This document shows positions 1 to 41,804 of a DNA stretch of 41,804 bases, piece by piece. Where the stretch lies: positions 1-41,804 of IMG/VR virus record IMGVR_UViG_3300024895_000001; one strand, written 5' to 3'. Below the pieces are notes generated by a model. That model saw only the letters and a list, made by a program, of their open reading frames with translations. It ran no database searches and was not told where the DNA came from. The number at the start of each line of letters is the position of its first letter. Within the stretch, counting starts at the first letter, position 1. A program made the position numbers and the translations under genes. Origin of the DNA: a virus.

Positions 1-121
1 GAAGGCTATGGTGCCATCTTCGGCAATGTCGATTCCTACGGTGACATCATCGAACCCGGCGCTTTCTCCGGGTTCCTGTCGGATGTCCAGTCCGGCAAGC
101 AGAACTGGCCGGCCATGCTGC
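1..121. repeat. Terminal duplication, left copy (identical to 41684..41804)
   Basis: Base-by-base reading shows gaaggctatggtgccatcttcggc...ggccggccatgctgc at both window ends. It lies inside the protease ORF. Confidence 0.95.
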
Positions 122-621
122 TACAGCATGGCGGCTACGGCATGACCGCCGAAGACATGACGCCGATCGGCGTCTGGACCTCGCTTGCTGAAGACGGCAA
201 AGGCCTCAAAGTCTCCGGCAAATTCGCCGACACCCCGCGTGGTCGCGAAGTCTATTCCTTGATGAAAATGACGCCGCGCCCGGCTATCGACGGTCTTTCC
301 ATTGGCTACATCGCCAAGGAATGGGAGCCGCGCAGCAAGCCCGACGATCCGCGCCGCCGCCTGAAGCGGATCGATCTCATTGAAATATCCCCGGTGACCT
401 TTCCCGCTAACGGAAAAGCCCGGGTCGATCAGGTCAAGTCCGGCCTGACCATTCGCGATGCCGAGAAAGCCCTGCGGGATGCCGGGTTCTCGCGTACCGA
501 AGCCAAAGCCATTGTGGCCGACGGCTACAAGACCATGCCTCCGCGAGAAGCTGAGGATTATGGCGCACTGGCGGAAATCATCCGCCGCAACACCGCAATC
601 CTCACTCATAACCAGGAGTAA
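1..621 (+). CDS. Prohead maturation protease, HK97/S78-like (C-terminal part; the ORF begins at 41567 and wraps the junction)
   Basis: It is in frame with 41567..41804 through the duplication. The motif FEGYGAIFGNVDSYGDIIEPGAF is typical of HK97-type prohead proteases. It lies between the portal and capsid genes. Confidence 0.85.
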   Translation, partial: EGYGAIFGNVDSYGDIIEPGAFSGFLSDVQSGKQNWPAMLLQHGGYGMTAEDMTPIGVWTSLAEDGKGLKVSGKFADTPRGREVYSLMKMTPRPAIDGLSIGYIAKEWEPRSKPDDPRRRLKRIDLIEISPVTFPANGKARVDQVKSGLTIRDAEKALRDAGFSRTEAKAIVADGYKTMPPREAEDYGALAEIIRRNTAILTHNQE

Positions 622-624
622 TTC

Positions 625-1989
625 ATGAACCACATCGTGCGTCACCAGCGTTTCATCTGGACGGCGGCTATCCTGCTCGCCGCCGTCATTGTTTCCATGC
701 TCGCCGGCCACCCGTTGGCCTCGCCCGAAGCCCTGGCCAGCCTCGGTCTCATTCCGCTGGCCATCGGCGAAACCACCATGGAAGGCCTCGCCGAACTGCT
801 GCAGAAGCAAGGCCACGCCTTTGAAGAATTCAAAAAGGCCAACGACCAGCTTATCCAGGCCAAGGCTGACGGCAAGGCGGTCGCTGACATCACGGCCACC
901 GTCGAAAAAATCAATGGCGAGCTGACCCAACTCGGCAAGGATATTGCCGAAGTCGCCAAGAAGAACGCCCGCCCGCCGCAAGGTCAGGAAGGTGGCCTGA
1001 GCCAGGAAGCGGCCGAGCACAAATCCGCCTTCCGCGAACAGTTCCTGCGCAAGGGTAACGACGCTGGTCTGTCGGGTCTCGAACGCAAGGCCTACCAGAT
1101 GGGCTCCGATGTCGACGGCGGCTACCTGGTCGATTCCGAAATGGCCGCCGAGATCGATCGCATTGCCAGCACCGTATCGACCGTGCGCTCCCTGGCCGAT
1201 GTCCGCACCATCGGCAAAGCCAGCCTGGAGTTCCGCGTCAAGACGGCCGGCATGGCCGCGCGCTGGGTCGGTGAAGGAGAGGCAGGTGGCGAAACGACCA
1301 ATCCGAAATACGCCAAGCTCGAAATCTTCGCCGAAGAGATGGAAGCCGAGCCGTGGGTGTACAACACCACCCTGGAAGACGCCGACGTCGACCTGGTCAT
1401 GGACCTGACCGATGAAGCTGGTATCGCCTTTGGCGAGGCCGAAGGTTCCGCCTTCGTGTCCGGCAACGGCATCAAGAAACCGCGCGGCTTCCTGACCTAT
1501 GACGTGGTCGCCAACGCCAACTACGCCTGGAACAGCATCGGCTATATCGCCTCGGGCGGCGCCGGCGCCTTTGCCTCCTCCAACCCGGGCGATAACATCA
1601 TCGACCTGCTGCATTCGATGAAGGCCACGTACCGCAATGGCGCCACGCTGCTGATGGCCGACACCACGCTGGCCGCTCTCCGCAAGATCAAGGACGGCTC
1701 GGGAAACTTCTACCTGTTTAATCCCGACCCGACCGGTGAATTCGCCGGCCTGGTGCTCGGCAAGCCCGTTGTTGTCGACGACAACATGCCGGTCATCGCC
1801 GCCAACAGCTACTCCATTGCCTACGCCAACTGGAAGCGCGCCTACCGCATCGTCGATCGCCGTGGCATCACGCTGATCCGCGACAACATCACCACCAAGG
1901 GCACCACCAAGTTCAATTTCCGCAAGCGCGTCGGCGGCGGCATCCGCAACTTCGAAGCTATCAAGCTGATGAAGTTCGCGGCCAGCTAA
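625..1989 (+). CDS. Major capsid protein, HK97 family (with N-terminal delta/scaffold-like coiled-coil region)
   Basis: 454-aa ORF immediately after the protease. It has a charged coiled-coil N-terminus followed by GGYLV...-type HK97-fold sequence. Position is syntenic. Confidence 0.85.
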   Translation: MNHIVRHQRFIWTAAILLAAVIVSMLAGHPLASPEALASLGLIPLAIGETTMEGLAELLQKQGHAFEEFKKANDQLIQAKADGKAVADITATVEKINGELTQLGKDIAEVAKKNARPPQGQEGGLSQEAAEHKSAFREQFLRKGNDAGLSGLERKAYQMGSDVDGGYLVDSEMAAEIDRIASTVSTVRSLADVRTIGKASLEFRVKTAGMAARWVGEGEAGGETTNPKYAKLEIFAEEMEAEPWVYNTTLEDADVDLVMDLTDEAGIAFGEAEGSAFVSGNGIKKPRGFLTYDVVANANYAWNSIGYIASGGAGAFASSNPGDNIIDLLHSMKATYRNGATLLMADTTLAALRKIKDGSGNFYLFNPDPTGEFAGLVLGKPVVVDDNMPVIAANSYSIAYANWKRAYRIVDRRGITLIRDNITTKGTTKFNFRKRVGGGIRNFEAIKLMKFAAS

Positions 1990-2061
1990 TCGGCCGATCC
2001 GACCTAATCGCGGCATTGGCAACAATGCTGCGGTCAACCTGATTTTTTGGAGAAAAACCAA

Positions 2062-2484
2062 ATGCGAGATTTGCACAACAACATTGCCCCGAAGCGGGTA
2101 ATTTCGCCGGTGTCCGTCGCCGACAACACCGCCCAGGTCGGTCAGATCATCGATCGTCAAGGCTTCAACGCCCTGGAGTACATCATCTTGGCCGGTTCGC
2201 TGGCCGACGCCGATGCCACCTTCACCGTCCTGCTCGAAGAAGGAGACGCAGCCAATCTTTCCGATGCGGCCGCTGTTGCCGATGCCGATCTGCTTGGTAC
2301 CGAAGCCCAGGCAAGCTTCACCTTCGCCGCCGACGACAAGGTATTCAAGCTCGGCTACAAGGGCAACAAGCGCTATTCCCGGCTGACTGTGACCCCGGCC
2401 AATAACGCCTCGGCCGCGCTGCTCGCCGCTGTTGCCGTGCTTGGCGATCCGTGCTGCGCACCGACGGCCAACCCGCCGGCGTAA
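2062..2484 (+). CDS. Hypothetical head-associated protein (possible decoration/cement protein by position)
   Basis: ATG at 2062 is preceded by GGAG at 2049-2052. It lies directly downstream of the capsid gene and has GC3-rich codon usage. Function was not recognised. Confidence 0.55.
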   Translation: MRDLHNNIAPKRVISPVSVADNTAQVGQIIDRQGFNALEYIILAGSLADADATFTVLLEEGDAANLSDAAAVADADLLGTEAQASFTFAADDKVFKLGYKGNKRYSRLTVTPANNASAALLAAVAVLGDPCCAPTANPPA

Positions 2485-2548
2485 CCGACGATCCCATAAA
2501 CCAGACGCCACCTTTCGAGGTGGCGTTTTCATTTGAACAGGAGCCAAC

Positions 2549-2851
2549 ATGCAAATCGTTGTCAAGGAATTCAAGGGGTCGCCCGATGGCTACACCGTGG
2601 TTGACTACAAGGTCAACCAGGAAGTCGATCTACCCCCGGATCTACTCAAAGTGGCTCGTGCTGAAAAGTGGGTCAAGGACAAAAAATCCGCACAGTCGAA
2701 GGCCGCGCCTGTTGTGGTTGCGCCGGTCGCCCAGCCAGTCGCGGATTCCGCCGCCTTCGAGCCAGCCGCCGAATCCACCGAAGAAACCACCGAAGAAACC
2801 ACCGAAGAAACCACCGGCCCCGCAGTCCAGGCCGACACCCCGCAGGAGTAA
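2549..2851 (+). CDS. Hypothetical protein with C-terminal (TEET)x3 acidic repeat
   Basis: 100-aa ORF with a 12-bp tandem repeat, accgaagaaacc x3, at about 2776-2811. Confidence 0.5.
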   Translation: MQIVVKEFKGSPDGYTVVDYKVNQEVDLPPDLLKVARAEKWVKDKKSAQSKAAPVVVAPVAQPVADSAAFEPAAESTEETTEETTEETTGPAVQADTPQE

Positions 2852-2854
2852 TCC

Positions 2855-3277
2855 ATGGCCTCAACTGCCTACGACTCATTTGTTTTCGACGCCATGTCCG
2901 GAGCAATCGACCTCGACTCAGATCCCTTCAAGGTGATGCTCGTCACCATGGGATATGCCGAAGATAAGGCCGCGCACAGCAAGCGCAGCAGCATCACCAA
3001 CGAGGTTTCAGGCACCGGCTACACGGCAGGCGGACAGACTATTGTCCCGACCATTACCAAGGACACAACCAACCACAAGACGGTCATCACCTTCCCGCAA
3101 GTTACTTGGACGTCATCGACGATCACTGCTCGCAAAGCGGTTTATTACAAGTCGCGTGGCGGTGCGTCTTCGGCTGACGAGTTGGTTGCTGTAGATGATT
3201 TCGGGTCTGATGTTTCGACGACCGCTGGAACATTTACGCTCAATGCTACGACGATCAATATCAACACACCGGTATAA
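2855..3277 (+). CDS. Hypothetical virion-module protein
   Basis: 140-aa ORF tightly packed after the previous gene. No family was recognised. Confidence 0.55.
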   Translation: MASTAYDSFVFDAMSGAIDLDSDPFKVMLVTMGYAEDKAAHSKRSSITNEVSGTGYTAGGQTIVPTITKDTTNHKTVITFPQVTWTSSTITARKAVYYKSRGGASSADELVAVDDFGSDVSTTAGTFTLNATTININTPV

Positions 3278-3286
3278 GGATATTCC

Positions 3287-4687
3287 GTGGGCGAGTCCTA
3301 CATTTGCCCGTCCGGTGGCTACATCGCCGCCGGGCGCCATCGCTTCGCGCATAACGCGCTGCTCGATCTGATCGCTGCAGCGCCTGCTGGTTCGTGGCTG
3401 AAAGCCAACACCAACACCGCGCAAAGCGTCTGGCCCGGCTCGGATTACCTGCCCATGTTCGGGCTTGGCCCCGGCTCGCCATCGGCAATCATTCGCTGCT
3501 GGTCCGGCTTTGGCTGGGATGATGTAAATCACCGGCTAGTCATCTTCGGCGGCGGACACGCGAACTACAGCGGCAACGACACGTACATCTGGGATGCTGC
3601 CACCCGCCAATGGCAACTCGCCTTCTACCCGTCAGACGTGAAGACCAACGCCAGCGGCCATGAAACCATCGACGGTCCGCTGCACTCGCCGGTATCCAGC
3701 CACACCTACAGCAACAACAACTACCTGCCGAAGCTGAACCGCTTTGTCACGCTCGGCGGCGCCTGCCACTCGTCTGGCGGCCCGTTCCTTGTGACCGATA
3801 GCGGCGGTGCCACATTGCGCCAGCTACCCGGCGGCTATACCTGCGACCTGTCGCAAGCCGGCCAAGGAAAGGTCGGCGGCCTGGCTGGCAGCAACGTCAA
3901 GCGCGGCAGCGCGGCGGCAGTCAATCTCGACGGCGCAAACGCCTGGTATCCCCGCGACTGGCTGCTTGATCACCCGCAAGCGACGCTCGCCAATGAGCTG
4001 ACCCGTCACGTCAATTTCTTTACCTGCTACCGGGAAGAGGCCGGGAAGGACGTGCTCTACGTCGGCGCGTCGTCTGGCGGAACAAACCCGAGCCTGTATC
4101 GTGTCCAGTACAACGACGCGAACAACTATCTGACCGACCAGATCACGAAGGTAGGGAAAACGTGGTCGAACACCGGACTGGATACCGGCGCCGCACTGGA
4201 TGTCGACAAGAACGTCCTGATCTATCTCGGCCCGACCGGAACCTATCCGATCTACGGCTGGGATTTGGACTACGCCGGCTCTGAAAACACGAATTTCCGG
4301 GTTGCCGCTGCGGACCTGACCGGGCCGGGCGCTGCTGAATTCCTGTCTGTCGGCACTGGCGATATGGGCCTGCTCTACGACCCGCGCCGCGGCTATTTCG
4401 TCGCCTGGGAGCGCGGCGGCAGAATCTGGGCCATCCATACCCCAATCGGCGACCCTGTACCCACCACCGGCTGGTACGTCGAAAAGCTGGTCGATCCAAC
4501 CAGTCCGCGTCCCAAGACTGGCGCAGAACTTGGCGCCGATGCTGCCGACACCGAATGGGACAAGGGCGTCGTCGGAAAGTGGAAGTACGCCAAGGACATG
4601 GACTGCTACATCGGCCTTCAAGGCGCTTTCTCGGGCGATGTCTGGCTTTACAAACCAACCGGCTGGCATGACCCGAGGAACGGGTAA
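3287..4687 (+). CDS. Hypothetical protein, possible Kelch/beta-propeller-like
   Basis: 466-aa ORF with a GTG start. Segments such as VIFGGGHANYSGNDTYIWD and LYVGASSGG are reminiscent of Kelch/galactose-oxidase-type blades. This is an inference only. Confidence 0.45.
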   Translation: MGESYICPSGGYIAAGRHRFAHNALLDLIAAAPAGSWLKANTNTAQSVWPGSDYLPMFGLGPGSPSAIIRCWSGFGWDDVNHRLVIFGGGHANYSGNDTYIWDAATRQWQLAFYPSDVKTNASGHETIDGPLHSPVSSHTYSNNNYLPKLNRFVTLGGACHSSGGPFLVTDSGGATLRQLPGGYTCDLSQAGQGKVGGLAGSNVKRGSAAAVNLDGANAWYPRDWLLDHPQATLANELTRHVNFFTCYREEAGKDVLYVGASSGGTNPSLYRVQYNDANNYLTDQITKVGKTWSNTGLDTGAALDVDKNVLIYLGPTGTYPIYGWDLDYAGSENTNFRVAAADLTGPGAAEFLSVGTGDMGLLYDPRRGYFVAWERGGRIWAIHTPIGDPVPTTGWYVEKLVDPTSPRPKTGAELGADAADTEWDKGVVGKWKYAKDMDCYIGLQGAFSGDVWLYKPTGWHDPRNG

Positions 4688-4689
4688 AA

Positions 4690-6201
4690 ATGGCATACAC
4701 GCTAAACACCGGGCATGAACTCTACGGCAACCTGGTCGAACTAATCGGTGTTCAATCTGGCGCACTTGTTTCTCACAAGACGGCGCGGACATTCACCAAA
4801 CATGCCGAGGCCAGCTACCAGACTGGCGGCGCATACGGCGAAGCCCTGCGCACGGTCGGCGGCGGCTTCACTGTCAAGGGGGCATCATTCACGCCTGCGG
4901 TGACCATTGATACCACCGTGAATACCAGCGCGACGATCGTCATCATCGTTAATCAGGTCTTGGCAGCCGGCGGCGGCGGCCAGCGCCCGCTGGTCAGCTC
5001 GCAGACCACGGCGGCCGGCGCGTTCACAGTCGGTTTGACCAGCGCCGGGTTGCCGACTGCGCTGGAAAACTGGAACACGCTGAAGACCACTGGCACCACG
5101 GACCTAGACACCGCTGCCACGCCGCACATGCTGGCCGCCGTCAAGATCGGTGAGACTGCGCACAAGCTCTACGTCGATGGCAGCTTCGAAGTCGATAGCG
5201 CGACGCGCCTTGCCTACAACACGATCAACGGGGCATTCTGGAATTACCTCGGCGGAGCGGTCGGTCAGGGTTCTGTCGCGGCAGATATTGTCTGGGTGGC
5301 GTGGTTCAATAAGGCGCTATCCGAAGCCGAACTGGATGGCCTGTATTCATCGCTCGGTGCTGGGAACACATTTGGCTTGGTCGGCATGGCGTCTGTCGAT
5401 GGTGCCGCAGCCGGGGCAACCCTGAGCAGCACGTCTAGCATCTCCGCCGGAGCTGCCAGCGGCGGTATCGATGGCAGTGCGCCAGGATCAATCCTGAACG
5501 GAGCGTCGAGCCTTTCTGCGGGGTCGGCTACCGGCAATTTCATCGGCCTGCTCGCCTCCCAGATCGTCGCCGAGACGGCTACTGGCGATCATGGCCCCGG
5601 CCTGCTGTACGATGAAGCGCTGGCGAACCCCGGCCACTACCTGCGCCTGCAGGTCACCTCGACGCCATCGTCGGGGACGCTGACCGTCTATCAAAACGGC
5701 AGCTTCGATCTGATTGGCGCGGCCGATGGCGTCTATACCATCGGGTACAACTGGTATCTGGACGACGTTTTCGCTGGCAGTGACGTAGCGACCGTAGCCA
5801 TCGGGCCGGTGAACGCTTCCGCACCAGGGGCCGGCCTGAACGGAGTTAGCACGCTGACCGCCGGTGCTGCTGCTGGACAGCAGAACGCCAGCGCTCCGGG
5901 CGCTACGCTGACCGGCGTGAGTAGCATCGCGGAAGGCAGTGCGTCCGGCGGATCGGGTGGGGATGCTACGGCACCCGGCGCCGCTTTGACCGGGGCAAGC
6001 GACATCGCTGCCGGCGCGGCGAACGGCGAACAGAACGCCAGCGCTCCCGGCGCTACGCTAACCGGCAGTTCAACGATGACAGCCGGTACTGGTTCGGGTG
6101 CCGGGCCAACTATCTACATCAGAGCCCCATCCGGCGGCGGATCAAACATCATTCAACCGACTGGCGCCCGCCCCGGAAATACTGCCGGACAGCGCCGCTA
6201 A
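4690..6201 (+). CDS. Hypothetical protein: N-terminal LamG/ConA-like-looking region plus six ~23-aa Ala/Gly/Ser-rich repeats
   Basis: 503-aa ORF with repeats of the form [ND]ASAPGATLTG.S.[IL].AG.A.G. Near-identical 36-nt blocks occur at 5881-5916 and 6031-6066. Confidence 0.55.
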   Translation: MAYTLNTGHELYGNLVELIGVQSGALVSHKTARTFTKHAEASYQTGGAYGEALRTVGGGFTVKGASFTPAVTIDTTVNTSATIVIIVNQVLAAGGGGQRPLVSSQTTAAGAFTVGLTSAGLPTALENWNTLKTTGTTDLDTAATPHMLAAVKIGETAHKLYVDGSFEVDSATRLAYNTINGAFWNYLGGAVGQGSVAADIVWVAWFNKALSEAELDGLYSSLGAGNTFGLVGMASVDGAAAGATLSSTSSISAGAASGGIDGSAPGSILNGASSLSAGSATGNFIGLLASQIVAETATGDHGPGLLYDEALANPGHYLRLQVTSTPSSGTLTVYQNGSFDLIGAADGVYTIGYNWYLDDVFAGSDVATVAIGPVNASAPGAGLNGVSTLTAGAAAGQQNASAPGATLTGVSSIAEGSASGGSGGDATAPGAALTGASDIAAGAANGEQNASAPGATLTGSSTMTAGTGSGAGPTIYIRAPSGGGSNIIQPTGARPGNTAGQRR

Positions 6202-6213
6202 GGACAAACCAGC

Positions 6214-6786
6214 ATGCCCTACAAAATCATCACCGCGCCGAGTGAGGAACCGGTGTCGCTGGCTGAGGCGCGATACCAGTGCCGGGTCGACGGCGCCGAT
6301 GACGACGCACTGCTCACGGCGCTGATCGTCGCCGCCCGCGAGCAGGCCGAGCACGAAACCGGCCGCGCCCTCTGCACGCAGACCCGCGAGCTGGTCCTTG
6401 ATGGCTTCCCGGAAGCCTTCGTCCTGCGCGGCGCGCCGATCCAGTCGCTGGTCTCGCTCAAGTTCCTCGACGAAGCCGGCGACGAGCAAACGCTCGACCC
6501 GCAAGACACGCTGCTCGACAAGGATTCCGAACCCGGCTACCTGGTCCCCGCCTACGGCAAGGCCTGGCCGGCCAGCCAGGCCGTCCCCAACGCCGTGCGT
6601 GTCCGCTACACCTGTGGCTACGGTGCCGCCTCGGCCGTGCCGCAAAGCATCAAGCACTGGACCCTGCTCGCCGTCGGCGCCTGGTATGCCCAGCGCGAAG
6701 CCTTTGTCGCTGGCCAGGCCACCGCGCTGCCAGACCGTTTCTGGCACCGCCTGCTCGACCCCTACCGCCTGTACGAGGCCGCCTGA
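6214..6786 (+). CDS. Head-tail connector protein (gp6-like / phage DNA-packaging QLRG-type family)
   Basis: The N-terminus ...PVSLAEARYQCRVDGADDDALLTALIVAAREQAEHETGRAL is typical of gp6-like connectors. Position precedes the head-tail adaptor. Confidence 0.7.
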   Translation: MPYKIITAPSEEPVSLAEARYQCRVDGADDDALLTALIVAAREQAEHETGRALCTQTRELVLDGFPEAFVLRGAPIQSLVSLKFLDEAGDEQTLDPQDTLLDKDSEPGYLVPAYGKAWPASQAVPNAVRVRYTCGYGAASAVPQSIKHWTLLAVGAWYAQREAFVAGQATALPDRFWHRLLDPYRLYEAA

Positions 6787-7121
6787 TGATCGCCGCCGGA
6801 GAATTCGACCAGCGCATCACCTTCCAGCAAAAGTCGGTGATCAAGAACGGGATTGGCGAAGAAGTCGCCACCTGGGCCGACGTCGTCACCGTCTGGGCCA
6901 AGGTCATGCCCCTGCGCGGCAATGCCTTCTTCGCCGCCAACCAGCAGCAGCACGTCATCGATGCCCGCTTCCTCATCCGCGAGCGCGCCGGCCTGACCAC
7001 CGACATGCGCCTGCTGTGGAAAGGCGAGCCCTACGACATCACCAACCTGATCACCGGCACCGGCCCCTATGTCGGGACCATCGAAGTGCCGGCGGTCCAT
7101 GGAGCGAAAGATGGTCGATAG
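6786..7121 (+). CDS. Head-tail adaptor / head-closure protein (SPP1 gp16 / Phage_H_T_join-like)
   Basis: 111 aa. It shows the pattern ...FDQRITFQQ...W..VWAKV.PLRG.E...A.Q......F.IR characteristic of this family. ATGA overlap with the upstream gene. Confidence 0.7.
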   Translation: MIAAGEFDQRITFQQKSVIKNGIGEEVATWADVVTVWAKVMPLRGNAFFAANQQQHVIDARFLIRERAGLTTDMRLLWKGEPYDITNLITGTGPYVGTIEVPAVHGAKDGR

Positions 7122-7611
7122 CGTCACCGCTAAGATCCATGGCCTCGACGACCTCAAGCGCGTCCTGGACGAACTGCCCAAGCAGCTGCGCAGGAAGGTT
7201 GTGCTCGGCGCGCTCCGCAAGGCTGCCCGGGTGCCGCTGCAGGCCGCGCGTCAGGTTGTCCCGGTCATGTCGTCCGCCGATGCGGCGAAAGCGCCGTATC
7301 GCACCCCGGGGCTGATCAAGCGGCGCCTGATGGTCCGGGCCAGCAAATCGTCCGGCCGGGCCGGGAATGTCGGTGTCTTCATCAACGTCAAGCCGCTCAA
7401 GACGGCAGCTATTCGCGGCTTCAGGCGGATAGGCGGCAAGTCAAGCCAGAACCCGGTCGATCCGTTCTACTGGAAGTTCGTCAACTTCGGCACCCGGAAG
7501 ATGCAGAAAACCGACTTCATGGCCAAGGCGGCCGATGCTTTGCCGCAGGCGCTGGAAGTTTTCAAGGCCCAGATCGCCCCGGTCATCCAATGGTGGAACA
7601 GTCGCAAATGA
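7111..7611 (+). CDS. HK97 gp10-family tail-attachment/neck protein
   Basis: The N-terminal ...TAKIHGLDDLKRVLDELPKQLRRKV... resembles HK97 gp10-family proteins. ATG 7111 overlaps the upstream stop. In-frame alternative starts exist at 7069 and 7099. Confidence 0.65.
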   Translation: MVDSVTAKIHGLDDLKRVLDELPKQLRRKVVLGALRKAARVPLQAARQVVPVMSSADAAKAPYRTPGLIKRRLMVRASKSSGRAGNVGVFINVKPLKTAAIRGFRRIGGKSSQNPVDPFYWKFVNFGTRKMQKTDFMAKAADALPQALEVFKAQIAPVIQWWNSRK

Positions 7612-7964
7612 GCGCCGAAACCCAACTCTATGCCGCCCTGTCTGGCTGGACGGGCCTGACCGATCTGGTCGCCAACCGTATCTATCCGGATGCCATTCCG
7701 GAAAACGTCGATCTCCCGGCCGTCGTCTATGTCCGGGCCGGAACCAACCCGACCTACACCATCGGCGGCGCGCTGGTCTGCGAAGACGTCCGGATGGCTG
7801 TCACCGTCTGGGCGCCAACCCGCACCGAAGCAGAAGCCGTTGCCGATCAGGTACGGCTGGCTATCGATGGCAGCGGCAACCCGGTCGCCAATCGCTCCGG
7901 AGGTTTCGACAATGAAGTCGGCTTGTTCGCTGTCACCATCGAAACCGACTGGTTTTTCACGTAG
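7608..7964 (+). CDS. Tail completion/terminator-like protein (DUF3168-like)
   Basis: ATGA overlap with the upstream stop. The sequence LYAAL.....LTDLVANRIYPD.IPE...LPAVVY resembles DUF3168 tail components. Position is just before the major tail gene. Confidence 0.6.
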   Translation: MSAETQLYAALSGWTGLTDLVANRIYPDAIPENVDLPAVVYVRAGTNPTYTIGGALVCEDVRMAVTVWAPTRTEAEAVADQVRLAIDGSGNPVANRSGGFDNEVGLFAVTIETDWFFT

Positions 7965-7983
7965 CACCGCAGCACCAACAACC

Positions 7984-8007
7984 AACCGCCTCCGGGCGGT
8001 TTTTTTA
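7984..8007 (+). terminator. Rho-independent terminator-like hairpin (aaccgcc-tccg-ggcggtt + T7)
   Basis: 7-bp GC-rich stem, 4-nt loop and a run of 7 T read directly. It sits between the head/neck genes and the major tail gene. Confidence 0.7.
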
Positions 8008-8027
8008 CGTCCATCGAAAGGTAAATC

Positions 8028-8669
8028 ATGGCCACTGCAAAGAAATGGTCGAACGTCGCTGTAGCAATGCAGTCGGCGCTCGCAGCTGCAATCACTATCA
8101 CCGGCATCTCCAAGGCTGCCGAAGGGGTGGTGACCGCAACAAACACTCTCGTCGCTGGCGACTTCGTTGTCCTGTCCGTTCAGGGCATGCGCCAGGTCGA
8201 TGACCGGGTATTCCGAGTCAAGTCGCCGACAGGTAGCAACTTCGTCCTGGAAGGCGAAGATACCACCCTGTTCGACACCTTTACCTCGGGAACCTGCCAG
8301 AAAATCACTTTCGGCACCTCGATCACCACGGCGACCAGCCTGTCCAGCTCCGGTGGCGAGTTTGACTTCCTGGATACCACCACCATCCATCAGGCTGCTC
8401 GCTCGCAGATGCCTGGCCTTCCGTCGGCTGCTTCGTTCAGTTTTGACAATATCTGGGACGTTTCCGACGCCGGCCTGAAGGCGATGAAGTCCGCTTCCGA
8501 TGCCCAGGCAAAGCGTGCCTTCATGTTCACCTTCGGCGCCGGTGGACAGATCATGGTCTTCAACGGCTACGTCGGTGCCTCCCTGCTGCCCGGCGGTTCG
8601 GCGCAGCAGCTGGTGACGACAAAGACGACGATCACCATGAACGGCACCCCGACCTACTACGCGAGCTAA
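8028..8669 (+). CDS. Major tail (tube) protein
   Basis: 213-aa ORF directly upstream of the G/GT chaperone pair and tape measure. It is preceded by a terminator and the RBS aaaggtaaatc. Confidence 0.7.
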   Translation: MATAKKWSNVAVAMQSALAAAITITGISKAAEGVVTATNTLVAGDFVVLSVQGMRQVDDRVFRVKSPTGSNFVLEGEDTTLFDTFTSGTCQKITFGTSITTATSLSSSGGEFDFLDTTTIHQAARSQMPGLPSAASFSFDNIWDVSDAGLKAMKSASDAQAKRAFMFTFGAGGQIMVFNGYVGASLLPGGSAQQLVTTKTTITMNGTPTYYAS

Positions 8670-8672
8670 CCC

Positions 8673-9008
8673 ATGAGCCTTGCCGAAAAAATCCGCAAGG
8701 CTCGGGAAGTGAAGGTGGAAGCCGGTGGCTTCTCCTTCACCGTCCGGCGTCCGACGGCCCTTGAAATGATGGAGCTGCAAAAGCAATCCGCGGCCCGTGC
8801 TGTCATCCCCTTCGTTGTTGGCTGGGGAGAAGAGGTCACCGAGCTTGCCATGTTCGGCACCGGTGCACCGCACCCCGTGCCCTTCGATCCGGCTGTCTGC
8901 TTCGAATGGCTGCAGGATCGCCTCGACCTTCTTGCCGTGCTCATCAAGGCCGTCTTCCAGGCCTACGAAGATCACCAGGTCAAGCTGGCGGAACTCACAA
9001 AAAACTGA
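8673..9008 (+). CDS. Tail assembly chaperone (gpG analogue)
   Basis: 111-aa acidic ORF between the major tail and tape measure genes. It ends ACA AAA AAC TGA with a slippery heptamer. Confidence 0.75.
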   Translation: MSLAEKIRKAREVKVEAGGFSFTVRRPTALEMMELQKQSAARAVIPFVVGWGEEVTELAMFGTGAPHPVPFDPAVCFEWLQDRLDLLAVLIKAVFQAYEDHQVKLAELTKN

Positions 9009-9214
9009 CGGCGTGGCTTGAGGGGCAAGACCTGCCGGGAGCCCTCAAGCCCGCCCACCAATCACCGGAAGTCGGGCTGGCCATTCACGCATGGAATCTG
9101 TGCGGCGGCATGGACTGGTCCGCCATTCCTGTCGTTGCTGAAATTCTCGGCTACGCCGACATCGAGCTGCTGATTGCCCAGCTAACGGTGATCAGAGACC
9201 ACCCAAAGGAATAG
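8673..9214 (+). CDS. Tail assembly chaperone frameshift product (gpGT analogue; -1 shift at 8999-9005)
   Basis: The -1 frame is open from the slip site to 9214 and reads ...KKLTAWLEGQDLPG.... The frame goes from phase 0 to phase 2, which is a -1 shift. Confidence 0.7.
8999..9005 (+). promoter_or_regulatory. Programmed -1 ribosomal frameshift slippery heptamer A_AAA_AAC
   Basis: The X_XXY_YYZ pattern is in the correct zero-frame register (AC[A AAA AAC] TGA), 3 nt before the G stop codon. Confidence 0.7.
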
Positions 9215-9217
9215 ACC

Positions 9218-11527
9218 ATGGCCCTCGCGACGCTATCCATCGACCTGGAAGCCAAGCTCGCCAGCCTGGAGCGCGACTTCGCCCGCGCCTCCCGGCTCGC
9301 CGAAGACAATGCCCGGCGCATTCAGTCCTCCTATGCCAATGTCGGCAAGACGTTTCAGGAACTGGGCGCCACGCTGGCCGGTGCGGTCGGCGTCAACTTC
9401 ACCGTCTCGCTGGTGCAAAGCGCCATCGATGCCCAGGACCACCTGAAAGACCTGAGCAAATCGACCTCCCTGACTGTCGAGCAGTTAGCCGGCCTCAGCT
9501 CCATGGCCAACAAGACCGGCACCGATATCGACGGCATCGCCGATTCGATCAACAAGCTGTCGGTCAACATGGGCAAGGATTCTGAGAAGTTCGCCAAGAT
9601 CGGGATCAGTGCCAAAGACCCCATCGAAGCCTTCAAGCAGCTCGCCGACATCTACAACGCCATCGAAGACCCGCAAACCCGCGCCGCCTTCGCTGCCGAA
9701 GCCCTGGGCAAGTCCTGGAAGTCCGCCGCCCCGGCGCTGTCCGAGGGCGGCAAGGCGATTGGCGAGATGGTCGAGCGTGGCCAGAAGCTGGCCGGGATCA
9801 CCAAGGAAACGGCGGATCGCGCCGATGAGCTGAACGACACCATCACCGATTTGAAAGGTGTGGTCGGCGGGTTGGCGACAAAGTTTGCCAATAGCCTGGT
9901 GCCATCGTTGACGGATACGGCCAAGGAAATGACCAAAGCGATCGAGAAAGGCGACTCGCTATGGGCGCTACTGCGCGGTCTTGCTGGTCTTGGCAAGCTT
10001 CCTTTTGACGCGATCTTTGGCGACATCGATATGTCGCAAGGCGCGTTTCAGAGAGACCTTGAGAACACGCTGGCTCAATTGGAAGGGCAGCGCAAACAGG
10101 TTGACGCCAATGGTGGGCTGCTCAACAAATGGCTGTATGGCTCAACCGAAGAGCTCGACAAGAAGATACTCGTCACGCGCAACCAACTGGAAGCGCTGAA
10201 GAAATTCGGCGACAAAATGACGGCGCCGGTTTCTGAGGTGGCGCCTACCAACCCTGCGAAAAAGCCAAATAGAAGGGCCGTAAGGAAATTTATCGATGGC
10301 GATGAAGAAAAGGCAAAATCCGACCCCCACGCCAACGACTACACCGCGCTGATCCGTTCGCTGAACGAAAAGATCGCCGTCCAGACCGAGGATCTGCAGA
10401 GCGTCGAGCAACTCACCCAGGCGCAGAAGGATTACGCCAAGTACCAGGCCGACATCGCCTCCGGTGCCGTGGTCCTGACCGAGGCCCAGAAGCAGGTCGC
10501 CGGGTCGTTCTGGGAAGTCTATCTCGCCCGTACCAAGCAGAACGAAGCCGAGAAAGCCGGCGAGAAAGCCGGCGCGCTGGTCGATGACTACAAGCGCGGC
10601 AACGCCATCATCCTGGAGCGCATCGCCCGAGAGCAGGAACTGGCCCTGATGACCGACCGCCAGCGCACCATCGCCGAAGCGCTGTATCGCGTCGAAGACG
10701 ACGGCCAGAAGATCCGCGAGCGCATCATTCATGACATCCAGGACGAAACCGCGCAAAAGATCGCCCTGGCCAGGGCCGAAGAAGAACTGGCTGTCCAGAA
10801 AGACAAGGTTTCCGAAGCCGTCGCCCGCAGCTTCGATCAACAGCGCGATTTCGAATTCGGCTGGAAGAAAGCGTTCCGTTCATACGAAGATGAAGCCACC
10901 AACGCCGCCAGGAACGCCGAAAGCATCTATCGCACCGCCACCGATTCCATGGCCGAAGTCGCCACGCGATTTGCCATGGGGCAAAAGGCTACCTTCAACG
11001 ACATCGCCGGCAGCTTCATGCAGATGATCATCAAGATGCAGATGCAGGCTGCCGCCTCCGGCTTGATGGGCTATCTGAACAACGCTTTCGGCTTCGGCGC
11101 CAAAGCCACGCCGACAGGCCTGGATTCCTTGCCATCGTCGGTCAATACAACCTTCAGCGCCCTGGGGAACGTCTTCACCTCGCCGTCGCTGTCGGCCTTC
11201 TCCGGAACTGTTGTGTCCAAGCCGACGACGTTCTGGGCCAATGGCGGCAACGTCATGGGCGAGGCTGGCCCGGAGGGGATTTTCCCGCTGAAACGTGGAA
11301 AAAACGGGAAGCTCGGCGTATCCGTCGAAGGCGAGGCTGGCATATCGGTCGTCATCAATAACAACGGCACCCCGCAAACCGTGACTGGCCAGCGTCAGGT
11401 CGTCGATTCACGGGGTCGGCGATCGCTCATGCTTGATTTGTCCGATGCCATTGCCGGCCAGCTCTCCACGCCCGGCAGCGCCGTCAATCGCGCTGGCCGC
11501 TCGCCAACCATGATCCGGAGGGGCTGA
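9218..11527 (+). CDS. Tape measure protein
   Basis: 769-aa largely helical ORF immediately after the G/GT pair, with a Gly/hydrophobic C-terminal part. Confidence 0.85.
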   Translation: MALATLSIDLEAKLASLERDFARASRLAEDNARRIQSSYANVGKTFQELGATLAGAVGVNFTVSLVQSAIDAQDHLKDLSKSTSLTVEQLAGLSSMANKTGTDIDGIADSINKLSVNMGKDSEKFAKIGISAKDPIEAFKQLADIYNAIEDPQTRAAFAAEALGKSWKSAAPALSEGGKAIGEMVERGQKLAGITKETADRADELNDTITDLKGVVGGLATKFANSLVPSLTDTAKEMTKAIEKGDSLWALLRGLAGLGKLPFDAIFGDIDMSQGAFQRDLENTLAQLEGQRKQVDANGGLLNKWLYGSTEELDKKILVTRNQLEALKKFGDKMTAPVSEVAPTNPAKKPNRRAVRKFIDGDEEKAKSDPHANDYTALIRSLNEKIAVQTEDLQSVEQLTQAQKDYAKYQADIASGAVVLTEAQKQVAGSFWEVYLARTKQNEAEKAGEKAGALVDDYKRGNAIILERIAREQELALMTDRQRTIAEALYRVEDDGQKIRERIIHDIQDETAQKIALARAEEELAVQKDKVSEAVARSFDQQRDFEFGWKKAFRSYEDEATNAARNAESIYRTATDSMAEVATRFAMGQKATFNDIAGSFMQMIIKMQMQAAASGLMGYLNNAFGFGAKATPTGLDSLPSSVNTTFSALGNVFTSPSLSAFSGTVVSKPTTFWANGGNVMGEAGPEGIFPLKRGKNGKLGVSVEGEAGISVVINNNGTPQTVTGQRQVVDSRGRRSLMLDLSDAIAGQLSTPGSAVNRAGRSPTMIRRG

Positions 11528-11528
11528 C

Positions 11529-11894
11529 ATGGCCGCCTACACCTGGCCGACGACGCTGCCGCAGGAAACGCTGGCGAACGGGTTCACCGAGTCGCTGGTC
11601 GTCAATACCGTCAGCACGCCGATGGATAACGGCCCGGCCAAGACGCGGCGGCGCAGCGCCCGTCCGACGCCGATCCAGTGCTCGTTCCTGATGACCGGTG
11701 CGCAGGTCGAGATCCTGCGCGATTTCATTGTCAATACGCTGTTCTGCGTCCGCCGCTTCAACTGGAAGCACCCGCGCACCGGCGCGGCCATCGAGGTCAA
11801 GATCGTGCCGGCCAACGGTGGCGAGTACTACAGCTTGTCGCCGCGCGGCGCTGATCTGTGGAACGTGGTCATGGATATGGAAATCCTCCCGTGA
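11529..11894 (+). CDS. Minor tail protein (gpM position)
   Basis: 121-aa ORF directly after the tape measure. The call is syntenic. Confidence 0.55.
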   Translation: MAAYTWPTTLPQETLANGFTESLVVNTVSTPMDNGPAKTRRRSARPTPIQCSFLMTGAQVEILRDFIVNTLFCVRRFNWKHPRTGAAIEVKIVPANGGEYYSLSPRGADLWNVVMDMEILP

Positions 11895-12430
11895 GCCGCA
11901 CGATCTCCGCCCGGGCTCTCCGCGCGTTCTTCTCGCCCGACTGCGACGAAAACGTCATCTGCCTGCTCAAGATTTACGGCGCGAACATTGCCGAGCCGAT
12001 CTATCTGGCCGACGGCTACACCAAGCGGCTGGCAGCCCTGACGACCGACGACGATGTTGCCTATGGCGTGACCTCGGGCGGCATCGATCACCTGTTCGTG
12101 CCGTTCAACATCACGCTGCCGAACGATGAATCGGACGCCGGCCCGCGCTGCCAACTGACGATTCACAACGCCACTCGCTATATCACGCCAGTGATTCGCA
12201 CGCTCGATGGGCCGCCGACGATCCGGCTGCAGATCGTGCTGCAGGGGGTTTCTGCGGCTTCGAATGGCGAGGACGTGAGTTCGCCCGAGCTGACCATCGA
12301 CAACCTGGAACTGCAGGGCATCACCTATGACGCCGATGCCGTCACCGGCTACTTGTCGGTCGAGTCGCTGGCCAGCGAGCCTTTCCCCTGCCACACGATG
12401 AACCCAAGCACTTTCCCGGGGCTGTTTTGA
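11891..12430 (+). CDS. Minor tail protein (gpL position; DUF1833-like)
   Basis: GTGA overlap with the upstream stop. ...FFSPDCDENVICLLKIY... resembles DUF1833 phage tail proteins (from memory). Confidence 0.55.
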   Translation: MSRTISARALRAFFSPDCDENVICLLKIYGANIAEPIYLADGYTKRLAALTTDDDVAYGVTSGGIDHLFVPFNITLPNDESDAGPRCQLTIHNATRYITPVIRTLDGPPTIRLQIVLQGVSAASNGEDVSSPELTIDNLELQGITYDADAVTGYLSVESLASEPFPCHTMNPSTFPGLF

Positions 12431-15400
12431 TGCTCGATACCAACAAATACATCGGGATTCCCTACGTTGCCGGTGGCCGCACGGAAGCGGGTGCCGACTG
12501 TTGGGGCCTGGTGCGCCTGGTCTACCGGAACGAACTCGGCATCGATCTGCCTGGGCACGATGGGGTCGATCGCGACACCTGCTCGGATGCCGACCTGGTC
12601 GAGTACATGGCTGCGCATCGCGAGAACTGGGAGCGCGTCAAGGTGCCGGAAGTCGGCGATCTGATTCGCCTGAGCATGGCCGGATACGATCTCCACGTCG
12701 GCGTGGTCACCGCGCCGGGCTGGTTTATCCACGCCCGCGCCGATCACGATGTCGTCGTCGAGAAATATACCGCCACGCGCTGGTCGCAGAGGATCGAGGG
12801 CTTCTACCGCTATTCGCCGAACGCGGCCGGCATCACTGTCTCCGGCTGTCCGCATCCGCTCAAGATGCAGCGCATCGACGGGCTGGCTGCAGTCGGCGAC
12901 AAGCTCGGCGATGTCATCGCAGCGCATTGCAAGGACACGCCGGCCGAACTGATCCAGAACGGGGTCGCGTTCGTCAATGCGCAGCGGGTCGATTACGCCG
13001 ACTGGCCGGCCTATACGCTGGCCGATGGCGATGTGGTCGAATTCCGCATCTTCCCCGGCAAGTCGCAGGACGAGCGCCTGCTGACCTCGGCGGTCATCAT
13101 GGCGGTGGCGTGGTGGGCCGGCGGTCAGGTGGCCGCTGCATGGGGTAATGGTGGAGCCATCGGCACGGCTGGTTCTGCCGGATGGGGCGTCGGTACGGGC
13201 ATTTCGGCAGCAACGGCCGGGGCCATCGCCCAGGGCGCCGTGTCGCTGCTCGGCAATGCCCTGGTCAATGCCATCGCGCCGATCCGTCCGCCGTCTGCCG
13301 GGCCGGCGGCCAAGCCGCAATACCTGCTGGCTGGCGGTCAAAACCAGCCGACGCCCTACGGTGCCATCCCGGTGGTGCTTGGCACCCACGACTTCACGGC
13401 GCCGCTCGGCGCAAACACCTTCATCAGCTCGGACGGTCACGACCGCTTCCTGCACATGCTGGTCATCTGGGGCTACGGGCCGCTGGATATCAACAACTTG
13501 CGCATCGGCCAGACGCCGATCTCGAGCTACGAAGATGTCACGATCTACAGCCTGCAGGGTGATGCCAACGAGTTTATCGACGGTCATCTCGACTGGACCC
13601 GGCAGGAAGTCAAGAACCTGCTCAACATCTACGGTTCGGACGTCTATCAGGATCGGCCGGAAGCTGAGATAACGACCGATCTCCTGACCCGGACGACGAC
13701 CTCGACTAACCTGAACCGCATGAGTCTGTTGCTGACCTTCCCGCAAGGTCTGACCAACATGGATCACTACAACGACGACATGGGCGAGTTGACGCCTCAG
13801 TCGGTGATCGTTGTCTTTGAATATCGCCGACTCGGTTATTTCAATACCAGCGGCGTCTGGGTGCCGGTCAGCGAGGCGTGGAAGGACAACTTCGCCAACG
13901 TGCCCGGGATGCCGGACACGCTGATGGGTTACGCCGATATTGAAACAGGCCTATACGGCGGCGACGGCATCATCGTGCTGCGCGACCGCAACAAGCTGGT
14001 GTTCAAGCCAACCCAGTATTCAACTACTGTCGGAAATTACGCATTACCGAACAACCCGGCTGAAAACGAGGTTTTGATCTACACGATCAAGCCGGATGGC
14101 TCGCACACCCAGCACAACACCGGTCTTTACACCGGGTTCGCGCTGACCAAGCACACCGTCACCGAAACGGTCACCGAAGACAATCCGGAGGGCGGCACCT
14201 ACACGCGGACGATCACCGCGCTCTGGTATTCGGTCGGCGGCGCCGCAGTCGTCGATTTCAACCAATTCACCGACGCCACCCGCGACCCGTTCGACAAGAT
14301 CATCGATATCCACCTGGATGCCGAGCCGGGTCAGTACGAATACCGAGTCCGTCGCACGGTTGCGGAAACCACGACCGACGGCGCCGCCGACAAGGTGCTG
14401 CTGATGGCGGTCACCGAGTATTCGGACAACGTCAGGCCGATCAACCCGCCCAAGCCGCTGGCGATGACGGCGCTGAAGATCCGGGCGACCGATCAACTTA
14501 ACGGCACGCTCGACGGCCTGACCGCCACGCTCTCGACCCGCCAGTTGTGCTGGAACGGCACCAGCTGGGTCACGCCCGGGGCAACGACGCGCCGCAACAA
14601 CCCGGCATCGCTGTTCCTCTACGTGCTGCGCCATCCGGCCAATGCCAAGCCGGTGCCGTACTCACAGATCGACATGGCCGCCCTGCAGCACTGGTCCGAG
14701 TTCTGCGACACGAAGGGCTTCATTTACGAAAACGTGATCAACGGCCAGCGACCGTTGCGCGAAGTGCTGGCCGACATCGCCGCCGCCGGCCGTGCTTCCA
14801 TCGCCATGCCGGACGGCAAATGGTCTGTGGTCATTGACGAACCGAAGACGCAGATCGTCCAGCACTTCACCCCGGCGAATTCCTGGGGCTTCAAGGGCAC
14901 CCGCCTGCTGCCGAAGCTGCCGCACGGCCTGCGCGTCAATTTCAACAACCGGCGCAAGGACTACCAGCCGGACGAGATGATCGTCTATGCCGATGGCTAC
15001 AACGCGTCGAACGCCACGCTGCTGGAGTCGATCGAGTTGCCTGGTGTCACCGACGGCATCACCGACACGGGCGGGGCGGGGCCGGTCTTCAAGCTGGCCC
15101 GGCATCACATGGAGCAGATCATCCTCCGCCCAGAGGAATACGAACTCTACGCCGACATCGAAGCCGTTATCTGCACGCGAGGGGATCGCGTGAAGGTGGC
15201 GCACGATATCCCGATGTGGGGCCTTGGCTCTGGCCGTATCAAGTCGGTGATCGGCGATGTGACCGGCGTCGTCATTGACGAGCCGATGCAGATGGAAGCC
15301 GGCAAGAACTACACGATCCGCTGGCGCACGGCGGCCGGGGCCAGCAACACGGCCACGATCACCGGCGCTACGGGGATGTTCTCGACGCTGAACTTCACGA

Positions 15401-16998
15401 CCACGATCAGCAGCAACAAGCCGGCGGCTGGCGATACGTTCATGTTCGGCGAACTGAACAGCGAGTCAGTCGATTGCCTGGTCAAGGCCATCGAACCGCT
15501 GCCCGGCCTGCAGGCCCGCCTGTTGCTCTGCGACTACGCGCCGGCCGTGTTCGATGCCGAAAACAAGCCGTTCGGGACGTGGTCCAGCCAGATCACCGAG
15601 CCGCCGCCGCTGTTGCAGAAGGCGATCAACCAGAAGCCGCTGATCAGCGGGGTGGTGACGGACGAGGGCGCCCTGATCAAGTCAGGGAATTCCTATGTCT
15701 CAAACATCCTGGTCAAGTTCTCGACCAACCGGGCAACGAGTTCGCTGACCGGATCGAGCGAGGCGATCAACAAGTATGTCGATACGGTCGAGGCGCAGTA
15801 TCGCCTGACCGGCTCGACGCGGGCCGTCTGGAAGACGGTGCCGAAGGTGGCGGCAAAAACAGGCCGCATCCATATCGGCCCGATGACCGACAAGAACACC
15901 TACGACATCCGCCTGCGCTTCATCGGCATTGACGGTCGGGTGGGGCCGTGGGTCACCCGGACCTCGGTCTATGTGTCCGGCAAGACCAACCCGCCGCCCG
16001 ATGTCACGTCCTTCCTGATCAACGGCAAGACGCTGACCTGGCCGAAGAGCACGGCCATCGATGTGATCGGCTACAAGCTGCGCTTCCAGCAGGGCAACAG
16101 CCGCGAATGGGGATCGGCCGGCAAGCTGCACGAAGGCATCGTCACCGATTCGCCTTTCACGCTGAAGACGATTCCTGTGGGCCTGACCACGGTCATGATC
16201 AAGGCGGTCGATGCGGTCGGTCTGGAGTCGAAGAACGCAGCCTACGTGGTCACGAACTTCGGTGACGCCGTCGTCGCCAACGTCGTGGAGTCCTACGACT
16301 TCAAGGCCAACGGGTTCCCCGGCACGCTGACGAACACGACGCTGTCGGGCGGCAATCTGGTTGCCAATGGAAGTTCCGTTTTTTACGGCCCCGATAAGGA
16401 TGTGTTCTACAAGCAGAACGGTTCGCCGTTCTATGTCGACACCTATTGGGGCCTCGAATACGTCACTCCTGTCTATGTCCCGACAGATGCGGCCGAGGGC
16501 AGGACCATGACGCTTTCCTGGTCGGTGGCCGGAGGGTCGTCCTCGGTCTATTACCGGATGGATGGGCATCTGCCTTTCTACGGCGACGATCTCGACGATT
16601 TTTACGGCGCTGACGACGAACCGTTCTACGACCCGCCGACGGACTGGTTTATCTGGCCCGGGGCGCTGGCGGTGACCGGTGGTGGCTACCAGTTCTCGGT
16701 GATCACGATAGATGGCCCTGTCCAGGGTGTCTTGTCGGCACTGACGCTCAACATCGACGTGCCCGACAAAGTCGTCCGCCTGAACGACGTCGCCATTGCT
16801 GCCGTCGGCACTCGACTGACCGATGTTATTGGTCAGTTTACGGTCATCAAGAATATCTCCCTAACGCTCCAAAACTCGACGGCTGACCGCGTGTATGCCG
16901 AAGACAAGGACCCGACTCTCGGGCCAATGATCAAGGCAACAGCCGCCGGGTCGGGGGTTTCAGCAATCGTTGATGTGACTATACAAGGATACAAATAA
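12430..16998 (+). CDS. Fused tail-tip protein: NlpC/P60 peptidase (gpK-like) + gpI-like beta-grasp/Gly-rich hydrophobic segment + host-specificity protein J-like body
   Basis: The N-terminus GIPYVAGGRTEAGADCWGLVRLVY...DLHVGVV is the NlpC/P60 Cys-His signature. It is followed by ...DGDVVEFRIFPG and the hydrophobic stretch AVIMAVAWWAGG...GNALVNAIAP. Then comes a J-like stretch: GGQNQPTPYGAIPVVLGTH...LHMLVIWGYGPL. Confidence 0.75.
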   Translation: MLDTNKYIGIPYVAGGRTEAGADCWGLVRLVYRNELGIDLPGHDGVDRDTCSDADLVEYMAAHRENWERVKVPEVGDLIRLSMAGYDLHVGVVTAPGWFIHARADHDVVVEKYTATRWSQRIEGFYRYSPNAAGITVSGCPHPLKMQRIDGLAAVGDKLGDVIAAHCKDTPAELIQNGVAFVNAQRVDYADWPAYTLADGDVVEFRIFPGKSQDERLLTSAVIMAVAWWAGGQVAAAWGNGGAIGTAGSAGWGVGTGISAATAGAIAQGAVSLLGNALVNAIAPIRPPSAGPAAKPQYLLAGGQNQPTPYGAIPVVLGTHDFTAPLGANTFISSDGHDRFLHMLVIWGYGPLDINNLRIGQTPISSYEDVTIYSLQGDANEFIDGHLDWTRQEVKNLLNIYGSDVYQDRPEAEITTDLLTRTTTSTNLNRMSLLLTFPQGLTNMDHYNDDMGELTPQSVIVVFEYRRLGYFNTSGVWVPVSEAWKDNFANVPGMPDTLMGYADIETGLYGGDGIIVLRDRNKLVFKPTQYSTTVGNYALPNNPAENEVLIYTIKPDGSHTQHNTGLYTGFALTKHTVTETVTEDNPEGGTYTRTITALWYSVGGAAVVDFNQFTDATRDPFDKIIDIHLDAEPGQYEYRVRRTVAETTTDGAADKVLLMAVTEYSDNVRPINPPKPLAMTALKIRATDQLNGTLDGLTATLSTRQLCWNGTSWVTPGATTRRNNPASLFLYVLRHPANAKPVPYSQIDMAALQHWSEFCDTKGFIYENVINGQRPLREVLADIAAAGRASIAMPDGKWSVVIDEPKTQIVQHFTPANSWGFKGTRLLPKLPHGLRVNFNNRRKDYQPDEMIVYADGYNASNATLLESIELPGVTDGITDTGGAGPVFKLARHHMEQIILRPEEYELYADIEAVICTRGDRVKVAHDIPMWGLGSGRIKSVIGDVTGVVIDEPMQMEAGKNYTIRWRTAAGASNTATITGATGMFSTLNFTTTISSNKPAAGDTFMFGELNSESVDCLVKAIEPLPGLQARLLLCDYAPAVFDAENKPFGTWSSQITEPPPLLQKAINQKPLISGVVTDEGALIKSGNSYVSNILVKFSTNRATSSLTGSSEAINKYVDTVEAQYRLTGSTRAVWKTVPKVAAKTGRIHIGPMTDKNTYDIRLRFIGIDGRVGPWVTRTSVYVSGKTNPPPDVTSFLINGKTLTWPKSTAIDVIGYKLRFQQGNSREWGSAGKLHEGIVTDSPFTLKTIPVGLTTVMIKAVDAVGLESKNAAYVVTNFGDAVVANVVESYDFKANGFPGTLTNTTLSGGNLVANGSSVFYGPDKDVFYKQNGSPFYVDTYWGLEYVTPVYVPTDAAEGRTMTLSWSVAGGSSSVYYRMDGHLPFYGDDLDDFYGADDEPFYDPPTDWFIWPGALAVTGGGYQFSVITIDGPVQGVLSALTLNIDVPDKVVRLNDVAIAAVGTRLTDVIGQFTVIKNISLTLQNSTADRVYAEDKDPTLGPMIKATAAGSGVSAIVDVTIQGYK

Positions 16999-17753
16999 TG
17001 ACCGCTCTACCAGCAAAGAACGTATTGGATGGATCGAAGATTCCAGCCCCGCTTACGGAAGATATGAAAGCCGCTCAGGGGCAGGTATGGGATTTCCTTG
17101 CCGGGTTGTTTGGTTCAGCCGGAACAGTCGCAGTGGCATGGAAAACCCTGTCGGCTGGCGGGGATGTCACGCTCGGCGACAATGCCGGCCTGAACGTCAA
17201 TCTGAAGGCTGGGGTTGCCGGCACCATCGGCGCGATCAACTGGACGTTCAACACCACGTCAACGTCGTATGGATCGATCTCGCTGCCCTACGATACGCGA
17301 ACCACGGTCGGCCTGAAGATTGAGTCCGCCGCCTACCCTATCACCCAGAATTCCGGTAACGGTCACTTCTTCCAGGAAGACGGTGTCACGCACACGACGC
17401 TGGATACGGGTGGCAACCTGCTGCAGAAGCAAGCCGCGCCGGCGGCGGTCAATACGACTTCGACACTGGCGACCTCGGCCATTCTCGGGCGCATCATCAC
17501 CTCAGCCCCGGCAGGTGCAGTTTCATTGACCCTGCCGACCGGCACATCGATGGATTCCGCGCTGGCTCAGATGGCGGTGGATCAGGCGGTCGACTGGACA
17601 GTGATCAACACCAACGGCACCAACGCTTCGACCATCGTGGCGAATACCGGCCACACCGTGGTCGGCAACATGGCGGTCGCGCCCAACGTGTCGGCGGTAT
17701 TCCGGTCGCGCAAGACGGCGGCCAATACCTTCGTCACCTACCGAGTGAGCTGA
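16998..17753 (+). CDS. Hypothetical tail-associated protein (fibre position downstream of J-like gene)
   Basis: 251-aa ORF with an ATGA-type overlap with the J-like stop. It is Thr/Ala/Gly-rich. Confidence 0.5.
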   Translation: MTALPAKNVLDGSKIPAPLTEDMKAAQGQVWDFLAGLFGSAGTVAVAWKTLSAGGDVTLGDNAGLNVNLKAGVAGTIGAINWTFNTTSTSYGSISLPYDTRTTVGLKIESAAYPITQNSGNGHFFQEDGVTHTTLDTGGNLLQKQAAPAAVNTTSTLATSAILGRIITSAPAGAVSLTLPTGTSMDSALAQMAVDQAVDWTVINTNGTNASTIVANTGHTVVGNMAVAPNVSAVFRSRKTAANTFVTYRVS

Positions 17754-17755
17754 TC

Positions 17756-18133
17756 ATGCTGCAAGCGATTATCTGCAATCCGGATGGATCGAAGCGAGTC
17801 GTTGTCGATGGTGTTGAATCCGATGTGGAAGGCGCCGATCTCAGCGAAATGGAACTGGCGGAGGTTGAGGCGGCGGCTTATGTCGCGCCGGTCGTCCAGG
17901 TTCCCCAATCGGTGACCGCCCTGCAAGCTTTGTTGGCCATCGACGAAGCAGGAATTTCCGCTGCCTATCTGGCTTGGGCCACGTCGCCCGACAGAACCTT
18001 TGCCGATCGCGCCTTCATCGACAAGGCGCAGACCTGGCGCCGCGACGATCCGACCTTGCTAGCGGCCGCAACCTCTCTTGGGTTGAGTCCGCAGGATGTA
18101 GACGGCCTGTTCATTCTGGGTGAGACGAAATGA
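17756..18133 (+). CDS. Hypothetical protein
   Basis: 125-aa acidic ORF, tightly coupled to its neighbours. Confidence 0.5.
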   Translation: MLQAIICNPDGSKRVVVDGVESDVEGADLSEMELAEVEAAAYVAPVVQVPQSVTALQALLAIDEAGISAAYLAWATSPDRTFADRAFIDKAQTWRRDDPTLLAAATSLGLSPQDVDGLFILGETK

Positions 18134-18411
18134 ACCGCACGAACTGGGAGCATGCCTGCTACGCGCTACTGATGCAGTTGCCGTTCGGCTTGCTCGGTCA
18201 TTGGTGGACCGGAGCGGCATTCGCCATCGCCTTCTTCCTTGGCAGGGAGCATGCCCAGTGCGAGAAAAAGCTGACCCATGGCGGCCCGGTCAATGGCCTT
18301 AACCCGCTGGCCGGGTTCGCCGTGTGGCGATGGTCGCTCGATGCGCAGCTGGATCTCGCCTGTCCGGTGGTGGCGGTGGTGGTTGTGGCCTGGGTTGCAG
18401 TTCGTTTCTGA
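18130..18411 (+). CDS. Small membrane protein (lysis-cassette associated)
   Basis: 93 aa with hydrophobic stretches (LLMQLPFGLLGHWWTGAAFAIAFFLG; LACPVVAVVVVAWVAV). ATGA overlap upstream. Confidence 0.5.
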   Translation: MNRTNWEHACYALLMQLPFGLLGHWWTGAAFAIAFFLGREHAQCEKKLTHGGPVNGLNPLAGFAVWRWSLDAQLDLACPVVAVVVVAWVAVRF

Positions 18412-18452
18412 CCTTGGTCAATGGGAAAAAGAGGATTTAGAAAGGGGAATTC

Positions 18453-18815
18453 ATGCCAGAACCACATTCAAGTGCCGTCGGAATCGCCATTGGCGCCGGG
18501 ATCGGTCTGACCGGCACGGTCATGGGCGCTCAGGTCGATGCGCTGCTGATCGGGCTGGCGGCGGCCATCCTGATCAGCTTTTGGCTGCCGACCATCGATG
18601 ACCGCCGCAAAGCGGCTGCGTCGGTTGCGCTTTCCAGTCTGCTGGCGGGCTATGGCTCACCGGTGGCGGCGGCCTGGCTGGCTGCCGATCATGCCGAACT
18701 ATCGTCTGGCTCTCCGTTGCGCTTGCTTTTGGCGCTGCTGATCGGGGGGGCTGGTCCAACGGTCGTGCCGGCCGCGCTCGGTATGGCAAGACGCAAAGTG
18801 GAGGCTCAGCAATGA
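18453..18815 (+). CDS. Putative holin (multi-TM membrane protein)
   Basis: 120 aa with about 3 predicted hydrophobic helices and a basic C-terminus (ARRKVEAQQ). It lies two genes upstream of the endolysin. Confidence 0.55.
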   Translation: MPEPHSSAVGIAIGAGIGLTGTVMGAQVDALLIGLAAAILISFWLPTIDDRRKAAASVALSSLLAGYGSPVAAAWLAADHAELSSGSPLRLLLALLIGGAGPTVVPAALGMARRKVEAQQ

Positions 18816-19054
18816 TCGAGAATGCGCTGCTTCTTGTGTCTGCGGTGATCGTCATGTTCAAGGTGATCTCGGTCGTCGCGGCGATCAATATCCATGCTTT
18901 CGACGGGCATCCGTTCCAGTTTGTCGGCCTGGCGCTGCACTGGATGCTGATGGGTTCCGGCGCGGTCGCCGTCGTGCTCGGTGTTTCGGCCGGCGGCGCC
19001 ATGCTGCTGGCCGGCGTGGCGATTCGTGTGCTTTCGGATCGGAGGGCGAGATGA
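18812..19054 (+). CDS. Small 2-TM membrane protein (holin/antiholin candidate)
   Basis: 80 aa with two long hydrophobic segments and a basic tail (SDRRAR). It overlaps both neighbours by ATGA. Confidence 0.5.
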   Translation: MIENALLLVSAVIVMFKVISVVAAINIHAFDGHPFQFVGLALHWMLMGSGAVAVVLGVSAGGAMLLAGVAIRVLSDRRAR

Positions 19055-19593
19055 TCACCATCGAGCAGCTACGGCGCATCATGCCGCAGGCCGGCAAGCG
19101 GGCAGAGGTGTTCCTCGACCCGCTCAATGCGGCCATGGCCGAGTTCCATATCGACACCCAGCGCCGCGTCCAGGCCTTTCTGGCGCAGATCGCCCATGAG
19201 TCCGGCCAGTTGCGCTACACCCGTGAGCTCGCTTCCGGTGCTGCCTACGATACCGGGCGCCTGGCCGAGCGCCTGGGCAATACACCGGAAGCTGACGGCG
19301 ATGGACAGCGCTTCAAGGGGCGCGGCCTGATCCAGATCACCGGGCAATTCAACTATCGGCGCTGCAGTTGGGCGCTTTACAACGACGAGCGCTTGCTGAT
19401 CACGCCGGAACTGCTCGAGCAGCCCGAAGATGCGGCGCGTTCGGCCGCCTGGTTCTGGTGGTCGAATGGCCTCAACACAGTGGCCGACTGCCCGAACAGC
19501 TTCCAGGCGATCACCCGGCGCATCAATGGCGGCCTGAACGGCTACCCGGAGCGCCTGGCCTACTTCATCGCGGCACAAGGGGCCATCGTATGA
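19051..19593 (+). CDS. Endolysin, glycoside hydrolase family 19 (chitinase-like lysozyme)
   Basis: FLAQIAHESGQLRYTRE...GDGQRFKGRGLIQITGQFNY...RINGGLNG is the recognisable GH19 phage-endolysin signature. Confidence 0.85.
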   Translation: MITIEQLRRIMPQAGKRAEVFLDPLNAAMAEFHIDTQRRVQAFLAQIAHESGQLRYTRELASGAAYDTGRLAERLGNTPEADGDGQRFKGRGLIQITGQFNYRRCSWALYNDERLLITPELLEQPEDAARSAAWFWWSNGLNTVADCPNSFQAITRRINGGLNGYPERLAYFIAAQGAIV

Positions 19594-20072
19594 GCCCGCT
19601 CGATCTGATCCCGATGCCGTACCGGCTGCTCGTCGGGGCCGTGGTGGCGCTGGCCATCCTCGTCGCCGCCTATGCCTTCGGCCATTCGCACGGCGCCGAT
19701 CTGGTTCAGGCGCGCTGGGATGCGGCCAGCCTGGCGCAGGCAGCGGCGGCCGCCGAAGCCGAGGCAAAAAGCCTGGCAAAAGAACGATCCTTCCAACAAC
19801 AACTCGATGAGGCCCGCAATGCCGCGACCGAACGTGAAAATAAACTCCGCGCTGATGCGGATGCTGCCCGCACTGCTGCTCTCAGCCTGCGCGACACCGT
19901 CGCCGCCCTCCGTGGTCAGTTGTCCGCAGCTTCCCCGGAAACCTGCCGTCGAATTGCCGGCGCAGCCGTCGATGTATTCGACGAATGCGCGGATGCATAT
20001 CGAGCAGTGGCAGAAGCGGCTGACCGATTCGGCAGCAGCGCCAAAACCCTGAACGACGGCTGGCCGCAGTGA
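19590..20072 (+). CDS. i-spanin (Rz-like)
   Basis: ATG 19590 overlaps the endolysin stop. It has an N-terminal TM helix (LLVGAVVALAILVAAYAF) and then a coiled-coil periplasmic part. The annotated longer ORF from 19368 is an upstream extension into the endolysin. Confidence 0.7.
   Translation: MSPLDLIPMPYRLLVGAVVALAILVAAYAFGHSHGADLVQARWDAASLAQAAAAAEAEAKSLAKERSFQQQLDEARNAATERENKLRADADAARTAALSLRDTVAALRGQLSAASPETCRRIAGAAVDVFDECADAYRAVAEAADRFGSSAKTLNDGWPQ
19819..20052 (+). CDS. o-spanin (Rz1-like lipoprotein) fully embedded in the +1 frame of the i-spanin gene
   Basis: Signal peptide plus lipobox: ...MRMLPALLLSA|C followed by the Pro-rich ATPSPPSVVSCPQLP. Alternative starts are at 19807, 19855 and 19861. 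Confidence 0.65.
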   Translation: MPRPNVKINSALMRMLPALLLSACATPSPPSVVSCPQLPRKPAVELPAQPSMYSTNARMHIEQWQKRLTDSAAAPKP

Positions 20073-20488
20073 TGGAAAACTGCCTGACCTACGCCCTGCG
20101 CATCGCCCGATATGCCAGAAACACGGATCACCTGGTGATCCGGAAAAGCCACTGGGGCTGGTTCCCGCACTTTGCGGTGATCTTCGAGCTGGCCGACGGG
20201 TCGCTGGTCAAGAAGGAATACGTCCCGACCAAGCCCAGGCCGCGCTGGCTGCCGCCGCTGTTTTTCAAGGGGGTCGAGAAGACGACCTTCTACCGTCGAG
20301 AAAGGATCGATGATGACCGCGAAGATCGTCGTGCTGGAAGAATGGAGATCCAGTCACCCGCCTGCGCTGCAGTGCTGGAATGCCGCGCTCAAATGCTGGT
20401 GGAACTGGGCGTCGCTGGCCTGGTATCTTCCGGTCGCAATGTCGCGAATGAGTCACAAGCGGCTGGAAGGCCAATAGATACGCCATAG
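20069..20488 (+). CDS. Hypothetical protein (last + strand gene before attP)
   Basis: 139-aa ORF. The 3' third has poor GC3 and is overlapped by a better-looking 55-codon ORF (see findings). Confidence 0.45.
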   Translation: MMENCLTYALRIARYARNTDHLVIRKSHWGWFPHFAVIFELADGSLVKKEYVPTKPRPRWLPPLFFKGVEKTTFYRRERIDDDREDRRAGRMEIQSPACAAVLECRAQMLVELGVAGLVSSGRNVANESQAAGRPIDTP

Positions 20489-20496
20489 AAGGCGGT

Positions 20497-20519
20497 TTCG
20501 AGTCCCTCCGGGCACGCCA
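20497..20519 (+). other. Candidate attP core: 3' end of a tRNA gene (T-loop, T-stem 3' half, acceptor 3' half, discriminator, CCA)
   Basis: The string reads ttcgagt-ccctc-cgggcac-g-cca. The 5 nt upstream (gcggt) cannot pair with ccctc, so this is only a tRNA 3' fragment, as expected for a tRNA-targeting attP next to int. Confidence 0.55.
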
Positions 20520-20584
20520 TAAACATCAATTAAATCAATCTGATAGTGTAAAACGGTCGTTTTAAAGTGACGGTGATATATCGC

Positions 20585-21274
20585 TCATTGGCTTTGCTGA
20601 GTCACAGGATGGGTCGCAGGATTTATCCTGATTTCATTGGTGATTGATTCTTCCAGCGTCTTCATCATGTTTCGCGTAAACCCAACGGACATGGCCGCAA
20701 GAACCTTGTCGCCCCACTCGCCAATTGCCACATTCACACAGAAGCAAATTACCCGAAGATTGTCGAATCGATAGGGGCCGTTGGAATCGATCCGGTCGAT
20801 GCTGAGCTTAAATGGGTGTCTTGATGTCGTTCCGATCTCAAGTGGTATTCCAGTAAGGGCGCATACGCCGTTGCTGTGCAAAATTGCCTCTAGCATCTCC
20901 TGTTCCAGTAGGAAAAACTCAATATTACGTTCTCGCGCCGACCGCTTTAGATCGAGATACTTCTTTCGGATGGCACCCCGGGCTTGAAGTTGTTGGACGG
21001 TTTCGTTCCATGGCTGGCTGTGGTCAGCAAAAAGATTCTGGGCGGTTCTTTTTGCAACAGATGCCGAGTTATTTTCGATGATCGAATCCCTTAGTAGCCT
21101 GGCGGCATTCAGATTGTTCGATTTGACCGATTTACGAACGCGTTTCCCATCGATAACGAGATCGATAGTCAGGTTTCCGTTCCTGGATGCAATTCCGTCC
21201 TCAATCCGAATCCATCCTAGCGAAGTGGCATTACGTTCCTGTTTTTTCTGTTTTCGCATTTTCTTGTGCTCCAA
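20585..21274 (-). CDS. Hypothetical protein with C-terminal HNH/His-Me-finger-like (possibly degenerate) motif; low-GC cargo gene between int and attP
   Basis: The motif is ...CALTGIPLE...KLSIDRIDSNGPYRFDNLRVICFCVNVAIGEWG. The region is visibly more AT-rich than its flanks. An alternative start is at 21259. Confidence 0.45.
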   Translation of the reverse strand: MEHKKMRKQKKQERNATSLGWIRIEDGIASRNGNLTIDLVIDGKRVRKSVKSNNLNAARLLRDSIIENNSASVAKRTAQNLFADHSQPWNETVQQLQARGAIRKKYLDLKRSARERNIEFFLLEQEMLEAILHSNGVCALTGIPLEIGTTSRHPFKLSIDRIDSNGPYRFDNLRVICFCVNVAIGEWGDKVLAAMSVGFTRNMMKTLEESITNEIRINPATHPVTQQSQ

Positions 21275-22421
21275 ACATCGCGACAGCCTTGTTTCCGACG
21301 TCTGGTGTCGCTGATTTTATCCACCGCGCATATACCCGGGCCAGCATGCTCAGGTCGGCGTGGCCCATCTGGCTGGCGACCCATCCGAGGGGCTCGCCAG
21401 CGGTCAGCATCATTGAGGCGTAGGTGTGCCTGGTCTGGTATGGACGCCGGTACCGGGCGCCTGATTTCTTGATGGCGGTCTTCCATGGGCCCTGGCGAAT
21501 GGCCTCGTCGCCTTCCCACGGATTTCCGGTGCGTGGATCCCGGAAGATCACGCCGCCCTGCAGAAAGGTAATCTCCTTCTGACGCTTCAGTGCAGCCAGC
21601 GCTGGGGCCAGCAGCTTGACGTCGCGGACTCCCTTGCGGGTCTTGGTCGTCTCCGGTTCGTCCGCGAACTGCGTCTTGGCCTTGTTGATCCTGGCCTCTC
21701 CCCTTATCCAGTCGATATCATCCCAGGTCAGCGCGACCAGCTCCGAGGTGCGCAGGCCGGTCCAGAACAGGAACTCGAACATGTTCTTGTGCTGTGGCTC
21801 GTTCATCGCGGCCAGGATGGCTTCGCGTTCGATTGCTTCGAACGGGTCGACGTCGTCCTTGGTCTTGATGGTCTCGGCGTTTTCGTATTTCCAGCCGTAG
21901 AGCGGGTTGGTTTCGATCAGGTCGTCGTCGAGCGCATCCTGAAGCGCGGAGCGAAGAACGCTTTGCACGTTGGCCAGCCATTTGTTGCTGCATTCCTGCT
22001 TTTTGCACCAGTCGCGAACATGCACGCGGCGCAGCTCTGGAAGAAGGATGCGGCCAAGCTCCGTCTGGTTGATCATGGTGACGATCTTGTCGTAACCGGC
22101 CCAGGTGCTGGCCTTCAGTTGTTTCTGCTTCCCCTTGATCCAGCCTTCGAGATAGTCCTCGAGGAGCGTCCAGGCGCTTTGTGGGCGCTCGGCAAACTTG
22201 AAACGGTTCTTTGATTCCGGGAAGGTGACGGCGTAGTCGAAGGTATTGTGGGCGATCGCATCAAGGATCGCGGCCCGGTGCTGGGCGACCTTCTTTAGAT
22301 TTGCAGGGGTTGGGGCGAGCTTGAACGTTTCGCGGCACCGCTGGCCGCGATAGATGAAGTCGATCTCGATGCTTTTTTGGCTACGGGAGCGAACCCCGTC
22401 GAAAGTCCTTGTTCCACCCAT
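21231..22421 (-). CDS. int: Tyrosine integrase (lambda-type, with N-terminal arm-binding-like domain)
   Basis: Start ATG at 22421 (MGGTRTFDGV...IEIDFIYRGQRCRE). The catalytic region reads ...FWTGLRTSEL...RHTYASMMLTAGEPLGWVASQMGHADLSMLARVYARW (R..HxxR..Y pattern). The 505-aa ORF call is an upstream extension. Confidence 0.85.
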   Translation of the reverse strand: MGGTRTFDGVRSRSQKSIEIDFIYRGQRCRETFKLAPTPANLKKVAQHRAAILDAIAHNTFDYAVTFPESKNRFKFAERPQSAWTLLEDYLEGWIKGKQKQLKASTWAGYDKIVTMINQTELGRILLPELRRVHVRDWCKKQECSNKWLANVQSVLRSALQDALDDDLIETNPLYGWKYENAETIKTKDDVDPFEAIEREAILAAMNEPQHKNMFEFLFWTGLRTSELVALTWDDIDWIRGEARINKAKTQFADEPETTKTRKGVRDVKLLAPALAALKRQKEITFLQGGVIFRDPRTGNPWEGDEAIRQGPWKTAIKKSGARYRRPYQTRHTYASMMLTAGEPLGWVASQMGHADLSMLARVYARWIKSATPDVGNKAVAMFGAQENAKTEKTGT

Positions 22422-22579
22422 GCTTCGTATCCGTCCATGTCGATGACGACGTGCCGGTCCGGTGCTTTTCTGAATTCCCGGTCTTCCAGCCACACGCCGT
22501 CCCTTATCTTGGCACGCACGGCCTCTTCTGTGTAGCCCGTGAGCTCGCAGAATTTCGGGATGAGGACGTAGCGTGCCAT
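22295..22579 (-). CDS. xis: Excisionase-like DNA-binding protein
   Basis: MARYVLIPKFCELTGYTEEAVRAKIRDGVWLEDREFRKAPDRHVVIDMDGYEAWVEQG matches the Xis/DUF1233-like pattern. It lies directly upstream of int and overlaps it by about 127 nt. Confidence 0.7.
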   Translation of the reverse strand: MARYVLIPKFCELTGYTEEAVRAKIRDGVWLEDREFRKAPDRHVVIDMDGYEAWVEQGLSTGFAPVAKKASRSTSSIAASGAAKRSSSPQPLQI

Positions 22580-22582
22580 GGC

Positions 22583-22873
22583 TTATACCGCCTCCGGCAG
22601 GCTTTTGTCGTGGCGCGGTTTGTATTTGCGGATCTGGCCAGCATCGACCAGCGGCGTGGCGATATGCCAGAACTGGGCATTGGTCAGATTGAACTTGATC
22701 TGCATTTCCTTGGCCTCGACCTTGCGGGGCTTTTGGCTGCGCAACCACTCAAGGATCTCGGCGCGTTTGGCAATGACTTCAGGGCTGACATGTTTGGCTC
22801 TGGACTGGTCACGTTCGTTCTCGTGCCACCAGGTTGGCCGCTGGATCTGATCGATGGCAAGGGCTAGGCTCAT
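22583..22873 (-). CDS. Hypothetical protein
   Basis: 96-aa ORF, tightly packed in the operon. Confidence 0.5.
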   Translation of the reverse strand: MSLALAIDQIQRPTWWHENERDQSRAKHVSPEVIAKRAEILEWLRSQKPRKVEAKEMQIKFNLTNAQFWHIATPLVDAGQIRKYKPRHDKSLPEAV

Positions 22874-23391
22874 TGCTGGATGATCTCCATGAAGCGTTGG
22901 TAGAAGAGCAGCTCGGCGCGGTTGCTGTTGATGGCGATCAGCTTGGCGTCCATGGGGCGGACGCCGGTGAGGATCGGCCAGTCTGTGTCATCGTCAGGCA
23001 TCAAGTCGCGGCGCTCGGTGGCCAGCATGGTGCGGTCGGCGCTGGTGACCTGGTCGCTCTGTGATTCAGGAAGGCCGAAGCGGGTGCGGATCACGGCCTG
23101 CAGCTTGTCCTCGATGCGGCGATAGTCCGGCAACAGCTGCTTGAGTGGGCGCGGAATGTCCTTGATGTAGGCCTCGCTGGCGTCGTGCAGCAGTGCCTCA
23201 AGGGCAAACTGCTGATCGACGATCCTGCTGGCGACGACGCTGTGCTGGGCGACGGTGTAGTAGTACTTGGTCTGGCCGGCGAAGCGGGATTCCCGGGAGA
23301 GGCCCTTGATGATGTCCTCGATGCGGATCATGTCAGGCTGCGGGTCGATCAGGTCGATGTGGCGGCCTGAGTGGGTTAGTAGCCAGGTCAT
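22870..23391 (-). CDS. HD-domain phosphohydrolase
   Basis: ATG 23391 overlaps the methylase stop (ATGA). It has ...VAQHSVV...ALLHDASEAYIKDIP... (H...HD...D pattern). Confidence 0.65.
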   Translation of the reverse strand: MTWLLTHSGRHIDLIDPQPDMIRIEDIIKGLSRESRFAGQTKYYYTVAQHSVVASRIVDQQFALEALLHDASEAYIKDIPRPLKQLLPDYRRIEDKLQAVIRTRFGLPESQSDQVTSADRTMLATERRDLMPDDDTDWPILTGVRPMDAKLIAINSNRAELLFYQRFMEIIQQ

Positions 23392-25223
23392 GCTGCTCTC
23401 CGTGTGATAGACATTTCTGGAAGATTGGCGCGAACAAGTGCGGCGGCCAAAGGCGGGCAAACGCTGTTGCCGCACATGCGAACCTGCGCCGATTTGGTCA
23501 GGTTGATGCGCTGGCCGTTGTGATCGATGCCCCATTCCGTGATGTAGCTATCGGGGAAACCTTGGGCTTTGAAAAGCTCCTTCGGCGCCAGCATGCGCAG
23601 GCCTATGTCGGCGATCTGGTATTCCTCGCCGGCCACCGTGACGAGGCCGTAGCGGTCCTTGGTGGTGACGGTGTGAAGGGGTTCCTGCAGGTTCGGGTCT
23701 TGGTCGGTGCCGTAGTACTTGATCAAGAAGGCGCGGACCTCGGCGAAGTGGGTTCCTTGGGCGCTGACGGTATGAAGCGGCTCGCCGATTGGCTGGCCGT
23801 CTTGGCTGGTGCCGCGCAGCTTGACCAAGTTGCTGGTGACAATGCCGGCGGTCGCACCGTTGGCGGTGATGGTGTTGATCGGCTGTTCGATGTCACGGAT
23901 GCCGTGGCTGAATCGTTTGCCACCGTCTTGGCCTTCGCCGTGGCCCATGTGGATCAGGTTGGCGGTGACCAGGCTGTTGTGGTCGGTGCTGGTAACTGTG
24001 TGAAGCGGCTCGCCTTGCAGGCTGTGACCAACAACACCACCGTAGTGCTTCGCCATGAAAGCAGATACCAGCGCGTGTTTCTGGCTTCCGACAAGCGTTC
24101 CAAGCGGCTTTTCGATGTCCAGCGCCCTTGGCGCCTGGCCGTCGCGTTCGCCGTAGCCGGTTTGAACCAGGGTCGGCGCGATCAGCGCATGGTGGCCGCC
24201 CTTGGTCTGGGCGCAGATAGTGCGCAACGGCTCGTCAGCCGGCATGCTGCGCGGTGAGGATGCGTTGGCATGCTCAGTCAGAACTGGTGCGACCAAAGCC
24301 ATTTCGCCGCGGTGGGCAGCCGTGATTGTTGGAATGGGCTGCTCCATCGGATAGCGACGGTCGGCGCCCTGGTGTGTAAGCGGGACGATGAACGGCTCGG
24401 ATTCATCGACGACGTAGCGCATGATGCCCTTGGCAATCCGGCGCAACGTGGCCGGCGCAAGTTCGCGCTTGCGCTCAAAAATCGACGGACAAGGAATCGA
24501 CCAGTCGATGCACTCGGCAGCAGTGCGCCACGGCTGCATAACGACGCCATCCGGATTAAGGATGCGGTCTTTGCGGCCCTTGAAGCGCTTGTCAGCGGGG
24601 TCGTAGTGCGTTGCTTCCGGCCAGACAATCGGCTGACCATCTCGACGGGCGATCAGGAACAGGCGCTTGCGGATCGTCGGCGTACCGTAGTCGCAGGCGC
24701 GCAGCTCGCGGTGCTCGATCTGGTATCCATGGCGGCGCAGGGCGTTGCAGAAGGCATTGAACTCGCGGCCCTTGTTCTTCGGGCATGGCCGGGCCTTTCC
24801 ATCGCTATCAACGATCAACGGGCCCCAGGTGCGGAATTCTTCGACGTTCTCCAGCATGATGACGCGCGGCTTGGCGACGGCTGCCCATCGCAAAGCGACC
24901 CAAGCGAGGCCGCGAATCTTCTTCTCGACGGGCTTTCTGCCCTTGGCCTTGCTGAAATGCTTGCAGTCTGGGGAAAGCCAGACCAGACCTACGGGGCGCC
25001 CATGCGTGACTTCGCGCGGGTCGATTTCCCAGACGCTTTCGCAGTAGTGCTTCGTCTCTGGGTGGTTCGCCGTGTGCATGGCGACGGCTTCCGGATCGTG
25101 GTTGATGGCAATGTCGACGCGCCGGCCGAGCGCAAGCTCGATGCCGGTTGAGGCGCCACCGCCACCGGCAAAGTTGTCGATGATCAACTCGCCGTGAATG
25201 TCGAGATTTAGCTGCAGGGTCAT
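23388..25223 (-). CDS. DNA (cytosine-5)-methyltransferase with expanded, internally repeated target-recognition region
   Basis: Motif I is DNFAGGGGAS, motif IV SPDCKHFS, motif VI MLENVEEF, motif VIII TIRKRLFLIA and motif X GNSVCPPL. About 330 aa between motifs VIII and IX hold about 7 repeats of the [EQK]P[LI].T[ILV] module. Confidence 0.85.
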   Translation of the reverse strand: MTLQLNLDIHGELIIDNFAGGGGASTGIELALGRRVDIAINHDPEAVAMHTANHPETKHYCESVWEIDPREVTHGRPVGLVWLSPDCKHFSKAKGRKPVEKKIRGLAWVALRWAAVAKPRVIMLENVEEFRTWGPLIVDSDGKARPCPKNKGREFNAFCNALRRHGYQIEHRELRACDYGTPTIRKRLFLIARRDGQPIVWPEATHYDPADKRFKGRKDRILNPDGVVMQPWRTAAECIDWSIPCPSIFERKRELAPATLRRIAKGIMRYVVDESEPFIVPLTHQGADRRYPMEQPIPTITAAHRGEMALVAPVLTEHANASSPRSMPADEPLRTICAQTKGGHHALIAPTLVQTGYGERDGQAPRALDIEKPLGTLVGSQKHALVSAFMAKHYGGVVGHSLQGEPLHTVTSTDHNSLVTANLIHMGHGEGQDGGKRFSHGIRDIEQPINTITANGATAGIVTSNLVKLRGTSQDGQPIGEPLHTVSAQGTHFAEVRAFLIKYYGTDQDPNLQEPLHTVTTKDRYGLVTVAGEEYQIADIGLRMLAPKELFKAQGFPDSYITEWGIDHNGQRINLTKSAQVRMCGNSVCPPLAAALVRANLPEMSITRRAA

Positions 25224-26176
25224 ACTTCCACCTCTTCACCAAGGCTGCCGGCCGGGTAGAAGACGATGGCCGGGCCAGAAGTTTCAATTTCGGCCTTTTT
25301 TTCGGCCTGACCGTAGCTTTCCGTGTCGCCAAGCTCCGGCGACAGCGTGCCCATGATTTCGAATTCAATGGCCTGCTGGCGGGTGATGCGGAAGCCGGCG
25401 GCGTGTTTGTGGCCGCCACCGCCGAAGCGCTTGGCGATGGTTTCGACGTTGGCGCCGTCTGGTGCTGAGCGCAGGGAGAAGCGGCGGCCGTCTTCGTCGT
25501 CGTAGTAGGTGGCGGCGAACGGGTTGCCTTCGGCCAGCCTGGCACCAACGTCGCTGGCGAACATCCATGGGGCGTTGGCGGCCGGTATGTGGGTGCCGGC
25601 GATGTTGATCCAGCGGGTGGCGTTGTCGGCGATGGCGGCGACGTCGGCGCTGTGCTTGCGGATCAGGCTGCGGCCTTCGCGCTCGAGCTCGACCGGCGGC
25701 ATGGTCATCAGCTGATCCCAATGCTCGAAGGTCATCGGGTAGGAAAACACGGCAGCCATGATTTCCCGTGTCATGGGCAGCTTGAACTGCCACAGGTCGC
25801 GGTCCTGGATGTGATCGAACAGCAGCGGCTGCATTTCGCCAGGGAACAGGTGTTGCCAGGTGAGTGCGGCGCCGCATTTGGTGTTGTCGAAGATGGCGCG
25901 GGCTTTGGCCGGCAGGTCTTGCAGATCGGCCTGCGAGGTGTCGTGGTGGTCGATGATTAGCACGTCGTTGGCTTGTTCGATAAGCTGCAGCATGACGTCG
26001 CGTTTGTAGCTGAAGTCGACAATGATGACGTTGCGGCCGGTGACGTCGGGCGGGGCTTTGCCGTAGATTCCGGGGTGGAATTCGACGAGGCCGGCATGAA
26101 AGCGGCGAACGGCCCAGGCTGCGGCAAAGCCGTCGGTGCAGGCGTGGTGGTAGATGCAGAGCGGCAAGTGAGTCAT
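25220..26176 (-). CDS. DHH-family phosphoesterase (DHH + DHHA1-like, GGGH motif)
   Basis: The motifs are CIYHHACTDG..., ...IIDHHDT..., and ...FGGGGHKHAAGF. ATGA overlaps with both the RT stop and the methylase start. Confidence 0.7.
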   Translation of the reverse strand: MTHLPLCIYHHACTDGFAAAWAVRRFHAGLVEFHPGIYGKAPPDVTGRNVIIVDFSYKRDVMLQLIEQANDVLIIDHHDTSQADLQDLPAKARAIFDNTKCGAALTWQHLFPGEMQPLLFDHIQDRDLWQFKLPMTREIMAAVFSYPMTFEHWDQLMTMPPVELEREGRSLIRKHSADVAAIADNATRWINIAGTHIPAANAPWMFASDVGARLAEGNPFAATYYDDEDGRRFSLRSAPDGANVETIAKRFGGGGHKHAAGFRITRQQAIEFEIMGTLSPELGDTESYGQAEKKAEIETSGPAIVFYPAGSLGEEVEV

Positions 26177-27543
26177 GCTGATTTCCTATAGGTCTTGGAT
26201 AGGTCGGATTTGATGCTGTGGCCGCGCTGGCGCAGGGTGTTGGCGAGCAGGGCGCGGTCGTGGTGGCTGTGGCTGGCCTGGCGGAGCAGGCCGAAGTAGC
26301 TGTTGCCGGTGGCGAACAGGTCGGCGGCCGGCATTGCCCTGGTGCGGCCGATGGCGTCGTTGAAGGTGCGCCGGCGCAGGGTGCGGCGGTGGGGCTTGAT
26401 GACCTGGCCGACGAAGTCAATGCCACGGTCGATCGGCTGCAGGATGGTTTTCTTGGGGTTGATGCGGGCGGCCAGTTGGTCGGCAAGCAAGGTCTCGATC
26501 TTGGCCTTGGCGGCGTTGAGCCATTGGGGCGATTCGTGGAGCAGGACGAAGTCGTCGACGTAGCGGATGTAGTGCTTGGCGCGTAGTTCGTGTTTGACGA
26601 ACTGGTCGAGCACGTCGAGATACACGTTGGCGAAGAACTGGCTGCTCAGGTTGCCGATGGGCAGGCCTTTGTGGGCGGGCTGGTTGGTCAGGCGCTTGTG
26701 GGGTGGTACCAGATCCAGTTGGCGGGGGTCGCCGTGCAGTTCGTAGTTCTGGCGCGGGTCGTGGAAAAGGACGGCCTCGGTCAGTTGCAGCCACCAGTGC
26801 TCGGTGATGTGCCGGGCGAGCAGGCGCTGCAGGATGTTCTTGTCGATGCTGACGAAGAAGTTGGCGAGATCCAGCTTCAGGTAGAAGGCGGGCTTGGTCC
26901 AGTTCTGGGTGATGCTGCGCACCTTGGCTTCGAGCCGCTGGGCAGCGTAGAGGGTGCCGCGGCCGGGGATGCAGGCGCAACTGTCGGCGATGAAGCGGGT
27001 GTAGAAGCGCGGCGAGATATGGTTGTGCAGCAGGTGGTGCACGATGCGGTCGCGGAACTGGCCGGCCCAGACTTCGCGGGCCTTCGGTCGGGTGATGACG
27101 AAGCAGATGGAGCGGCCGGGTTGGTAGCTGCCGTCTTCGAGTTCGTCATGCAGTTCGCGCAGGTTGTGTTCCAGGTTGGCTTCGAAGGCCAGCGCACTGG
27201 CGCTGTTGCGCTTGGTGCGCCGGCAGTCGAAGTAGGCTTGTACCAGTTCGGTAAAGGTGAAATCAGCGGGTGCTTTCCAATCTGCGGACGGCACGAGCAC
27301 GGAGCTCGTTGTTCTTGTGGTTGTTGTTCTGGTTGCCGTTGTTGAAGTTCTGATACCAGGCGTAGCCGGAATCGGACCTGTCGTGCTTTCTACGTCGCCC
27401 GGCCGACTGTTCAGCGGGGAAACTGCGCCGGACCTTTCCTGCGTGCTGCAGGAGGTCTCCGGGGTGCGCATGTCGGTGGCCTCGTGAGCCAGCGGCACGA
27501 CCAGATTGAATATGCGCTCAGTCATGGCGGCCTTGACCTCCAT
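26173..27543 (-). CDS. Diversity-generating retroelement reverse transcriptase
   Basis: Its RT motifs include LKLDLANFF, the DGR-typical LPIGNLSSQFFANVYL, and YIRYVDDFVLL. It is preceded by Avd and TR. The most plausible start is 27525 (GGAGG upstream), and 27543 and 27471 are also in frame. Confidence 0.9.
   Translation of the reverse strand: MEVKAAMTERIFNLVVPLAHEATDMRTPETSCSTQERSGAVSPLNSRPGDVESTTGPIPATPGIRTSTTATRTTTTRTTSSVLVPSADWKAPADFTFTELVQAYFDCRRTKRNSASALAFEANLEHNLRELHDELEDGSYQPGRSICFVITRPKAREVWAGQFRDRIVHHLLHNHISPRFYTRFIADSCACIPGRGTLYAAQRLEAKVRSITQNWTKPAFYLKLDLANFFVSIDKNILQRLLARHITEHWWLQLTEAVLFHDPRQNYELHGDPRQLDLVPPHKRLTNQPAHKGLPIGNLSSQFFANVYLDVLDQFVKHELRAKHYIRYVDDFVLLHESPQWLNAAKAKIETLLADQLAARINPKKTILQPIDRGIDFVGQVIKPHRRTLRRRTFNDAIGRTRAMPAADLFATGNSYFGLLRQASHSHHDRALLANTLRQRGHSIKSDLSKTYRKSA
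27278..27377 (-). repeat. DGR template repeat (TR), ~100 bp, AAC-rich on the sense (minus) strand
   Basis: It aligns ungapped to three VRs, and every mismatch is at a + strand T, which is a sense-strand A. In the VR frame it encodes ...GYAWYQNFNNGNQNNNHKNNELRARAVRRL. Confidence 0.9.
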
Positions 27544-27892
27544 GAAGCGGGCGCGATGCGGACTTGCGCCACCCGTTGGCCTGCTTCCCGATGCTGGTGG
27601 TGAGTTCGACGGCGCGGGCGTAGCCGTCCTTGCTGATGAGGTGCTTGTCCATGGACAGGCGCAGCATCAGCTCGGCGACCTGCAGGCGCTCGACCAGTTC
27701 CAGCAGATGCGGTGCCTTGTCCTGGGCGACGTTGGCCCGGAAGATCAGCACCGTGATTTCGATGCACTCGGTGCTGATCTTGTCGCCGATAGATCGCTTG
27801 AAGTCTCGCTGCATGTTCTTGACGAGACTGGTGACGACATCGAGCAGGTCGTAGGCGACCTTGTAGATGGGAAGATGGGTATGGGTGGCCAT
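27518..27892 (-). CDS. avd: DGR accessory variability determinant (Avd; four-helix-bundle family)
   Basis: 124 aa. MATHTHLPIYKVAYDLLDVV...ITVLIFRAN...LLELVERLQVAELMLRLS... resembles Avd/23S-rRNA-IVS four-helix-bundle proteins. It lies between the target gene and TR/RT. Confidence 0.8.
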   Translation of the reverse strand: MATHTHLPIYKVAYDLLDVVTSLVKNMQRDFKRSIGDKISTECIEITVLIFRANVAQDKAPHLLELVERLQVAELMLRLSMDKHLISKDGYARAVELTTSIGKQANGWRKSASRPLHGGQGRHD

Positions 27893-27910
27893 GCTGATTA
27901 AATGATCGAA

Positions 27911-28378
27911 TTACTCAATGATCAATCTGCGGACGGCACGAGCACGGAGCTCGTTGCGCTCGTGGTAGTAGCGCTGGCGGCCGTTGCCGAAGTCCTGACA
28001 CCAGGCGTAGCCGGAATCGGACTCATTGGCTTCGCAGGACCAGTACCAACGGTCTTCGAACTGGTCTTTGAGGTTGGCGTAGAGCAGCGATTGTTCGCGG
28101 CGGGTGGGCAGGTTTCCGCCTTTGGCTTGTGCCCACTTCCATGCGTCTTCCCAGTTGATGTCGTCGGCCTGGCCGGGGAGAAGCACCAGGTGATAGCTGG
28201 GCTCGCCATCCTTGCCAACGATCAGGCCGGCGTAGTGTTCGCCGGGGTGCAAATGGATGGTGACTTCGGGGAAGTAGAACTCGGCGGCAAGCTGGTTGGC
28301 CTGGGCTTCGAAGGTGGCGATCTTGGCGGCCAGTGCATCGGCGTCGGCCTTGATCTGTTCAAGCGTGATGGTGGTCAT
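27911..28378 (-). CDS. DGR target protein 1 (DUF1566/Lcl-C-terminal, C-type-lectin-fold-like) with C-terminal VR1
   Basis: 155 aa with ...GGNLPTRREQSLLYANL...WYWSCEANESDSGYAWCQDFGNGRQRYYHERNELRARAVRRLIIE. VR ends 12 nt before the stop. Confidence 0.85.
   Translation of the reverse strand: MTTITLEQIKADADALAAKIATFEAQANQLAAEFYFPEVTIHLHPGEHYAGLIVGKDGEPSYHLVLLPGQADDINWEDAWKWAQAKGGNLPTRREQSLLYANLKDQFEDRWYWSCEANESDSGYAWCQDFGNGRQRYYHERNELRARAVRRLIIE
27923..28022 (-). repeat. DGR variable repeat VR1
   Basis: 100-bp ungapped match to TR with 13 mismatches, all at TR adenines (sense strand). Confidence 0.9.
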
Positions 28379-28402
28379 AGCGTCCTCGAAATGACTGAAT
28401 GA

Positions 28403-28762
28403 TTAAATGGGCAATCTGCGGACGGCACGAGCACGGAGCTCGTTGTCCTTGCGGCGGTAGAGCTGGTCGCCGTCGTTGAAGTACTGAAACCAGGCGTAGC
28501 CGGAAGCGGAATGGTGCTGCTCGTTGCTCCAGTACAAGTCTTTGTTGAACTGGTCGCGATGGTTGGCCCAGAGCATGGCCTGCTCGATGCGGTTGGGCAG
28601 ATCACCGCCGATGGATTTGGCCCAGTCGATCTGGGCTTGCCATTCGGCGTCGTCGTTGTCGCCAGGGAGCAGGATGAGGTGATAGACCTCGCCGGATGTG
28701 TCGCCAATGGCGCCGATGTAGGTTTCGCCTTCGGCAAGCGGGGGGGGTTGAAGTTGTTGCAT
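28403..28762 (-). CDS. DGR target protein 2 (DUF1566-like) with C-terminal VR2
   Basis: 119 aa with ...GGDLPNRIEQAMLWANH...LYWSNEQHHSASGYAWFQYFNDGDQLYRRKDNELRARAVRRLPI. Confidence 0.85.
   Translation of the reverse strand: MQQLQPPPLAEGETYIGAIGDTSGEVYHLILLPGDNDDAEWQAQIDWAKSIGGDLPNRIEQAMLWANHRDQFNKDLYWSNEQHHSASGYAWFQYFNDGDQLYRRKDNELRARAVRRLPI
28412..28510 (-). repeat. DGR variable repeat VR2
   Basis: About 99-bp ungapped match to TR with 12 mismatches, all at TR adenines. Confidence 0.9.
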
Positions 28763-28783
28763 GGGTGTCCTTTCCAGTTGGAA

Positions 28784-29764
28784 TTAATTGGGTTGAGCAG
28801 TCAGCTGGTCGAGCGTCCCGCCGTTGGTGATCCAGAATTCAACCCACTTGGGCTGCCGGCCTCGGCCGCTCCAGGTGAGTTCTCGGTTCTGCGGATGGAT
28901 ATATTTGGCGCCGATCATGTTGGCGAAGCGGGTGCTGTTATCCGGCTCCTGCTCTGGTGATGGCATGCCTTGTTCGGCGTTTTTCTCGGCTTGTTCCTTG
29001 AGTAGATCAAGGAATGCGAGGCGCTTGATGTCAAGATTCTCGGTCAGCACAAAGCTGATTCTGTCGTCCCAAGTGAGGGCGAGCTTGGTAGGTAGTTTTC
29101 CGCTGGCAAGGTCAGCGCGGACGCGCTCGGTTTCGATTGGGCAGCGCTTGTAGGAAACGGCGGATTTATCCTCGCCAGCGGATTGCAGTTCGCAGTCTCT
29201 ATCGATAGTGAATCCGGCTGGTGCTTCACCGCCGGCAAGCCAGTCGGCCATGGCTGAGGTCGGTGAAATAGTGCTATGGAGCGGCAGTAGCGGGAAATCG
29301 TCGAGCGAGTGGCGGAGTAGTTCGATAAGCTCGGCTGCTTGGCTGGCGCTGCCGTCGATGGCAAGCCATCCGTTATCTCGGTCGATCCAGGCAAACGTAT
29401 TGCGCCGCTTGGTAAAGGCGCGCGGCATCAGTTCTTCTGTCACGCGCTCTTTGAGTTCGCGGAGCTGCTTGCGGCCAGGTGCGTGGCCTTGTTCATCGGT
29501 CAGCTTGTCGGCCCTGGCGCTGACTTCGTCGTTGATCACCGAGGCGGGAAGCAGGCGCTGCTCAATGGTCAGGGCGATCAGCCACTGGCGATTCTGGGTG
29601 TAGGCCAGTGCGCCATCCTTGCGTGGTGATGTCCATCCCTTGCTGGTGGCTTGATGGGAGGCGCAATGGGCAAACATGGCGCGAGCCAGTTGTTCTTCAA
29701 GTTGCCCTGGCGTGATTTTCCAGTCGGATTTCAGGCGATAGACCTGGAGGTTTTTGAAGAACAT
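28784..29764 (-). CDS. rdgC: RdgC-like recombination-associated protein fused to a C-terminal H-NS-type DNA-binding domain
   Basis: The N-terminus MFFKNLQVYRL... and ...LLPASVI..., ...LMPRAFTKRR..FAWID..NGWL resemble RdgC. The C-terminus AKYIHPQNRELTWSGRGRQPKWVEFWI...GGTLDQL matches the H-NS/MvaT TWxGxGRxPxW motif. The start at 29764 shares one base with the upstream stop. Confidence 0.7.
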   Translation of the reverse strand: MFFKNLQVYRLKSDWKITPGQLEEQLARAMFAHCASHQATSKGWTSPRKDGALAYTQNRQWLIALTIEQRLLPASVINDEVSARADKLTDEQGHAPGRKQLRELKERVTEELMPRAFTKRRNTFAWIDRDNGWLAIDGSASQAAELIELLRHSLDDFPLLPLHSTISPTSAMADWLAGGEAPAGFTIDRDCELQSAGEDKSAVSYKRCPIETERVRADLASGKLPTKLALTWDDRISFVLTENLDIKRLAFLDLLKEQAEKNAEQGMPSPEQEPDNSTRFANMIGAKYIHPQNRELTWSGRGRQPKWVEFWITNGGTLDQLTAQPN

Positions 29765-30549
29765 CAGATAGCCTCTTTGAATTCTATGGTCGTGGTCTTT
29801 TTGCAGCGAGCGGTGCCGACCGGGATCAGCGCGAGAACATCGGCTCGACCTGCGGCCTTGGCGGCAGATTTGGCGGCTTCTACAGCCCGTTCCGGCTTGG
29901 CGCAAAGACGCGGCTTACGCTTTGGTACGCGGATGACGTAGCCGATGGCTACATCCTTGATGTCGACAGGCGGTTCGTCGGTCTCAGCGCTGGTTTTGTG
30001 CAGCGATTCAAGACGGTTGCGCAGCTGGTGATAGCCTTCGCAGCCGTAGGCCTGGGCCACGTCTTGCCAGCATTGCAGGGCGCTCTCTGCCAGGGCAAGC
30101 TGGTTTTTGTAGTCCTCAGCGGTCGCGAAGTGTTCGTCGCGCTGCATCTCTGCGTTGCGGAGTTGTTCGCGAAGTTCTACGGCGGCGTTGTGTCGATCTA
30201 CAGCAATTTCTACGGCGCGCCGTTCGATCGTTTCGGGTGCTTGGCGTTGAATCTGGCGGCGACCTGGCTCCTTCTTCTGCAGCGGATTGCGGCGCGATTC
30301 TGAGCGGTGTTCGGATACCCACTTCGGCCAGTCGGCGGCAACGACGGCAGACGAGAGCCGCCATTCGATGGTGTCTTGCTGGCCCGGGCGTTTGACCGTG
30401 CTGGTGACGACGAACCCGCTGGCGACTGCTGCGTTCATGGTGCCGCTCAGTTGCTTGTGCTCGATACCGGCGGCTTGGGAGAGTTCGGCAGAACGGATGC
30501 CCGGCCGCTTTTCAATGATGTTGAGGGCTTTCTGGGTTTTAGTTTCCAT
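29764..30549 (-). CDS. Hypothetical protein (N-terminal winged-helix-like, central coiled coil)
   Basis: 261-aa ORF with a good start context. No family was recognised. Confidence 0.55.
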   Translation of the reverse strand: METKTQKALNIIEKRPGIRSAELSQAAGIEHKQLSGTMNAAVASGFVVTSTVKRPGQQDTIEWRLSSAVVAADWPKWVSEHRSESRRNPLQKKEPGRRQIQRQAPETIERRAVEIAVDRHNAAVELREQLRNAEMQRDEHFATAEDYKNQLALAESALQCWQDVAQAYGCEGYHQLRNRLESLHKTSAETDEPPVDIKDVAIGYVIRVPKRKPRLCAKPERAVEAAKSAAKAAGRADVLALIPVGTARCKKTTTIEFKEAI

Positions 30550-30574
30550 GGTGGCGATCAGACGAAAAGGTTGA

Positions 30575-30826
30575 TCAGTACGAACGAGGTGCTGGGTCGG
30601 GAAGGCCGCGGTCGATCAGCGTCGTGCTCTGTGCATCAATCAGTCGCTTGTGCCTTGCATGAGCCTCCAATAGCTGCTTGCTAAGGTGGTTGATCTGGAT
30701 CTGGATCGCATCGCGCTCATCAAGCAGGCCTGATAGCGATAGCTGCAGATCAGTGATCATTGCCTCCTGTGATTTGATACGCAGGCCAAAGAAGACGCGG
30801 TAAATCCACTCGATCAGGCGGCGCAT
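30575..30826 (-). CDS. Hypothetical small protein
   Basis: ATG 30826 is preceded by GGAGG. 83 aa, coiled-coil-like. The longer 175-aa ORF call is Arg/Pro-rich and looks like a spurious extension. Confidence 0.5.
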   Translation of the reverse strand: MRRLIEWIYRVFFGLRIKSQEAMITDLQLSLSGLLDERDAIQIQINHLSKQLLEAHARHKRLIDAQSTTLIDRGLPDPAPRSY

Positions 30827-31014
30827 GGCATAGCCTCCAGGTAGGCTGTGGCTGGGGTCTTGATCTTGACGGCCAGCTTGACCCAGCCGGCAGGAACGAC
30901 AGGCGATACCACGGCGCGGCGACCGTTGGTGATGATGTGCCAGCCGCGGACCTTGGCGGCCTGGGCGATTTCTTCGAGCAGTGCGTCGTCGGGAACGATT
31001 TGGGCGATGATCAT
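30814..31014 (-). CDS. Hypothetical small protein
   Basis: ATG 31014 is preceded by GGGAGG. 66 aa (MIIAQIVPDDALLEEIAQAAKVRGW...). Confidence 0.5.
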   Translation of the reverse strand: MIIAQIVPDDALLEEIAQAAKVRGWHIITNGRRAVVSPVVPAGWVKLAVKIKTPATAYLEAMPCAA

Positions 31015-31217
31015 GATGCCTCCCTGGTTGAAATGGATTTGAAGGCCCGGTAGTTGGGTTGTTGTTCGGCCAGCCGCATGGATTCCTCCGGGCTGCTGGC
31101 AATGACGGTGGCGACTACCTTCCTGGCCGATTGATTGGCGTTCAGGCAGGATTTGCGGTGCATGGTCACTTCGTAGGGGCGTGGGGAGCATCTGGTTTTC
31201 ATGCTTGGCTCTGGCAT
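31011..31217 (-). CDS. Hypothetical small protein
   Basis: 68-aa ORF whose stop overlaps the next start (ATGA). The start is uncertain. Confidence 0.35.
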   Translation of the reverse strand: MPEPSMKTRCSPRPYEVTMHRKSCLNANQSARKVVATVIASSPEESMRLAEQQPNYRAFKSISTREAS

Positions 31218-31786
31218 GGCGCTGTGTTTGCCGCGGCCTCGGCGGCGACAATGCGGTCAAAGAGTGCGGCGGCTTCGATGGTGATCGGGTGCAGGACTGC
31301 ACGCTCAATGGCGCTCATGTCGTACGTGGTTATTTCAGGCGCTATCCTGTTTTTTGCCGCCCGATAGGCCATGGATTTCGCGATGGATTCCAGTGCCTCT
31401 GCCAGCTCTGTCTGCATGACCTCGGCCATTGGTTTTCTGAAATGCCCGCCGGTGCGAATGAGCGACAGAATGTAGTTGTCCGAGTAGTCGTGCTTCATCA
31501 CGGCCAGCTTCTGCACGGTAGTTTCCATGGGCAGCGTGGCGGCGAGCCGCCTTGCTTCTGGGAGCGCCTTGCGGATGTCGTCTTCCATGCGATTTTCTTC
31601 AGCCTTGGCTACATTGGCAGCCTGTATGGCTTCCCTGGCTTGTGCCTCGATGATCGTGGCGGCTTTGCTCAGGGCGAGGCGCTCTGCTTCATTGGAGATG
31701 GATTCGGCCAGTTTGCGGACTTGTGTAGCCGTCCGGCGAAGCGCCGATCCTTTGTCCTTGATGGACTGCGATTGGGTCTTGGTCAT
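31199..31786 (-). CDS. Hypothetical protein
   Basis: About 195 aa from MTKTQSQS... (the ORF maximum starts at 31813). Helical, with no family recognised. Confidence 0.5.
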   Translation of the reverse strand: MTKTQSQSIKDKGSALRRTATQVRKLAESISNEAERLALSKAATIIEAQAREAIQAANVAKAEENRMEDDIRKALPEARRLAATLPMETTVQKLAVMKHDYSDNYILSLIRTGGHFRKPMAEVMQTELAEALESIAKSMAYRAAKNRIAPEITTYDMSAIERAVLHPITIEAAALFDRIVAAEAAANTAPCQSQA

Positions 31787-31793
31787 GTTTCGC

Positions 31794-31910
31794 TCAGTGC
31801 TGGATCGGGGCAATTGCCGGGATGCTCATGGTCTTCTCGAAGCCCATTCCCATGAACGACAGGGCGGTGCGACGGTAGAAGGCGCGCTGCTGTTGTTCGG
31901 TGTGGGTCAT
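31794..31910 (-). CDS. Possible 38-aa ORF (MTHTEQQQRAFYRRTALSFMGMGFEKTMSIPAIAPIQH)
   Basis: ATG 31910 is preceded by GAGG within the conserved post-VR block. It is below the ORF-track cutoff. Confidence 0.3.
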   Translation of the reverse strand: MTHTEQQQRAFYRRTALSFMGMGFEKTMSIPAIAPIQH

Positions 31911-31931
31911 GTCAGCCTCGAAATGACTGAA

Positions 31932-32282
31932 TTACTGAATGATCAATCTGCGGACGGCACGAGCACGGAGCTCGCCGCGCTTGCGGGTGTCGTCCTGGTA
32001 GCCGTAGCTGAAGTGCTGATACCAGGCGTAGCCGGAAACGGACTCAGCGCTCGACCAGTACCAGGTCTGTTCGAACTCTTCCTTGGCAGTGGCGAATAGC
32101 AGGGCCTGCTCGACGCGGTTAGGCAAGCCGCCGCCTTGCTTGGCAGCCCAGTTCATGGACTTCTTCCAGGTGCCCTGGAAGCTGCCTGGCAGCAGGATGA
32201 TGTGGGTTGTGGTGCCGTCAGCAGAGACGATGCCGCCGATGTAGCGTTCGCCATCGGCGAGGGGGATGGTGGGGTGGGTCAT
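31932..32282 (-). CDS. DGR target protein 3 (DUF1566-like) with C-terminal VR3; first gene of the early-left operon
   Basis: 116 aa with ...GGGLPNRVEQALLFATA...WYWSSAESVSGYAWYQHFSYGYQDDTRKRGELRARAVRRLIIQ. A GGAG RBS lies 8 nt upstream of the ATG. Confidence 0.85.
   Translation of the reverse strand: MTHPTIPLADGERYIGGIVSADGTTTHIILLPGSFQGTWKKSMNWAAKQGGGLPNRVEQALLFATAKEEFEQTWYWSSAESVSGYAWYQHFSYGYQDDTRKRGELRARAVRRLIIQ
31944..32043 (-). repeat. DGR variable repeat VR3 (about 3.4 kb upstream of VR2 in the operon)
   Basis: 100-bp ungapped match to TR with 13 mismatches, all at TR adenines. Confidence 0.9.
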
Positions 32283-32312
32283 GGTGGGCTCCGTTGATTG
32301 ATGTGCGGATTA

Positions 32313-32341
32313 ATTATCACGAACGCGATAATTATTGTCAA
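32313..32341 (-). promoter_or_regulatory. Early-left (PL-like) sigma70 promoter: TTGACA - 17 nt - GATAAT on the minus strand
   Basis: -35 is at 32341..32336 and -10 at 32318..32313, read directly. It lies about 30 nt upstream of the first minus-strand gene. Confidence 0.7.
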
Positions 32342-32355
32342 CGCAAATGCGATAA
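32314..32355. promoter_or_regulatory. Two repressor operators at the PL-like promoter (TTATCAC-gaac-GCGATAA; TCAACGC-aaat-GCGATAA), 24-bp phase
   Basis: They share the inverted-repeat half-site (TTATCGC/GCGATAA) with the cI/cro intergenic region. One covers the spacer/-10 and the other the -35. Confidence 0.65.
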
Positions 32356-32404
32356 TTTTGGCGGGATATGCTCACGCTCGGATTTTCGGGTGGCTGAAAA
32401 TGGT

Positions 32405-32432
32405 ACAAAAAAGCCCGCGCTCGGCGGGCTTC
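32405..32432 (-). terminator. Rho-independent terminator ending the repressor/TerB-BRCT transcription unit
   Basis: The minus strand reads agcccgcc-gagc-gcgggct followed by TTTTTT. It lies about 45 nt downstream of the 32474 stop. Confidence 0.7.
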
Positions 32433-32473
32433 ATCTAGACGGAGATAGGCGTTAGCAGCTCTCGCTGTTCAGG

Positions 32474-33121
32474 TTATCTGGCCGCCTCTTCCATTGCCTT
32501 GACCCATTGGGTTTCGGAAACGATAGCTGGAAGACCATAGCGTTCCCGCCGCTGTAGCGCTGTTTCTATCTTTCTGCCGTAGGTAGTGTTGGCCCAGTTT
32601 TCTTCGATGACTGAGCCAACCACTAGGTAATCCAGCTTGCCAGTAACATTGTCGACTGGCATCGCTTCCAGTTTAAGTACGGCGCGCTCACAGGCGGCGC
32701 GGGTGCCAAAATGGAAGTTTCCCGTAAAGCAGAACGTCATGTTTCTGAAAAAAATGGATGGATCGTCATCGATAGGGACTGATGGCGCTTCTGGCGTGCA
32801 TGATCCGGTCTCTGCAAAATGATTACCGGAAAGTTGCGAGATGGATAGAAACAGGCTGTCGCGCTCATCTTGCGTGATGACGCCATCTGCCAGTATTTCA
32901 TCGATTCGTCTGGCTATTGAGCTGCCCGGCCAGACGGCCGTCGCATCTGCGTTCTCAGCGAGCCAGGTGCGCAGAAAAATAACTTCACGGTCATTGATCT
33001 GTCCGTCGGCGACAAGGCCGGTGCAGATGCCTAGAAGCGATTGAGCAGCTTTGGTGAGCGCCCGGGTCTGCAGGGCTTTTGCAGTAGCGTAGTCAGAATC
33101 CATAGATATGCCCTTTGTCAT
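32474..33121 (-). CDS. TerB-like N-terminal domain + C-terminal BRCT domain protein (lysogeny-expressed accessory gene candidate)
   Basis: It has paired ADGQINDREVIFLRTWL and ADGVITQDERDSLFLSI acidic helices (TerB-like). It also has FCFTGNFHFGTRAACERAVLKLEAMPVDNVTGKLDYLVVG (BRCT-like, as in LigA). An alternative start is at 33103. Confidence 0.6.
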   Translation of the reverse strand: MTKGISMDSDYATAKALQTRALTKAAQSLLGICTGLVADGQINDREVIFLRTWLAENADATAVWPGSSIARRIDEILADGVITQDERDSLFLSISQLSGNHFAETGSCTPEAPSVPIDDDPSIFFRNMTFCFTGNFHFGTRAACERAVLKLEAMPVDNVTGKLDYLVVGSVIEENWANTTYGRKIETALQRRERYGLPAIVSETQWVKAMEEAAR

Positions 33122-33177
33122 ATTTTAAAACGATAAATTGGTCTGTACCATCCGCTGCCGCCATGTCTGCATGTCAA

Positions 33178-33627
33178 TCAATTCGCAGCGTTTCCTTTAT
33201 TGATTCTGGGGAACTGATCGGCTAGATTCTGCGCGTGGGCGATGAGGCGATGCAGTCCGGCGTCATTGATATGCGAGGATACCTCTGCCAACTCGGCCAG
33301 TAACGGTGATGGAAAGCTGACAATCTCGGCGGGAGACGGCTCGGCGGCGGTGAGCTGGCGTGGATTCCGGGATGTCGCGATGCCATATTCGCGATCCGCC
33401 GGTGGAGCCGATATCGGCTCTTGCTTCCCCTTGCCGGTCTTCAGCCAGTATGCGTCGACGCCGAGCGCATGCGCTATTTCAATAAGCGACGATGGCATCT
33501 TTTGCCGTGCCCCTTTTTCGATTCCGTTAATTGTTGATTGTGCAACACCTGCTTTTTTGGCGAGCTGATCCTGTGTCAGCTCAAGCGCAGTGCGTAATCT
33601 GGTAACACGTTCGCCGGTGGTTTCCAT
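33178..33627 (-). CDS. Phage repressor (CI analogue): XRE-family HTH, no S24 peptidase domain
   Basis: RLRTALELTQDQLAKKAGVAQSTINGIEKG is an HTH. It is divergent from the cro-like gene across an operator-rich 72-bp region. At 149 aa the C-terminus is too short and dissimilar for a LexA-like protease. Confidence 0.75.
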   Translation of the reverse strand: METTGERVTRLRTALELTQDQLAKKAGVAQSTINGIEKGARQKMPSSLIEIAHALGVDAYWLKTGKGKQEPISAPPADREYGIATSRNPRQLTAAEPSPAEIVSFPSPLLAELAEVSSHINDAGLHRLIAHAQNLADQFPRINKGNAAN

Positions 33628-33691
33628 ATCGCGATTGTGCTAATAAATGATATCGCAAAGGCGTTGACGTGACTTATCGCAATCGCGATAA
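33626..33691. promoter_or_regulatory. Three 18-bp operators (O3 33626-33643, O2 33650-33667, O1 33674-33691) spaced exactly 24 bp start-to-start
   Basis: O1 is TTATCGC-aatc-GCGATAA (perfect palindrome arms). O2 is ATATCGC-aaag-GCGTTGA. O3 is ATATCGC-gatt-GTGCTAA and overlaps the repressor ATG. Confidence 0.7.
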
Positions 33692-33692
33692 T
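33664..33692 (+). promoter_or_regulatory. Early-right (PR-like) promoter: TTGACG - 17 nt - GATAAT
   Basis: Read directly. The -10 ends 7 nt before the cro-like ATG (33700) and there is no Shine-Dalgarno between them. Confidence 0.7.
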
Positions 33693-33699
33693 CATCGCC

Positions 33700-33930
33700 A
33701 TGAACTGGCAGAGCCTTATTTCCGAAATCCAATCCAGTGGCCTGTCGCAGGTGCAACTTGCTAAACGCTTGGGCAAATCTCAGGCCTGGGTCAGCGCTGT
33801 GTCCCAAGGCAAGTATCAAGACATCCGCTGGGCCGATGGACAAGCCCTGATCGCCCTGGCCGATTCTCTGCGCGAAACGAAGGCTACGGTCACCGCCGAA
33901 ATTTGCCCGAATCTGGAAAAGGCGACCTGA
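33700..33930 (+). CDS. Cro-like HTH regulator
   Basis: 76 aa with GLSQVQLAKRLGKSQAWVSAVSQGK (HTH). It is divergent from the repressor. Confidence 0.7.
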   Translation: MNWQSLISEIQSSGLSQVQLAKRLGKSQAWVSAVSQGKYQDIRWADGQALIALADSLRETKATVTAEICPNLEKAT

Positions 33931-34046
33931 GATGGCCAAGCCAGTGGATTCTCTTCTGACCCGGTTGGTGTTCTCGGAATTCCTTTGGGGTCTGACCGCG
34001 TTCTTCGCAAAACCCCATGAATGGGTGGTGGCGGAGCGGATGAGGA

Positions 34047-34340
34047 TTATTTTTGGCGATGGCTGTTCAACCAGCCTTGAAGCGTCCGAAAGCCATTTGC
34101 CGTGAAATATTCCCCGATCTCGAAGAAGGCTACTTCGTCGCCGGTCAGCAGGATGCGGCTGAAGCTCAGTTCGTGCGGTCGTCGCGGCGCGTCGAACAGG
34201 TATAGGACCGTCGAGGCGCCGAGTACGATTTTCTTGAAGTCGCTTCCCGTGGCGGCGCTGCGGATGACGTCGTCGATCTTCGCGTGTTCGCGTGTCGGTC
34301 TGGGTAGTTGGAATACGGCTAGGTATCTGTTCATGGCCAT
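34047..34340 (-). CDS. Hypothetical protein, antisense to the early-right operon
   Basis: 97-aa ORF with GC3-rich codon usage. It is the only credible gene between the cro-like and cII-like genes. Confidence 0.5.
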   Translation of the reverse strand: MAMNRYLAVFQLPRPTREHAKIDDVIRSAATGSDFKKIVLGASTVLYLFDAPRRPHELSFSRILLTGDEVAFFEIGEYFTANGFRTLQGWLNSHRQK

Positions 34341-34572
34341 GCTTTTCCCAATGATGAATGAGTGGAATCGTGATTCTAGCGGTTATGGCATGGCCGCCCC
34401 GTTGTCTCCCTCTGCGGCTCGCCGCCGCATCTTCGCGACCGGCTCTGCCCTTGGGTATCCGGTCGCATTTTTCCATTTGGTTGCTGGTCATGACTGACTC
34501 CGTTTTGTTCGTTGAGGCGATGTTGCCGCGGTTTCCAGTGGTGAAAAACGTTTGTTTTGGAGGTGTACACAC

Positions 34573-35034
34573 ATGAGCGATCTGCGTATTGCGGTGCATC
34601 GGGCCGCGCGAAAGTTCAACGGCGGGATCGAGGCTCTGGCGGCGGCGATGTCGTCGCCGGATCACCAGGTCAAGCCGCAGATTCTGCGCAATCAGCTGGT
34701 GGGTAACGAGCGGCATTCGCTGGGGCTGGATCGTTCAGAGGAGATCATCGATCTGTGCGACTCCGATGAGCTTGCCCATGCCGCTGCGCGGCAGCGTGGC
34801 GGTGTGTTCCTGAAGCTGCCTGAGCCTGGCCATCATGACCGCGAAGAGTTGCTTGAGAAGTTCAACGAGCTGTATTCGCGGCTTGGGGAGTTGTCGAGCG
34901 CTTTCCGGTCGGCGGTGGTCGATGGTGAGGTGGATACGCACGAGCGGCAGGATTTGACGCGGATGGGTCAGGATATTCACAGCACGCTTGAGGGGTTGCT
35001 GGCCCTGACCTTCGAGGTCTATTGCCGGAAGTGA
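34573..35034 (+). CDS. Phage regulatory protein CII-like (CP76 family)
   Basis: ATG 34573 is preceded by GGAGG. ...ILRNQLVGNERHSLGLDRSEEIIDLCDSDELAHAAARQRGGVFLKLPE... resembles CP76-type CII proteins (from memory). Confidence 0.55.
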   Translation: MSDLRIAVHRAARKFNGGIEALAAAMSSPDHQVKPQILRNQLVGNERHSLGLDRSEEIIDLCDSDELAHAAARQRGGVFLKLPEPGHHDREELLEKFNELYSRLGELSSAFRSAVVDGEVDTHERQDLTRMGQDIHSTLEGLLALTFEVYCRK

Positions 35035-35035
35035 T

Positions 35036-36079
35036 GTGAGCGAAAAGGCTATATCTATCGTCACGGCCGAATGGGAGGCCATGGCTGGTCTGCCTTACCT
35101 ACAGGTGAGGCTGTACCTGGTGCTGCGCTGGTATATGGATGTCGCAACGCGGCGGACTGGTGATGTGCGCGGGATCAGCTTGCAGGGGTTGTGCGAGGAG
35201 CTTTATGTCGAGCCGGCGCCTGGGCGTTCTGAGTCTGGGTCACCGAGCAAGAAGGCGGTGCGTAGTGCGCTGCAGCAGCTGGAGAAGCACGGCTTGATTC
35301 GGCCTTGCGGAAACGGTGAGGTGCTTGTTTTTTTTCTTCCGAAATCCGGTGTCGTTTCCGCTCGCCAAAAAACAAAGGGGCACAAAAGGGGCACGGGAAG
35401 CGGGCACGCAATGGGGCACGGCGAAACGCAGGATTTACAAGGCTTTGACGCTTTAAACGGGCACGCAATGGGGCAGCCCCAAAACCCCATAAAGGGGCAC
35501 ACCTCAGAAGTAAGAGTAAACCATCCGTATACCCAAGCAGTAGCAGCAGCATTAGCGCCTGTGGATAAAAATTTATCCACAGTGCCGCTGCTGCCAGTGC
35601 TGACTGATGAGGGGATTGCTGAATGGCTCAGGGCGAAGGAGGTGGCTAGGGGTTGTCGTGCCAGGGTGTTGGTGAATGAGGTTCGTAGGGCTGGCTGGGC
35701 TGCGTCAGGCGTGACGGCTGAGCAGCTTGCCGAGGCTTATGCGCTGGCTGCGATGGATAGGGAGGTCGCGAACAACCCGGCGCCGCTGAATGTGGCGTTC
35801 ATCGATATTTTCGTGAAAAGGGTTTGCAAGGGTGGTCTGGTGCCGGCTGGGGCAGCGGCGCGTACCTCTGGCGGCGCTTCATGGGTGTCGGCTGCGGCCG
35901 CCAGGTTGGGTGTGCGAGGTCAGCAGGAAGGTGAGTCGGACGCTGAGTTTGTTTCCAGGATTGGACTGGAGGAGGAGGCCCGCGGCCTTGGTGTTGTTGG
36001 TTTGGCCGATGGCGAGCCGGTGGTGGCATTGATGGCCAGGATTGATTCTGCGAAGGTCGCCAGGAGGCGTAGAGCATGA
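35036..36079 (+). CDS. Replication initiator (lambda O analogue) containing the origin
   Basis: The N-terminal wHTH-like region reads ...SALQQLEKHGLIRPCGNGEV.... An iteron array and DnaA boxes lie inside the ORF, as in lambda O/ori. GTG start. Confidence 0.6.
   Translation: MSEKAISIVTAEWEAMAGLPYLQVRLYLVLRWYMDVATRRTGDVRGISLQGLCEELYVEPAPGRSESGSPSKKAVRSALQQLEKHGLIRPCGNGEVLVFFLPKSGVVSARQKTKGHKRGTGSGHAMGHGETQDLQGFDALNGHAMGQPQNPIKGHTSEVRVNHPYTQAVAAALAPVDKNLSTVPLLPVLTDEGIAEWLRAKEVARGCRARVLVNEVRRAGWAASGVTAEQLAEAYALAAMDREVANNPAPLNVAFIDIFVKRVCKGGLVPAGAAARTSGGASWVSAAAARLGVRGQQEGESDAEFVSRIGLEEEARGLGVVGLADGEPVVALMARIDSAKVARRRRA
35375..35581. other. Candidate origin of replication: GGGGCAC-type iteron array (35375-35500), AT-richer spacer, and back-to-back DnaA boxes (35560-35581)
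   Basis: At least 6 copies of (A)GGGGCAC/GGGCAC are present. An 18-nt repeat, cgggcacgcaatggggca, occurs at 35401 and 35457. TGTGGATAA-aaat-TTATCCACA holds two perfect DnaA-box consensus sequences. Confidence 0.6.
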
Positions 36080-36285
36080 CCGATCTGTCGCCGTGGAAGC
36101 GTGTGAAGCAGAAGGTTGAGGCCGGTGAGTCGGTGCCGATTGCGGTGCGAAAGATGGCCGAGGAAGTGCTCGGTGAGCGCTTCTTCCGACCTTCACGGTC
36201 TGCGATGCGCCCTGACTTTCGTGACCGTGAGGCGGGAGACGACAGTTTCAATGACGATGCCGATGGCGGGATGGCGTTGTTGTGA
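36076..36285 (+). CDS. Hypothetical protein
   Basis: 69-aa ORF with an ATGA overlap with the rep gene stop. Confidence 0.45.
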   Translation: MTDLSPWKRVKQKVEAGESVPIAVRKMAEEVLGERFFRPSRSAMRPDFRDREAGDDSFNDDADGGMALL

Positions 36286-36518
36286 GCGGCGCGGTGGTGA
36301 TCTCCAAGCAGGCGGCAGCCGATACGAAGACGGTAGCTGACTTCTTTGGTATCGATATGGATTGGTGTTCGCACATCTTTCGCCATGCCGCTCGCGGCGA
36401 TCTGAAGGCCTACGAGGCAACGATGCGGCTGCTGGCCGAAGGGTGTCAGCAGGATATTCGGTTTGGGATGGCCGACCGGATACGGCAGGGAATAGCAAGG
36501 GAGAAGGGCAGGAAATGA
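36282..36518 (+). CDS. Hypothetical protein
   Basis: 78-aa ORF with a GTG start overlapping the upstream stop. Confidence 0.45.
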   Translation: MSGAVVISKQAAADTKTVADFFGIDMDWCSHIFRHAARGDLKAYEATMRLLAEGCQQDIRFGMADRIRQGIAREKGRK

Positions 36519-36712
36519 CAGGCGTTCCGTTCGGTTGGATGTACCAGGATCCGGCGTTGATTATTGACCGGCTGCGGGCAATGAGGGTGGCGATGGCCGC
36601 CGAAGAGAAGCGTCTGAAAGAACGGGATCGCGTCCGCAAGGCGCGGCGCATCCGCAAGCTGACTAAGCTGGCCAAGGCCGGCATGCTGAAAGGAACAGGC
36701 AATGGGCGATAA
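36515..36712 (+). CDS. Hypothetical small basic protein
   Basis: ATG 36515 overlaps the upstream stop (ATGA). 65 aa (MTGVPFGWMYQDP...). Confidence 0.45.
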   Translation: MTGVPFGWMYQDPALIIDRLRAMRVAMAAEEKRLKERDRVRKARRIRKLTKLAKAGMLKGTGNGR

Positions 36713-37169
36713 CCTGAACCGCGTCGAGAGCGCTGTCACGGCGACATCCAGCGGCAATCTGACTTGGGACAAATGGACGCTGGATTGTGCTGTGGCGCTA
36801 GGGCTTGCTGGCCAGCGCAATCCCTTGGGGTTTGCCATGGTGCGCTATCTATCCGACCCGCCGAGTTCAGGTAATGTCTGGTCACTGGTGCTGACACTGG
36901 CAGCCCAGATGCAAAAGCGCGGCGTCGCCAAGGAAGGGCTCAACGAGCTGGCCTTCCAGGCCTTCGAGTACTGGCAGAACAGCCGCTGCCCATCGTGTGG
37001 TGGCCGCGGGGTTATCTCGCAGGATCAACGCCAGTGTCAGCCCTGCTCCGGTACCGGACAGCGGCCAATACCGAGCAGTCCAGACCCGGTGCGCATCGGT
37101 GTGTCCTGTCTGCTTGAGGCCGAGAGTTACCTAGAGGGGCAGCTCAATGCACGCATGCGGATCGGTTAA
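36702..37169 (+). CDS. Zinc-finger protein, possible late-gene antiterminator (Q-like) by position
   Basis: It has CPSCGGRG...CQPCSGTG (a CxxCxGxG pair). It is the last early-right gene before the packaging/late genes. This is a positional inference only. Confidence 0.3.
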   Translation: MGDNLNRVESAVTATSSGNLTWDKWTLDCAVALGLAGQRNPLGFAMVRYLSDPPSSGNVWSLVLTLAAQMQKRGVAKEGLNELAFQAFEYWQNSRCPSCGGRGVISQDQRQCQPCSGTGQRPIPSSPDPVRIGVSCLLEAESYLEGQLNARMRIG

Positions 37170-37195
37170 TTTGCAACTCGTTGACTCTCAAGGGG

Positions 37196-37225
37196 TTGAC
37201 AGTGGGTGTAGGATAAAAATATAGC
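37196..37225 (+). promoter_or_regulatory. Candidate late promoter TTGACA - 18 nt - TATAGC
   Basis: Read directly downstream of the Q-like gene. The -10 is weak and sits only 1 nt before the HNH ATG, so the assignment is uncertain. Confidence 0.25.
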
Positions 37226-37226
37226 C

Positions 37227-37610
37227 ATGCCAATCTCAGCATCCCGGCCTTGCCGGTACCCTGGATGTGGTCAGTTGGTCAGTGATGGCAGCTACTGCGC
37301 AACGCACAAGCGACCAGACCCCGGGTCATTCTCTGATCCCAGCCGCGGCACACGGCATGAGCGCGGCTATGGCAGCAAGTGGGACAAGCTGCGGGCGTGG
37401 ATACTGAAGCGCGACAACGGTCTTTGCCAGCAGTGCCTGCGCAATGGCCGCCTCACTCCGGTTGGTCTGACGAAGTTCTCCTACTTCTGCGACCACATCA
37501 AGCCGAAAGAAGAGGGCGGAACAGATGACGAGAGCAACCTCGAAGCGCTCTGCAAACCGTGTCACACAGCGAAGACAGACCGGGAAAAGAACAGAGGGAG
37601 GGGCGGGTAA
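37227..37610 (+). CDS. HNH endonuclease (packaging-associated)
   Basis: It has ...CQQCLRNGRLTPV...DHIKPKEEGGTDDESNLEALCKPCHTAKT. Its position upstream of terS/terL is as in HK97-like cos phages. Confidence 0.85.
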   Translation: MPISASRPCRYPGCGQLVSDGSYCATHKRPDPGSFSDPSRGTRHERGYGSKWDKLRAWILKRDNGLCQQCLRNGRLTPVGLTKFSYFCDHIKPKEEGGTDDESNLEALCKPCHTAKTDREKNRGRGG

Positions 37611-38033
37611 AATCTCTAGCCCGACTGCTTTCAGGACCGAGCGCTAAGTCAAATTTTTTCGTGCGGGAGTTATTGGGAGGGGGGGTACCCCTGCCGGTGG
37701 CCTGTCCGTGCAAACGTGTGCACCAAAAACATCCGAAAGTCGGGCTTAGCGCGGATGAGGCCAATGACGGATCGCCAAGATCTAGCAGGCAGCGCGTAGC
37801 GTCGGGAGTAGCCAACCCGTTAATCGAGTCACTTAAGGCTTTCACTATGTCGGACTGGCATCCTCCAGTCGCCGGATCACGTAACCGGCAAGAATAAAAC
37901 CCTGAGCCAGCGTGCTCGCGCCAAGGGTGAGATGGTGACCCGGGTCGCTTCGGCGACCCGGTGATCCTGACCATACCGGCCGAGCCAGTGAGATCCTGAA
38001 AACCAGAATCTCCCCCTGGTGGGGAAATCATCC

Positions 38034-38056
38034 AACCGCCTTCGGGCGGTTTTTTC
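38034..38056 (+). terminator. Rho-independent terminator-like hairpin (aaccgcc-ttcg-ggcggtt + T-run) immediately upstream of terS
   Basis: Read directly. It is nearly identical to the hairpin at 7984-8007. Confidence 0.65.
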
Positions 38057-38072
38057 GTTTACGGAGATCGCC

Positions 38073-38621
38073 ATGGGTGAGAGAGGACCGAAGCCGTTGC
38101 CAGGCAACGTTCATCTGTTGCGTGGCAATGCGAGCAAGAAGCCGATCGGCGCGCTGCTCGATGAGTTCCAGCCGGAAGTCGAGATCCCGAGTTTCCCCTC
38201 CTGGATCTGGCCCGAGGCCAAGAAGGAATGGAAGCGGATTTCCACAGAGCTCGAGCGCTACGGGCTGATCTCGAAACTCGATCGCGCCGCCCTGGTGCTG
38301 TACTGCCAGGCCTGGGCCAAGATGGTCTGGGCAGAGAACCAGCTGTCGCGCGCCATGAAGCTGGCCGAAGAGGCCCGCCTGGCGGCCGAGGTCAAGGGCG
38401 AGGAATACACCGGTGGCGATGGCATGATGGTCAGGACGGCCAACGGTAATTTCACCTATTCGCATCACTGGGTAGTCGGCAAGCATGCCGGGGCCGAGGT
38501 TCGGCGTTATCTCGATCTGTTCGGCCTGTCGCCCAGCGCCCGGTCCCGCGTCCGCACCAGCGATAACCGCCAGGGCCAACTGTTCGAAGAAGGCTCTCAA
38601 GACCAATGGGCCCAGCTGTGA
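38073..38621 (+). CDS. terS: Terminase small subunit (P27 family)
   Basis: MGERGPKPLPGNVHLLRGNASKKP... is the typical P27-family N-terminus. GGAG lies 7 nt upstream. The ORF-track start at 38019 would read through the terminator hairpin. Confidence 0.8.
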   Translation: MGERGPKPLPGNVHLLRGNASKKPIGALLDEFQPEVEIPSFPSWIWPEAKKEWKRISTELERYGLISKLDRAALVLYCQAWAKMVWAENQLSRAMKLAEEARLAAEVKGEEYTGGDGMMVRTANGNFTYSHHWVVGKHAGAEVRRYLDLFGLSPSARSRVRTSDNRQGQLFEEGSQDQWAQL

Positions 38622-40333
38622 GCTCCGCGCCAACCACCTTCGCCGAAATCGCCACGGCGTATGCCCGCGAAGTGGTCGACGGCAAGATCGTCGCCTGCAA
38701 GTGGCACCGCCTGGCCTGCGCCCGCCACCTCAATGATCTTGAGCGCTCTGCCGCTGGCACCTTCGCCTACGTCTGGAATCCTGAGCTGACCGACGTTAAG
38801 GGCAAGGCCTACTTCCCGGCCGAGCGCATCTGCAAGTTTGCCGAGCTGATGCCCCACATCAAGGGCGACTGGGCGGCCCGTGGCCAGCTCATCAAGCTTG
38901 AGCGCTGGCAGGTTTTCATTCTGGCCAGCATCTTCGGCTGGGTGCACAAGGTCACCTTCAAGCGCCGCTTCCGTGTCGCTGACGTCATCGTGCCGCGCAA
39001 GAATGCCAAGAGCACGCTGGCCGCCGTCATCGGCAACTACATGCTCGCTGTCGATGGCGAATTCGGCGCCGAAGTCTATTCCGGCGCCACCTCACAGGAT
39101 CAGGCCATGGAAGTCTTCCGGCCGGCCCTGCTGATGGCCCGAGCCACGCCGCGCTTCATCCAGGCCTACGGCGTCATGGTCAATGCCTCAAACCTGTCGA
39201 TCGCCGAAAACAACTCGAAATTCGAGCCCGTCATCGGCAAACCCGGCGACGGCGCCAGCCCCAGCTGCGCCATCGTCGATGAGTACCACGAGCACAAGAC
39301 CTCAGAACTATTCGACACCATGCAGACCGGCATGGGCGCCCGTTCGCAGCCGCTCATCCTGGTCATCACAACCGCCGGATCAGACATCTCAGGCCCGTGC
39401 TACCTGCACCAGGTTGAGCTGCAGAAGATCCTCGAAGGCGTTGTCGAAAACGACCAGCGCTTCGGCATCGTCTTCACCATGGACGAAGACGACGACTGGA
39501 CAACAGAGATCGCGCTCAAAAAGGCCAACCCGAACTACGGCATCTCCATCGATGCCGAGTACCTGCAGCTGCAGCAGCGCGATGCCATCGCTGACACCCG
39601 CAAGCAGAACGTATTCAAGACCAAGCACCTCGATGTCTGGGTCGCGGCCGCCTCGCCATGGTTGAACCTCTACAACCTGCAGCAATCCGGCGACCCGAGC
39701 CTGACCATTGAAAGTCACGACTGGGACGGTTGCGTTGAAGGCCTTGACCTGGCCAGCAAGCAGGACATCGCCAGCCGGGTAAAACTCTGCTGGCGTGATC
39801 TGGACGACGGTCGCCACTACTACGCATTCTCCAGAAACTATGTCCCGCAATCGACCGTCGACAAGCCGGAAAACGCTCATTACCAAGCCTGGGTTCATAG
39901 CGGTCACCTGATCGCAACCCCGGGCAATATGATTGACCTCGAACAGATTCAGGAAGAACTGATCGAATCGGCCAGCCAGGTGCATATTCGCGAAGTCGCT
40001 AAAGACCCATGGGGCGGTCACCAACTCGGCGCAAACCTCGCCGCCGAAGGATTCACCGTCGTCGATATACCGCAGCAGGTGCGCTACCTGTCGGACCCGA
40101 TGAAAGAAATCGCCGCCGTCGTCGATGCCGGCCGCTTTCACCACGATGGAAACCCGGCCTACGTCTGGATGATGAGCAACGTCGAAGTGCATGAAGACCG
40201 CAACGAAAACATCTTCCCGCGTAAATCGCGGTCCAGCAACAAGATCGACGCCGCGGTGGCCACCATCGTTGCCATGAACCGAGCTCTTGCTGTCGAAATT
40301 GAAAACGTCGTCCCGTCCCTGGAGATCTGGTGA
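38606..40333 (+). CDS. terL: Terminase large subunit
   Basis: 575 aa with the Walker-A-like VPRKNAKST, IVDEYHEH (Walker B-like), and a C-terminal nuclease region. Synteny runs terS-terL-portal. An alternative GTG start at 38618 overlaps the terS stop. Confidence 0.85.
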   Translation: MGPAVSSAPTTFAEIATAYAREVVDGKIVACKWHRLACARHLNDLERSAAGTFAYVWNPELTDVKGKAYFPAERICKFAELMPHIKGDWAARGQLIKLERWQVFILASIFGWVHKVTFKRRFRVADVIVPRKNAKSTLAAVIGNYMLAVDGEFGAEVYSGATSQDQAMEVFRPALLMARATPRFIQAYGVMVNASNLSIAENNSKFEPVIGKPGDGASPSCAIVDEYHEHKTSELFDTMQTGMGARSQPLILVITTAGSDISGPCYLHQVELQKILEGVVENDQRFGIVFTMDEDDDWTTEIALKKANPNYGISIDAEYLQLQQRDAIADTRKQNVFKTKHLDVWVAAASPWLNLYNLQQSGDPSLTIESHDWDGCVEGLDLASKQDIASRVKLCWRDLDDGRHYYAFSRNYVPQSTVDKPENAHYQAWVHSGHLIATPGNMIDLEQIQEELIESASQVHIREVAKDPWGGHQLGANLAAEGFTVVDIPQQVRYLSDPMKEIAAVVDAGRFHHDGNPAYVWMMSNVEVHEDRNENIFPRKSRSSNKIDAAVATIVAMNRALAVEIENVVPSLEIW

Positions 40334-41580
40334 AAATATTTGGCTACGAACTTCGCCGCGCCGGTGCCGAAAGCAAGTCGTCAAGCCGCGACCTGCTGCA
40401 GGAAATCTTCGGTGGAAAAGCAACGAAATCCGGCGCTGCGGTCAACTGGAAGACCGCCCTCGAAGTCACTACCGTTCTGGCCTGCGCTCGGGTAATCGCC
40501 GAAGGGCTCGCTCAGGTTCCATTCCGCATCTATCGAGACCAGTCCAGTGGCGGAAAGGCGATCGCGTCGGATCATCCGGTGCATCCGTTGATTTCGCGTC
40601 GGCCAAATGAATGGATGACAAGCTTCGAGCTCCGCGAGCTGATCGGATTGCACTTGGTGCTCTGCGGAAATTTCTTCGCAGTCAAGATACGCGGCCCCCG
40701 CGGCAATGTTCTCGAACTGCTCCCCTACACGCCGGGCGCCGTCACCGTAAAGCGCAATAACTGGCAACTCAGCTATGAAGTCCAGGGAGACAACGGAACT
40801 CGCACCTCGATTTCAGCCGACGACATGTGGCACATCCGTGGCCCGAGCTGGAACAGTTGGATGGGTCTTGAAAGCGTCAAGATCCTGCGTGAATCCATTG
40901 GCCTGGCGTTGGCCACTGAAGAGCACGGCGCCCGCGTCTTCTCCAATGGAGCCCGTGTCGGCGGCGTACTCAGCTCCGACGTCAGCAAGATGGATCCGGA
41001 GCAAGTCAAAGCCTTGCGCGCCAGTTGGGATGCTACGCAGGGTGGAAATGCAAACTCCTGGAAGACGGCAATTCTTTGGGGGGGTCTGAAGTGGCAAGCA
41101 TTAGCGCAACAAAACGACCAAGCCCAGCTCATCGAGCAGCGCCGCTTCCAGGTCGAAGAAATCTGCCGCGGTCTGCGCGTGCTGCCCATCATGGTCGGCC
41201 ATAGCGACAAGACGCAGACCTTTGCCAGCGCTGAGCAGATGTTCCTGGCCCATGTGGTTCACACCATGGGGCCCTGGTACAAGCGCATCGAAGAATCCGC
41301 CAACGTCCAGCTACTGAGCGACGCCGACGCCGATAAAGGCTACTACGCCAAGTTCGTCGTCCAGGGCCTGATGCGCGGCGCCGCCAAGGACCGCATGGAG
41401 TACTACAAGGGCATGTACGGCATCGGCGCCCTGAACCCGAACGAAATCCGCGAGCTGGAAGACTGGAACCCGTACCAGGGCGGCGAGCAATACCGTGTCC
41501 CGCTCAACATGGAAGACCCAAATTCACCGTCGGAAGACCCCGGCAAAAACCAAGCAGGAGCAGACAATGTCGCACCGTAA
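40330..41580 (+). CDS. Portal protein (HK97 family)
   Basis: 416-aa ORF with a GTGA overlap with the terL stop. It is followed by the prohead protease. Confidence 0.8.
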   Translation: MKIFGYELRRAGAESKSSSRDLLQEIFGGKATKSGAAVNWKTALEVTTVLACARVIAEGLAQVPFRIYRDQSSGGKAIASDHPVHPLISRRPNEWMTSFELRELIGLHLVLCGNFFAVKIRGPRGNVLELLPYTPGAVTVKRNNWQLSYEVQGDNGTRTSISADDMWHIRGPSWNSWMGLESVKILRESIGLALATEEHGARVFSNGARVGGVLSSDVSKMDPEQVKALRASWDATQGGNANSWKTAILWGGLKWQALAQQNDQAQLIEQRRFQVEEICRGLRVLPIMVGHSDKTQTFASAEQMFLAHVVHTMGPWYKRIEESANVQLLSDADADKGYYAKFVVQGLMRGAAKDRMEYYKGMYGIGALNPNEIRELEDWNPYQGGEQYRVPLNMEDPNSPSEDPGKNQAGADNVAP

Positions 41581-41804
41581 TCGCATCGAGCGCAAAAGCA
41601 CCGTCGCCAACGCGCAGCACATGGCCTGCGGCCTCATTGAACTCAAGTTCGCCGCCGGTGACGGCGCTGATGAAATGAGCTTCGAAGGCTATGGTGCCAT
41701 CTTCGGCAATGTCGATTCCTACGGTGACATCATCGAACCCGGCGCTTTCTCCGGGTTCCTGTCGGATGTCCAGTCCGGCAAGCAGAACTGGCCGGCCATG
41801 CTGC
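41567..41804 (+). CDS. Prohead protease, N-terminal part (continues at 122..621 after removing the duplicated 121 nt)
   Basis: ATG 41567 overlaps the portal 3' end. The frame stays open to the window end and is in phase with 1..621. Confidence 0.85.
   Translation, partial: MSHRNRIERKSTVANAQHMACGLIELKFAAGDGADEMSFEGYGAIFGNVDSYGDIIEPGAFSGFLSDVQSGKQNWPAML
41684..41804. repeat. Terminal duplication, right copy (identical to 1..121)
   Basis: Same 121-nt string as 1..121. The reading frame of the ORF starting at 41567 is preserved across the junction. Confidence 0.95.

Follow-up and report, generated by a model that had tools for sequence, protein, structure and literature searches.

Among the closest known systems is the diversity-generating retroelement (DGR) of Bordetella phage BPP-1, in which the gene order is mtd-avd-TR-brt and sequence is transferred from a template repeat (TR) to a variable repeat (VR) specifically at adenines. 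The VR of BPP-1 forms the C-terminus of a C-type-lectin-fold protein, a tail fibre that is the one target of the element, and a GC-rich hairpin follows the VR. The structured spacer RNA of BPP-1 (Rfam RT-10) lies 3' of TR (PMC5737381; bioRxiv 10.1101/2023.10.23.563531). Weinberg et al. (2017, PMC5737381) described the RNA motifs RT-1 to RT-19 only as "nearby to reverse transcriptase genes", and RT-10 is the sole motif that they linked to a DGR. The reverse transcriptases (RTs) of DGRs are defined by (I/V/L)GxxxSQ in domain 4 and YxDD in domain 5 (PMC3521204), and more than 30,000 DGRs have been catalogued (PMC8144416).

A second point of reference is the Legionella pneumophila DGR, whose target LdtA is an exported surface lipoprotein encoded on an integrative conjugative element, together with the DUF1566 "category d" / CLec2 VR class of Wu et al. 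(2018, PMC5758913). According to these authors, short proteins consisting of DUF1566 alone make up about half of the category d targets, multiple targets occur in about 15% of DGRs, and a DGR in a prophage often has a target within that prophage that is not adjacent to it.

The locus described here lies in a 41,804-nt stretch of viral DNA from a JGI metagenome contig, and that whole stretch is referred to as the window. It shares with BPP-1 the order target, avd, TR, RT, adenine-specific transfer from TR to VR, the presence of Avd, and a VR as the C-terminus of a protein that is predicted to have the C-type-lectin fold. Rather than one target, however, it has three, one of them about 4.6 kb from TR, and these are small stand-alone proteins of the early operon instead of a tail fibre. 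In addition, the RNA motif RT-15 is found 5' of TR, the RT core directly adjoins TR, AT-rich, phased ATT boxes take the place of the GC-rich hairpin after the VRs, and the RT ORF as annotated includes TR. Compared with the DiGReF "group 3" architecture (Schillinger et al. 2012, PMC3521204), the whole TR and about 130 nt of structured RNA are inside the RT ORF.

The locus is read, with a probability of about 0.9, as a complete DGR of a temperate siphovirus-like phage, placed in its early-left operon, with mutagenic retrohoming into three targets. The TR/VR pattern, the RT, Avd, the predicted lectin fold and the phage context all support the original prediction of a DGR in a temperate phage. A transcript comprising the avd 3' end, the RT-15 domain, TR and the RT coding sequence would be bound by RT and Avd. 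As TR is copied to cDNA, random nucleotides would be incorporated opposite template adenines. This cDNA would then take the place of the homologous 100-nt VR in which each of three paralogous genes ends (27911-28378, 28403-28762 and 31932-32282). Rewriting would be restricted to the ligand-facing residues of three small DUF1566/Lcl_C C-type-lectin-like proteins.

Template and variable repeats

27278-27377, minus strand: template repeat (TR); 29 sense-strand adenines, 19 of the 29 altered in at least one VR
27923-28022, minus strand: VR1; 13 mismatches with TR, all at template adenines
28412-28510, minus strand: VR2; 12 mismatches with TR, all at template adenines
31944-32043, minus strand: VR3; 13 mismatches with TR, all at template adenines

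The original prediction held that TR aligns without gaps to three VRs with 13, 12 and 13 mismatches, every one at a template adenine. An ungapped comparison returned the same counts, with 38 of 38 mismatches at template adenines and none elsewhere inside the repeats. Each mismatch replaces a + strand T of TR, equivalent to A on the sense (minus) strand, with C, G or A in the VRs. A thirteenth difference in VR2, C>A at column 100, is the edge of homology; apart from this column, no VR differs from TR at any non-adenine position. Given that T occupies 29 of the 100 TR positions, the chance of 38 of 38 is about 0.29^38, or roughly 4e-21. Immediately beyond the VR, identity between the paralogous target genes is no more than about 72%.

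The invariant ends of the repeats occur in exactly four copies in the window, where 0 are expected by chance; therefore, the window contains one TR and three VRs and no others. Read in the target frame, TR encodes SDSGYAWYQNFNNGNQNNNHKNNELRARAVRRL, within which lies the AAC-rich stretch YQNFNNGNQNNNHKNN that had been pointed out earlier, and the variable residues are mostly AAC (Asn) codons in TR. The locus has the TR/VR pair with differences limited to template adenines that is expected of DGRs. VR3 and its gene (31932-32282), although named in the same prediction, fall outside the span first proposed for the element, 26173-28762.

Reverse transcriptase and Avd

26173-27543, minus strand: RT ORF as called, 456 aa; Pfam RVT_1 58.7 bits; PDB 8ub7 bRT, E 4e-33; motifs PIGNLSSQ and YVDD
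27518-27892, minus strand: avd, accessory four-helix-bundle protein, 124 aa; Pfam bAvd 44.5 bits, gathering score 40

The translated RT ORF carries IGNLSSQFFANVYL and YVDDF, as had been claimed, and PIGNLSSQ fits (I/V/L)GxxxSQ as YVDD fits YxDD. The best relative of solved structure is the Bordetella phage DGR RT (8ub7, E 4e-33), compared to E 8e-9 for group II intron RTs and E ~5e-4 for retron-type RTs in the same PDB comparison. Beyond the SQ motif, fingertip and palm residues of bRT are conserved, and the aligned residues include bRT positions K29, F66, R74, I181, G182 and Q187 and the catalytic aspartates. The motifs and the best structural relative support assignment as a DGR-type RT. Assignment to the group II, retron, DRT or AbiA type was rejected, given that the NCBIfam scores were all sub-threshold and far under the cut-offs: 93 bits against 300 for group II, 50 against 235 for retron St85, 40 against 200 for Drt3a and 22 against 250 for AbiA.

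Avd is present in most DGRs, but not all. The neighbour predicted to be Avd-like adjoins TR and RT and scores above the Pfam bAvd gathering score, while its score with NCBIfam DivGenRetAVD is 47.6 bits, under the cut-off of 80. Proteins that share its 90% cluster carry the name "four helix bundle protein".

Structured RNA upstream of the template

27374-27556, minus strand: structured RNA, Rfam RF03018 (RT-15); helices P0 to P4, from the avd 3' end to the first TR bases
27502-27510, minus strand: helix H1 5' strand, UUCAAUCUG; long-range pairing with the TR 3' end
27276-27284, minus strand: helix H1 3' strand, CAGAUUGGA; last 7 nt of the TR/VR homology plus 2 nt

The RNA directly 5' of TR belongs to Rfam RT-15, scoring 177.1 bits where the gathering score is 82, over model positions 1-192 of 192 and with identical helices. 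In contrast to the description by Weinberg et al., the motif can be placed precisely, in that RT-15 stops exactly at the 5' edge of the DGR TR in the window and in loci L043 and L045. The structure is supported by covariation across 53 relatives, in which 96% of cells are paired, compared with 30-42% in slid controls, and 26 of the 40 pairs have compensatory changes. For helix H1, 89% of cells are paired and compensatory changes are found in 5 of 9 pairs. A conserved AAUCUG stretch, which is unpaired in the Rfam RT-15 model, covaries with the TR 3' end.

Helix H1 may bring RT-15 to the 3' end of TR, by analogy to the template:primer duplex of BPP-1, and its conservation is consistent with a role in priming. 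The cDNA would probably begin near the invariant CCGCAG. The lineage supplies a concrete genomic role for RT-15, which had been an orphan Rfam motif, and raises the question of how DGR RNA is primed with a structured domain upstream of the template.

Phage context and target proteins

27911-28378, minus strand: target 1 (T1), 155 aa; N-terminal helix, then DUF1566/Lcl_C C-type-lectin-like domain; carries VR1
28403-28762, minus strand: target 2 (T2), 119 aa; stand-alone lectin-like domain with a weak Pfam Lcl_C match, paralogue of targets 1 and 3; carries VR2
31932-32282, minus strand: target 3 (T3), 116 aa; remote, about 4.6 kb from TR, first gene after a strong promoter-like site; carries VR3
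32313-32341, minus strand: sigma-70-like promoter upstream of target 3; TTGACA, 17 nt, GATAAT, 11 of 12 matches

The element was predicted to reside in a temperate phage, and the host is indeed a complete temperate siphovirus-like phage with genes for the terminase, portal, major head protein, tape measure, tail fibre J, integrase and a CI-like repressor. The promoter upstream of target 3 has an operator-like repeat in common with the rightward promoter region (33674-33700), and is likely to be the early-left promoter that drives the targets and DGR genes.

Each VR lies at the 3' end of its target ORF, stopping 9-12 nt short of the stop codon, and the encoded fold is predicted to be that of a C-type lectin. 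The AlphaFold2 model of target 1 (pLDDT 93.7) has as its best PDB match 8q4e_A, the C-terminal domain of Legionella Lcl, and also matches other C-type-lectin folds. Target 1 has 1238 homologues, some of which are named "DUF1566 domain-containing protein", while the Pfam Lcl_C matches of the targets are under the gathering score. The DUF1566/Lcl_C domain is shared with LdtA and the category d / CLec2 class, but whereas LdtA is exported, no lipobox or signal sequence was found in the targets of this phage early operon, and a hydrophobic N-terminus is present in almost none of the targets of the lineage.

The targets do not fit the Mtd-like class of tail-fibre or receptor-binding proteins, which are virion tail proteins of the structural module: their genes stand in a leftward early operon, flanked by the repressor on one side and by recombination and DGR genes on the other. 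A repeat scan of the window found no VR in the tail fibre J homologue (12427-16998). The targets are small non-structural early proteins, and they probably work inside the cell early in infection.

Proposed recipient marking

27901-27926, minus strand: AT-rich element directly 3' of VR1; ATT boxes at +1, +8, +16 and +24
28390-28415, minus strand: ATT-box element directly 3' of VR2; boxes as for VR1
31922-31947, minus strand: ATT-box element directly 3' of VR3; boxes as for VR1

The ATT boxes, phased by 8 nt, follow each of the three VRs and are absent after TR. Across the lineage, 144 of 207 unique VR flanks have at least three of the four boxes; among 108 TR flanks the number is 0, and among 207 shuffles it is 2. 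An IMH-type element would combine an invariant, GC-rich 3' end common to TR and VR with a feature that sets the VR, as recipient, apart from TR, as donor. The GC-rich 3' segment GCTCCGTGCTCGTGCCGTCCGCAG is invariant and common to all four repeat copies, and a GC-rich hairpin like that of BPP-1 was not found in the VR flanks. This pattern of conservation suggests that the ATT boxes may flag the VRs, and not TR, as recipients, and it raises the question of how a VR is marked if there is no hairpin.

Activity and alternative readings

The element belongs to a very large lineage in betaproteobacterial prophages, of which about 400 related loci were found, 191 in genomes and 204 in viral contigs. 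An adenine-biased TR/VR pair is present in 146 of 161 loci (160 fetched and the window), with 1 to 4 VRs each. The mismatches across the family, 3727 at A and 120 elsewhere, are a partly circular measure, given that the scan demanded matches at non-A positions. The polymorphism check that had been proposed for related genomes was run on the closest relative, which has an RT that is 92% identical and the same mutagenic TR core. Four almost identical contigs of this relative, from different samples, differ at 14 of 3375 columns; the proximal VR accounts for 13 of these 14, and 11 of the 13 coincide with template adenines. Such VR variation shows, at the level of sequence, natural activity in the lineage, and the element is probably active in this exact phage as well.

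That the DGR is intact in sequence but now inactive in this phage, with the VR differences a fossil of past retrohoming, is improbable. Pattern scans for alternative VR alleles of this exact phage were empty, and T1, T2 and T3, each a singleton in the 90% clusters, are identical on every public contig that carries them, including one from a second sample. However, missing variants are weak evidence, because consensus assemblies conceal minor alleles, and the nearest relative does have VR alleles between otherwise identical contigs. All of the ORFs are intact with catalytic motifs present, and the three VRs have zero non-adenine differences despite about 28% divergence in the flanking paralogous sequence, which argues for recent homogenisation by TR. 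Homogenisation by ordinary recombination or gene conversion of the C-terminal repeats of paralogues, with the RT an unrelated retron, group II intron, Abi or DRT neighbour, is scarcely credible. The three targets are clearly paralogues and the RT has weak matches to group II, retron, DRT and AbiA models, but gene conversion cannot yield 38 of 38 differences at the adenines of TR, a fourth copy that is outside any target gene. Those models also fall far under their cut-offs (for instance, 93 bits against 300 for group II), while the closest structural relative is a DGR RT, and the SQ motif and Avd are both present.

The start of the RT is less settled. Homology to bRT, from bRT residue 14, begins at about 27261, or ORF residue 96, and the upstream 94 codons traverse TR and the RT-15 RNA to overlap the avd stop. 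A gene-calling artefact, in which RT begins at a GTG within the 3' end of TR while the open frame merely mirrors conserved RNA-element sequence, is a substantial possibility, if somewhat disfavoured. The extension is low in complexity (Thr- and Arg-rich) and overlaps strongly structured RNA, related loci are not independent such that an ancestral open frame can persist, and the window has GTG codons at the right place, inside TR; apart from these, no canonical start codon was found just before the RT core. However, the RT frame is open from 95 nt 5' of TR through TR in 119 of 146 loci, compared with 9 and 24 for the other frames. The spacing between the invariant ATCTGG and the RT core takes 22 distinct lengths, yet belongs to a single modulo-3 class in 102 of 127 loci, and the P4 hairpin changes in length by multiples of 3 in 105 of 120. 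In nine loci, the stretch from the TR start to the RT core lacks any ATG, GTG or TTG. Conservation of the frame across the lineage therefore suggests that the overlap of the RT ORF with TR and the structured RNA is real rather than an accident of annotation.

Place among known elements

The element is a typical representative of a family that is very common, and short DUF1566-type targets, multiple targets and non-adjacent targets have all been described already (PMC5758913). As a DGR it adds little; its worth is as a clean and compact example, of about 2.6 kb and one remote target, of a lineage with hundreds of members in Betaproteobacteria. An arrangement that combines a permuted DGR RNA (RT-15 5' of TR, a priming strand from upstream, and RNA that is also translated as an N-terminal extension of RT) with recipient marking by ATT boxes instead of a cruciform and with diversified proteins that are intracellular is, taken as a whole, unlikely. 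If it were true, the signal-less targets of the early-left operon could be intracellular variable binders of host factors, such as defence proteins, rather than receptor-binding proteins. How a phage benefits from hypermutating small, apparently cytoplasmic, early-expressed lectin-like proteins is a further question that the locus raises. Both the non-structural, early character of the targets and the very common lineage of the element had escaped the original prediction.

Template and Variable Repeats

The element at 26173-28762 is a standard diversity-generating retroelement (DGR) of a common and already surveyed class, and the original prediction made a real finding and interpreted it correctly. 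The DGR itself is of low interest. That interest is raised modestly by four side observations: the position of the RT-15 RNA domain with its covarying helix, a reading frame that crosses both that RNA and TR (the template repeat), the flanks with ATT boxes, and targets that are early, non-structural and free of signal sequences. The region 26000-32400 was read, and the four repeat copies that it contains were set against each other column by column.

27278-27377, minus strand: template repeat (TR), the donor copy, ungapped to all variable repeats
27923-28022, minus strand: variable repeat VR1, 13 mismatches with TR, no gaps
28412-28510, minus strand: variable repeat VR2, 12 mismatches with TR, no gaps
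31944-32043, minus strand: variable repeat VR3, 13 mismatches with TR, no gaps

It had been claimed that three VRs match one TR without gaps and differ from it only at template adenines, and the recount of 13, 12 and 13 mismatches bears out both statements. At all 38 mismatches TR has a plus-strand T (A on the sense strand, which is minus), and the VRs have C, G or A in its place; a C>A change at column 100 of VR2 marks where homology ends. Given that T occupies 29% of TR positions, the chance of a 38/38 pattern is about 4e-21 by our own arithmetic. All four copies agree at every non-adenine position, whereas identity among the target genes is no more than about 72% immediately beyond the VR. 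The invariant ends, when searched across the 41.8-kb window, mark exactly four copies. Translated in the target frame, TR reads SDSGYAWYQNFNNGNQNNNHKNNELRARAVRRL, and the residues at its Asn-rich positions differ among the three VR translations.

At least one VR is changed at 19 of the 29 TR adenines, and the two adenines in the terminal CAGATTG are changed in none of the three. Family-wide, mutagenesis extends to at least 18 nt before the invariant G. About 21 nt ahead of that G, the per-site mutation frequency drops from about 0.5 to at most 0.05, a drop that is confounded by selection on scaffold residues and cannot place the cDNA start.

The Reverse Transcriptase and Its Lineage

26173-27543, minus strand: reverse transcriptase (RT) ORF, Pfam RVT_1

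The best solved-structure relative of the RT in a PDB search is the DGR RT of Bordetella phage BPP-1 (bRT; 8ub7, E 4e-33), as compared to E values of 8e-9 to 7e-8 for group II intron RTs and about 5e-4 for retron-type RTs. In the alignment, PIGNLSSQFFANVY faces PIGSLTSQLFANVY of bRT, and YVDD faces YMDD. These motifs fit the definition of a DGR RT, (I/V/L)GxxxSQ plus YxDD (PMC3521204). Assignment to the group II, retron, DRT or AbiA types was rejected, as every such NCBIfam model scores far under its cut-off, and the claim of a DGR-type RT is upheld.

Relatives of the RT were confirmed 191 times in a one-genome-per-species collection, led by Dechloromonas sp. CZR5 (86%) and followed by many Rhodocyclales, Burkholderiales and other Pseudomonadota, and 204 times in IMG/VR (best 92%). 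By our own scan, an adenine-biased TR/VR pair lies on the RT strand in 146 of 161 sequences (160 loci and the window), with one VR in 29 sequences, two in 84, three in 31 and four in 2. The window layout, two tandem targets and one remote, is therefore common in the lineage. The lineage also matches published classes: category d, or CLec2, makes up 14% of DGRs, and half of those have short proteins with DUF1566 only; DGRs with several targets make up about 15%; and a target that is not adjacent has been described for DGRs in prophages (PMC5758913).

An RNA Domain Upstream of the Template

A multi-helix domain is conserved between the avd stop and TR (27381-27510 in the window), as seen in an alignment of 53 sequences across the avd-TR-RT junction. 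The domain is RT-15 of Rfam (RF03018); at 177 bits, the match exceeds the family's gathering score of 82.

27374-27556, minus strand: RT-15, from the avd 3' end to exactly the TR 5' edge
27502-27510, minus strand: 5' strand of helix H1, UUCAAUCUG, just 5' of the multi-helix domain
27276-27284, minus strand: TR 3' end, CAGAUUGGA, the partner strand of H1

RT-15 also stops exactly at the TR start in the related loci L043 (7713-7893) and L045 (7709-7918), and is missing from the seven more distant relatives scanned. Those who described the motif made no DGR assignment for it (PMC5737381). In H1, a conserved AAUCUG strand that is unpaired in the Rfam model pairs with the last TR bases, CAGAUU, with compensatory changes at 5 of 9 pairs among the 53 relatives. 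For the 40 specified RNA pairs, 96% of cells are paired versus 30-42% with slid partners, and compensatory changes occur at 26 of the 40, in 165 cells; none of 500 shuffles reaches any of these measures. An alternative pairing from RNAalifold, between the TR 3' end and part of the RT coding sequence (columns 392-395/464-467), shows no compensatory change and was rejected in favor of H1.

In BPP-1, a structured spacer RNA 3' of TR envelops the RT, pairs with an upstream avd segment, and forms a template:primer duplex with the TR 3' end (bioRxiv 10.1101/2023.10.23.563531). In the window, by contrast, TR lies directly against the RT core, with both the structured domain and the TR-pairing strand upstream. 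H1 resembles the BPP-1 template:primer duplex in geometry, although its partner strand is upstream of TR. By this analogy, we infer that the window RNA may be permuted relative to that of BPP-1 while keeping its geometry.

Homology to bRT starts at residue 96 of the called RT ORF, and the RT frame was located across related loci by tblastn anchoring. In 119 of 146 loci, that frame stays open between a point 95 nt upstream of TR and the end of TR; the corresponding counts for the other two frames are 9 and 24. Across 22 distinct lengths, the interval between the invariant ATCTGG and the RT core belongs to a single class modulo 3 in 102 of 127 loci. Length changes in P4, a hairpin within RT-15, are multiples of three in 105 of 120 loci, and the avd stop overlaps a conserved ATG (ATGACTGA). 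Taken together, these features suggest that the RT is probably translated through RT-15 and TR (27262-27543, minus strand). If so, one RNA would serve as structured element, template and coding sequence. DGRs in which TR overlaps the annotated RT ORF are already recognized as group 3 of DiGReF (PMC3521204).

Sequences 3' of the Variable Repeats

The VR 3' flanks are 73% AT, versus 50% after TR. They carry ATT boxes at +1, +8, +16 and +24 after CCGCAG, with 8 nt as the dominant spacing. At least three of four boxes are present in 144 of 207 unique VR flanks, as compared to 0 of 108 TR flanks and 2 of 207 shuffles.

27901-27926, minus strand: ATT-box element after VR1, 4/4 boxes
28390-28415, minus strand: ATT-box element after VR2, 4/4 boxes
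31922-31947, minus strand: ATT-box element after VR3, 4/4 boxes

The boxes are candidates for the mark that sets the VRs apart from TR as recipients. Examined for hairpins or cruciforms, the sequences 3' of the VRs show folding energies no better than those of shuffles, and a GC hairpin is missing there. The invariant 3' end contains a small CGAGC/GCTCG hairpin, which was rejected as the mark of a VR because it occurs in TR and VRs alike and cannot tell them apart.

Avd and the Target Proteins

27518-27892, minus strand: Avd ORF, above the Pfam bAvd gathering score and below the NCBIfam Avd cut-off

The Pfam score agrees with the predicted Avd-like neighbor gene; a PDB sequence search with Avd gave no match. 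The three target ORFs (T1, T2 and T3, ending in VR1, VR2 and VR3) encode 155, 119 and 116 aa, with Pfam matches to Lcl_C (DUF1566) that are all sub-threshold. Given that the PDB sequence search gave only a match of T1 to MMP-9, which was rejected as spurious, the fold had to be predicted. An AlphaFold2 model of T1 from 49 sequences (mean pLDDT 93.7) has its top PDB match in the C-terminal domain of Legionella Lcl (8q4e_A, E 1.8e-4, TM 0.51/0.60), with intimin and numerous C-type-lectin-like proteins next in rank. In a viral structure library, the model matches viral C-type lectins as well as DUF1566 proteins of phages. T1 has 1238 homologues at E<1e-5, some of them named "DUF1566 domain-containing protein".

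Across the lineage, the 282 target ORFs are about 159 aa long at the median and lack a lipobox, and 11 have a hydrophobic N-terminal stretch. Roux et al. divided viral DGR targets into "structural" and "unknown" (PMC8144416), and the window targets would go to the latter group. Codons 6-8 of T2 (QPPP) contain a run of eight G at 28740-28747 (C8 on the sense strand) that is missing from close relatives; it could be a slippage-prone tract or merely incidental.

The Phage Genome and Its Early-Left Operon

The window is the entire genome of a temperate siphovirus-like phage; the temperate lifestyle, already proposed, is supported by integrase and CI-like repressor genes, found alongside head, tail, terminase and portal genes.

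625-1989, plus strand: major head protein
9218-11527, plus strand: tape measure
12427-16998, plus strand: tail fibre J, carries no VR
21231-22421, minus strand: integrase
33178-33627, minus strand: CI-like repressor
38606-40333, plus strand: terminase
40330-41580, plus strand: portal
Minus strand: RdgC-like protein, DHH phosphoesterase and C5 DNA methyltransferase
32341-32313, minus strand: near-consensus sigma-70 site (TTGACA, 17 nt, GATAAT), just upstream of T3

Megablast of 22000-34000 against GenBank phages found no related annotated phage, with only the DNA methyltransferase gene matched (73-76%). A JGI metagenome contig, Ga0066401_1000004 (3300004184), is 100% identical to the window across the 12.4 kb compared. 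The DHH-family phosphoesterase gene (25220-26176, minus strand) overlaps the RT stop codon by 4 nt, and the gene for the 611-aa C5 DNA methyltransferase comes next.

The DGR lies in the leftward early operon. Given the sigma-70-like site directly upstream, T3 is probably the first early-left gene; after a gap of about 3 kb come T2, T1, avd, TR and RT. An operator-like repeat is common to the T3 promoter (32314-32340) and the divergent rightward promoter region (33664-33700, plus strand; repeat at 33674-33700), beside the CI-like repressor, suggesting that the DGR targets are probably repressor-controlled early genes. The sequence downstream of VR3 (31905-31947) resembles the VR2-T1 junction (28373-28415), with 83% identity over a 138-nt repeat family, and the resemblance takes in the start of a 38-codon ORF (ATG 31908-31910). 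This resemblance suggests that the remote T3 was derived by duplication of the T2 region.

Signs of Recent Activity in the Lineage

T1, T2 and T3 are singletons in their own 90% clusters, and exact-protein look-ups of the three and of Avd returned identical copies only, from two contigs of about 41 kb and a short contig of a sister sample. A scan of IMG/VR and the JGI metagenome collection for VR alleles (TR with every A as N) gave 0 matches and missed the source contig too, and is thus uninformative.

The nearest relative is the phage of locus L081, whose Avd shares a 90% cluster with that of the window. It is represented by four contigs from different samples (L166-L169), with 14 differing columns over 3375 nt. 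Of these 14, all but one fall inside a 45-nt stretch of the proximal VR (columns 1399-1443), and TR and the second VR are invariant in all four contigs. The expectation that polymorphism would be confined to positions of TR adenines holds for 11 of the 13 VR differences and fails for two, which are at non-adenines adjoining mutated adenines. The proximal target has three VR alleles among four otherwise identical contigs, and this pattern of variation is what mutagenic retrohoming would leave if it had occurred recently, in nature, within the lineage.

What the first reader, a model, noticed from the sequence alone, without database searches (positions are those of the whole stretch)
27911..28762. 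DGR targets are small DUF1566/CLec-like proteins with no obvious signal peptide, encoded in the early operon, not a tail fibre
The paradigm for phage DGRs is diversification of the receptor-binding tail fibre. Here the tail genes (12430-17753) carry no VR. The diversified genes are instead 116-155-aa proteins that are little more than a DUF1566/C-type-lectin-like ligand-binding fold. None has a visible signal peptide, TM helix or lipobox. They are co-transcribed with early recombination and anti-restriction-type genes. This suggests a diversified intracellular binder set expressed early in infection. Possible roles are hypervariable inhibitors or decoys for host defence or host factors, or proteins packaged or secreted by an unrecognised route. 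That would be an unexplored use of a DGR.
Basis: inference. Interest (0 to 1): 0.85.

Follow-up and report, generated by a model that had tools for sequence, protein, structure and literature searches.

The report
Early-operon phage DGR, tiny cytoplasmic lectin targets
A temperate phage uses a mutagenic retroelement to diversify three tiny signal-less lectin-fold proteins in its repressor-controlled early operon instead of a tail fibre; the module recurs in hundreds of phages and its function has never been tested.

Summary
The window is a complete circular 41.7-kb lambdoid siphophage genome. [quoted passage not shown] The TR matches three variable repeats (VRs), with mismatches only at TR adenines over the 99-nt core. 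The VRs end three maximal ORFs of 155, 119 and 116 aa. No other VR exists in the genome, so the tail genes are not targets.

The three proteins are stand-alone Lcl_C/DUF1566 C-type-lectin folds; the top PDB hit for both models is the Legionella Lcl C-terminal domain. None has a hydrophobic segment, an N-terminal extension or a lipobox.

The third target is the first gene behind a terminator and an operator-flanked sigma-70 promoter, a pL-like site. This holds in three phage lineages, two of which repeat their own operators there.

The cassette small target(s)-Avd-TR-RT is conserved in 346 IMG/VR loci and 77 bacterial genomes, mostly Betaproteobacteria, and in cultured phages. It is active in nature.

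The function is inferred, not shown. The best reading is a diversified cytoplasmic early binder set. An anti-defence role is plausible but untested. This is a new variant of a known kind.

The parts
27911..28378 (-). Target T1, 155 aa: N-terminal amphipathic helix (residues 6-27) plus Lcl_C/DUF1566 CLec domain. VR1 is at 27923-28021.
28403..28762 (-). Target T2, 119 aa: stand-alone CLec domain. VR2 is at 28412-28510. It starts 21 nt after the RdgC stop codon.
31932..32282 (-). Target T3, 116 aa: stand-alone CLec domain, remote from the cassette. VR3 is at 31944-32042. It is the first gene of the leftward early operon.
27518..27892 (-). Avd accessory protein, 124 aa
   Evidence: PF22296 bAvd; phrog_3206; NF033474, below cut-off
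27374..27556 (-). RT-15 structured RNA motif (Rfam RF03018). It abuts the 5' end of the TR and overlaps the 3' end of avd.
   Evidence: 177 bits, gathering score 82
27278..27376 (-). Template repeat (TR), 99-nt core with nine in-frame AAC codons
26173..27300 (-). DGR reverse transcriptase. The listed ORF runs up to 27543 across the TR, so the true start is probably a GTG in or near the TR 3' end. Motifs IGNLSSQ and YVDD are present.
32313..32355 (-). pL-like promoter TTGACA-17-GATAAT (11 of 12 matches), overlapped by two operator-like copies of TTATCGC-N4-GCGATAA (32314-32331 and 32338-32355)
32405..32432 (-). Intrinsic-terminator-like hairpin plus U-run. It ends the cI transcription unit just upstream of the pL-like promoter.
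   Evidence: dG -16.6 kcal/mol, z -2.7
33178..33627 (-). CI-type repressor. The divergent Cro is at 33700-33930 (+), and a perfect operator lies at 33674-33691 overlapping the PR-like promoter.
28784..29767 (-). RdgC fused to an H-NS C-terminal DNA-binding domain, immediately upstream of T2
21231..26176 (-). Downstream genes of the same strand block: DHH/DHHA1 phosphoesterase (25220-26176), C5 DNA methylase (23388-25223), dNMP phosphatase-like gene (22870-23400) and integrase (21231-about 22400)

Best explanation
This is a complete, active DGR of the RT-15/Avd class, built into the repressor-controlled leftward (pL-type) early operon of a lambdoid temperate siphophage. The host is probably a member of the Rhodocyclaceae.

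On infection or induction, the operon is transcribed in this order: T3 first, then accessory and recombination genes, then T2, T1, Avd, the TR RNA and the RT. The RT copies the TR RNA with adenine-specific errors. The cDNA replaces the last 33 codons of T1, T2 and T3, randomising about 11-13 residues on the ligand-binding face of three stand-alone Lcl_C/DUF1566 C-type-lectin domains.

The proteins have no signal peptide, TM helix, lipobox or virion-docking domain, and they are made from an early promoter. They therefore most probably act inside the infected cell as a small set of hypervariable binders. T1 is possibly oligomerised through its N-terminal helix, like a collectin or Lcl neck. Candidate ligands are variable host or competitor proteins, for example defence components. 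Selection would act on the progeny variant at its next infection.

Shown: the DGR anatomy, the fold, the absence of export features, the promoter/operator placement, the conservation, and natural diversification. Inferred: cytoplasmic location, early timing of expression, oligomeric state, and the identity of the ligand.
For: DGR anatomy and A-only mismatches.

CLec/Lcl-CTD fold for T1 and T3.

No hydrophobic segment in the three window proteins. Among 190 homologous ORFs from 86 loci, only two reached the hydrophobicity threshold, and both are a conserved motif of the domain core (GGGF[FY]AG...IVAPK), read here as a beta strand rather than a TM segment.

T3 lies directly behind a terminator and a strong promoter that carries the same operator as the cI/cro region. 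The arrangement recurs in L008, with a different operator present three times at OR and twice upstream of the T3-like gene, and in L087.

No minus-strand terminator-like site lies between T3 and the integrase, apart from one weak hit inside the DHH gene.

The order target(s)-Avd-RT is conserved in about 80 of 80 IMG/VR loci examined (346 found) and in 61 of 77 genome loci. The neighbours are RdgC, methylase, DHH, dNMPase, integrase and cI/Cro, never this phage's virion genes.

Carriers have unrelated virion types: Magia is a myophage (PMC7883833), this window and Cruim01 are siphophages (PMC11256456), and L004 and L087 have lambda GpA terminases. This argues against docking to a specific virion partner.

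Thirteen proteins of one 90% cluster are essentially identical over residues 1-125 and differ at about 11 VR positions, so the element is active in nature.

Targets stay intact where the RT is lost or reduced to fragments (L003, L043-L045, L095-L097), so they have a function of their own.

T1 and T2 are small and acidic (pI about 5).
Against: There is no expression, localisation, proteomic or interaction data for any member.

Promoter, operators and terminator are sequence predictions only.

Absence of a signal peptide was judged from hydropathy and composition, not with SignalP or DeepTMHMM, and non-classical release (for example at lysis) cannot be excluded.

All characterised DUF1566/CLec DGR targets (Mtd, LdtA, TvpA, Bacteroides pilus tips) and Lcl itself act outside the cell. 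The same fold occurs at the C-terminus of long phage proteins (phrog_4245, 583-position profile; a Peptidase_S74 tail-fibre-like BFVD hit).

No conserved partner or effector gene and no PADLOC hit point to a defence-related role.

The T1 model is only moderately confident; one of five models was good.

A crude automated scan of remote target copies in other loci did not show promoter-proximity generally (3 of 14).
Confidence: 0.5

Rival explanations
1. The targets are virion-associated receptor-binding or adhesion modules after all. The small CLec proteins would be made early, persist, and dock non-covalently onto tail fibres, the tail tip or the capsid. T1 might dock through its N-terminal helix. 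The DGR would then switch tropism as in Bordetella phage BPP-1.
For: Every experimentally characterised phage DGR target is a receptor-binding protein (PMC5758913, PMC8144416). The fold is the one used in adhesins: Lcl-CTD, intimin and the Bdellovibrio fibre protein Bd2740. DUF1566-type VR domains occur at the C-terminus of long phage proteins and tail-fibre-like proteins. T1 has a conserved helix that could mediate attachment or trimerisation.
Against: The genes sit in the repressor-controlled early operon, 10-15 kb from the tail module and on the opposite strand. No domain other than the CLec is present in the maximal ORFs. The cassette is shared by myophages and siphophages with unrelated virion modules (PMC7883833). 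No virion gene co-varies with it.
Confidence: 0.2
2. The targets are prophage-borne defence or exclusion sensors. They would be expressed at a low level in the lysogen (leaky pL or internal promoters) as diversified cytoplasmic detectors or blockers of superinfecting phage proteins, protecting the lysogen. This would be analogous to the proposed CLec antigen sensors of cellular conflict systems.
For: The region between the immunity genes and the integrase is a classic site for exclusion and moron genes. Cytoplasmic DGR-diversified CLec sensors are proposed in bacteria (PMC10907252) and discussed generally (PMC10053308). The family is found only in (pro)phages and never on plasmids.
Against: T3 is under an operator-overlapped promoter and so should be repressed in the lysogen. 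The terminator isolates it from the cI transcript. T2 starts 21 nt after RdgC, leaving no room for its own promoter. No effector domain or partner is present, and there is no PADLOC match. The RT sits in the same repressed operon, so diversification would occur during lytic growth, not in the lysogen.
Confidence: 0.12
3. The proteins act outside the cell after lysis. They would accumulate in the cytoplasm and be released with the burst. There they would bind variable surface structures, such as receptors on debris or neighbouring cells or matrix glycans. This could prevent progeny loss on debris, mask receptors against competitors, or aid retention in biofilm or flocs.
For: The lectin-type fold usually has extracellular ligands, and Lcl-CTD binds glycosaminoglycans (PMC11162425). 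No export signal is needed if release is by lysis. The hosts are floc- and biofilm-forming Betaproteobacteria.
Against: Immediate-early, promoter-proximal expression is not what is expected for a product needed only at lysis. A freely diffusing public good is weakly linked to the genotype that encodes the useful variant, so DGR-driven selection would be inefficient (inference).
Confidence: 0.08

Closest known systems
Bordetella phage BPP-1 DGR (mtd-avd-TR-brt)
   Same: It has the same retroelement logic. The gene order is target-avd-TR-RT, mutagenesis is adenine-specific with an AAC-rich TR, the VR covers the last ~33 codons of a CLec fold, and the 3' end of TR and VR is identical.
   Different: Mtd is a 381-aa trimeric tail-fibre tip protein with N-terminal virion-attachment domains, encoded with the tail genes (own knowledge; PMC5758913). 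Here there are three targets of 116-155 aa with no other domain. They lie in the early operon, and the CLec subtype differs (DUF1566/CLec2 type rather than the Mtd type).
Burkholderia phage Magia DGR (genes 44-47 and 57), and the unannotated equivalents in Shewanella vB_Sb_QDWS, Pseudomonas LPPA56, Cruim01, Aurca01 and Medea1
   Same: It is the same module. The proteins are 54-56% identical to T1. The order is T2-like, T1-like, Avd, RT, plus a remote third target next to the immunity region, all lying between the repressor and the integrase. [quoted passage not shown]
   Different: Magia is a myophage of a different host. Its gene 46, the T1 homologue, was left as hypothetical. No paper discusses early-operon placement, lack of export signals, or function.
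Wu et al. 2018 DGR target category 'd' (DUF1566/DUF823/Fib_succ_major, CLec2 VRs), exemplified by Legionella LdtA
   Same: The VR lies in a DUF1566-type CLec domain. [quoted passage not shown]
   Different: LdtA is a surface-displayed lipoprotein with an export signal. The window proteins have none. The survey did not address where in phage genomes such short targets lie.
Cytoplasmic DGR-diversified CLec sensors of cellular conflict systems (STAND/NACHT-CLec; Dore et al. 2024)
   Same: These are predicted intracellular DGR targets whose CLec domain is thought to bind proteins of an antagonist (PMC10907252).
   Different: Those are large multidomain cellular proteins with NTPase and effector or adaptor domains. 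The window proteins are phage-encoded, single-domain and early-expressed, so they could only act by binding.
Legionella Lcl C-terminal domain (PDB 8q4e)
   Same: It is the closest solved structure for both T1 and T3 (TMq 0.49 and 0.67, 22-24% identity) and the only sequence-profile hit in the PDB. Like T1, Lcl combines an N-terminal amphipathic helix with a DUF1566 head, and it is trimeric (PMC11162425).
   Different: Lcl is secreted by the type II system, has a collagen-like stalk, binds host glycosaminoglycans and is not DGR-diversified.

Membership tests
Diversity-generating retroelement (DGR) | TR/VR pair whose differences fall at TR adenines | tested here: met
   There are three VRs. Over the 99-nt core the mismatches number 13, 12 and 13, all at TR adenines.
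Diversity-generating retroelement (DGR) | DGR-type reverse transcriptase adjacent to the TR | tested here: met
   RVT_1 hit at E 9e-16. The IGNLSSQ and YVDD motifs are visible in the translation, and the ORF starts in or next to the TR.
Diversity-generating retroelement (DGR) | Accessory protein (Avd) and associated RNA element | tested here: met
   bAvd scores 44.5 bits against a cut-off of 40. PHROG 'Avd protein of DGR' hits at E 3e-30. RT-15 RNA scores 177 bits against 82.
Diversity-generating retroelement (DGR) | VR at the 3' end of a target ORF, in frame with AAC codons, within a CLec fold | tested here: met
   The VR covers residues 120-152 of 155, 85-117 of 119 and 81-113 of 116. Nine AAC codons are in frame. 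The fold is confirmed.
Diversity-generating retroelement (DGR) | Ongoing diversification in natural populations | tested here: met
   This was shown for homologues, not for this genome itself. Thirteen cluster members are near-identical outside the VR and hypervariable inside it. Across related loci, 126 targets have TR matches.
Lcl_C / DUF1566 (PF07603) | Pfam model match at or above the gathering score | tested here: not met
   The scores are 27.1, 27.0 and 21.8 bits against a cut-off of 34.9, with E-values of 5e-6 to 2e-4. The database's precomputed table does list PF07603 for the identical protein P0001.
Lcl_C / DUF1566 (PF07603) | Lcl-CTD-like C-type-lectin fold | tested here: met
   8q4e is the top PDB hit for both models. 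The family profile hits 8q4e at E 8e-4.
Mtd-type virion receptor-binding DGR target | N-terminal domains that attach the CLec head to the tail or virion | tested here: not met
   The maximal ORFs contain only the CLec domain, plus a helix of about 25 aa in T1.
Mtd-type virion receptor-binding DGR target | Gene located in the late/tail morphogenesis module | tested here: not met
   The tail module is at about 8000-17750 on the plus strand. The targets are at 27911-32282 on the minus strand, in the early operon.
Mtd-type virion receptor-binding DGR target | Physical presence in virions and control of host range | not testable with these tools
   No proteomic data were found for any carrier phage.
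LdtA-type surface-displayed DGR lipoprotein | Signal peptide or lipobox (Sec or Tat) | tested here: not met
   No basic or hydrophobic N-region is present. T2 and T3 have no Cys. The maximum 19-aa Kyte-Doolittle mean is below 1.0. SignalP was not available.
Cellular cytoplasmic DGR sensors (STAND/NACHT-CLec) | NTPase and effector or adaptor domains fused to the CLec domain | tested here: not met
   The proteins are single-domain.
Phage anti-defence proteins (functional class, no sequence definition) | Early, promoter-proximal expression; small size; measurable inhibition of a defence system | tested here: inconclusive
   Promoter-proximal position and small size are met. Inhibitory activity cannot be tested here, and there is no similarity to known anti-defence families.

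The most novel reading that the evidence does not exclude
Temperate phages of Proteobacteria use a DGR as a counter-immunity diversifier. This would be an immediate-early, cytoplasmic library of antibody-like lectin-fold inhibitors. The library would let a phage population pre-adapt to the variable defence or host-factor repertoire of the strains it meets. It would be the viral mirror image of the DGR-diversified antigen sensors proposed for bacteria.
Probability: 0.3. Interest if true: 0.9.

Novelty: new variant of a known kind. Interest (0 to 1): 0.62.

Why it matters
Phage DGRs are understood almost entirely through tail-fibre tropism switching. This case shows a widespread module, with 346 viral contigs, 77 bacterial species genomes and at least eight cultured phages. 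In it the diversified proteins are minimal, signal-less lectin domains placed in the repressor-controlled early operon, one of them as the first gene transcribed. If they act inside the cell, targeted hypermutation would become a tool of the intracellular phage-host or phage-phage arms race. These would also be naturally evolved, roughly 13-kDa hypervariable binder scaffolds that fold in the cytoplasm. The question is directly testable, because carriers infect tractable hosts: Pseudomonas aeruginosa, P. syringae, Burkholderia cenocepacia and Shewanella baltica.

Tried and rejected
- **Nucleotide relatives.** Megablast of the DGR region and of the structural half against 50,697 phage records gave no match. 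There is no close sequenced relative, so comparisons had to be made at protein level.
- **Plasmids.** A tblastn search of T1 against 72,556 plasmids gave no match. A link to plasmid leading-region anti-defence islands is therefore rejected.
- **Defence and naming libraries.** PADLOC and NCBIfam gave nothing informative for the targets or for the unknown operon genes.
- **Automated scan of remote targets.** A scan for promoter and terminator upstream of remote target copies in 14 other loci was inconclusive (3 of 14). The gene starts were only approximated. I relied instead on manual inspection of three lineages (window, L008, L087).
- **Magia gene 57.** Its upstream 60 nt shows no obvious promoter.
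- **Literature.** Nine searches found no study of function, localisation or virion content for these targets. The papers on Medea1, Cruim01 and vB_E192a do not mention the DGR at all.
- **T3 as part of the lysogenic cI transcript.** I considered this and rejected it, because a terminator and an operator-overlapped promoter intervene.
- **The listed 456-aa RT ORF as real throughout.** I considered this and rejected it. Its first ~90 codons run across the RT-15 RNA and the TR in another frame.
Full report
**What the window is.** The 41,804-nt window has an exact 121-nt overlap between its two ends. It is therefore a circularly closed or terminally redundant phage genome of 41,683 bp.
- The plus strand carries terminase and portal (38606-41580) and, across the junction, head protease and major capsid.
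- It then carries connectors, major tail protein, tape measure, a 1523-aa J-type central fibre (12427-16998), endolysin and spanin. This is a lambda-like siphovirus.
- The minus strand from about 33600 down to 20585 carries a CI-type repressor, then a long same-strand gene block that ends with an integrase and an HNH endonuclease.
- Cro and CII are divergent on the plus strand.
- The closest protein relatives are in Dechloromonas, Azonexus and other Rhodocyclaceae.

**The observation.** A direct-repeat search found four copies of a ~100-138-nt repeat.
- Aligned on the minus strand, one copy (27278-27376, between avd and the RT) is A-rich with nine AAC codons.
- The other three copies end the ORFs 27911-28378 (T1, 155 aa), 28403-28762 (T2, 119 aa) and 31932-32282 (T3, 116 aa).
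- Over the 99-nt core, the differences from the first copy number 13, 12 and 13, and all fall at adenines of that copy.
- The last 30 nt are identical in all four copies.
- Both conserved blocks occur exactly four times in the genome, against about 0 expected. The tail genes therefore carry no VR.
- Avd (27518-27892), the RT (RVT_1, IGNLSSQ and YVDD motifs) and an Rfam RT-15 RNA (27374-27556, 177 bits) that abuts the TR complete a canonical DGR.

**What the targets are.** Pfam Lcl_C (formerly DUF1566) hits all three proteins significantly, but below the curated cut-off.
- A profile of the T2/T3 family finds the Legionella Lcl C-terminal domain as the only meaningful PDB sequence hit.
- AlphaFold2 models give that same domain (8q4e) as the best structural match. 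T3 has pLDDT 94.5. T1 has 79.7, with only one of five models confident.
- The next structural matches are intimin, the Bdellovibrio fibre protein Bd2740 and animal C-type lectins.
- T2 and T3 are nothing but this domain.
- T1 adds a conserved N-terminal amphipathic helix (residues 6-27) with a 3-4 hydrophobic spacing. This recalls the trimerising neck of collectins and the N-helix of trimeric Lcl (PMC11162425). That resemblance is an analogy, not a result.
- The ORFs are maximal, so no upstream extension exists.
- No 19-residue window exceeds a Kyte-Doolittle mean of 1.0. The N-termini are neutral or acidic. T2 and T3 have no cysteine.
- Among 190 homologous ORFs from 86 loci, only two reached the hydrophobicity threshold. 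Both are a conserved motif of the domain core (GGGF[FY]AG...IVAPK), read here as a beta strand rather than a TM segment.
- SignalP and TMHMM were not available, so 'no export signal' rests on these simpler tests.

**Where the targets sit.** This is the most informative part.
- Between cI (33627-33178) and cro (33700) lies a PR-like promoter overlapped by a perfect palindrome, TTATCGC-N4-GCGATAA.
- Downstream of cI comes one more gene (32474-33121, phrog_3989, with a BRCT-like C-terminus).
- A hairpin plus U-run follows (32432-32405, dG -16.6 kcal/mol).
- Next comes the best sigma-70-like site of the region, TTGACA-17-GATAAT, at 32341-32313. It is overlapped by two further copies of the same operator.
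- An RBS and the T3 start codon follow.
- T3 is thus the first gene of a repressor-controlled leftward operon, the position that N holds in lambda.
- From T3 to the integrase every gene is on the same strand with short gaps. T2 starts 21 nt after the RdgC-H-NS gene.
- The consensus scan finds no minus-strand terminator-like site except a weak one inside the DHH gene.
- The neighbours are RdgC fused to an H-NS DNA-binding domain, a DHH/DHHA1 phosphoesterase, a C5 DNA methylase and a dNMP-phosphatase-like protein. These are typical early accessory functions.

**Is this a peculiarity of one genome?** It is not.
- T1 has 1,238 detectable relatives of nearly constant length, 153-160 aa.
- IMG/VR holds 346 loci, and 77 species-representative genomes hold it. 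Nearly all of those are Betaproteobacteria: Paraburkholderia, Cupriavidus, Janthinobacterium, Dechloromonas, Gallionella and others. No plasmid carries it.
- In essentially every locus long enough to judge, the order is T2-type, T1-type, Avd, RT, often with one or two remote extra targets upstream. In some loci the T2-type is a ~200-aa larger version.
- Recognisable neighbours are RdgC, methylase, DHH, dNMPase, integrase (4-6 kb downstream) and cI/Cro (3-6 kb upstream). This phage's virion proteins are never among them.
- In 126 target genes from about 60 loci, the 3' end matches the local TR with mostly A-site differences. The figure of 72% is a lower bound, because the crude window includes the flanks.
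- Cultured carriers exist: Burkholderia phage Magia, Shewanella vB_Sb_QDWS, Pseudomonas aeruginosa LPPA56, and P. syringae Cruim01, Aurca01 and Medea1.
- Magia is described as a myophage (PMC7883833). The window and Cruim01 are siphophages, and L004 and L087 have lambda-type GpA terminases. The cassette therefore travels independently of the virion module.
- The promoter-proximal position of the remote target recurs in two further lineages. In L008 a different palindrome (TAACCATNGTTRC) occurs three times between repressor and cro and twice directly upstream of the T3-like gene, just after a terminator. In L087 the order is terminator, inverted-repeat-flanked promoter, T3-like gene.

**Is the element active?**
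- Thirteen members of one 90%-identity protein cluster, from independent assemblies, are essentially identical over residues 1-125. They differ from one another at about eleven VR positions.
- This is the signature of ongoing mutagenic retrohoming.
- Conversely, several prophages have lost the RT or keep only fragments of it, yet retain intact target ORFs (L003, L043-L045, L049, L095-L097). The targets therefore have a function of their own.

**Mechanism.**
- The DGR part follows established knowledge (BPP-1 paradigm; PMC5758913). The TR RNA, here preceded by the RT-15 structure, is copied by the RT with Avd, adenines are misread, and the cDNA replaces the VRs.
- What is new is the placement. 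RT, Avd, TR and all three targets belong to an operon that should be silent in the lysogen and switched on at infection or induction.
- Variants would therefore arise during lytic replication and be tested at the next infection.
- A stand-alone binding domain with no effector can only act by binding, that is by blocking, sequestering or bridging.
- I therefore consider a set of cytoplasmic, early-made hypervariable binders the best-supported reading (about 0.5). Host defence components or other strain-variable host or competitor proteins are the most sensible ligands (about 0.3 for counter-defence specifically).
- Virion association remains a serious rival (about 0.2), because every characterised relative of this fold acts extracellularly.
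- A lysogen-protective sensor role (about 0.12) and a post-lysis extracellular role (about 0.08) are weaker, for the reasons given under the rivals.

**Comparison with what is known.**
- The element is a bona fide DGR; all defining features tested were met.
- The targets belong structurally to the Lcl_C/DUF1566 CLec group. This corresponds to Wu et al.'s category 'd', where 'about half' of targets are short DUF1566-only proteins (PMC5758913).
- Roux et al. classify viral targets as tail or structural versus 'unknown', and note lower turnover for non-structural targets (PMC8144416).
- Predicted cytoplasmic DGR targets exist in cellular conflict systems (PMC10907252).
- In nine searches I found no work that recognises this conserved early-operon, signal-less, single-domain target module of temperate phages, or that tests its function.
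- It is thus a new variant of a known kind, not a new kind of element. This window is one member of a family already present, unremarked, in public phage genomes.

**Caveats.**
- All regulatory elements are predictions.
- Localisation is inferred from sequence.
- The T1 model is of moderate confidence.
- Context statistics used similarity to this window's proteins only, so unrelated structural genes near other cassettes would have been missed within the 6-10-kb flanks.
- The generality of the promoter-proximal remote target rests on three hand-checked lineages.

Noticed in passing
window 1-121 and 41684-41804: The two ends of the window share an exact 121-nt direct overlap. The head-protease ORF reads across the junction. 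The window is therefore a circular or terminally redundant complete phage genome of 41,683 bp, not an integrated prophage.
   Followed up: yes
window 28784-29767 (-): An RdgC domain (326 bits) is fused to an H-NS C-terminal DNA-binding domain. The gene lies immediately upstream of T2. The fusion is unusual. From my own recollection, phage-encoded H-NS has been discussed for EBPR phages.
   Followed up: no
window 32474-33121 (-): A 215-aa protein (phrog_3989) has a BRCT-like C-terminus, with a weak LigA BRCT match. It sits between cI and the terminator, so it is probably co-transcribed with the repressor in the lysogen. Different genes occupy the same slot in L008 (a zinc-ribbon/TM protein) and L087.
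   Followed up: partly
window 27880-27925, 28370-28415, 31890-31945 (-): A conserved motif follows each VR a few bases after the stop codon but is absent after the TR. It reads TAATTCAGTCATTTCGAGG after VR2 and VR3, with the variant TAATTCGATCATTT after VR1. It may be the cis element for target recognition, or a copied ribosome-binding region. Downstream of T3 it is followed by a 38-aa ORF whose start mimics the T1 start.
   Followed up: partly
window 3287-4687 and 4690-6201 (+): Two large ORFs (466 and 503 aa) lie between the major capsid and head-tail connector genes. Neither has any PHROG match.
   Followed up: no
window 25220-26176 (-): A DHH/DHHA1 phosphoesterase (phrog_4771, E 8e-97) overlaps the RT stop codon. 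DHH, C5 methylase and dNMP-phosphatase genes recur downstream of the RT in several related loci, for example L025 and L092.
   Followed up: partly
L003 (Dechloromonas sp. TW-R-39-2 prophage); L043-L045, L049, L095-L097: In these related prophages the RT is absent or reduced to fragments while the T2/T1 target ORFs remain intact. Avd is retained in L003, truncated in L043-L044 and not detected in the others.
   Followed up: partly
L003 5592-6209: A 205-aa remote target variant carries an N-terminal Walker-A-like motif (GPQAIGKT) ahead of the CLec domain. It is the only target seen with an extra putative nucleotide-binding segment.
   Followed up: no
L167 (Pseudomonas phage LPPA56), L006 (Cruim01), and Medea1/Aurca01: These cultured Pseudomonas phages carry the same early-region DGR (target(s)-Avd-RT upstream of the integrase). 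In GenBank the genes are annotated only as hypothetical proteins or 'retron-type' RT. The associated papers do not mention a DGR.
   Followed up: partly
L088 8001-8357: A T3-like gene (72% identical) lies in the early region of a phage-like contig, with no Avd or RT within the 8 kb up to the integrase. It is a non-DGR copy of the target family.
   Followed up: no

Follow-up and report, generated by a model that had tools for sequence, protein, structure and literature searches.

The locus described here raises the question of whether a 100-nt variable repeat, VR3, which lies 4.7 kb upstream of the reverse transcriptase (RT) gene of a phage, is a genuine recipient site of the diversity-generating retroelement (DGR) encoded by that phage or merely resembles one. 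The window, by which we mean the entire 41,804-nucleotide stretch of DNA that was analysed, represents the complete, circularly permuted genome (41.8 kb) of a temperate siphophage, encoding a terminase, portal, major head protein, tape measure, J-like tail protein and integrase. An independently assembled 41.7-kb contig (JGI 3300004184) is 100% identical to it over the 20.4 kb retrieved, the match wrapping round the ends of the window. The closest RT found in a genome, that of a Dechloromonas prophage, is 86% identical, and other relatives occur in Betaproteobacteria; the host is predicted to be a Rhodocyclales-like betaproteobacterium. A repeat of approximately 100 nt is present in four copies in the window, all on the minus strand, as anchored on a shared 30-nt block. 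These copies, together with the genes which contain or adjoin them, are as follows.

27278-27377, minus strand: TR (template repeat), the adenine-rich copy, with 29 A in 100 nt.
27923-28022, minus strand: VR1, inside target gene 1.
28412-28511, minus strand: VR2, inside target gene 2.
31944-32043, minus strand: VR3, a 100-nt variable repeat at the 3' end of the ORF at 31932-32282.
31944-31973 (in VR3), minus strand: invariant, GC-rich, IMH-like 30-nt 3' block, GAGCTCCGTGCTCGTGCCGTCCGCAGATTG, identical in the TR and all three VRs.
27911-28378, minus strand: target gene 1, encoding 155 aa that include an additional helix-like segment at the N terminus; contains VR1.
28403-28762, minus strand: target gene 2 (119 aa); contains VR2.
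31932-32282, minus strand: target gene 3 (116 aa), a stand-alone C-type-lectin-fold protein (Lcl_C/DUF1566-like) whose ORF is closed by VR3.
27518-27892, minus strand: Avd accessory protein (PF22296 bAvd, 44.5 bits versus a cut-off of 40; phrog_3206 'Avd protein of DGR', E=3e-30).
26173-27543, minus strand: reverse transcriptase ORF (PF00078, 59.6 bits; phrog_1423, E=2.5e-112).

A total of 13 mismatches separate VR3 from the TR, each of them (13/13) at a TR adenine (hypergeometric P = 9.5e-9), and the two repeats are identical at all 71 non-adenine positions. Comparable patterns were apparent for VR1, in which 13/13 mismatches are located at adenines, and for VR2, in which 12/13 are so located and the remaining one falls at the 5' homology boundary (P about 1e-8 in each case). 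Each of the three VRs forms with the TR the pair, differing at TR adenines, by which a DGR is recognized, and the VRs are mutually different at these adenine sites. Nearly all TR adenines (28/29) occupy codon positions 1 or 2 of the VR reading frame, most of them within AAC codons. When the whole genome was searched for matches to the TR region, VR1, VR2 and VR3 were the only ones returned, and the complete circular genome harbors a single TR and a single RT. VR2 and VR3 are spaced 3532 nt apart, start to start, and VR3 corresponds to the non-adjacent target of a phage DGR in the sense of Wu et al. (2018). The initial annotation, which had proposed that three paralogous targets, including a remote one, depend on a single TR, and that VR3 retains the 100-bp scaffold, an invariant 3' block and 13 adenine-only substitutions, was thus borne out by the four repeat copies, the sole TR, the 30-nt block common to all copies and the 13/13 count.

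Homology between the TR and the VRs ends at ...GATTG, the sequences diverging only beyond this point. A GC-rich, IMH-like block is present, as in other DGRs, but it does not separate the IMH (of the VR) from the IMH* (of the TR), the two being identical. Any distinction between donor and recipient must, therefore, lie in the 3' flank, as predicted by Wu et al. (2018) for such cases, where IMH equals IMH* and recognition must extend downstream (PMC5758913). The 3' flanks of the VRs contain the following arrays.

31921-31947, minus strand: phased array of four ATT units, spaced by 7, 8 and 8 nt (ATTGATC ATTCAGTA ATTCAGTC ATTT), after VR3.
27900-27926, minus strand: array of the same geometry, after VR1.
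28389-28415, minus strand: array of the same geometry, after VR2.

No such array follows the TR; that of VR3 starts in the last VR3 bases and spans the stop codon. The comparative set comprised 80 IMG/VR loci and 80 genome loci with related RTs; in the window, and also in loci L001 to L161, three to five phased direct repeats of approximately 8 nt, with a unit of about yCATTyA, are located after every VR and never after the TR. Self-identity at a lag of 8, calculated for 138 unique flanks, was 0.468 after VRs and 0.213 after the TR, compared to 0.272 +/- 0.007 when shuffled, and chains of (A/C)TT units spaced 7-9 nt apart averaged 3.7 units for 121 adjacent VRs and 3.9 for 18 remote VRs, as against 1.3 after the TR and 1.6 when shuffled. 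A degenerate array pattern produced three matches in the 41.8-kb window, each directly after a VR, where 0.09 were expected, and similar arrays follow the VRs of far more distant DGRs (RT 44-53% identical).

Efficient homing in Bordetella phage BPP-1 depends on a GC-rich hairpin/cruciform located downstream of the VR (PMC3240598), whereas folding of approximately 65 nt from the last VR bases yielded no GC-rich hairpin or cruciform after the VRs of the present phage (z-scores 0.1-1.1). Such inverted repeats are the only structures which Wu et al. (2018) described downstream of the IMH, with phased direct repeats unmentioned (PMC5758913); as they were found in just 34% of DGRs, the hairpin does not define membership. 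The literature searched yielded no report of phased 8-nt repeats after VRs, GC-rich inverted repeats being all that is described there. Two other readings of the 8-nt repeats were rejected: they do not act as three-frame stop codons, as the VR3 units give no stops in the other two frames, and, as judged by eye only, they do not fit the IHF site WATCAANNNNTTR. We tentatively put forward the possibility that the 8-nt array is the recipient-site mark of this clade. The array may stand in for the BPP-1 cruciform, or for the 3' part of the BPP-1 IMH, as AT-rich DNA which is easily melted or protein bound, and it represents a concrete candidate for donor/recipient discrimination in a hairpin-less DGR in which IMH = IMH*. 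If this were the case, the array could let any phage gene bearing it, wherever placed, be recruited as a target.

The RT belongs to the DGR clade. Its translation contains a YVDD motif and the sequence IGNLSSQ, an instance of the DGR-type [I/L]GxxxSQ motif, and its closest solved structure is 8ub7 ('Reverse transcriptase', E=2.9e-32), that of the BPP-1 bRT. Avd provides the accessory gene adjoining the TR and RT that is typical of a DGR; the NCBIfam equivalog model NF033474 scored this protein at 47.6 bits, under its cut-off of 80. Homology to known RTs starts near position 27240, and the open frame runs upstream across the TR, overlapping the end of avd, such that the TR appears to sit within a 5' extension of the RT ORF. 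The RT frame is open through the entire TR in 77/78 family loci, and a start codon between the TR and the start of RT homology is absent in 32/78, the window included. On the basis of its sequence, the system is a canonical DGR with one TR and three predicted recipient sites.

The three target proteins share 52-54% overall identity, target 1 possessing an N-terminal extension of approximately 35 residues which is absent from targets 2 and 3. The scaffold of target 3 preceding the VR exhibits approximately 47% protein identity to that of target 1, and orthologues of target 3 were found in the related loci L001, L002 and L164. These values support the view that target 3 is an old paralogue rather than a recent copy, and they uphold the suggestion of the initial annotation that the targets diverge outside the VR, most visibly at the N terminus of target 1, and form an expanded family as opposed to the product of a recent duplication. 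The Pfam Lcl_C matches of the targets are all sub-threshold (for target 3, E=2.4e-4, under the gathering score), and target 3 also matches phrog_4245. An AlphaFold2 model of target 3 was obtained with a pLDDT of 83.3 and a pTM of 0.79, confidence dipping over the VR loops. Foldseek returned 8q4e, the C-terminal domain of Legionella Lcl, as the best PDB match of this model (TM 0.64, probability 1.00), followed by C-type lectins. The predicted model, therefore, places the VR at the C terminus of a ligand-binding fold of the kind (C-type lectin or Ig) that DGRs are known to diversify.

Inspection of the translations revealed no signal peptide or lipobox in targets 1 to 3. Certain relatives of the target domain (P0115 and P0089; L166, 9001-9567) are fused at the N terminus to a Lar-type restriction-alleviation zinc ribbon (PF14354, 31.4 bits versus a cut-off of 28.6), and their lectin domain ends in ...LRARAVRRLIIQ. 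A further target-3-like protein, P0035 (142 aa, Logan), contains as its "VR" the unmutated TR sequence (YQNFNNGNQNNNHK), followed by out-of-frame sequence, and is most likely an assembly chimera of a VR and a TR.

All parts of the DGR are located on the minus strand, in the leftward early/lysogeny arm of the genome, where the gene order is CI-like HTH repressor, a gene of 209-215 aa, terminator hairpin, promoter, target 3, cargo, target 2 and target 1, followed by avd, TR-RT, DHH phosphoesterase, C5 methylase and integrase. Targets 2 and 1 are positioned directly upstream of avd. The elements surrounding target 3 are listed below.

33178-33627: CI-like HTH repressor gene, just upstream of the target 3 promoter region.
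32404-32432, minus strand: terminator-like hairpin and U-run (-16.6 kcal/mol, z = -2.6), which ends the upstream, repressor-side unit.
32311-32341, minus strand: promoter-like site TTGACA-17-GATAAT (11/12 matches), just upstream of target 3.
28784-31910, minus strand: intervening cargo between targets 2 and 3, with six called genes (195, 63, 66, 83, 261 and 326 aa) and a 38-aa ORF.

A 24-bp palindrome, TAATTATCGCG-TT-CGTGATAATTA, overlaps the promoter-like site of target 3, and a third half-site is present at 32347-32357. A search for further operator copies in the window identified a single half-site with one mismatch (33684-33694), and three matches were reached in 2/100 shuffles. Target 3 is probably the first gene of a unit under repressor control, behind its own operator-flanked predicted promoter. 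The 38-aa ORF (31796-31910) is uncalled, so that the seven unrelated ORFs originally counted in the gap correspond to six or seven, depending on its inclusion; none of the cargo ORFs exhibits similarity to the targets. One cargo gene (28784-29764, minus strand) encodes an RdgC-family protein joined at its C terminus to an H-NS DNA-binding domain (PF00816, E=4e-13), an unusual fusion. Directly downstream of the RT (23388-26176, minus strand), a DHH/DHHA1 phosphoesterase gene (phrog_4771, E=8e-97) is located together with that of a C5 cytosine methyltransferase of 611 aa.

We consider it very probable that VR3, although not adjacent, is a true recipient site for the single DGR of this phage and is equipped to function as one. 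By analogy with BPP-1, the avd-TR-RT region would be transcribed, and the RT-Avd complex would copy the TR RNA to cDNA, misincorporating opposite template adenines; this cDNA would then replace any segment which combines TR homology, the GC-rich 3' block and a VR-specific 3' flank. The avd-TR-brt of BPP-1 can act in trans on a separate target (PMC5758913), and as the cDNA would likewise act in trans, a site 4.7 kb upstream of the RT would be served in the same manner as the two adjacent ones. The anticipated outcome is a set of three paralogous stand-alone lectin-fold proteins whose C-terminal residues (approximately 25) are recoded independently. The mechanism would, in these terms, be ordinary DGR retrohoming in trans within one phage genome.

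The principal alternative is that VR3 is a fossil, i.e., a former DGR target which is now fixed and no longer rewritten. This is improbable, based primarily on a comparison of the remote VRs of four related lineages (the window, L001, L002 and L164). The TRs of these lineages differ from one another at six non-adenine positions, and the VRs of each lineage, the remote VR included, carry the base of their own TR. In pairwise comparisons of the orthologous remote VRs, differences were present at 8-15 of 25-26 adenine sites but at only 1-6 of 72-73 other sites, and every one of the latter changes (19/19) is mirrored by a change in the cognate TR. In contrast, the 230-nt scaffold upstream of the remote VR is 73-87% identical between lineages, i.e., it diverges by 13-27%, whereas no non-adenine mismatch separates VR3 from the TR over 100 nt. 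The proteins encoded by the target 3 orthologues are hypervariable exactly and only in the VR columns, and among 46 non-adjacent VRs of the related loci fetched, 645/695 mismatches to the cognate TR fall at adenines. The invariance of VR3 across relatives, which the initial annotation had named as the sign of a decayed target, is, therefore, not seen on an evolutionary time scale, the orthologous remote VRs differing mostly at TR-adenine sites. A site at which rewriting had stopped would drift like its scaffold; since the remote VR tracks its own TR instead, VR3 is probably still being rewritten rather than a relic. This provides strong comparative proof, at the level of sequence, that remote VRs continue to match the TR of their own lineage, and it is from such co-evolution that we infer the present-day activity of VR3. 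Furthermore, VR3 shares the cis features of VR1 and VR2, namely, full TR homology, the invariant 3' block, an intact frame and the four-unit 8-nt flank, while the predicted promoter of its ORF is similarly intact.

Two observations could be taken to favor a fixed VR3. The first concerns three other contigs of the phage (JGI 3300004184, JGI 3300004175 and Logan SRR5429513), found by look-ups with target 3 and two neighbouring proteins, which match the window at 100% identity throughout the overlaps, also within the VRs; VR3 is consequently the same in all four contigs, but as these are identical at every overlapping base, they cannot tell an active from an inactive VR3. Breaks in the Logan contigs inside the 30-nt block were considered as a sign of heterogeneity, an interpretation which was rejected as repeats longer than k=31 explain them. 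The second concerns the near-clonal sister phages L001 and L169, between which all differences over approximately 12.7 kb are located inside VRs. In the adjacent VR1, 10 positions have changed, including 9 TR adenines, whereas the remote VR is unchanged. Confinement of the differences to VRs indicates that the DGR of this clade is active on short time scales, and remote sites may be homed less often than adjacent ones. Megablast of positions 26.0-33.2 kb against 50,697 GenBank phages detected no near-identical phage genome, and a degenerate VR3 query, in which each TR adenine was replaced by N and to which the VR3-specific flank was joined, had no match in metagenome or viral contigs. A looser pattern retrieved L167 and L168, which are 92% alike, have no RT on the contig and are too diverged to inform on variation.

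It is highly unlikely that VR3 resembles the TR, VR1 and VR2 through ordinary paralogy combined with homologous gene conversion among lectin-fold genes, with no reverse transcription into the site. The VRs do have more than 30 nt of exact identity in common, on which such exchange could act, and VR-VR recombination may indeed occur, as the junction of a rearrangement in L169 lies in the shared block. Gene conversion would, however, leave unexplained the confinement of differences to adenines, both in VR3 and across the 46 remote VRs, as well as the abrupt rise, precisely at the TR boundary, from approximately 50% identity to complete agreement at non-adenine positions and the mutual differences of the three VRs at adenine sites. 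The L169 rearrangement itself (7070-11231, versus L001 6699-8845) is a tandem duplication of approximately 2 kb, with its junction in the shared IMH-like block. The extra gene that it creates is of the target 2 type, with adenine sites in a new pattern and a 3' flank of the target 3 type; the duplication may have come about by true VR-VR recombination or may stem from an erroneous join during assembly.

Some genomes harbor several DGRs (Wu et al. 2018, PMC5758913), and VR3 might, therefore, belong to another DGR, on the host chromosome or a co-resident prophage, and merely resemble the present TR. We regard this as extremely unlikely, given that the window, as a complete phage genome, contains a single RT and a single TR, that VR3 is identical to this very TR at every non-adenine position and that the remote VRs of relatives follow the private substitutions of the TR on their own contig. 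Finally, there is next to no likelihood that the remote copy is an artefact of a chimeric contig or collapsed repeat, as, even if assemblies at k=31 are broken by repeats that are identical over more than 30 nt and L169 may hold a mis-join, JGI contigs from two other samples (41.7 kb, 3300004184; 2.3 kb, 3300004175) have the same structure across VR3, the Logan contigs, broken inside the shared 30-nt block, are otherwise identical, and orthologous remote targets are present in L001, L002 and L164, with a remote target also in phage Magia.

The placement of VR3 as a non-adjacent recipient site is mirrored across the clade. Among the 61 loci whose RT shares 60% identity or more and for which 7 kb or more of upstream sequence was available, a non-adjacent, adenine-only VR was present in 14, and 15 contained three or four VRs. 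The adjacent targets form stable orthologous groups across the clade, whereas the remote targets are orthologous only among close relatives (the window, L001 and L002) and elsewhere have adjacent-type targets as their best matches. Remote targets appear, therefore, to have arisen repeatedly, and a single ancient remote paralogue common to the whole clade was rejected on the same grounds. In L164, the target 3 orthologue is located 1.2 kb from target 2, which indicates that the distance is set by mosaic cargo.

The layout is already known, both from the survey of Wu et al. (2018; PMC5758913) and from the Burkholderia cenocepacia phage Magia (MT701587, genes 44-47 and 57; PMC7883833). Wu et al. 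(2018; NAR 46:11) reported non-adjacent targets for 45/372 DGRs, the phage-associated ones being within the same prophage, and more than one target for about 15% of DGRs, while 'category d' (CLec2) targets were described as often being short, DUF1566-only proteins (PMC5758913). Magia encodes an RT which is 70% identical to the present one and, between its immunity region and integrase, likewise harbors a remote lectin-fold target, cargo, two adjacent short targets, Avd, TR and RT. It possesses three adenine-only VRs, one of which, in the remote gene 57, is placed 7.2 kb upstream of the RT, and 8-nt repeats follow each VR as they do here; genes 47 and 57 were named as DGR targets in the genome announcement (PMC7883833). 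Magia is, however, a myophage of Burkholderia, as opposed to a siphophage of a presumed Rhodocyclales-like betaproteobacterium, its cargo between targets specifies RecT, a nuclease and an ATPase in place of RdgC-H-NS, and the remote targets of the two phages are not orthologous.

The BPP-1 DGR (mtd-avd-TR-brt) resembles the present system in its RT-Avd pair, adenine-specific mutagenesis, GC-rich IMH and VR at the 3' end of a C-type-lectin-fold gene, yet it diversifies one target, a tail-fibre protein, compared to three small non-structural targets here, and its IMH* differs from its IMH. The Legionella pneumophila DGR (LdtA) shares the CLec2/DUF1566-type VR class, and that of Treponema denticola (TvpA and remote targets) shares the use of one TR for several dispersed targets (PMC5758913, PMC4891356). 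Both are cellular elements rather than phage encoded; LdtA is a surface lipoprotein with an export signal, which the present targets do not possess, and the remote Treponema targets are scattered over the chromosome, in contrast to their location within one phage operon here.

As to the function of the targets, they could act as cytoplasmic, early-expressed hypervariable binders (e.g., counter-defence or exclusion factors) and not as receptor-binding proteins, an idea which we regard as doubtful and which draws on three hints, namely, the absence of signal peptides, the promoter beside the immunity region and the relatives with a Lar-type zinc ribbon.

A third, non-adjacent VR is in itself consistent with textbook knowledge and adds little, particularly as a 70%-identical system has been annotated in an isolated phage. 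The value of the locus lies rather in the clade-level picture, in which remote VRs remain in register with their own TR and a periodic 3' flank marks the VRs but no TR. The parts most worthy of attention are this periodic VR flank and the non-structural, early-operon targets, which indicate that these phages diversify small lectin-fold proteins without a signal peptide, encoded in the early/lysogeny region, and not tail fibres.
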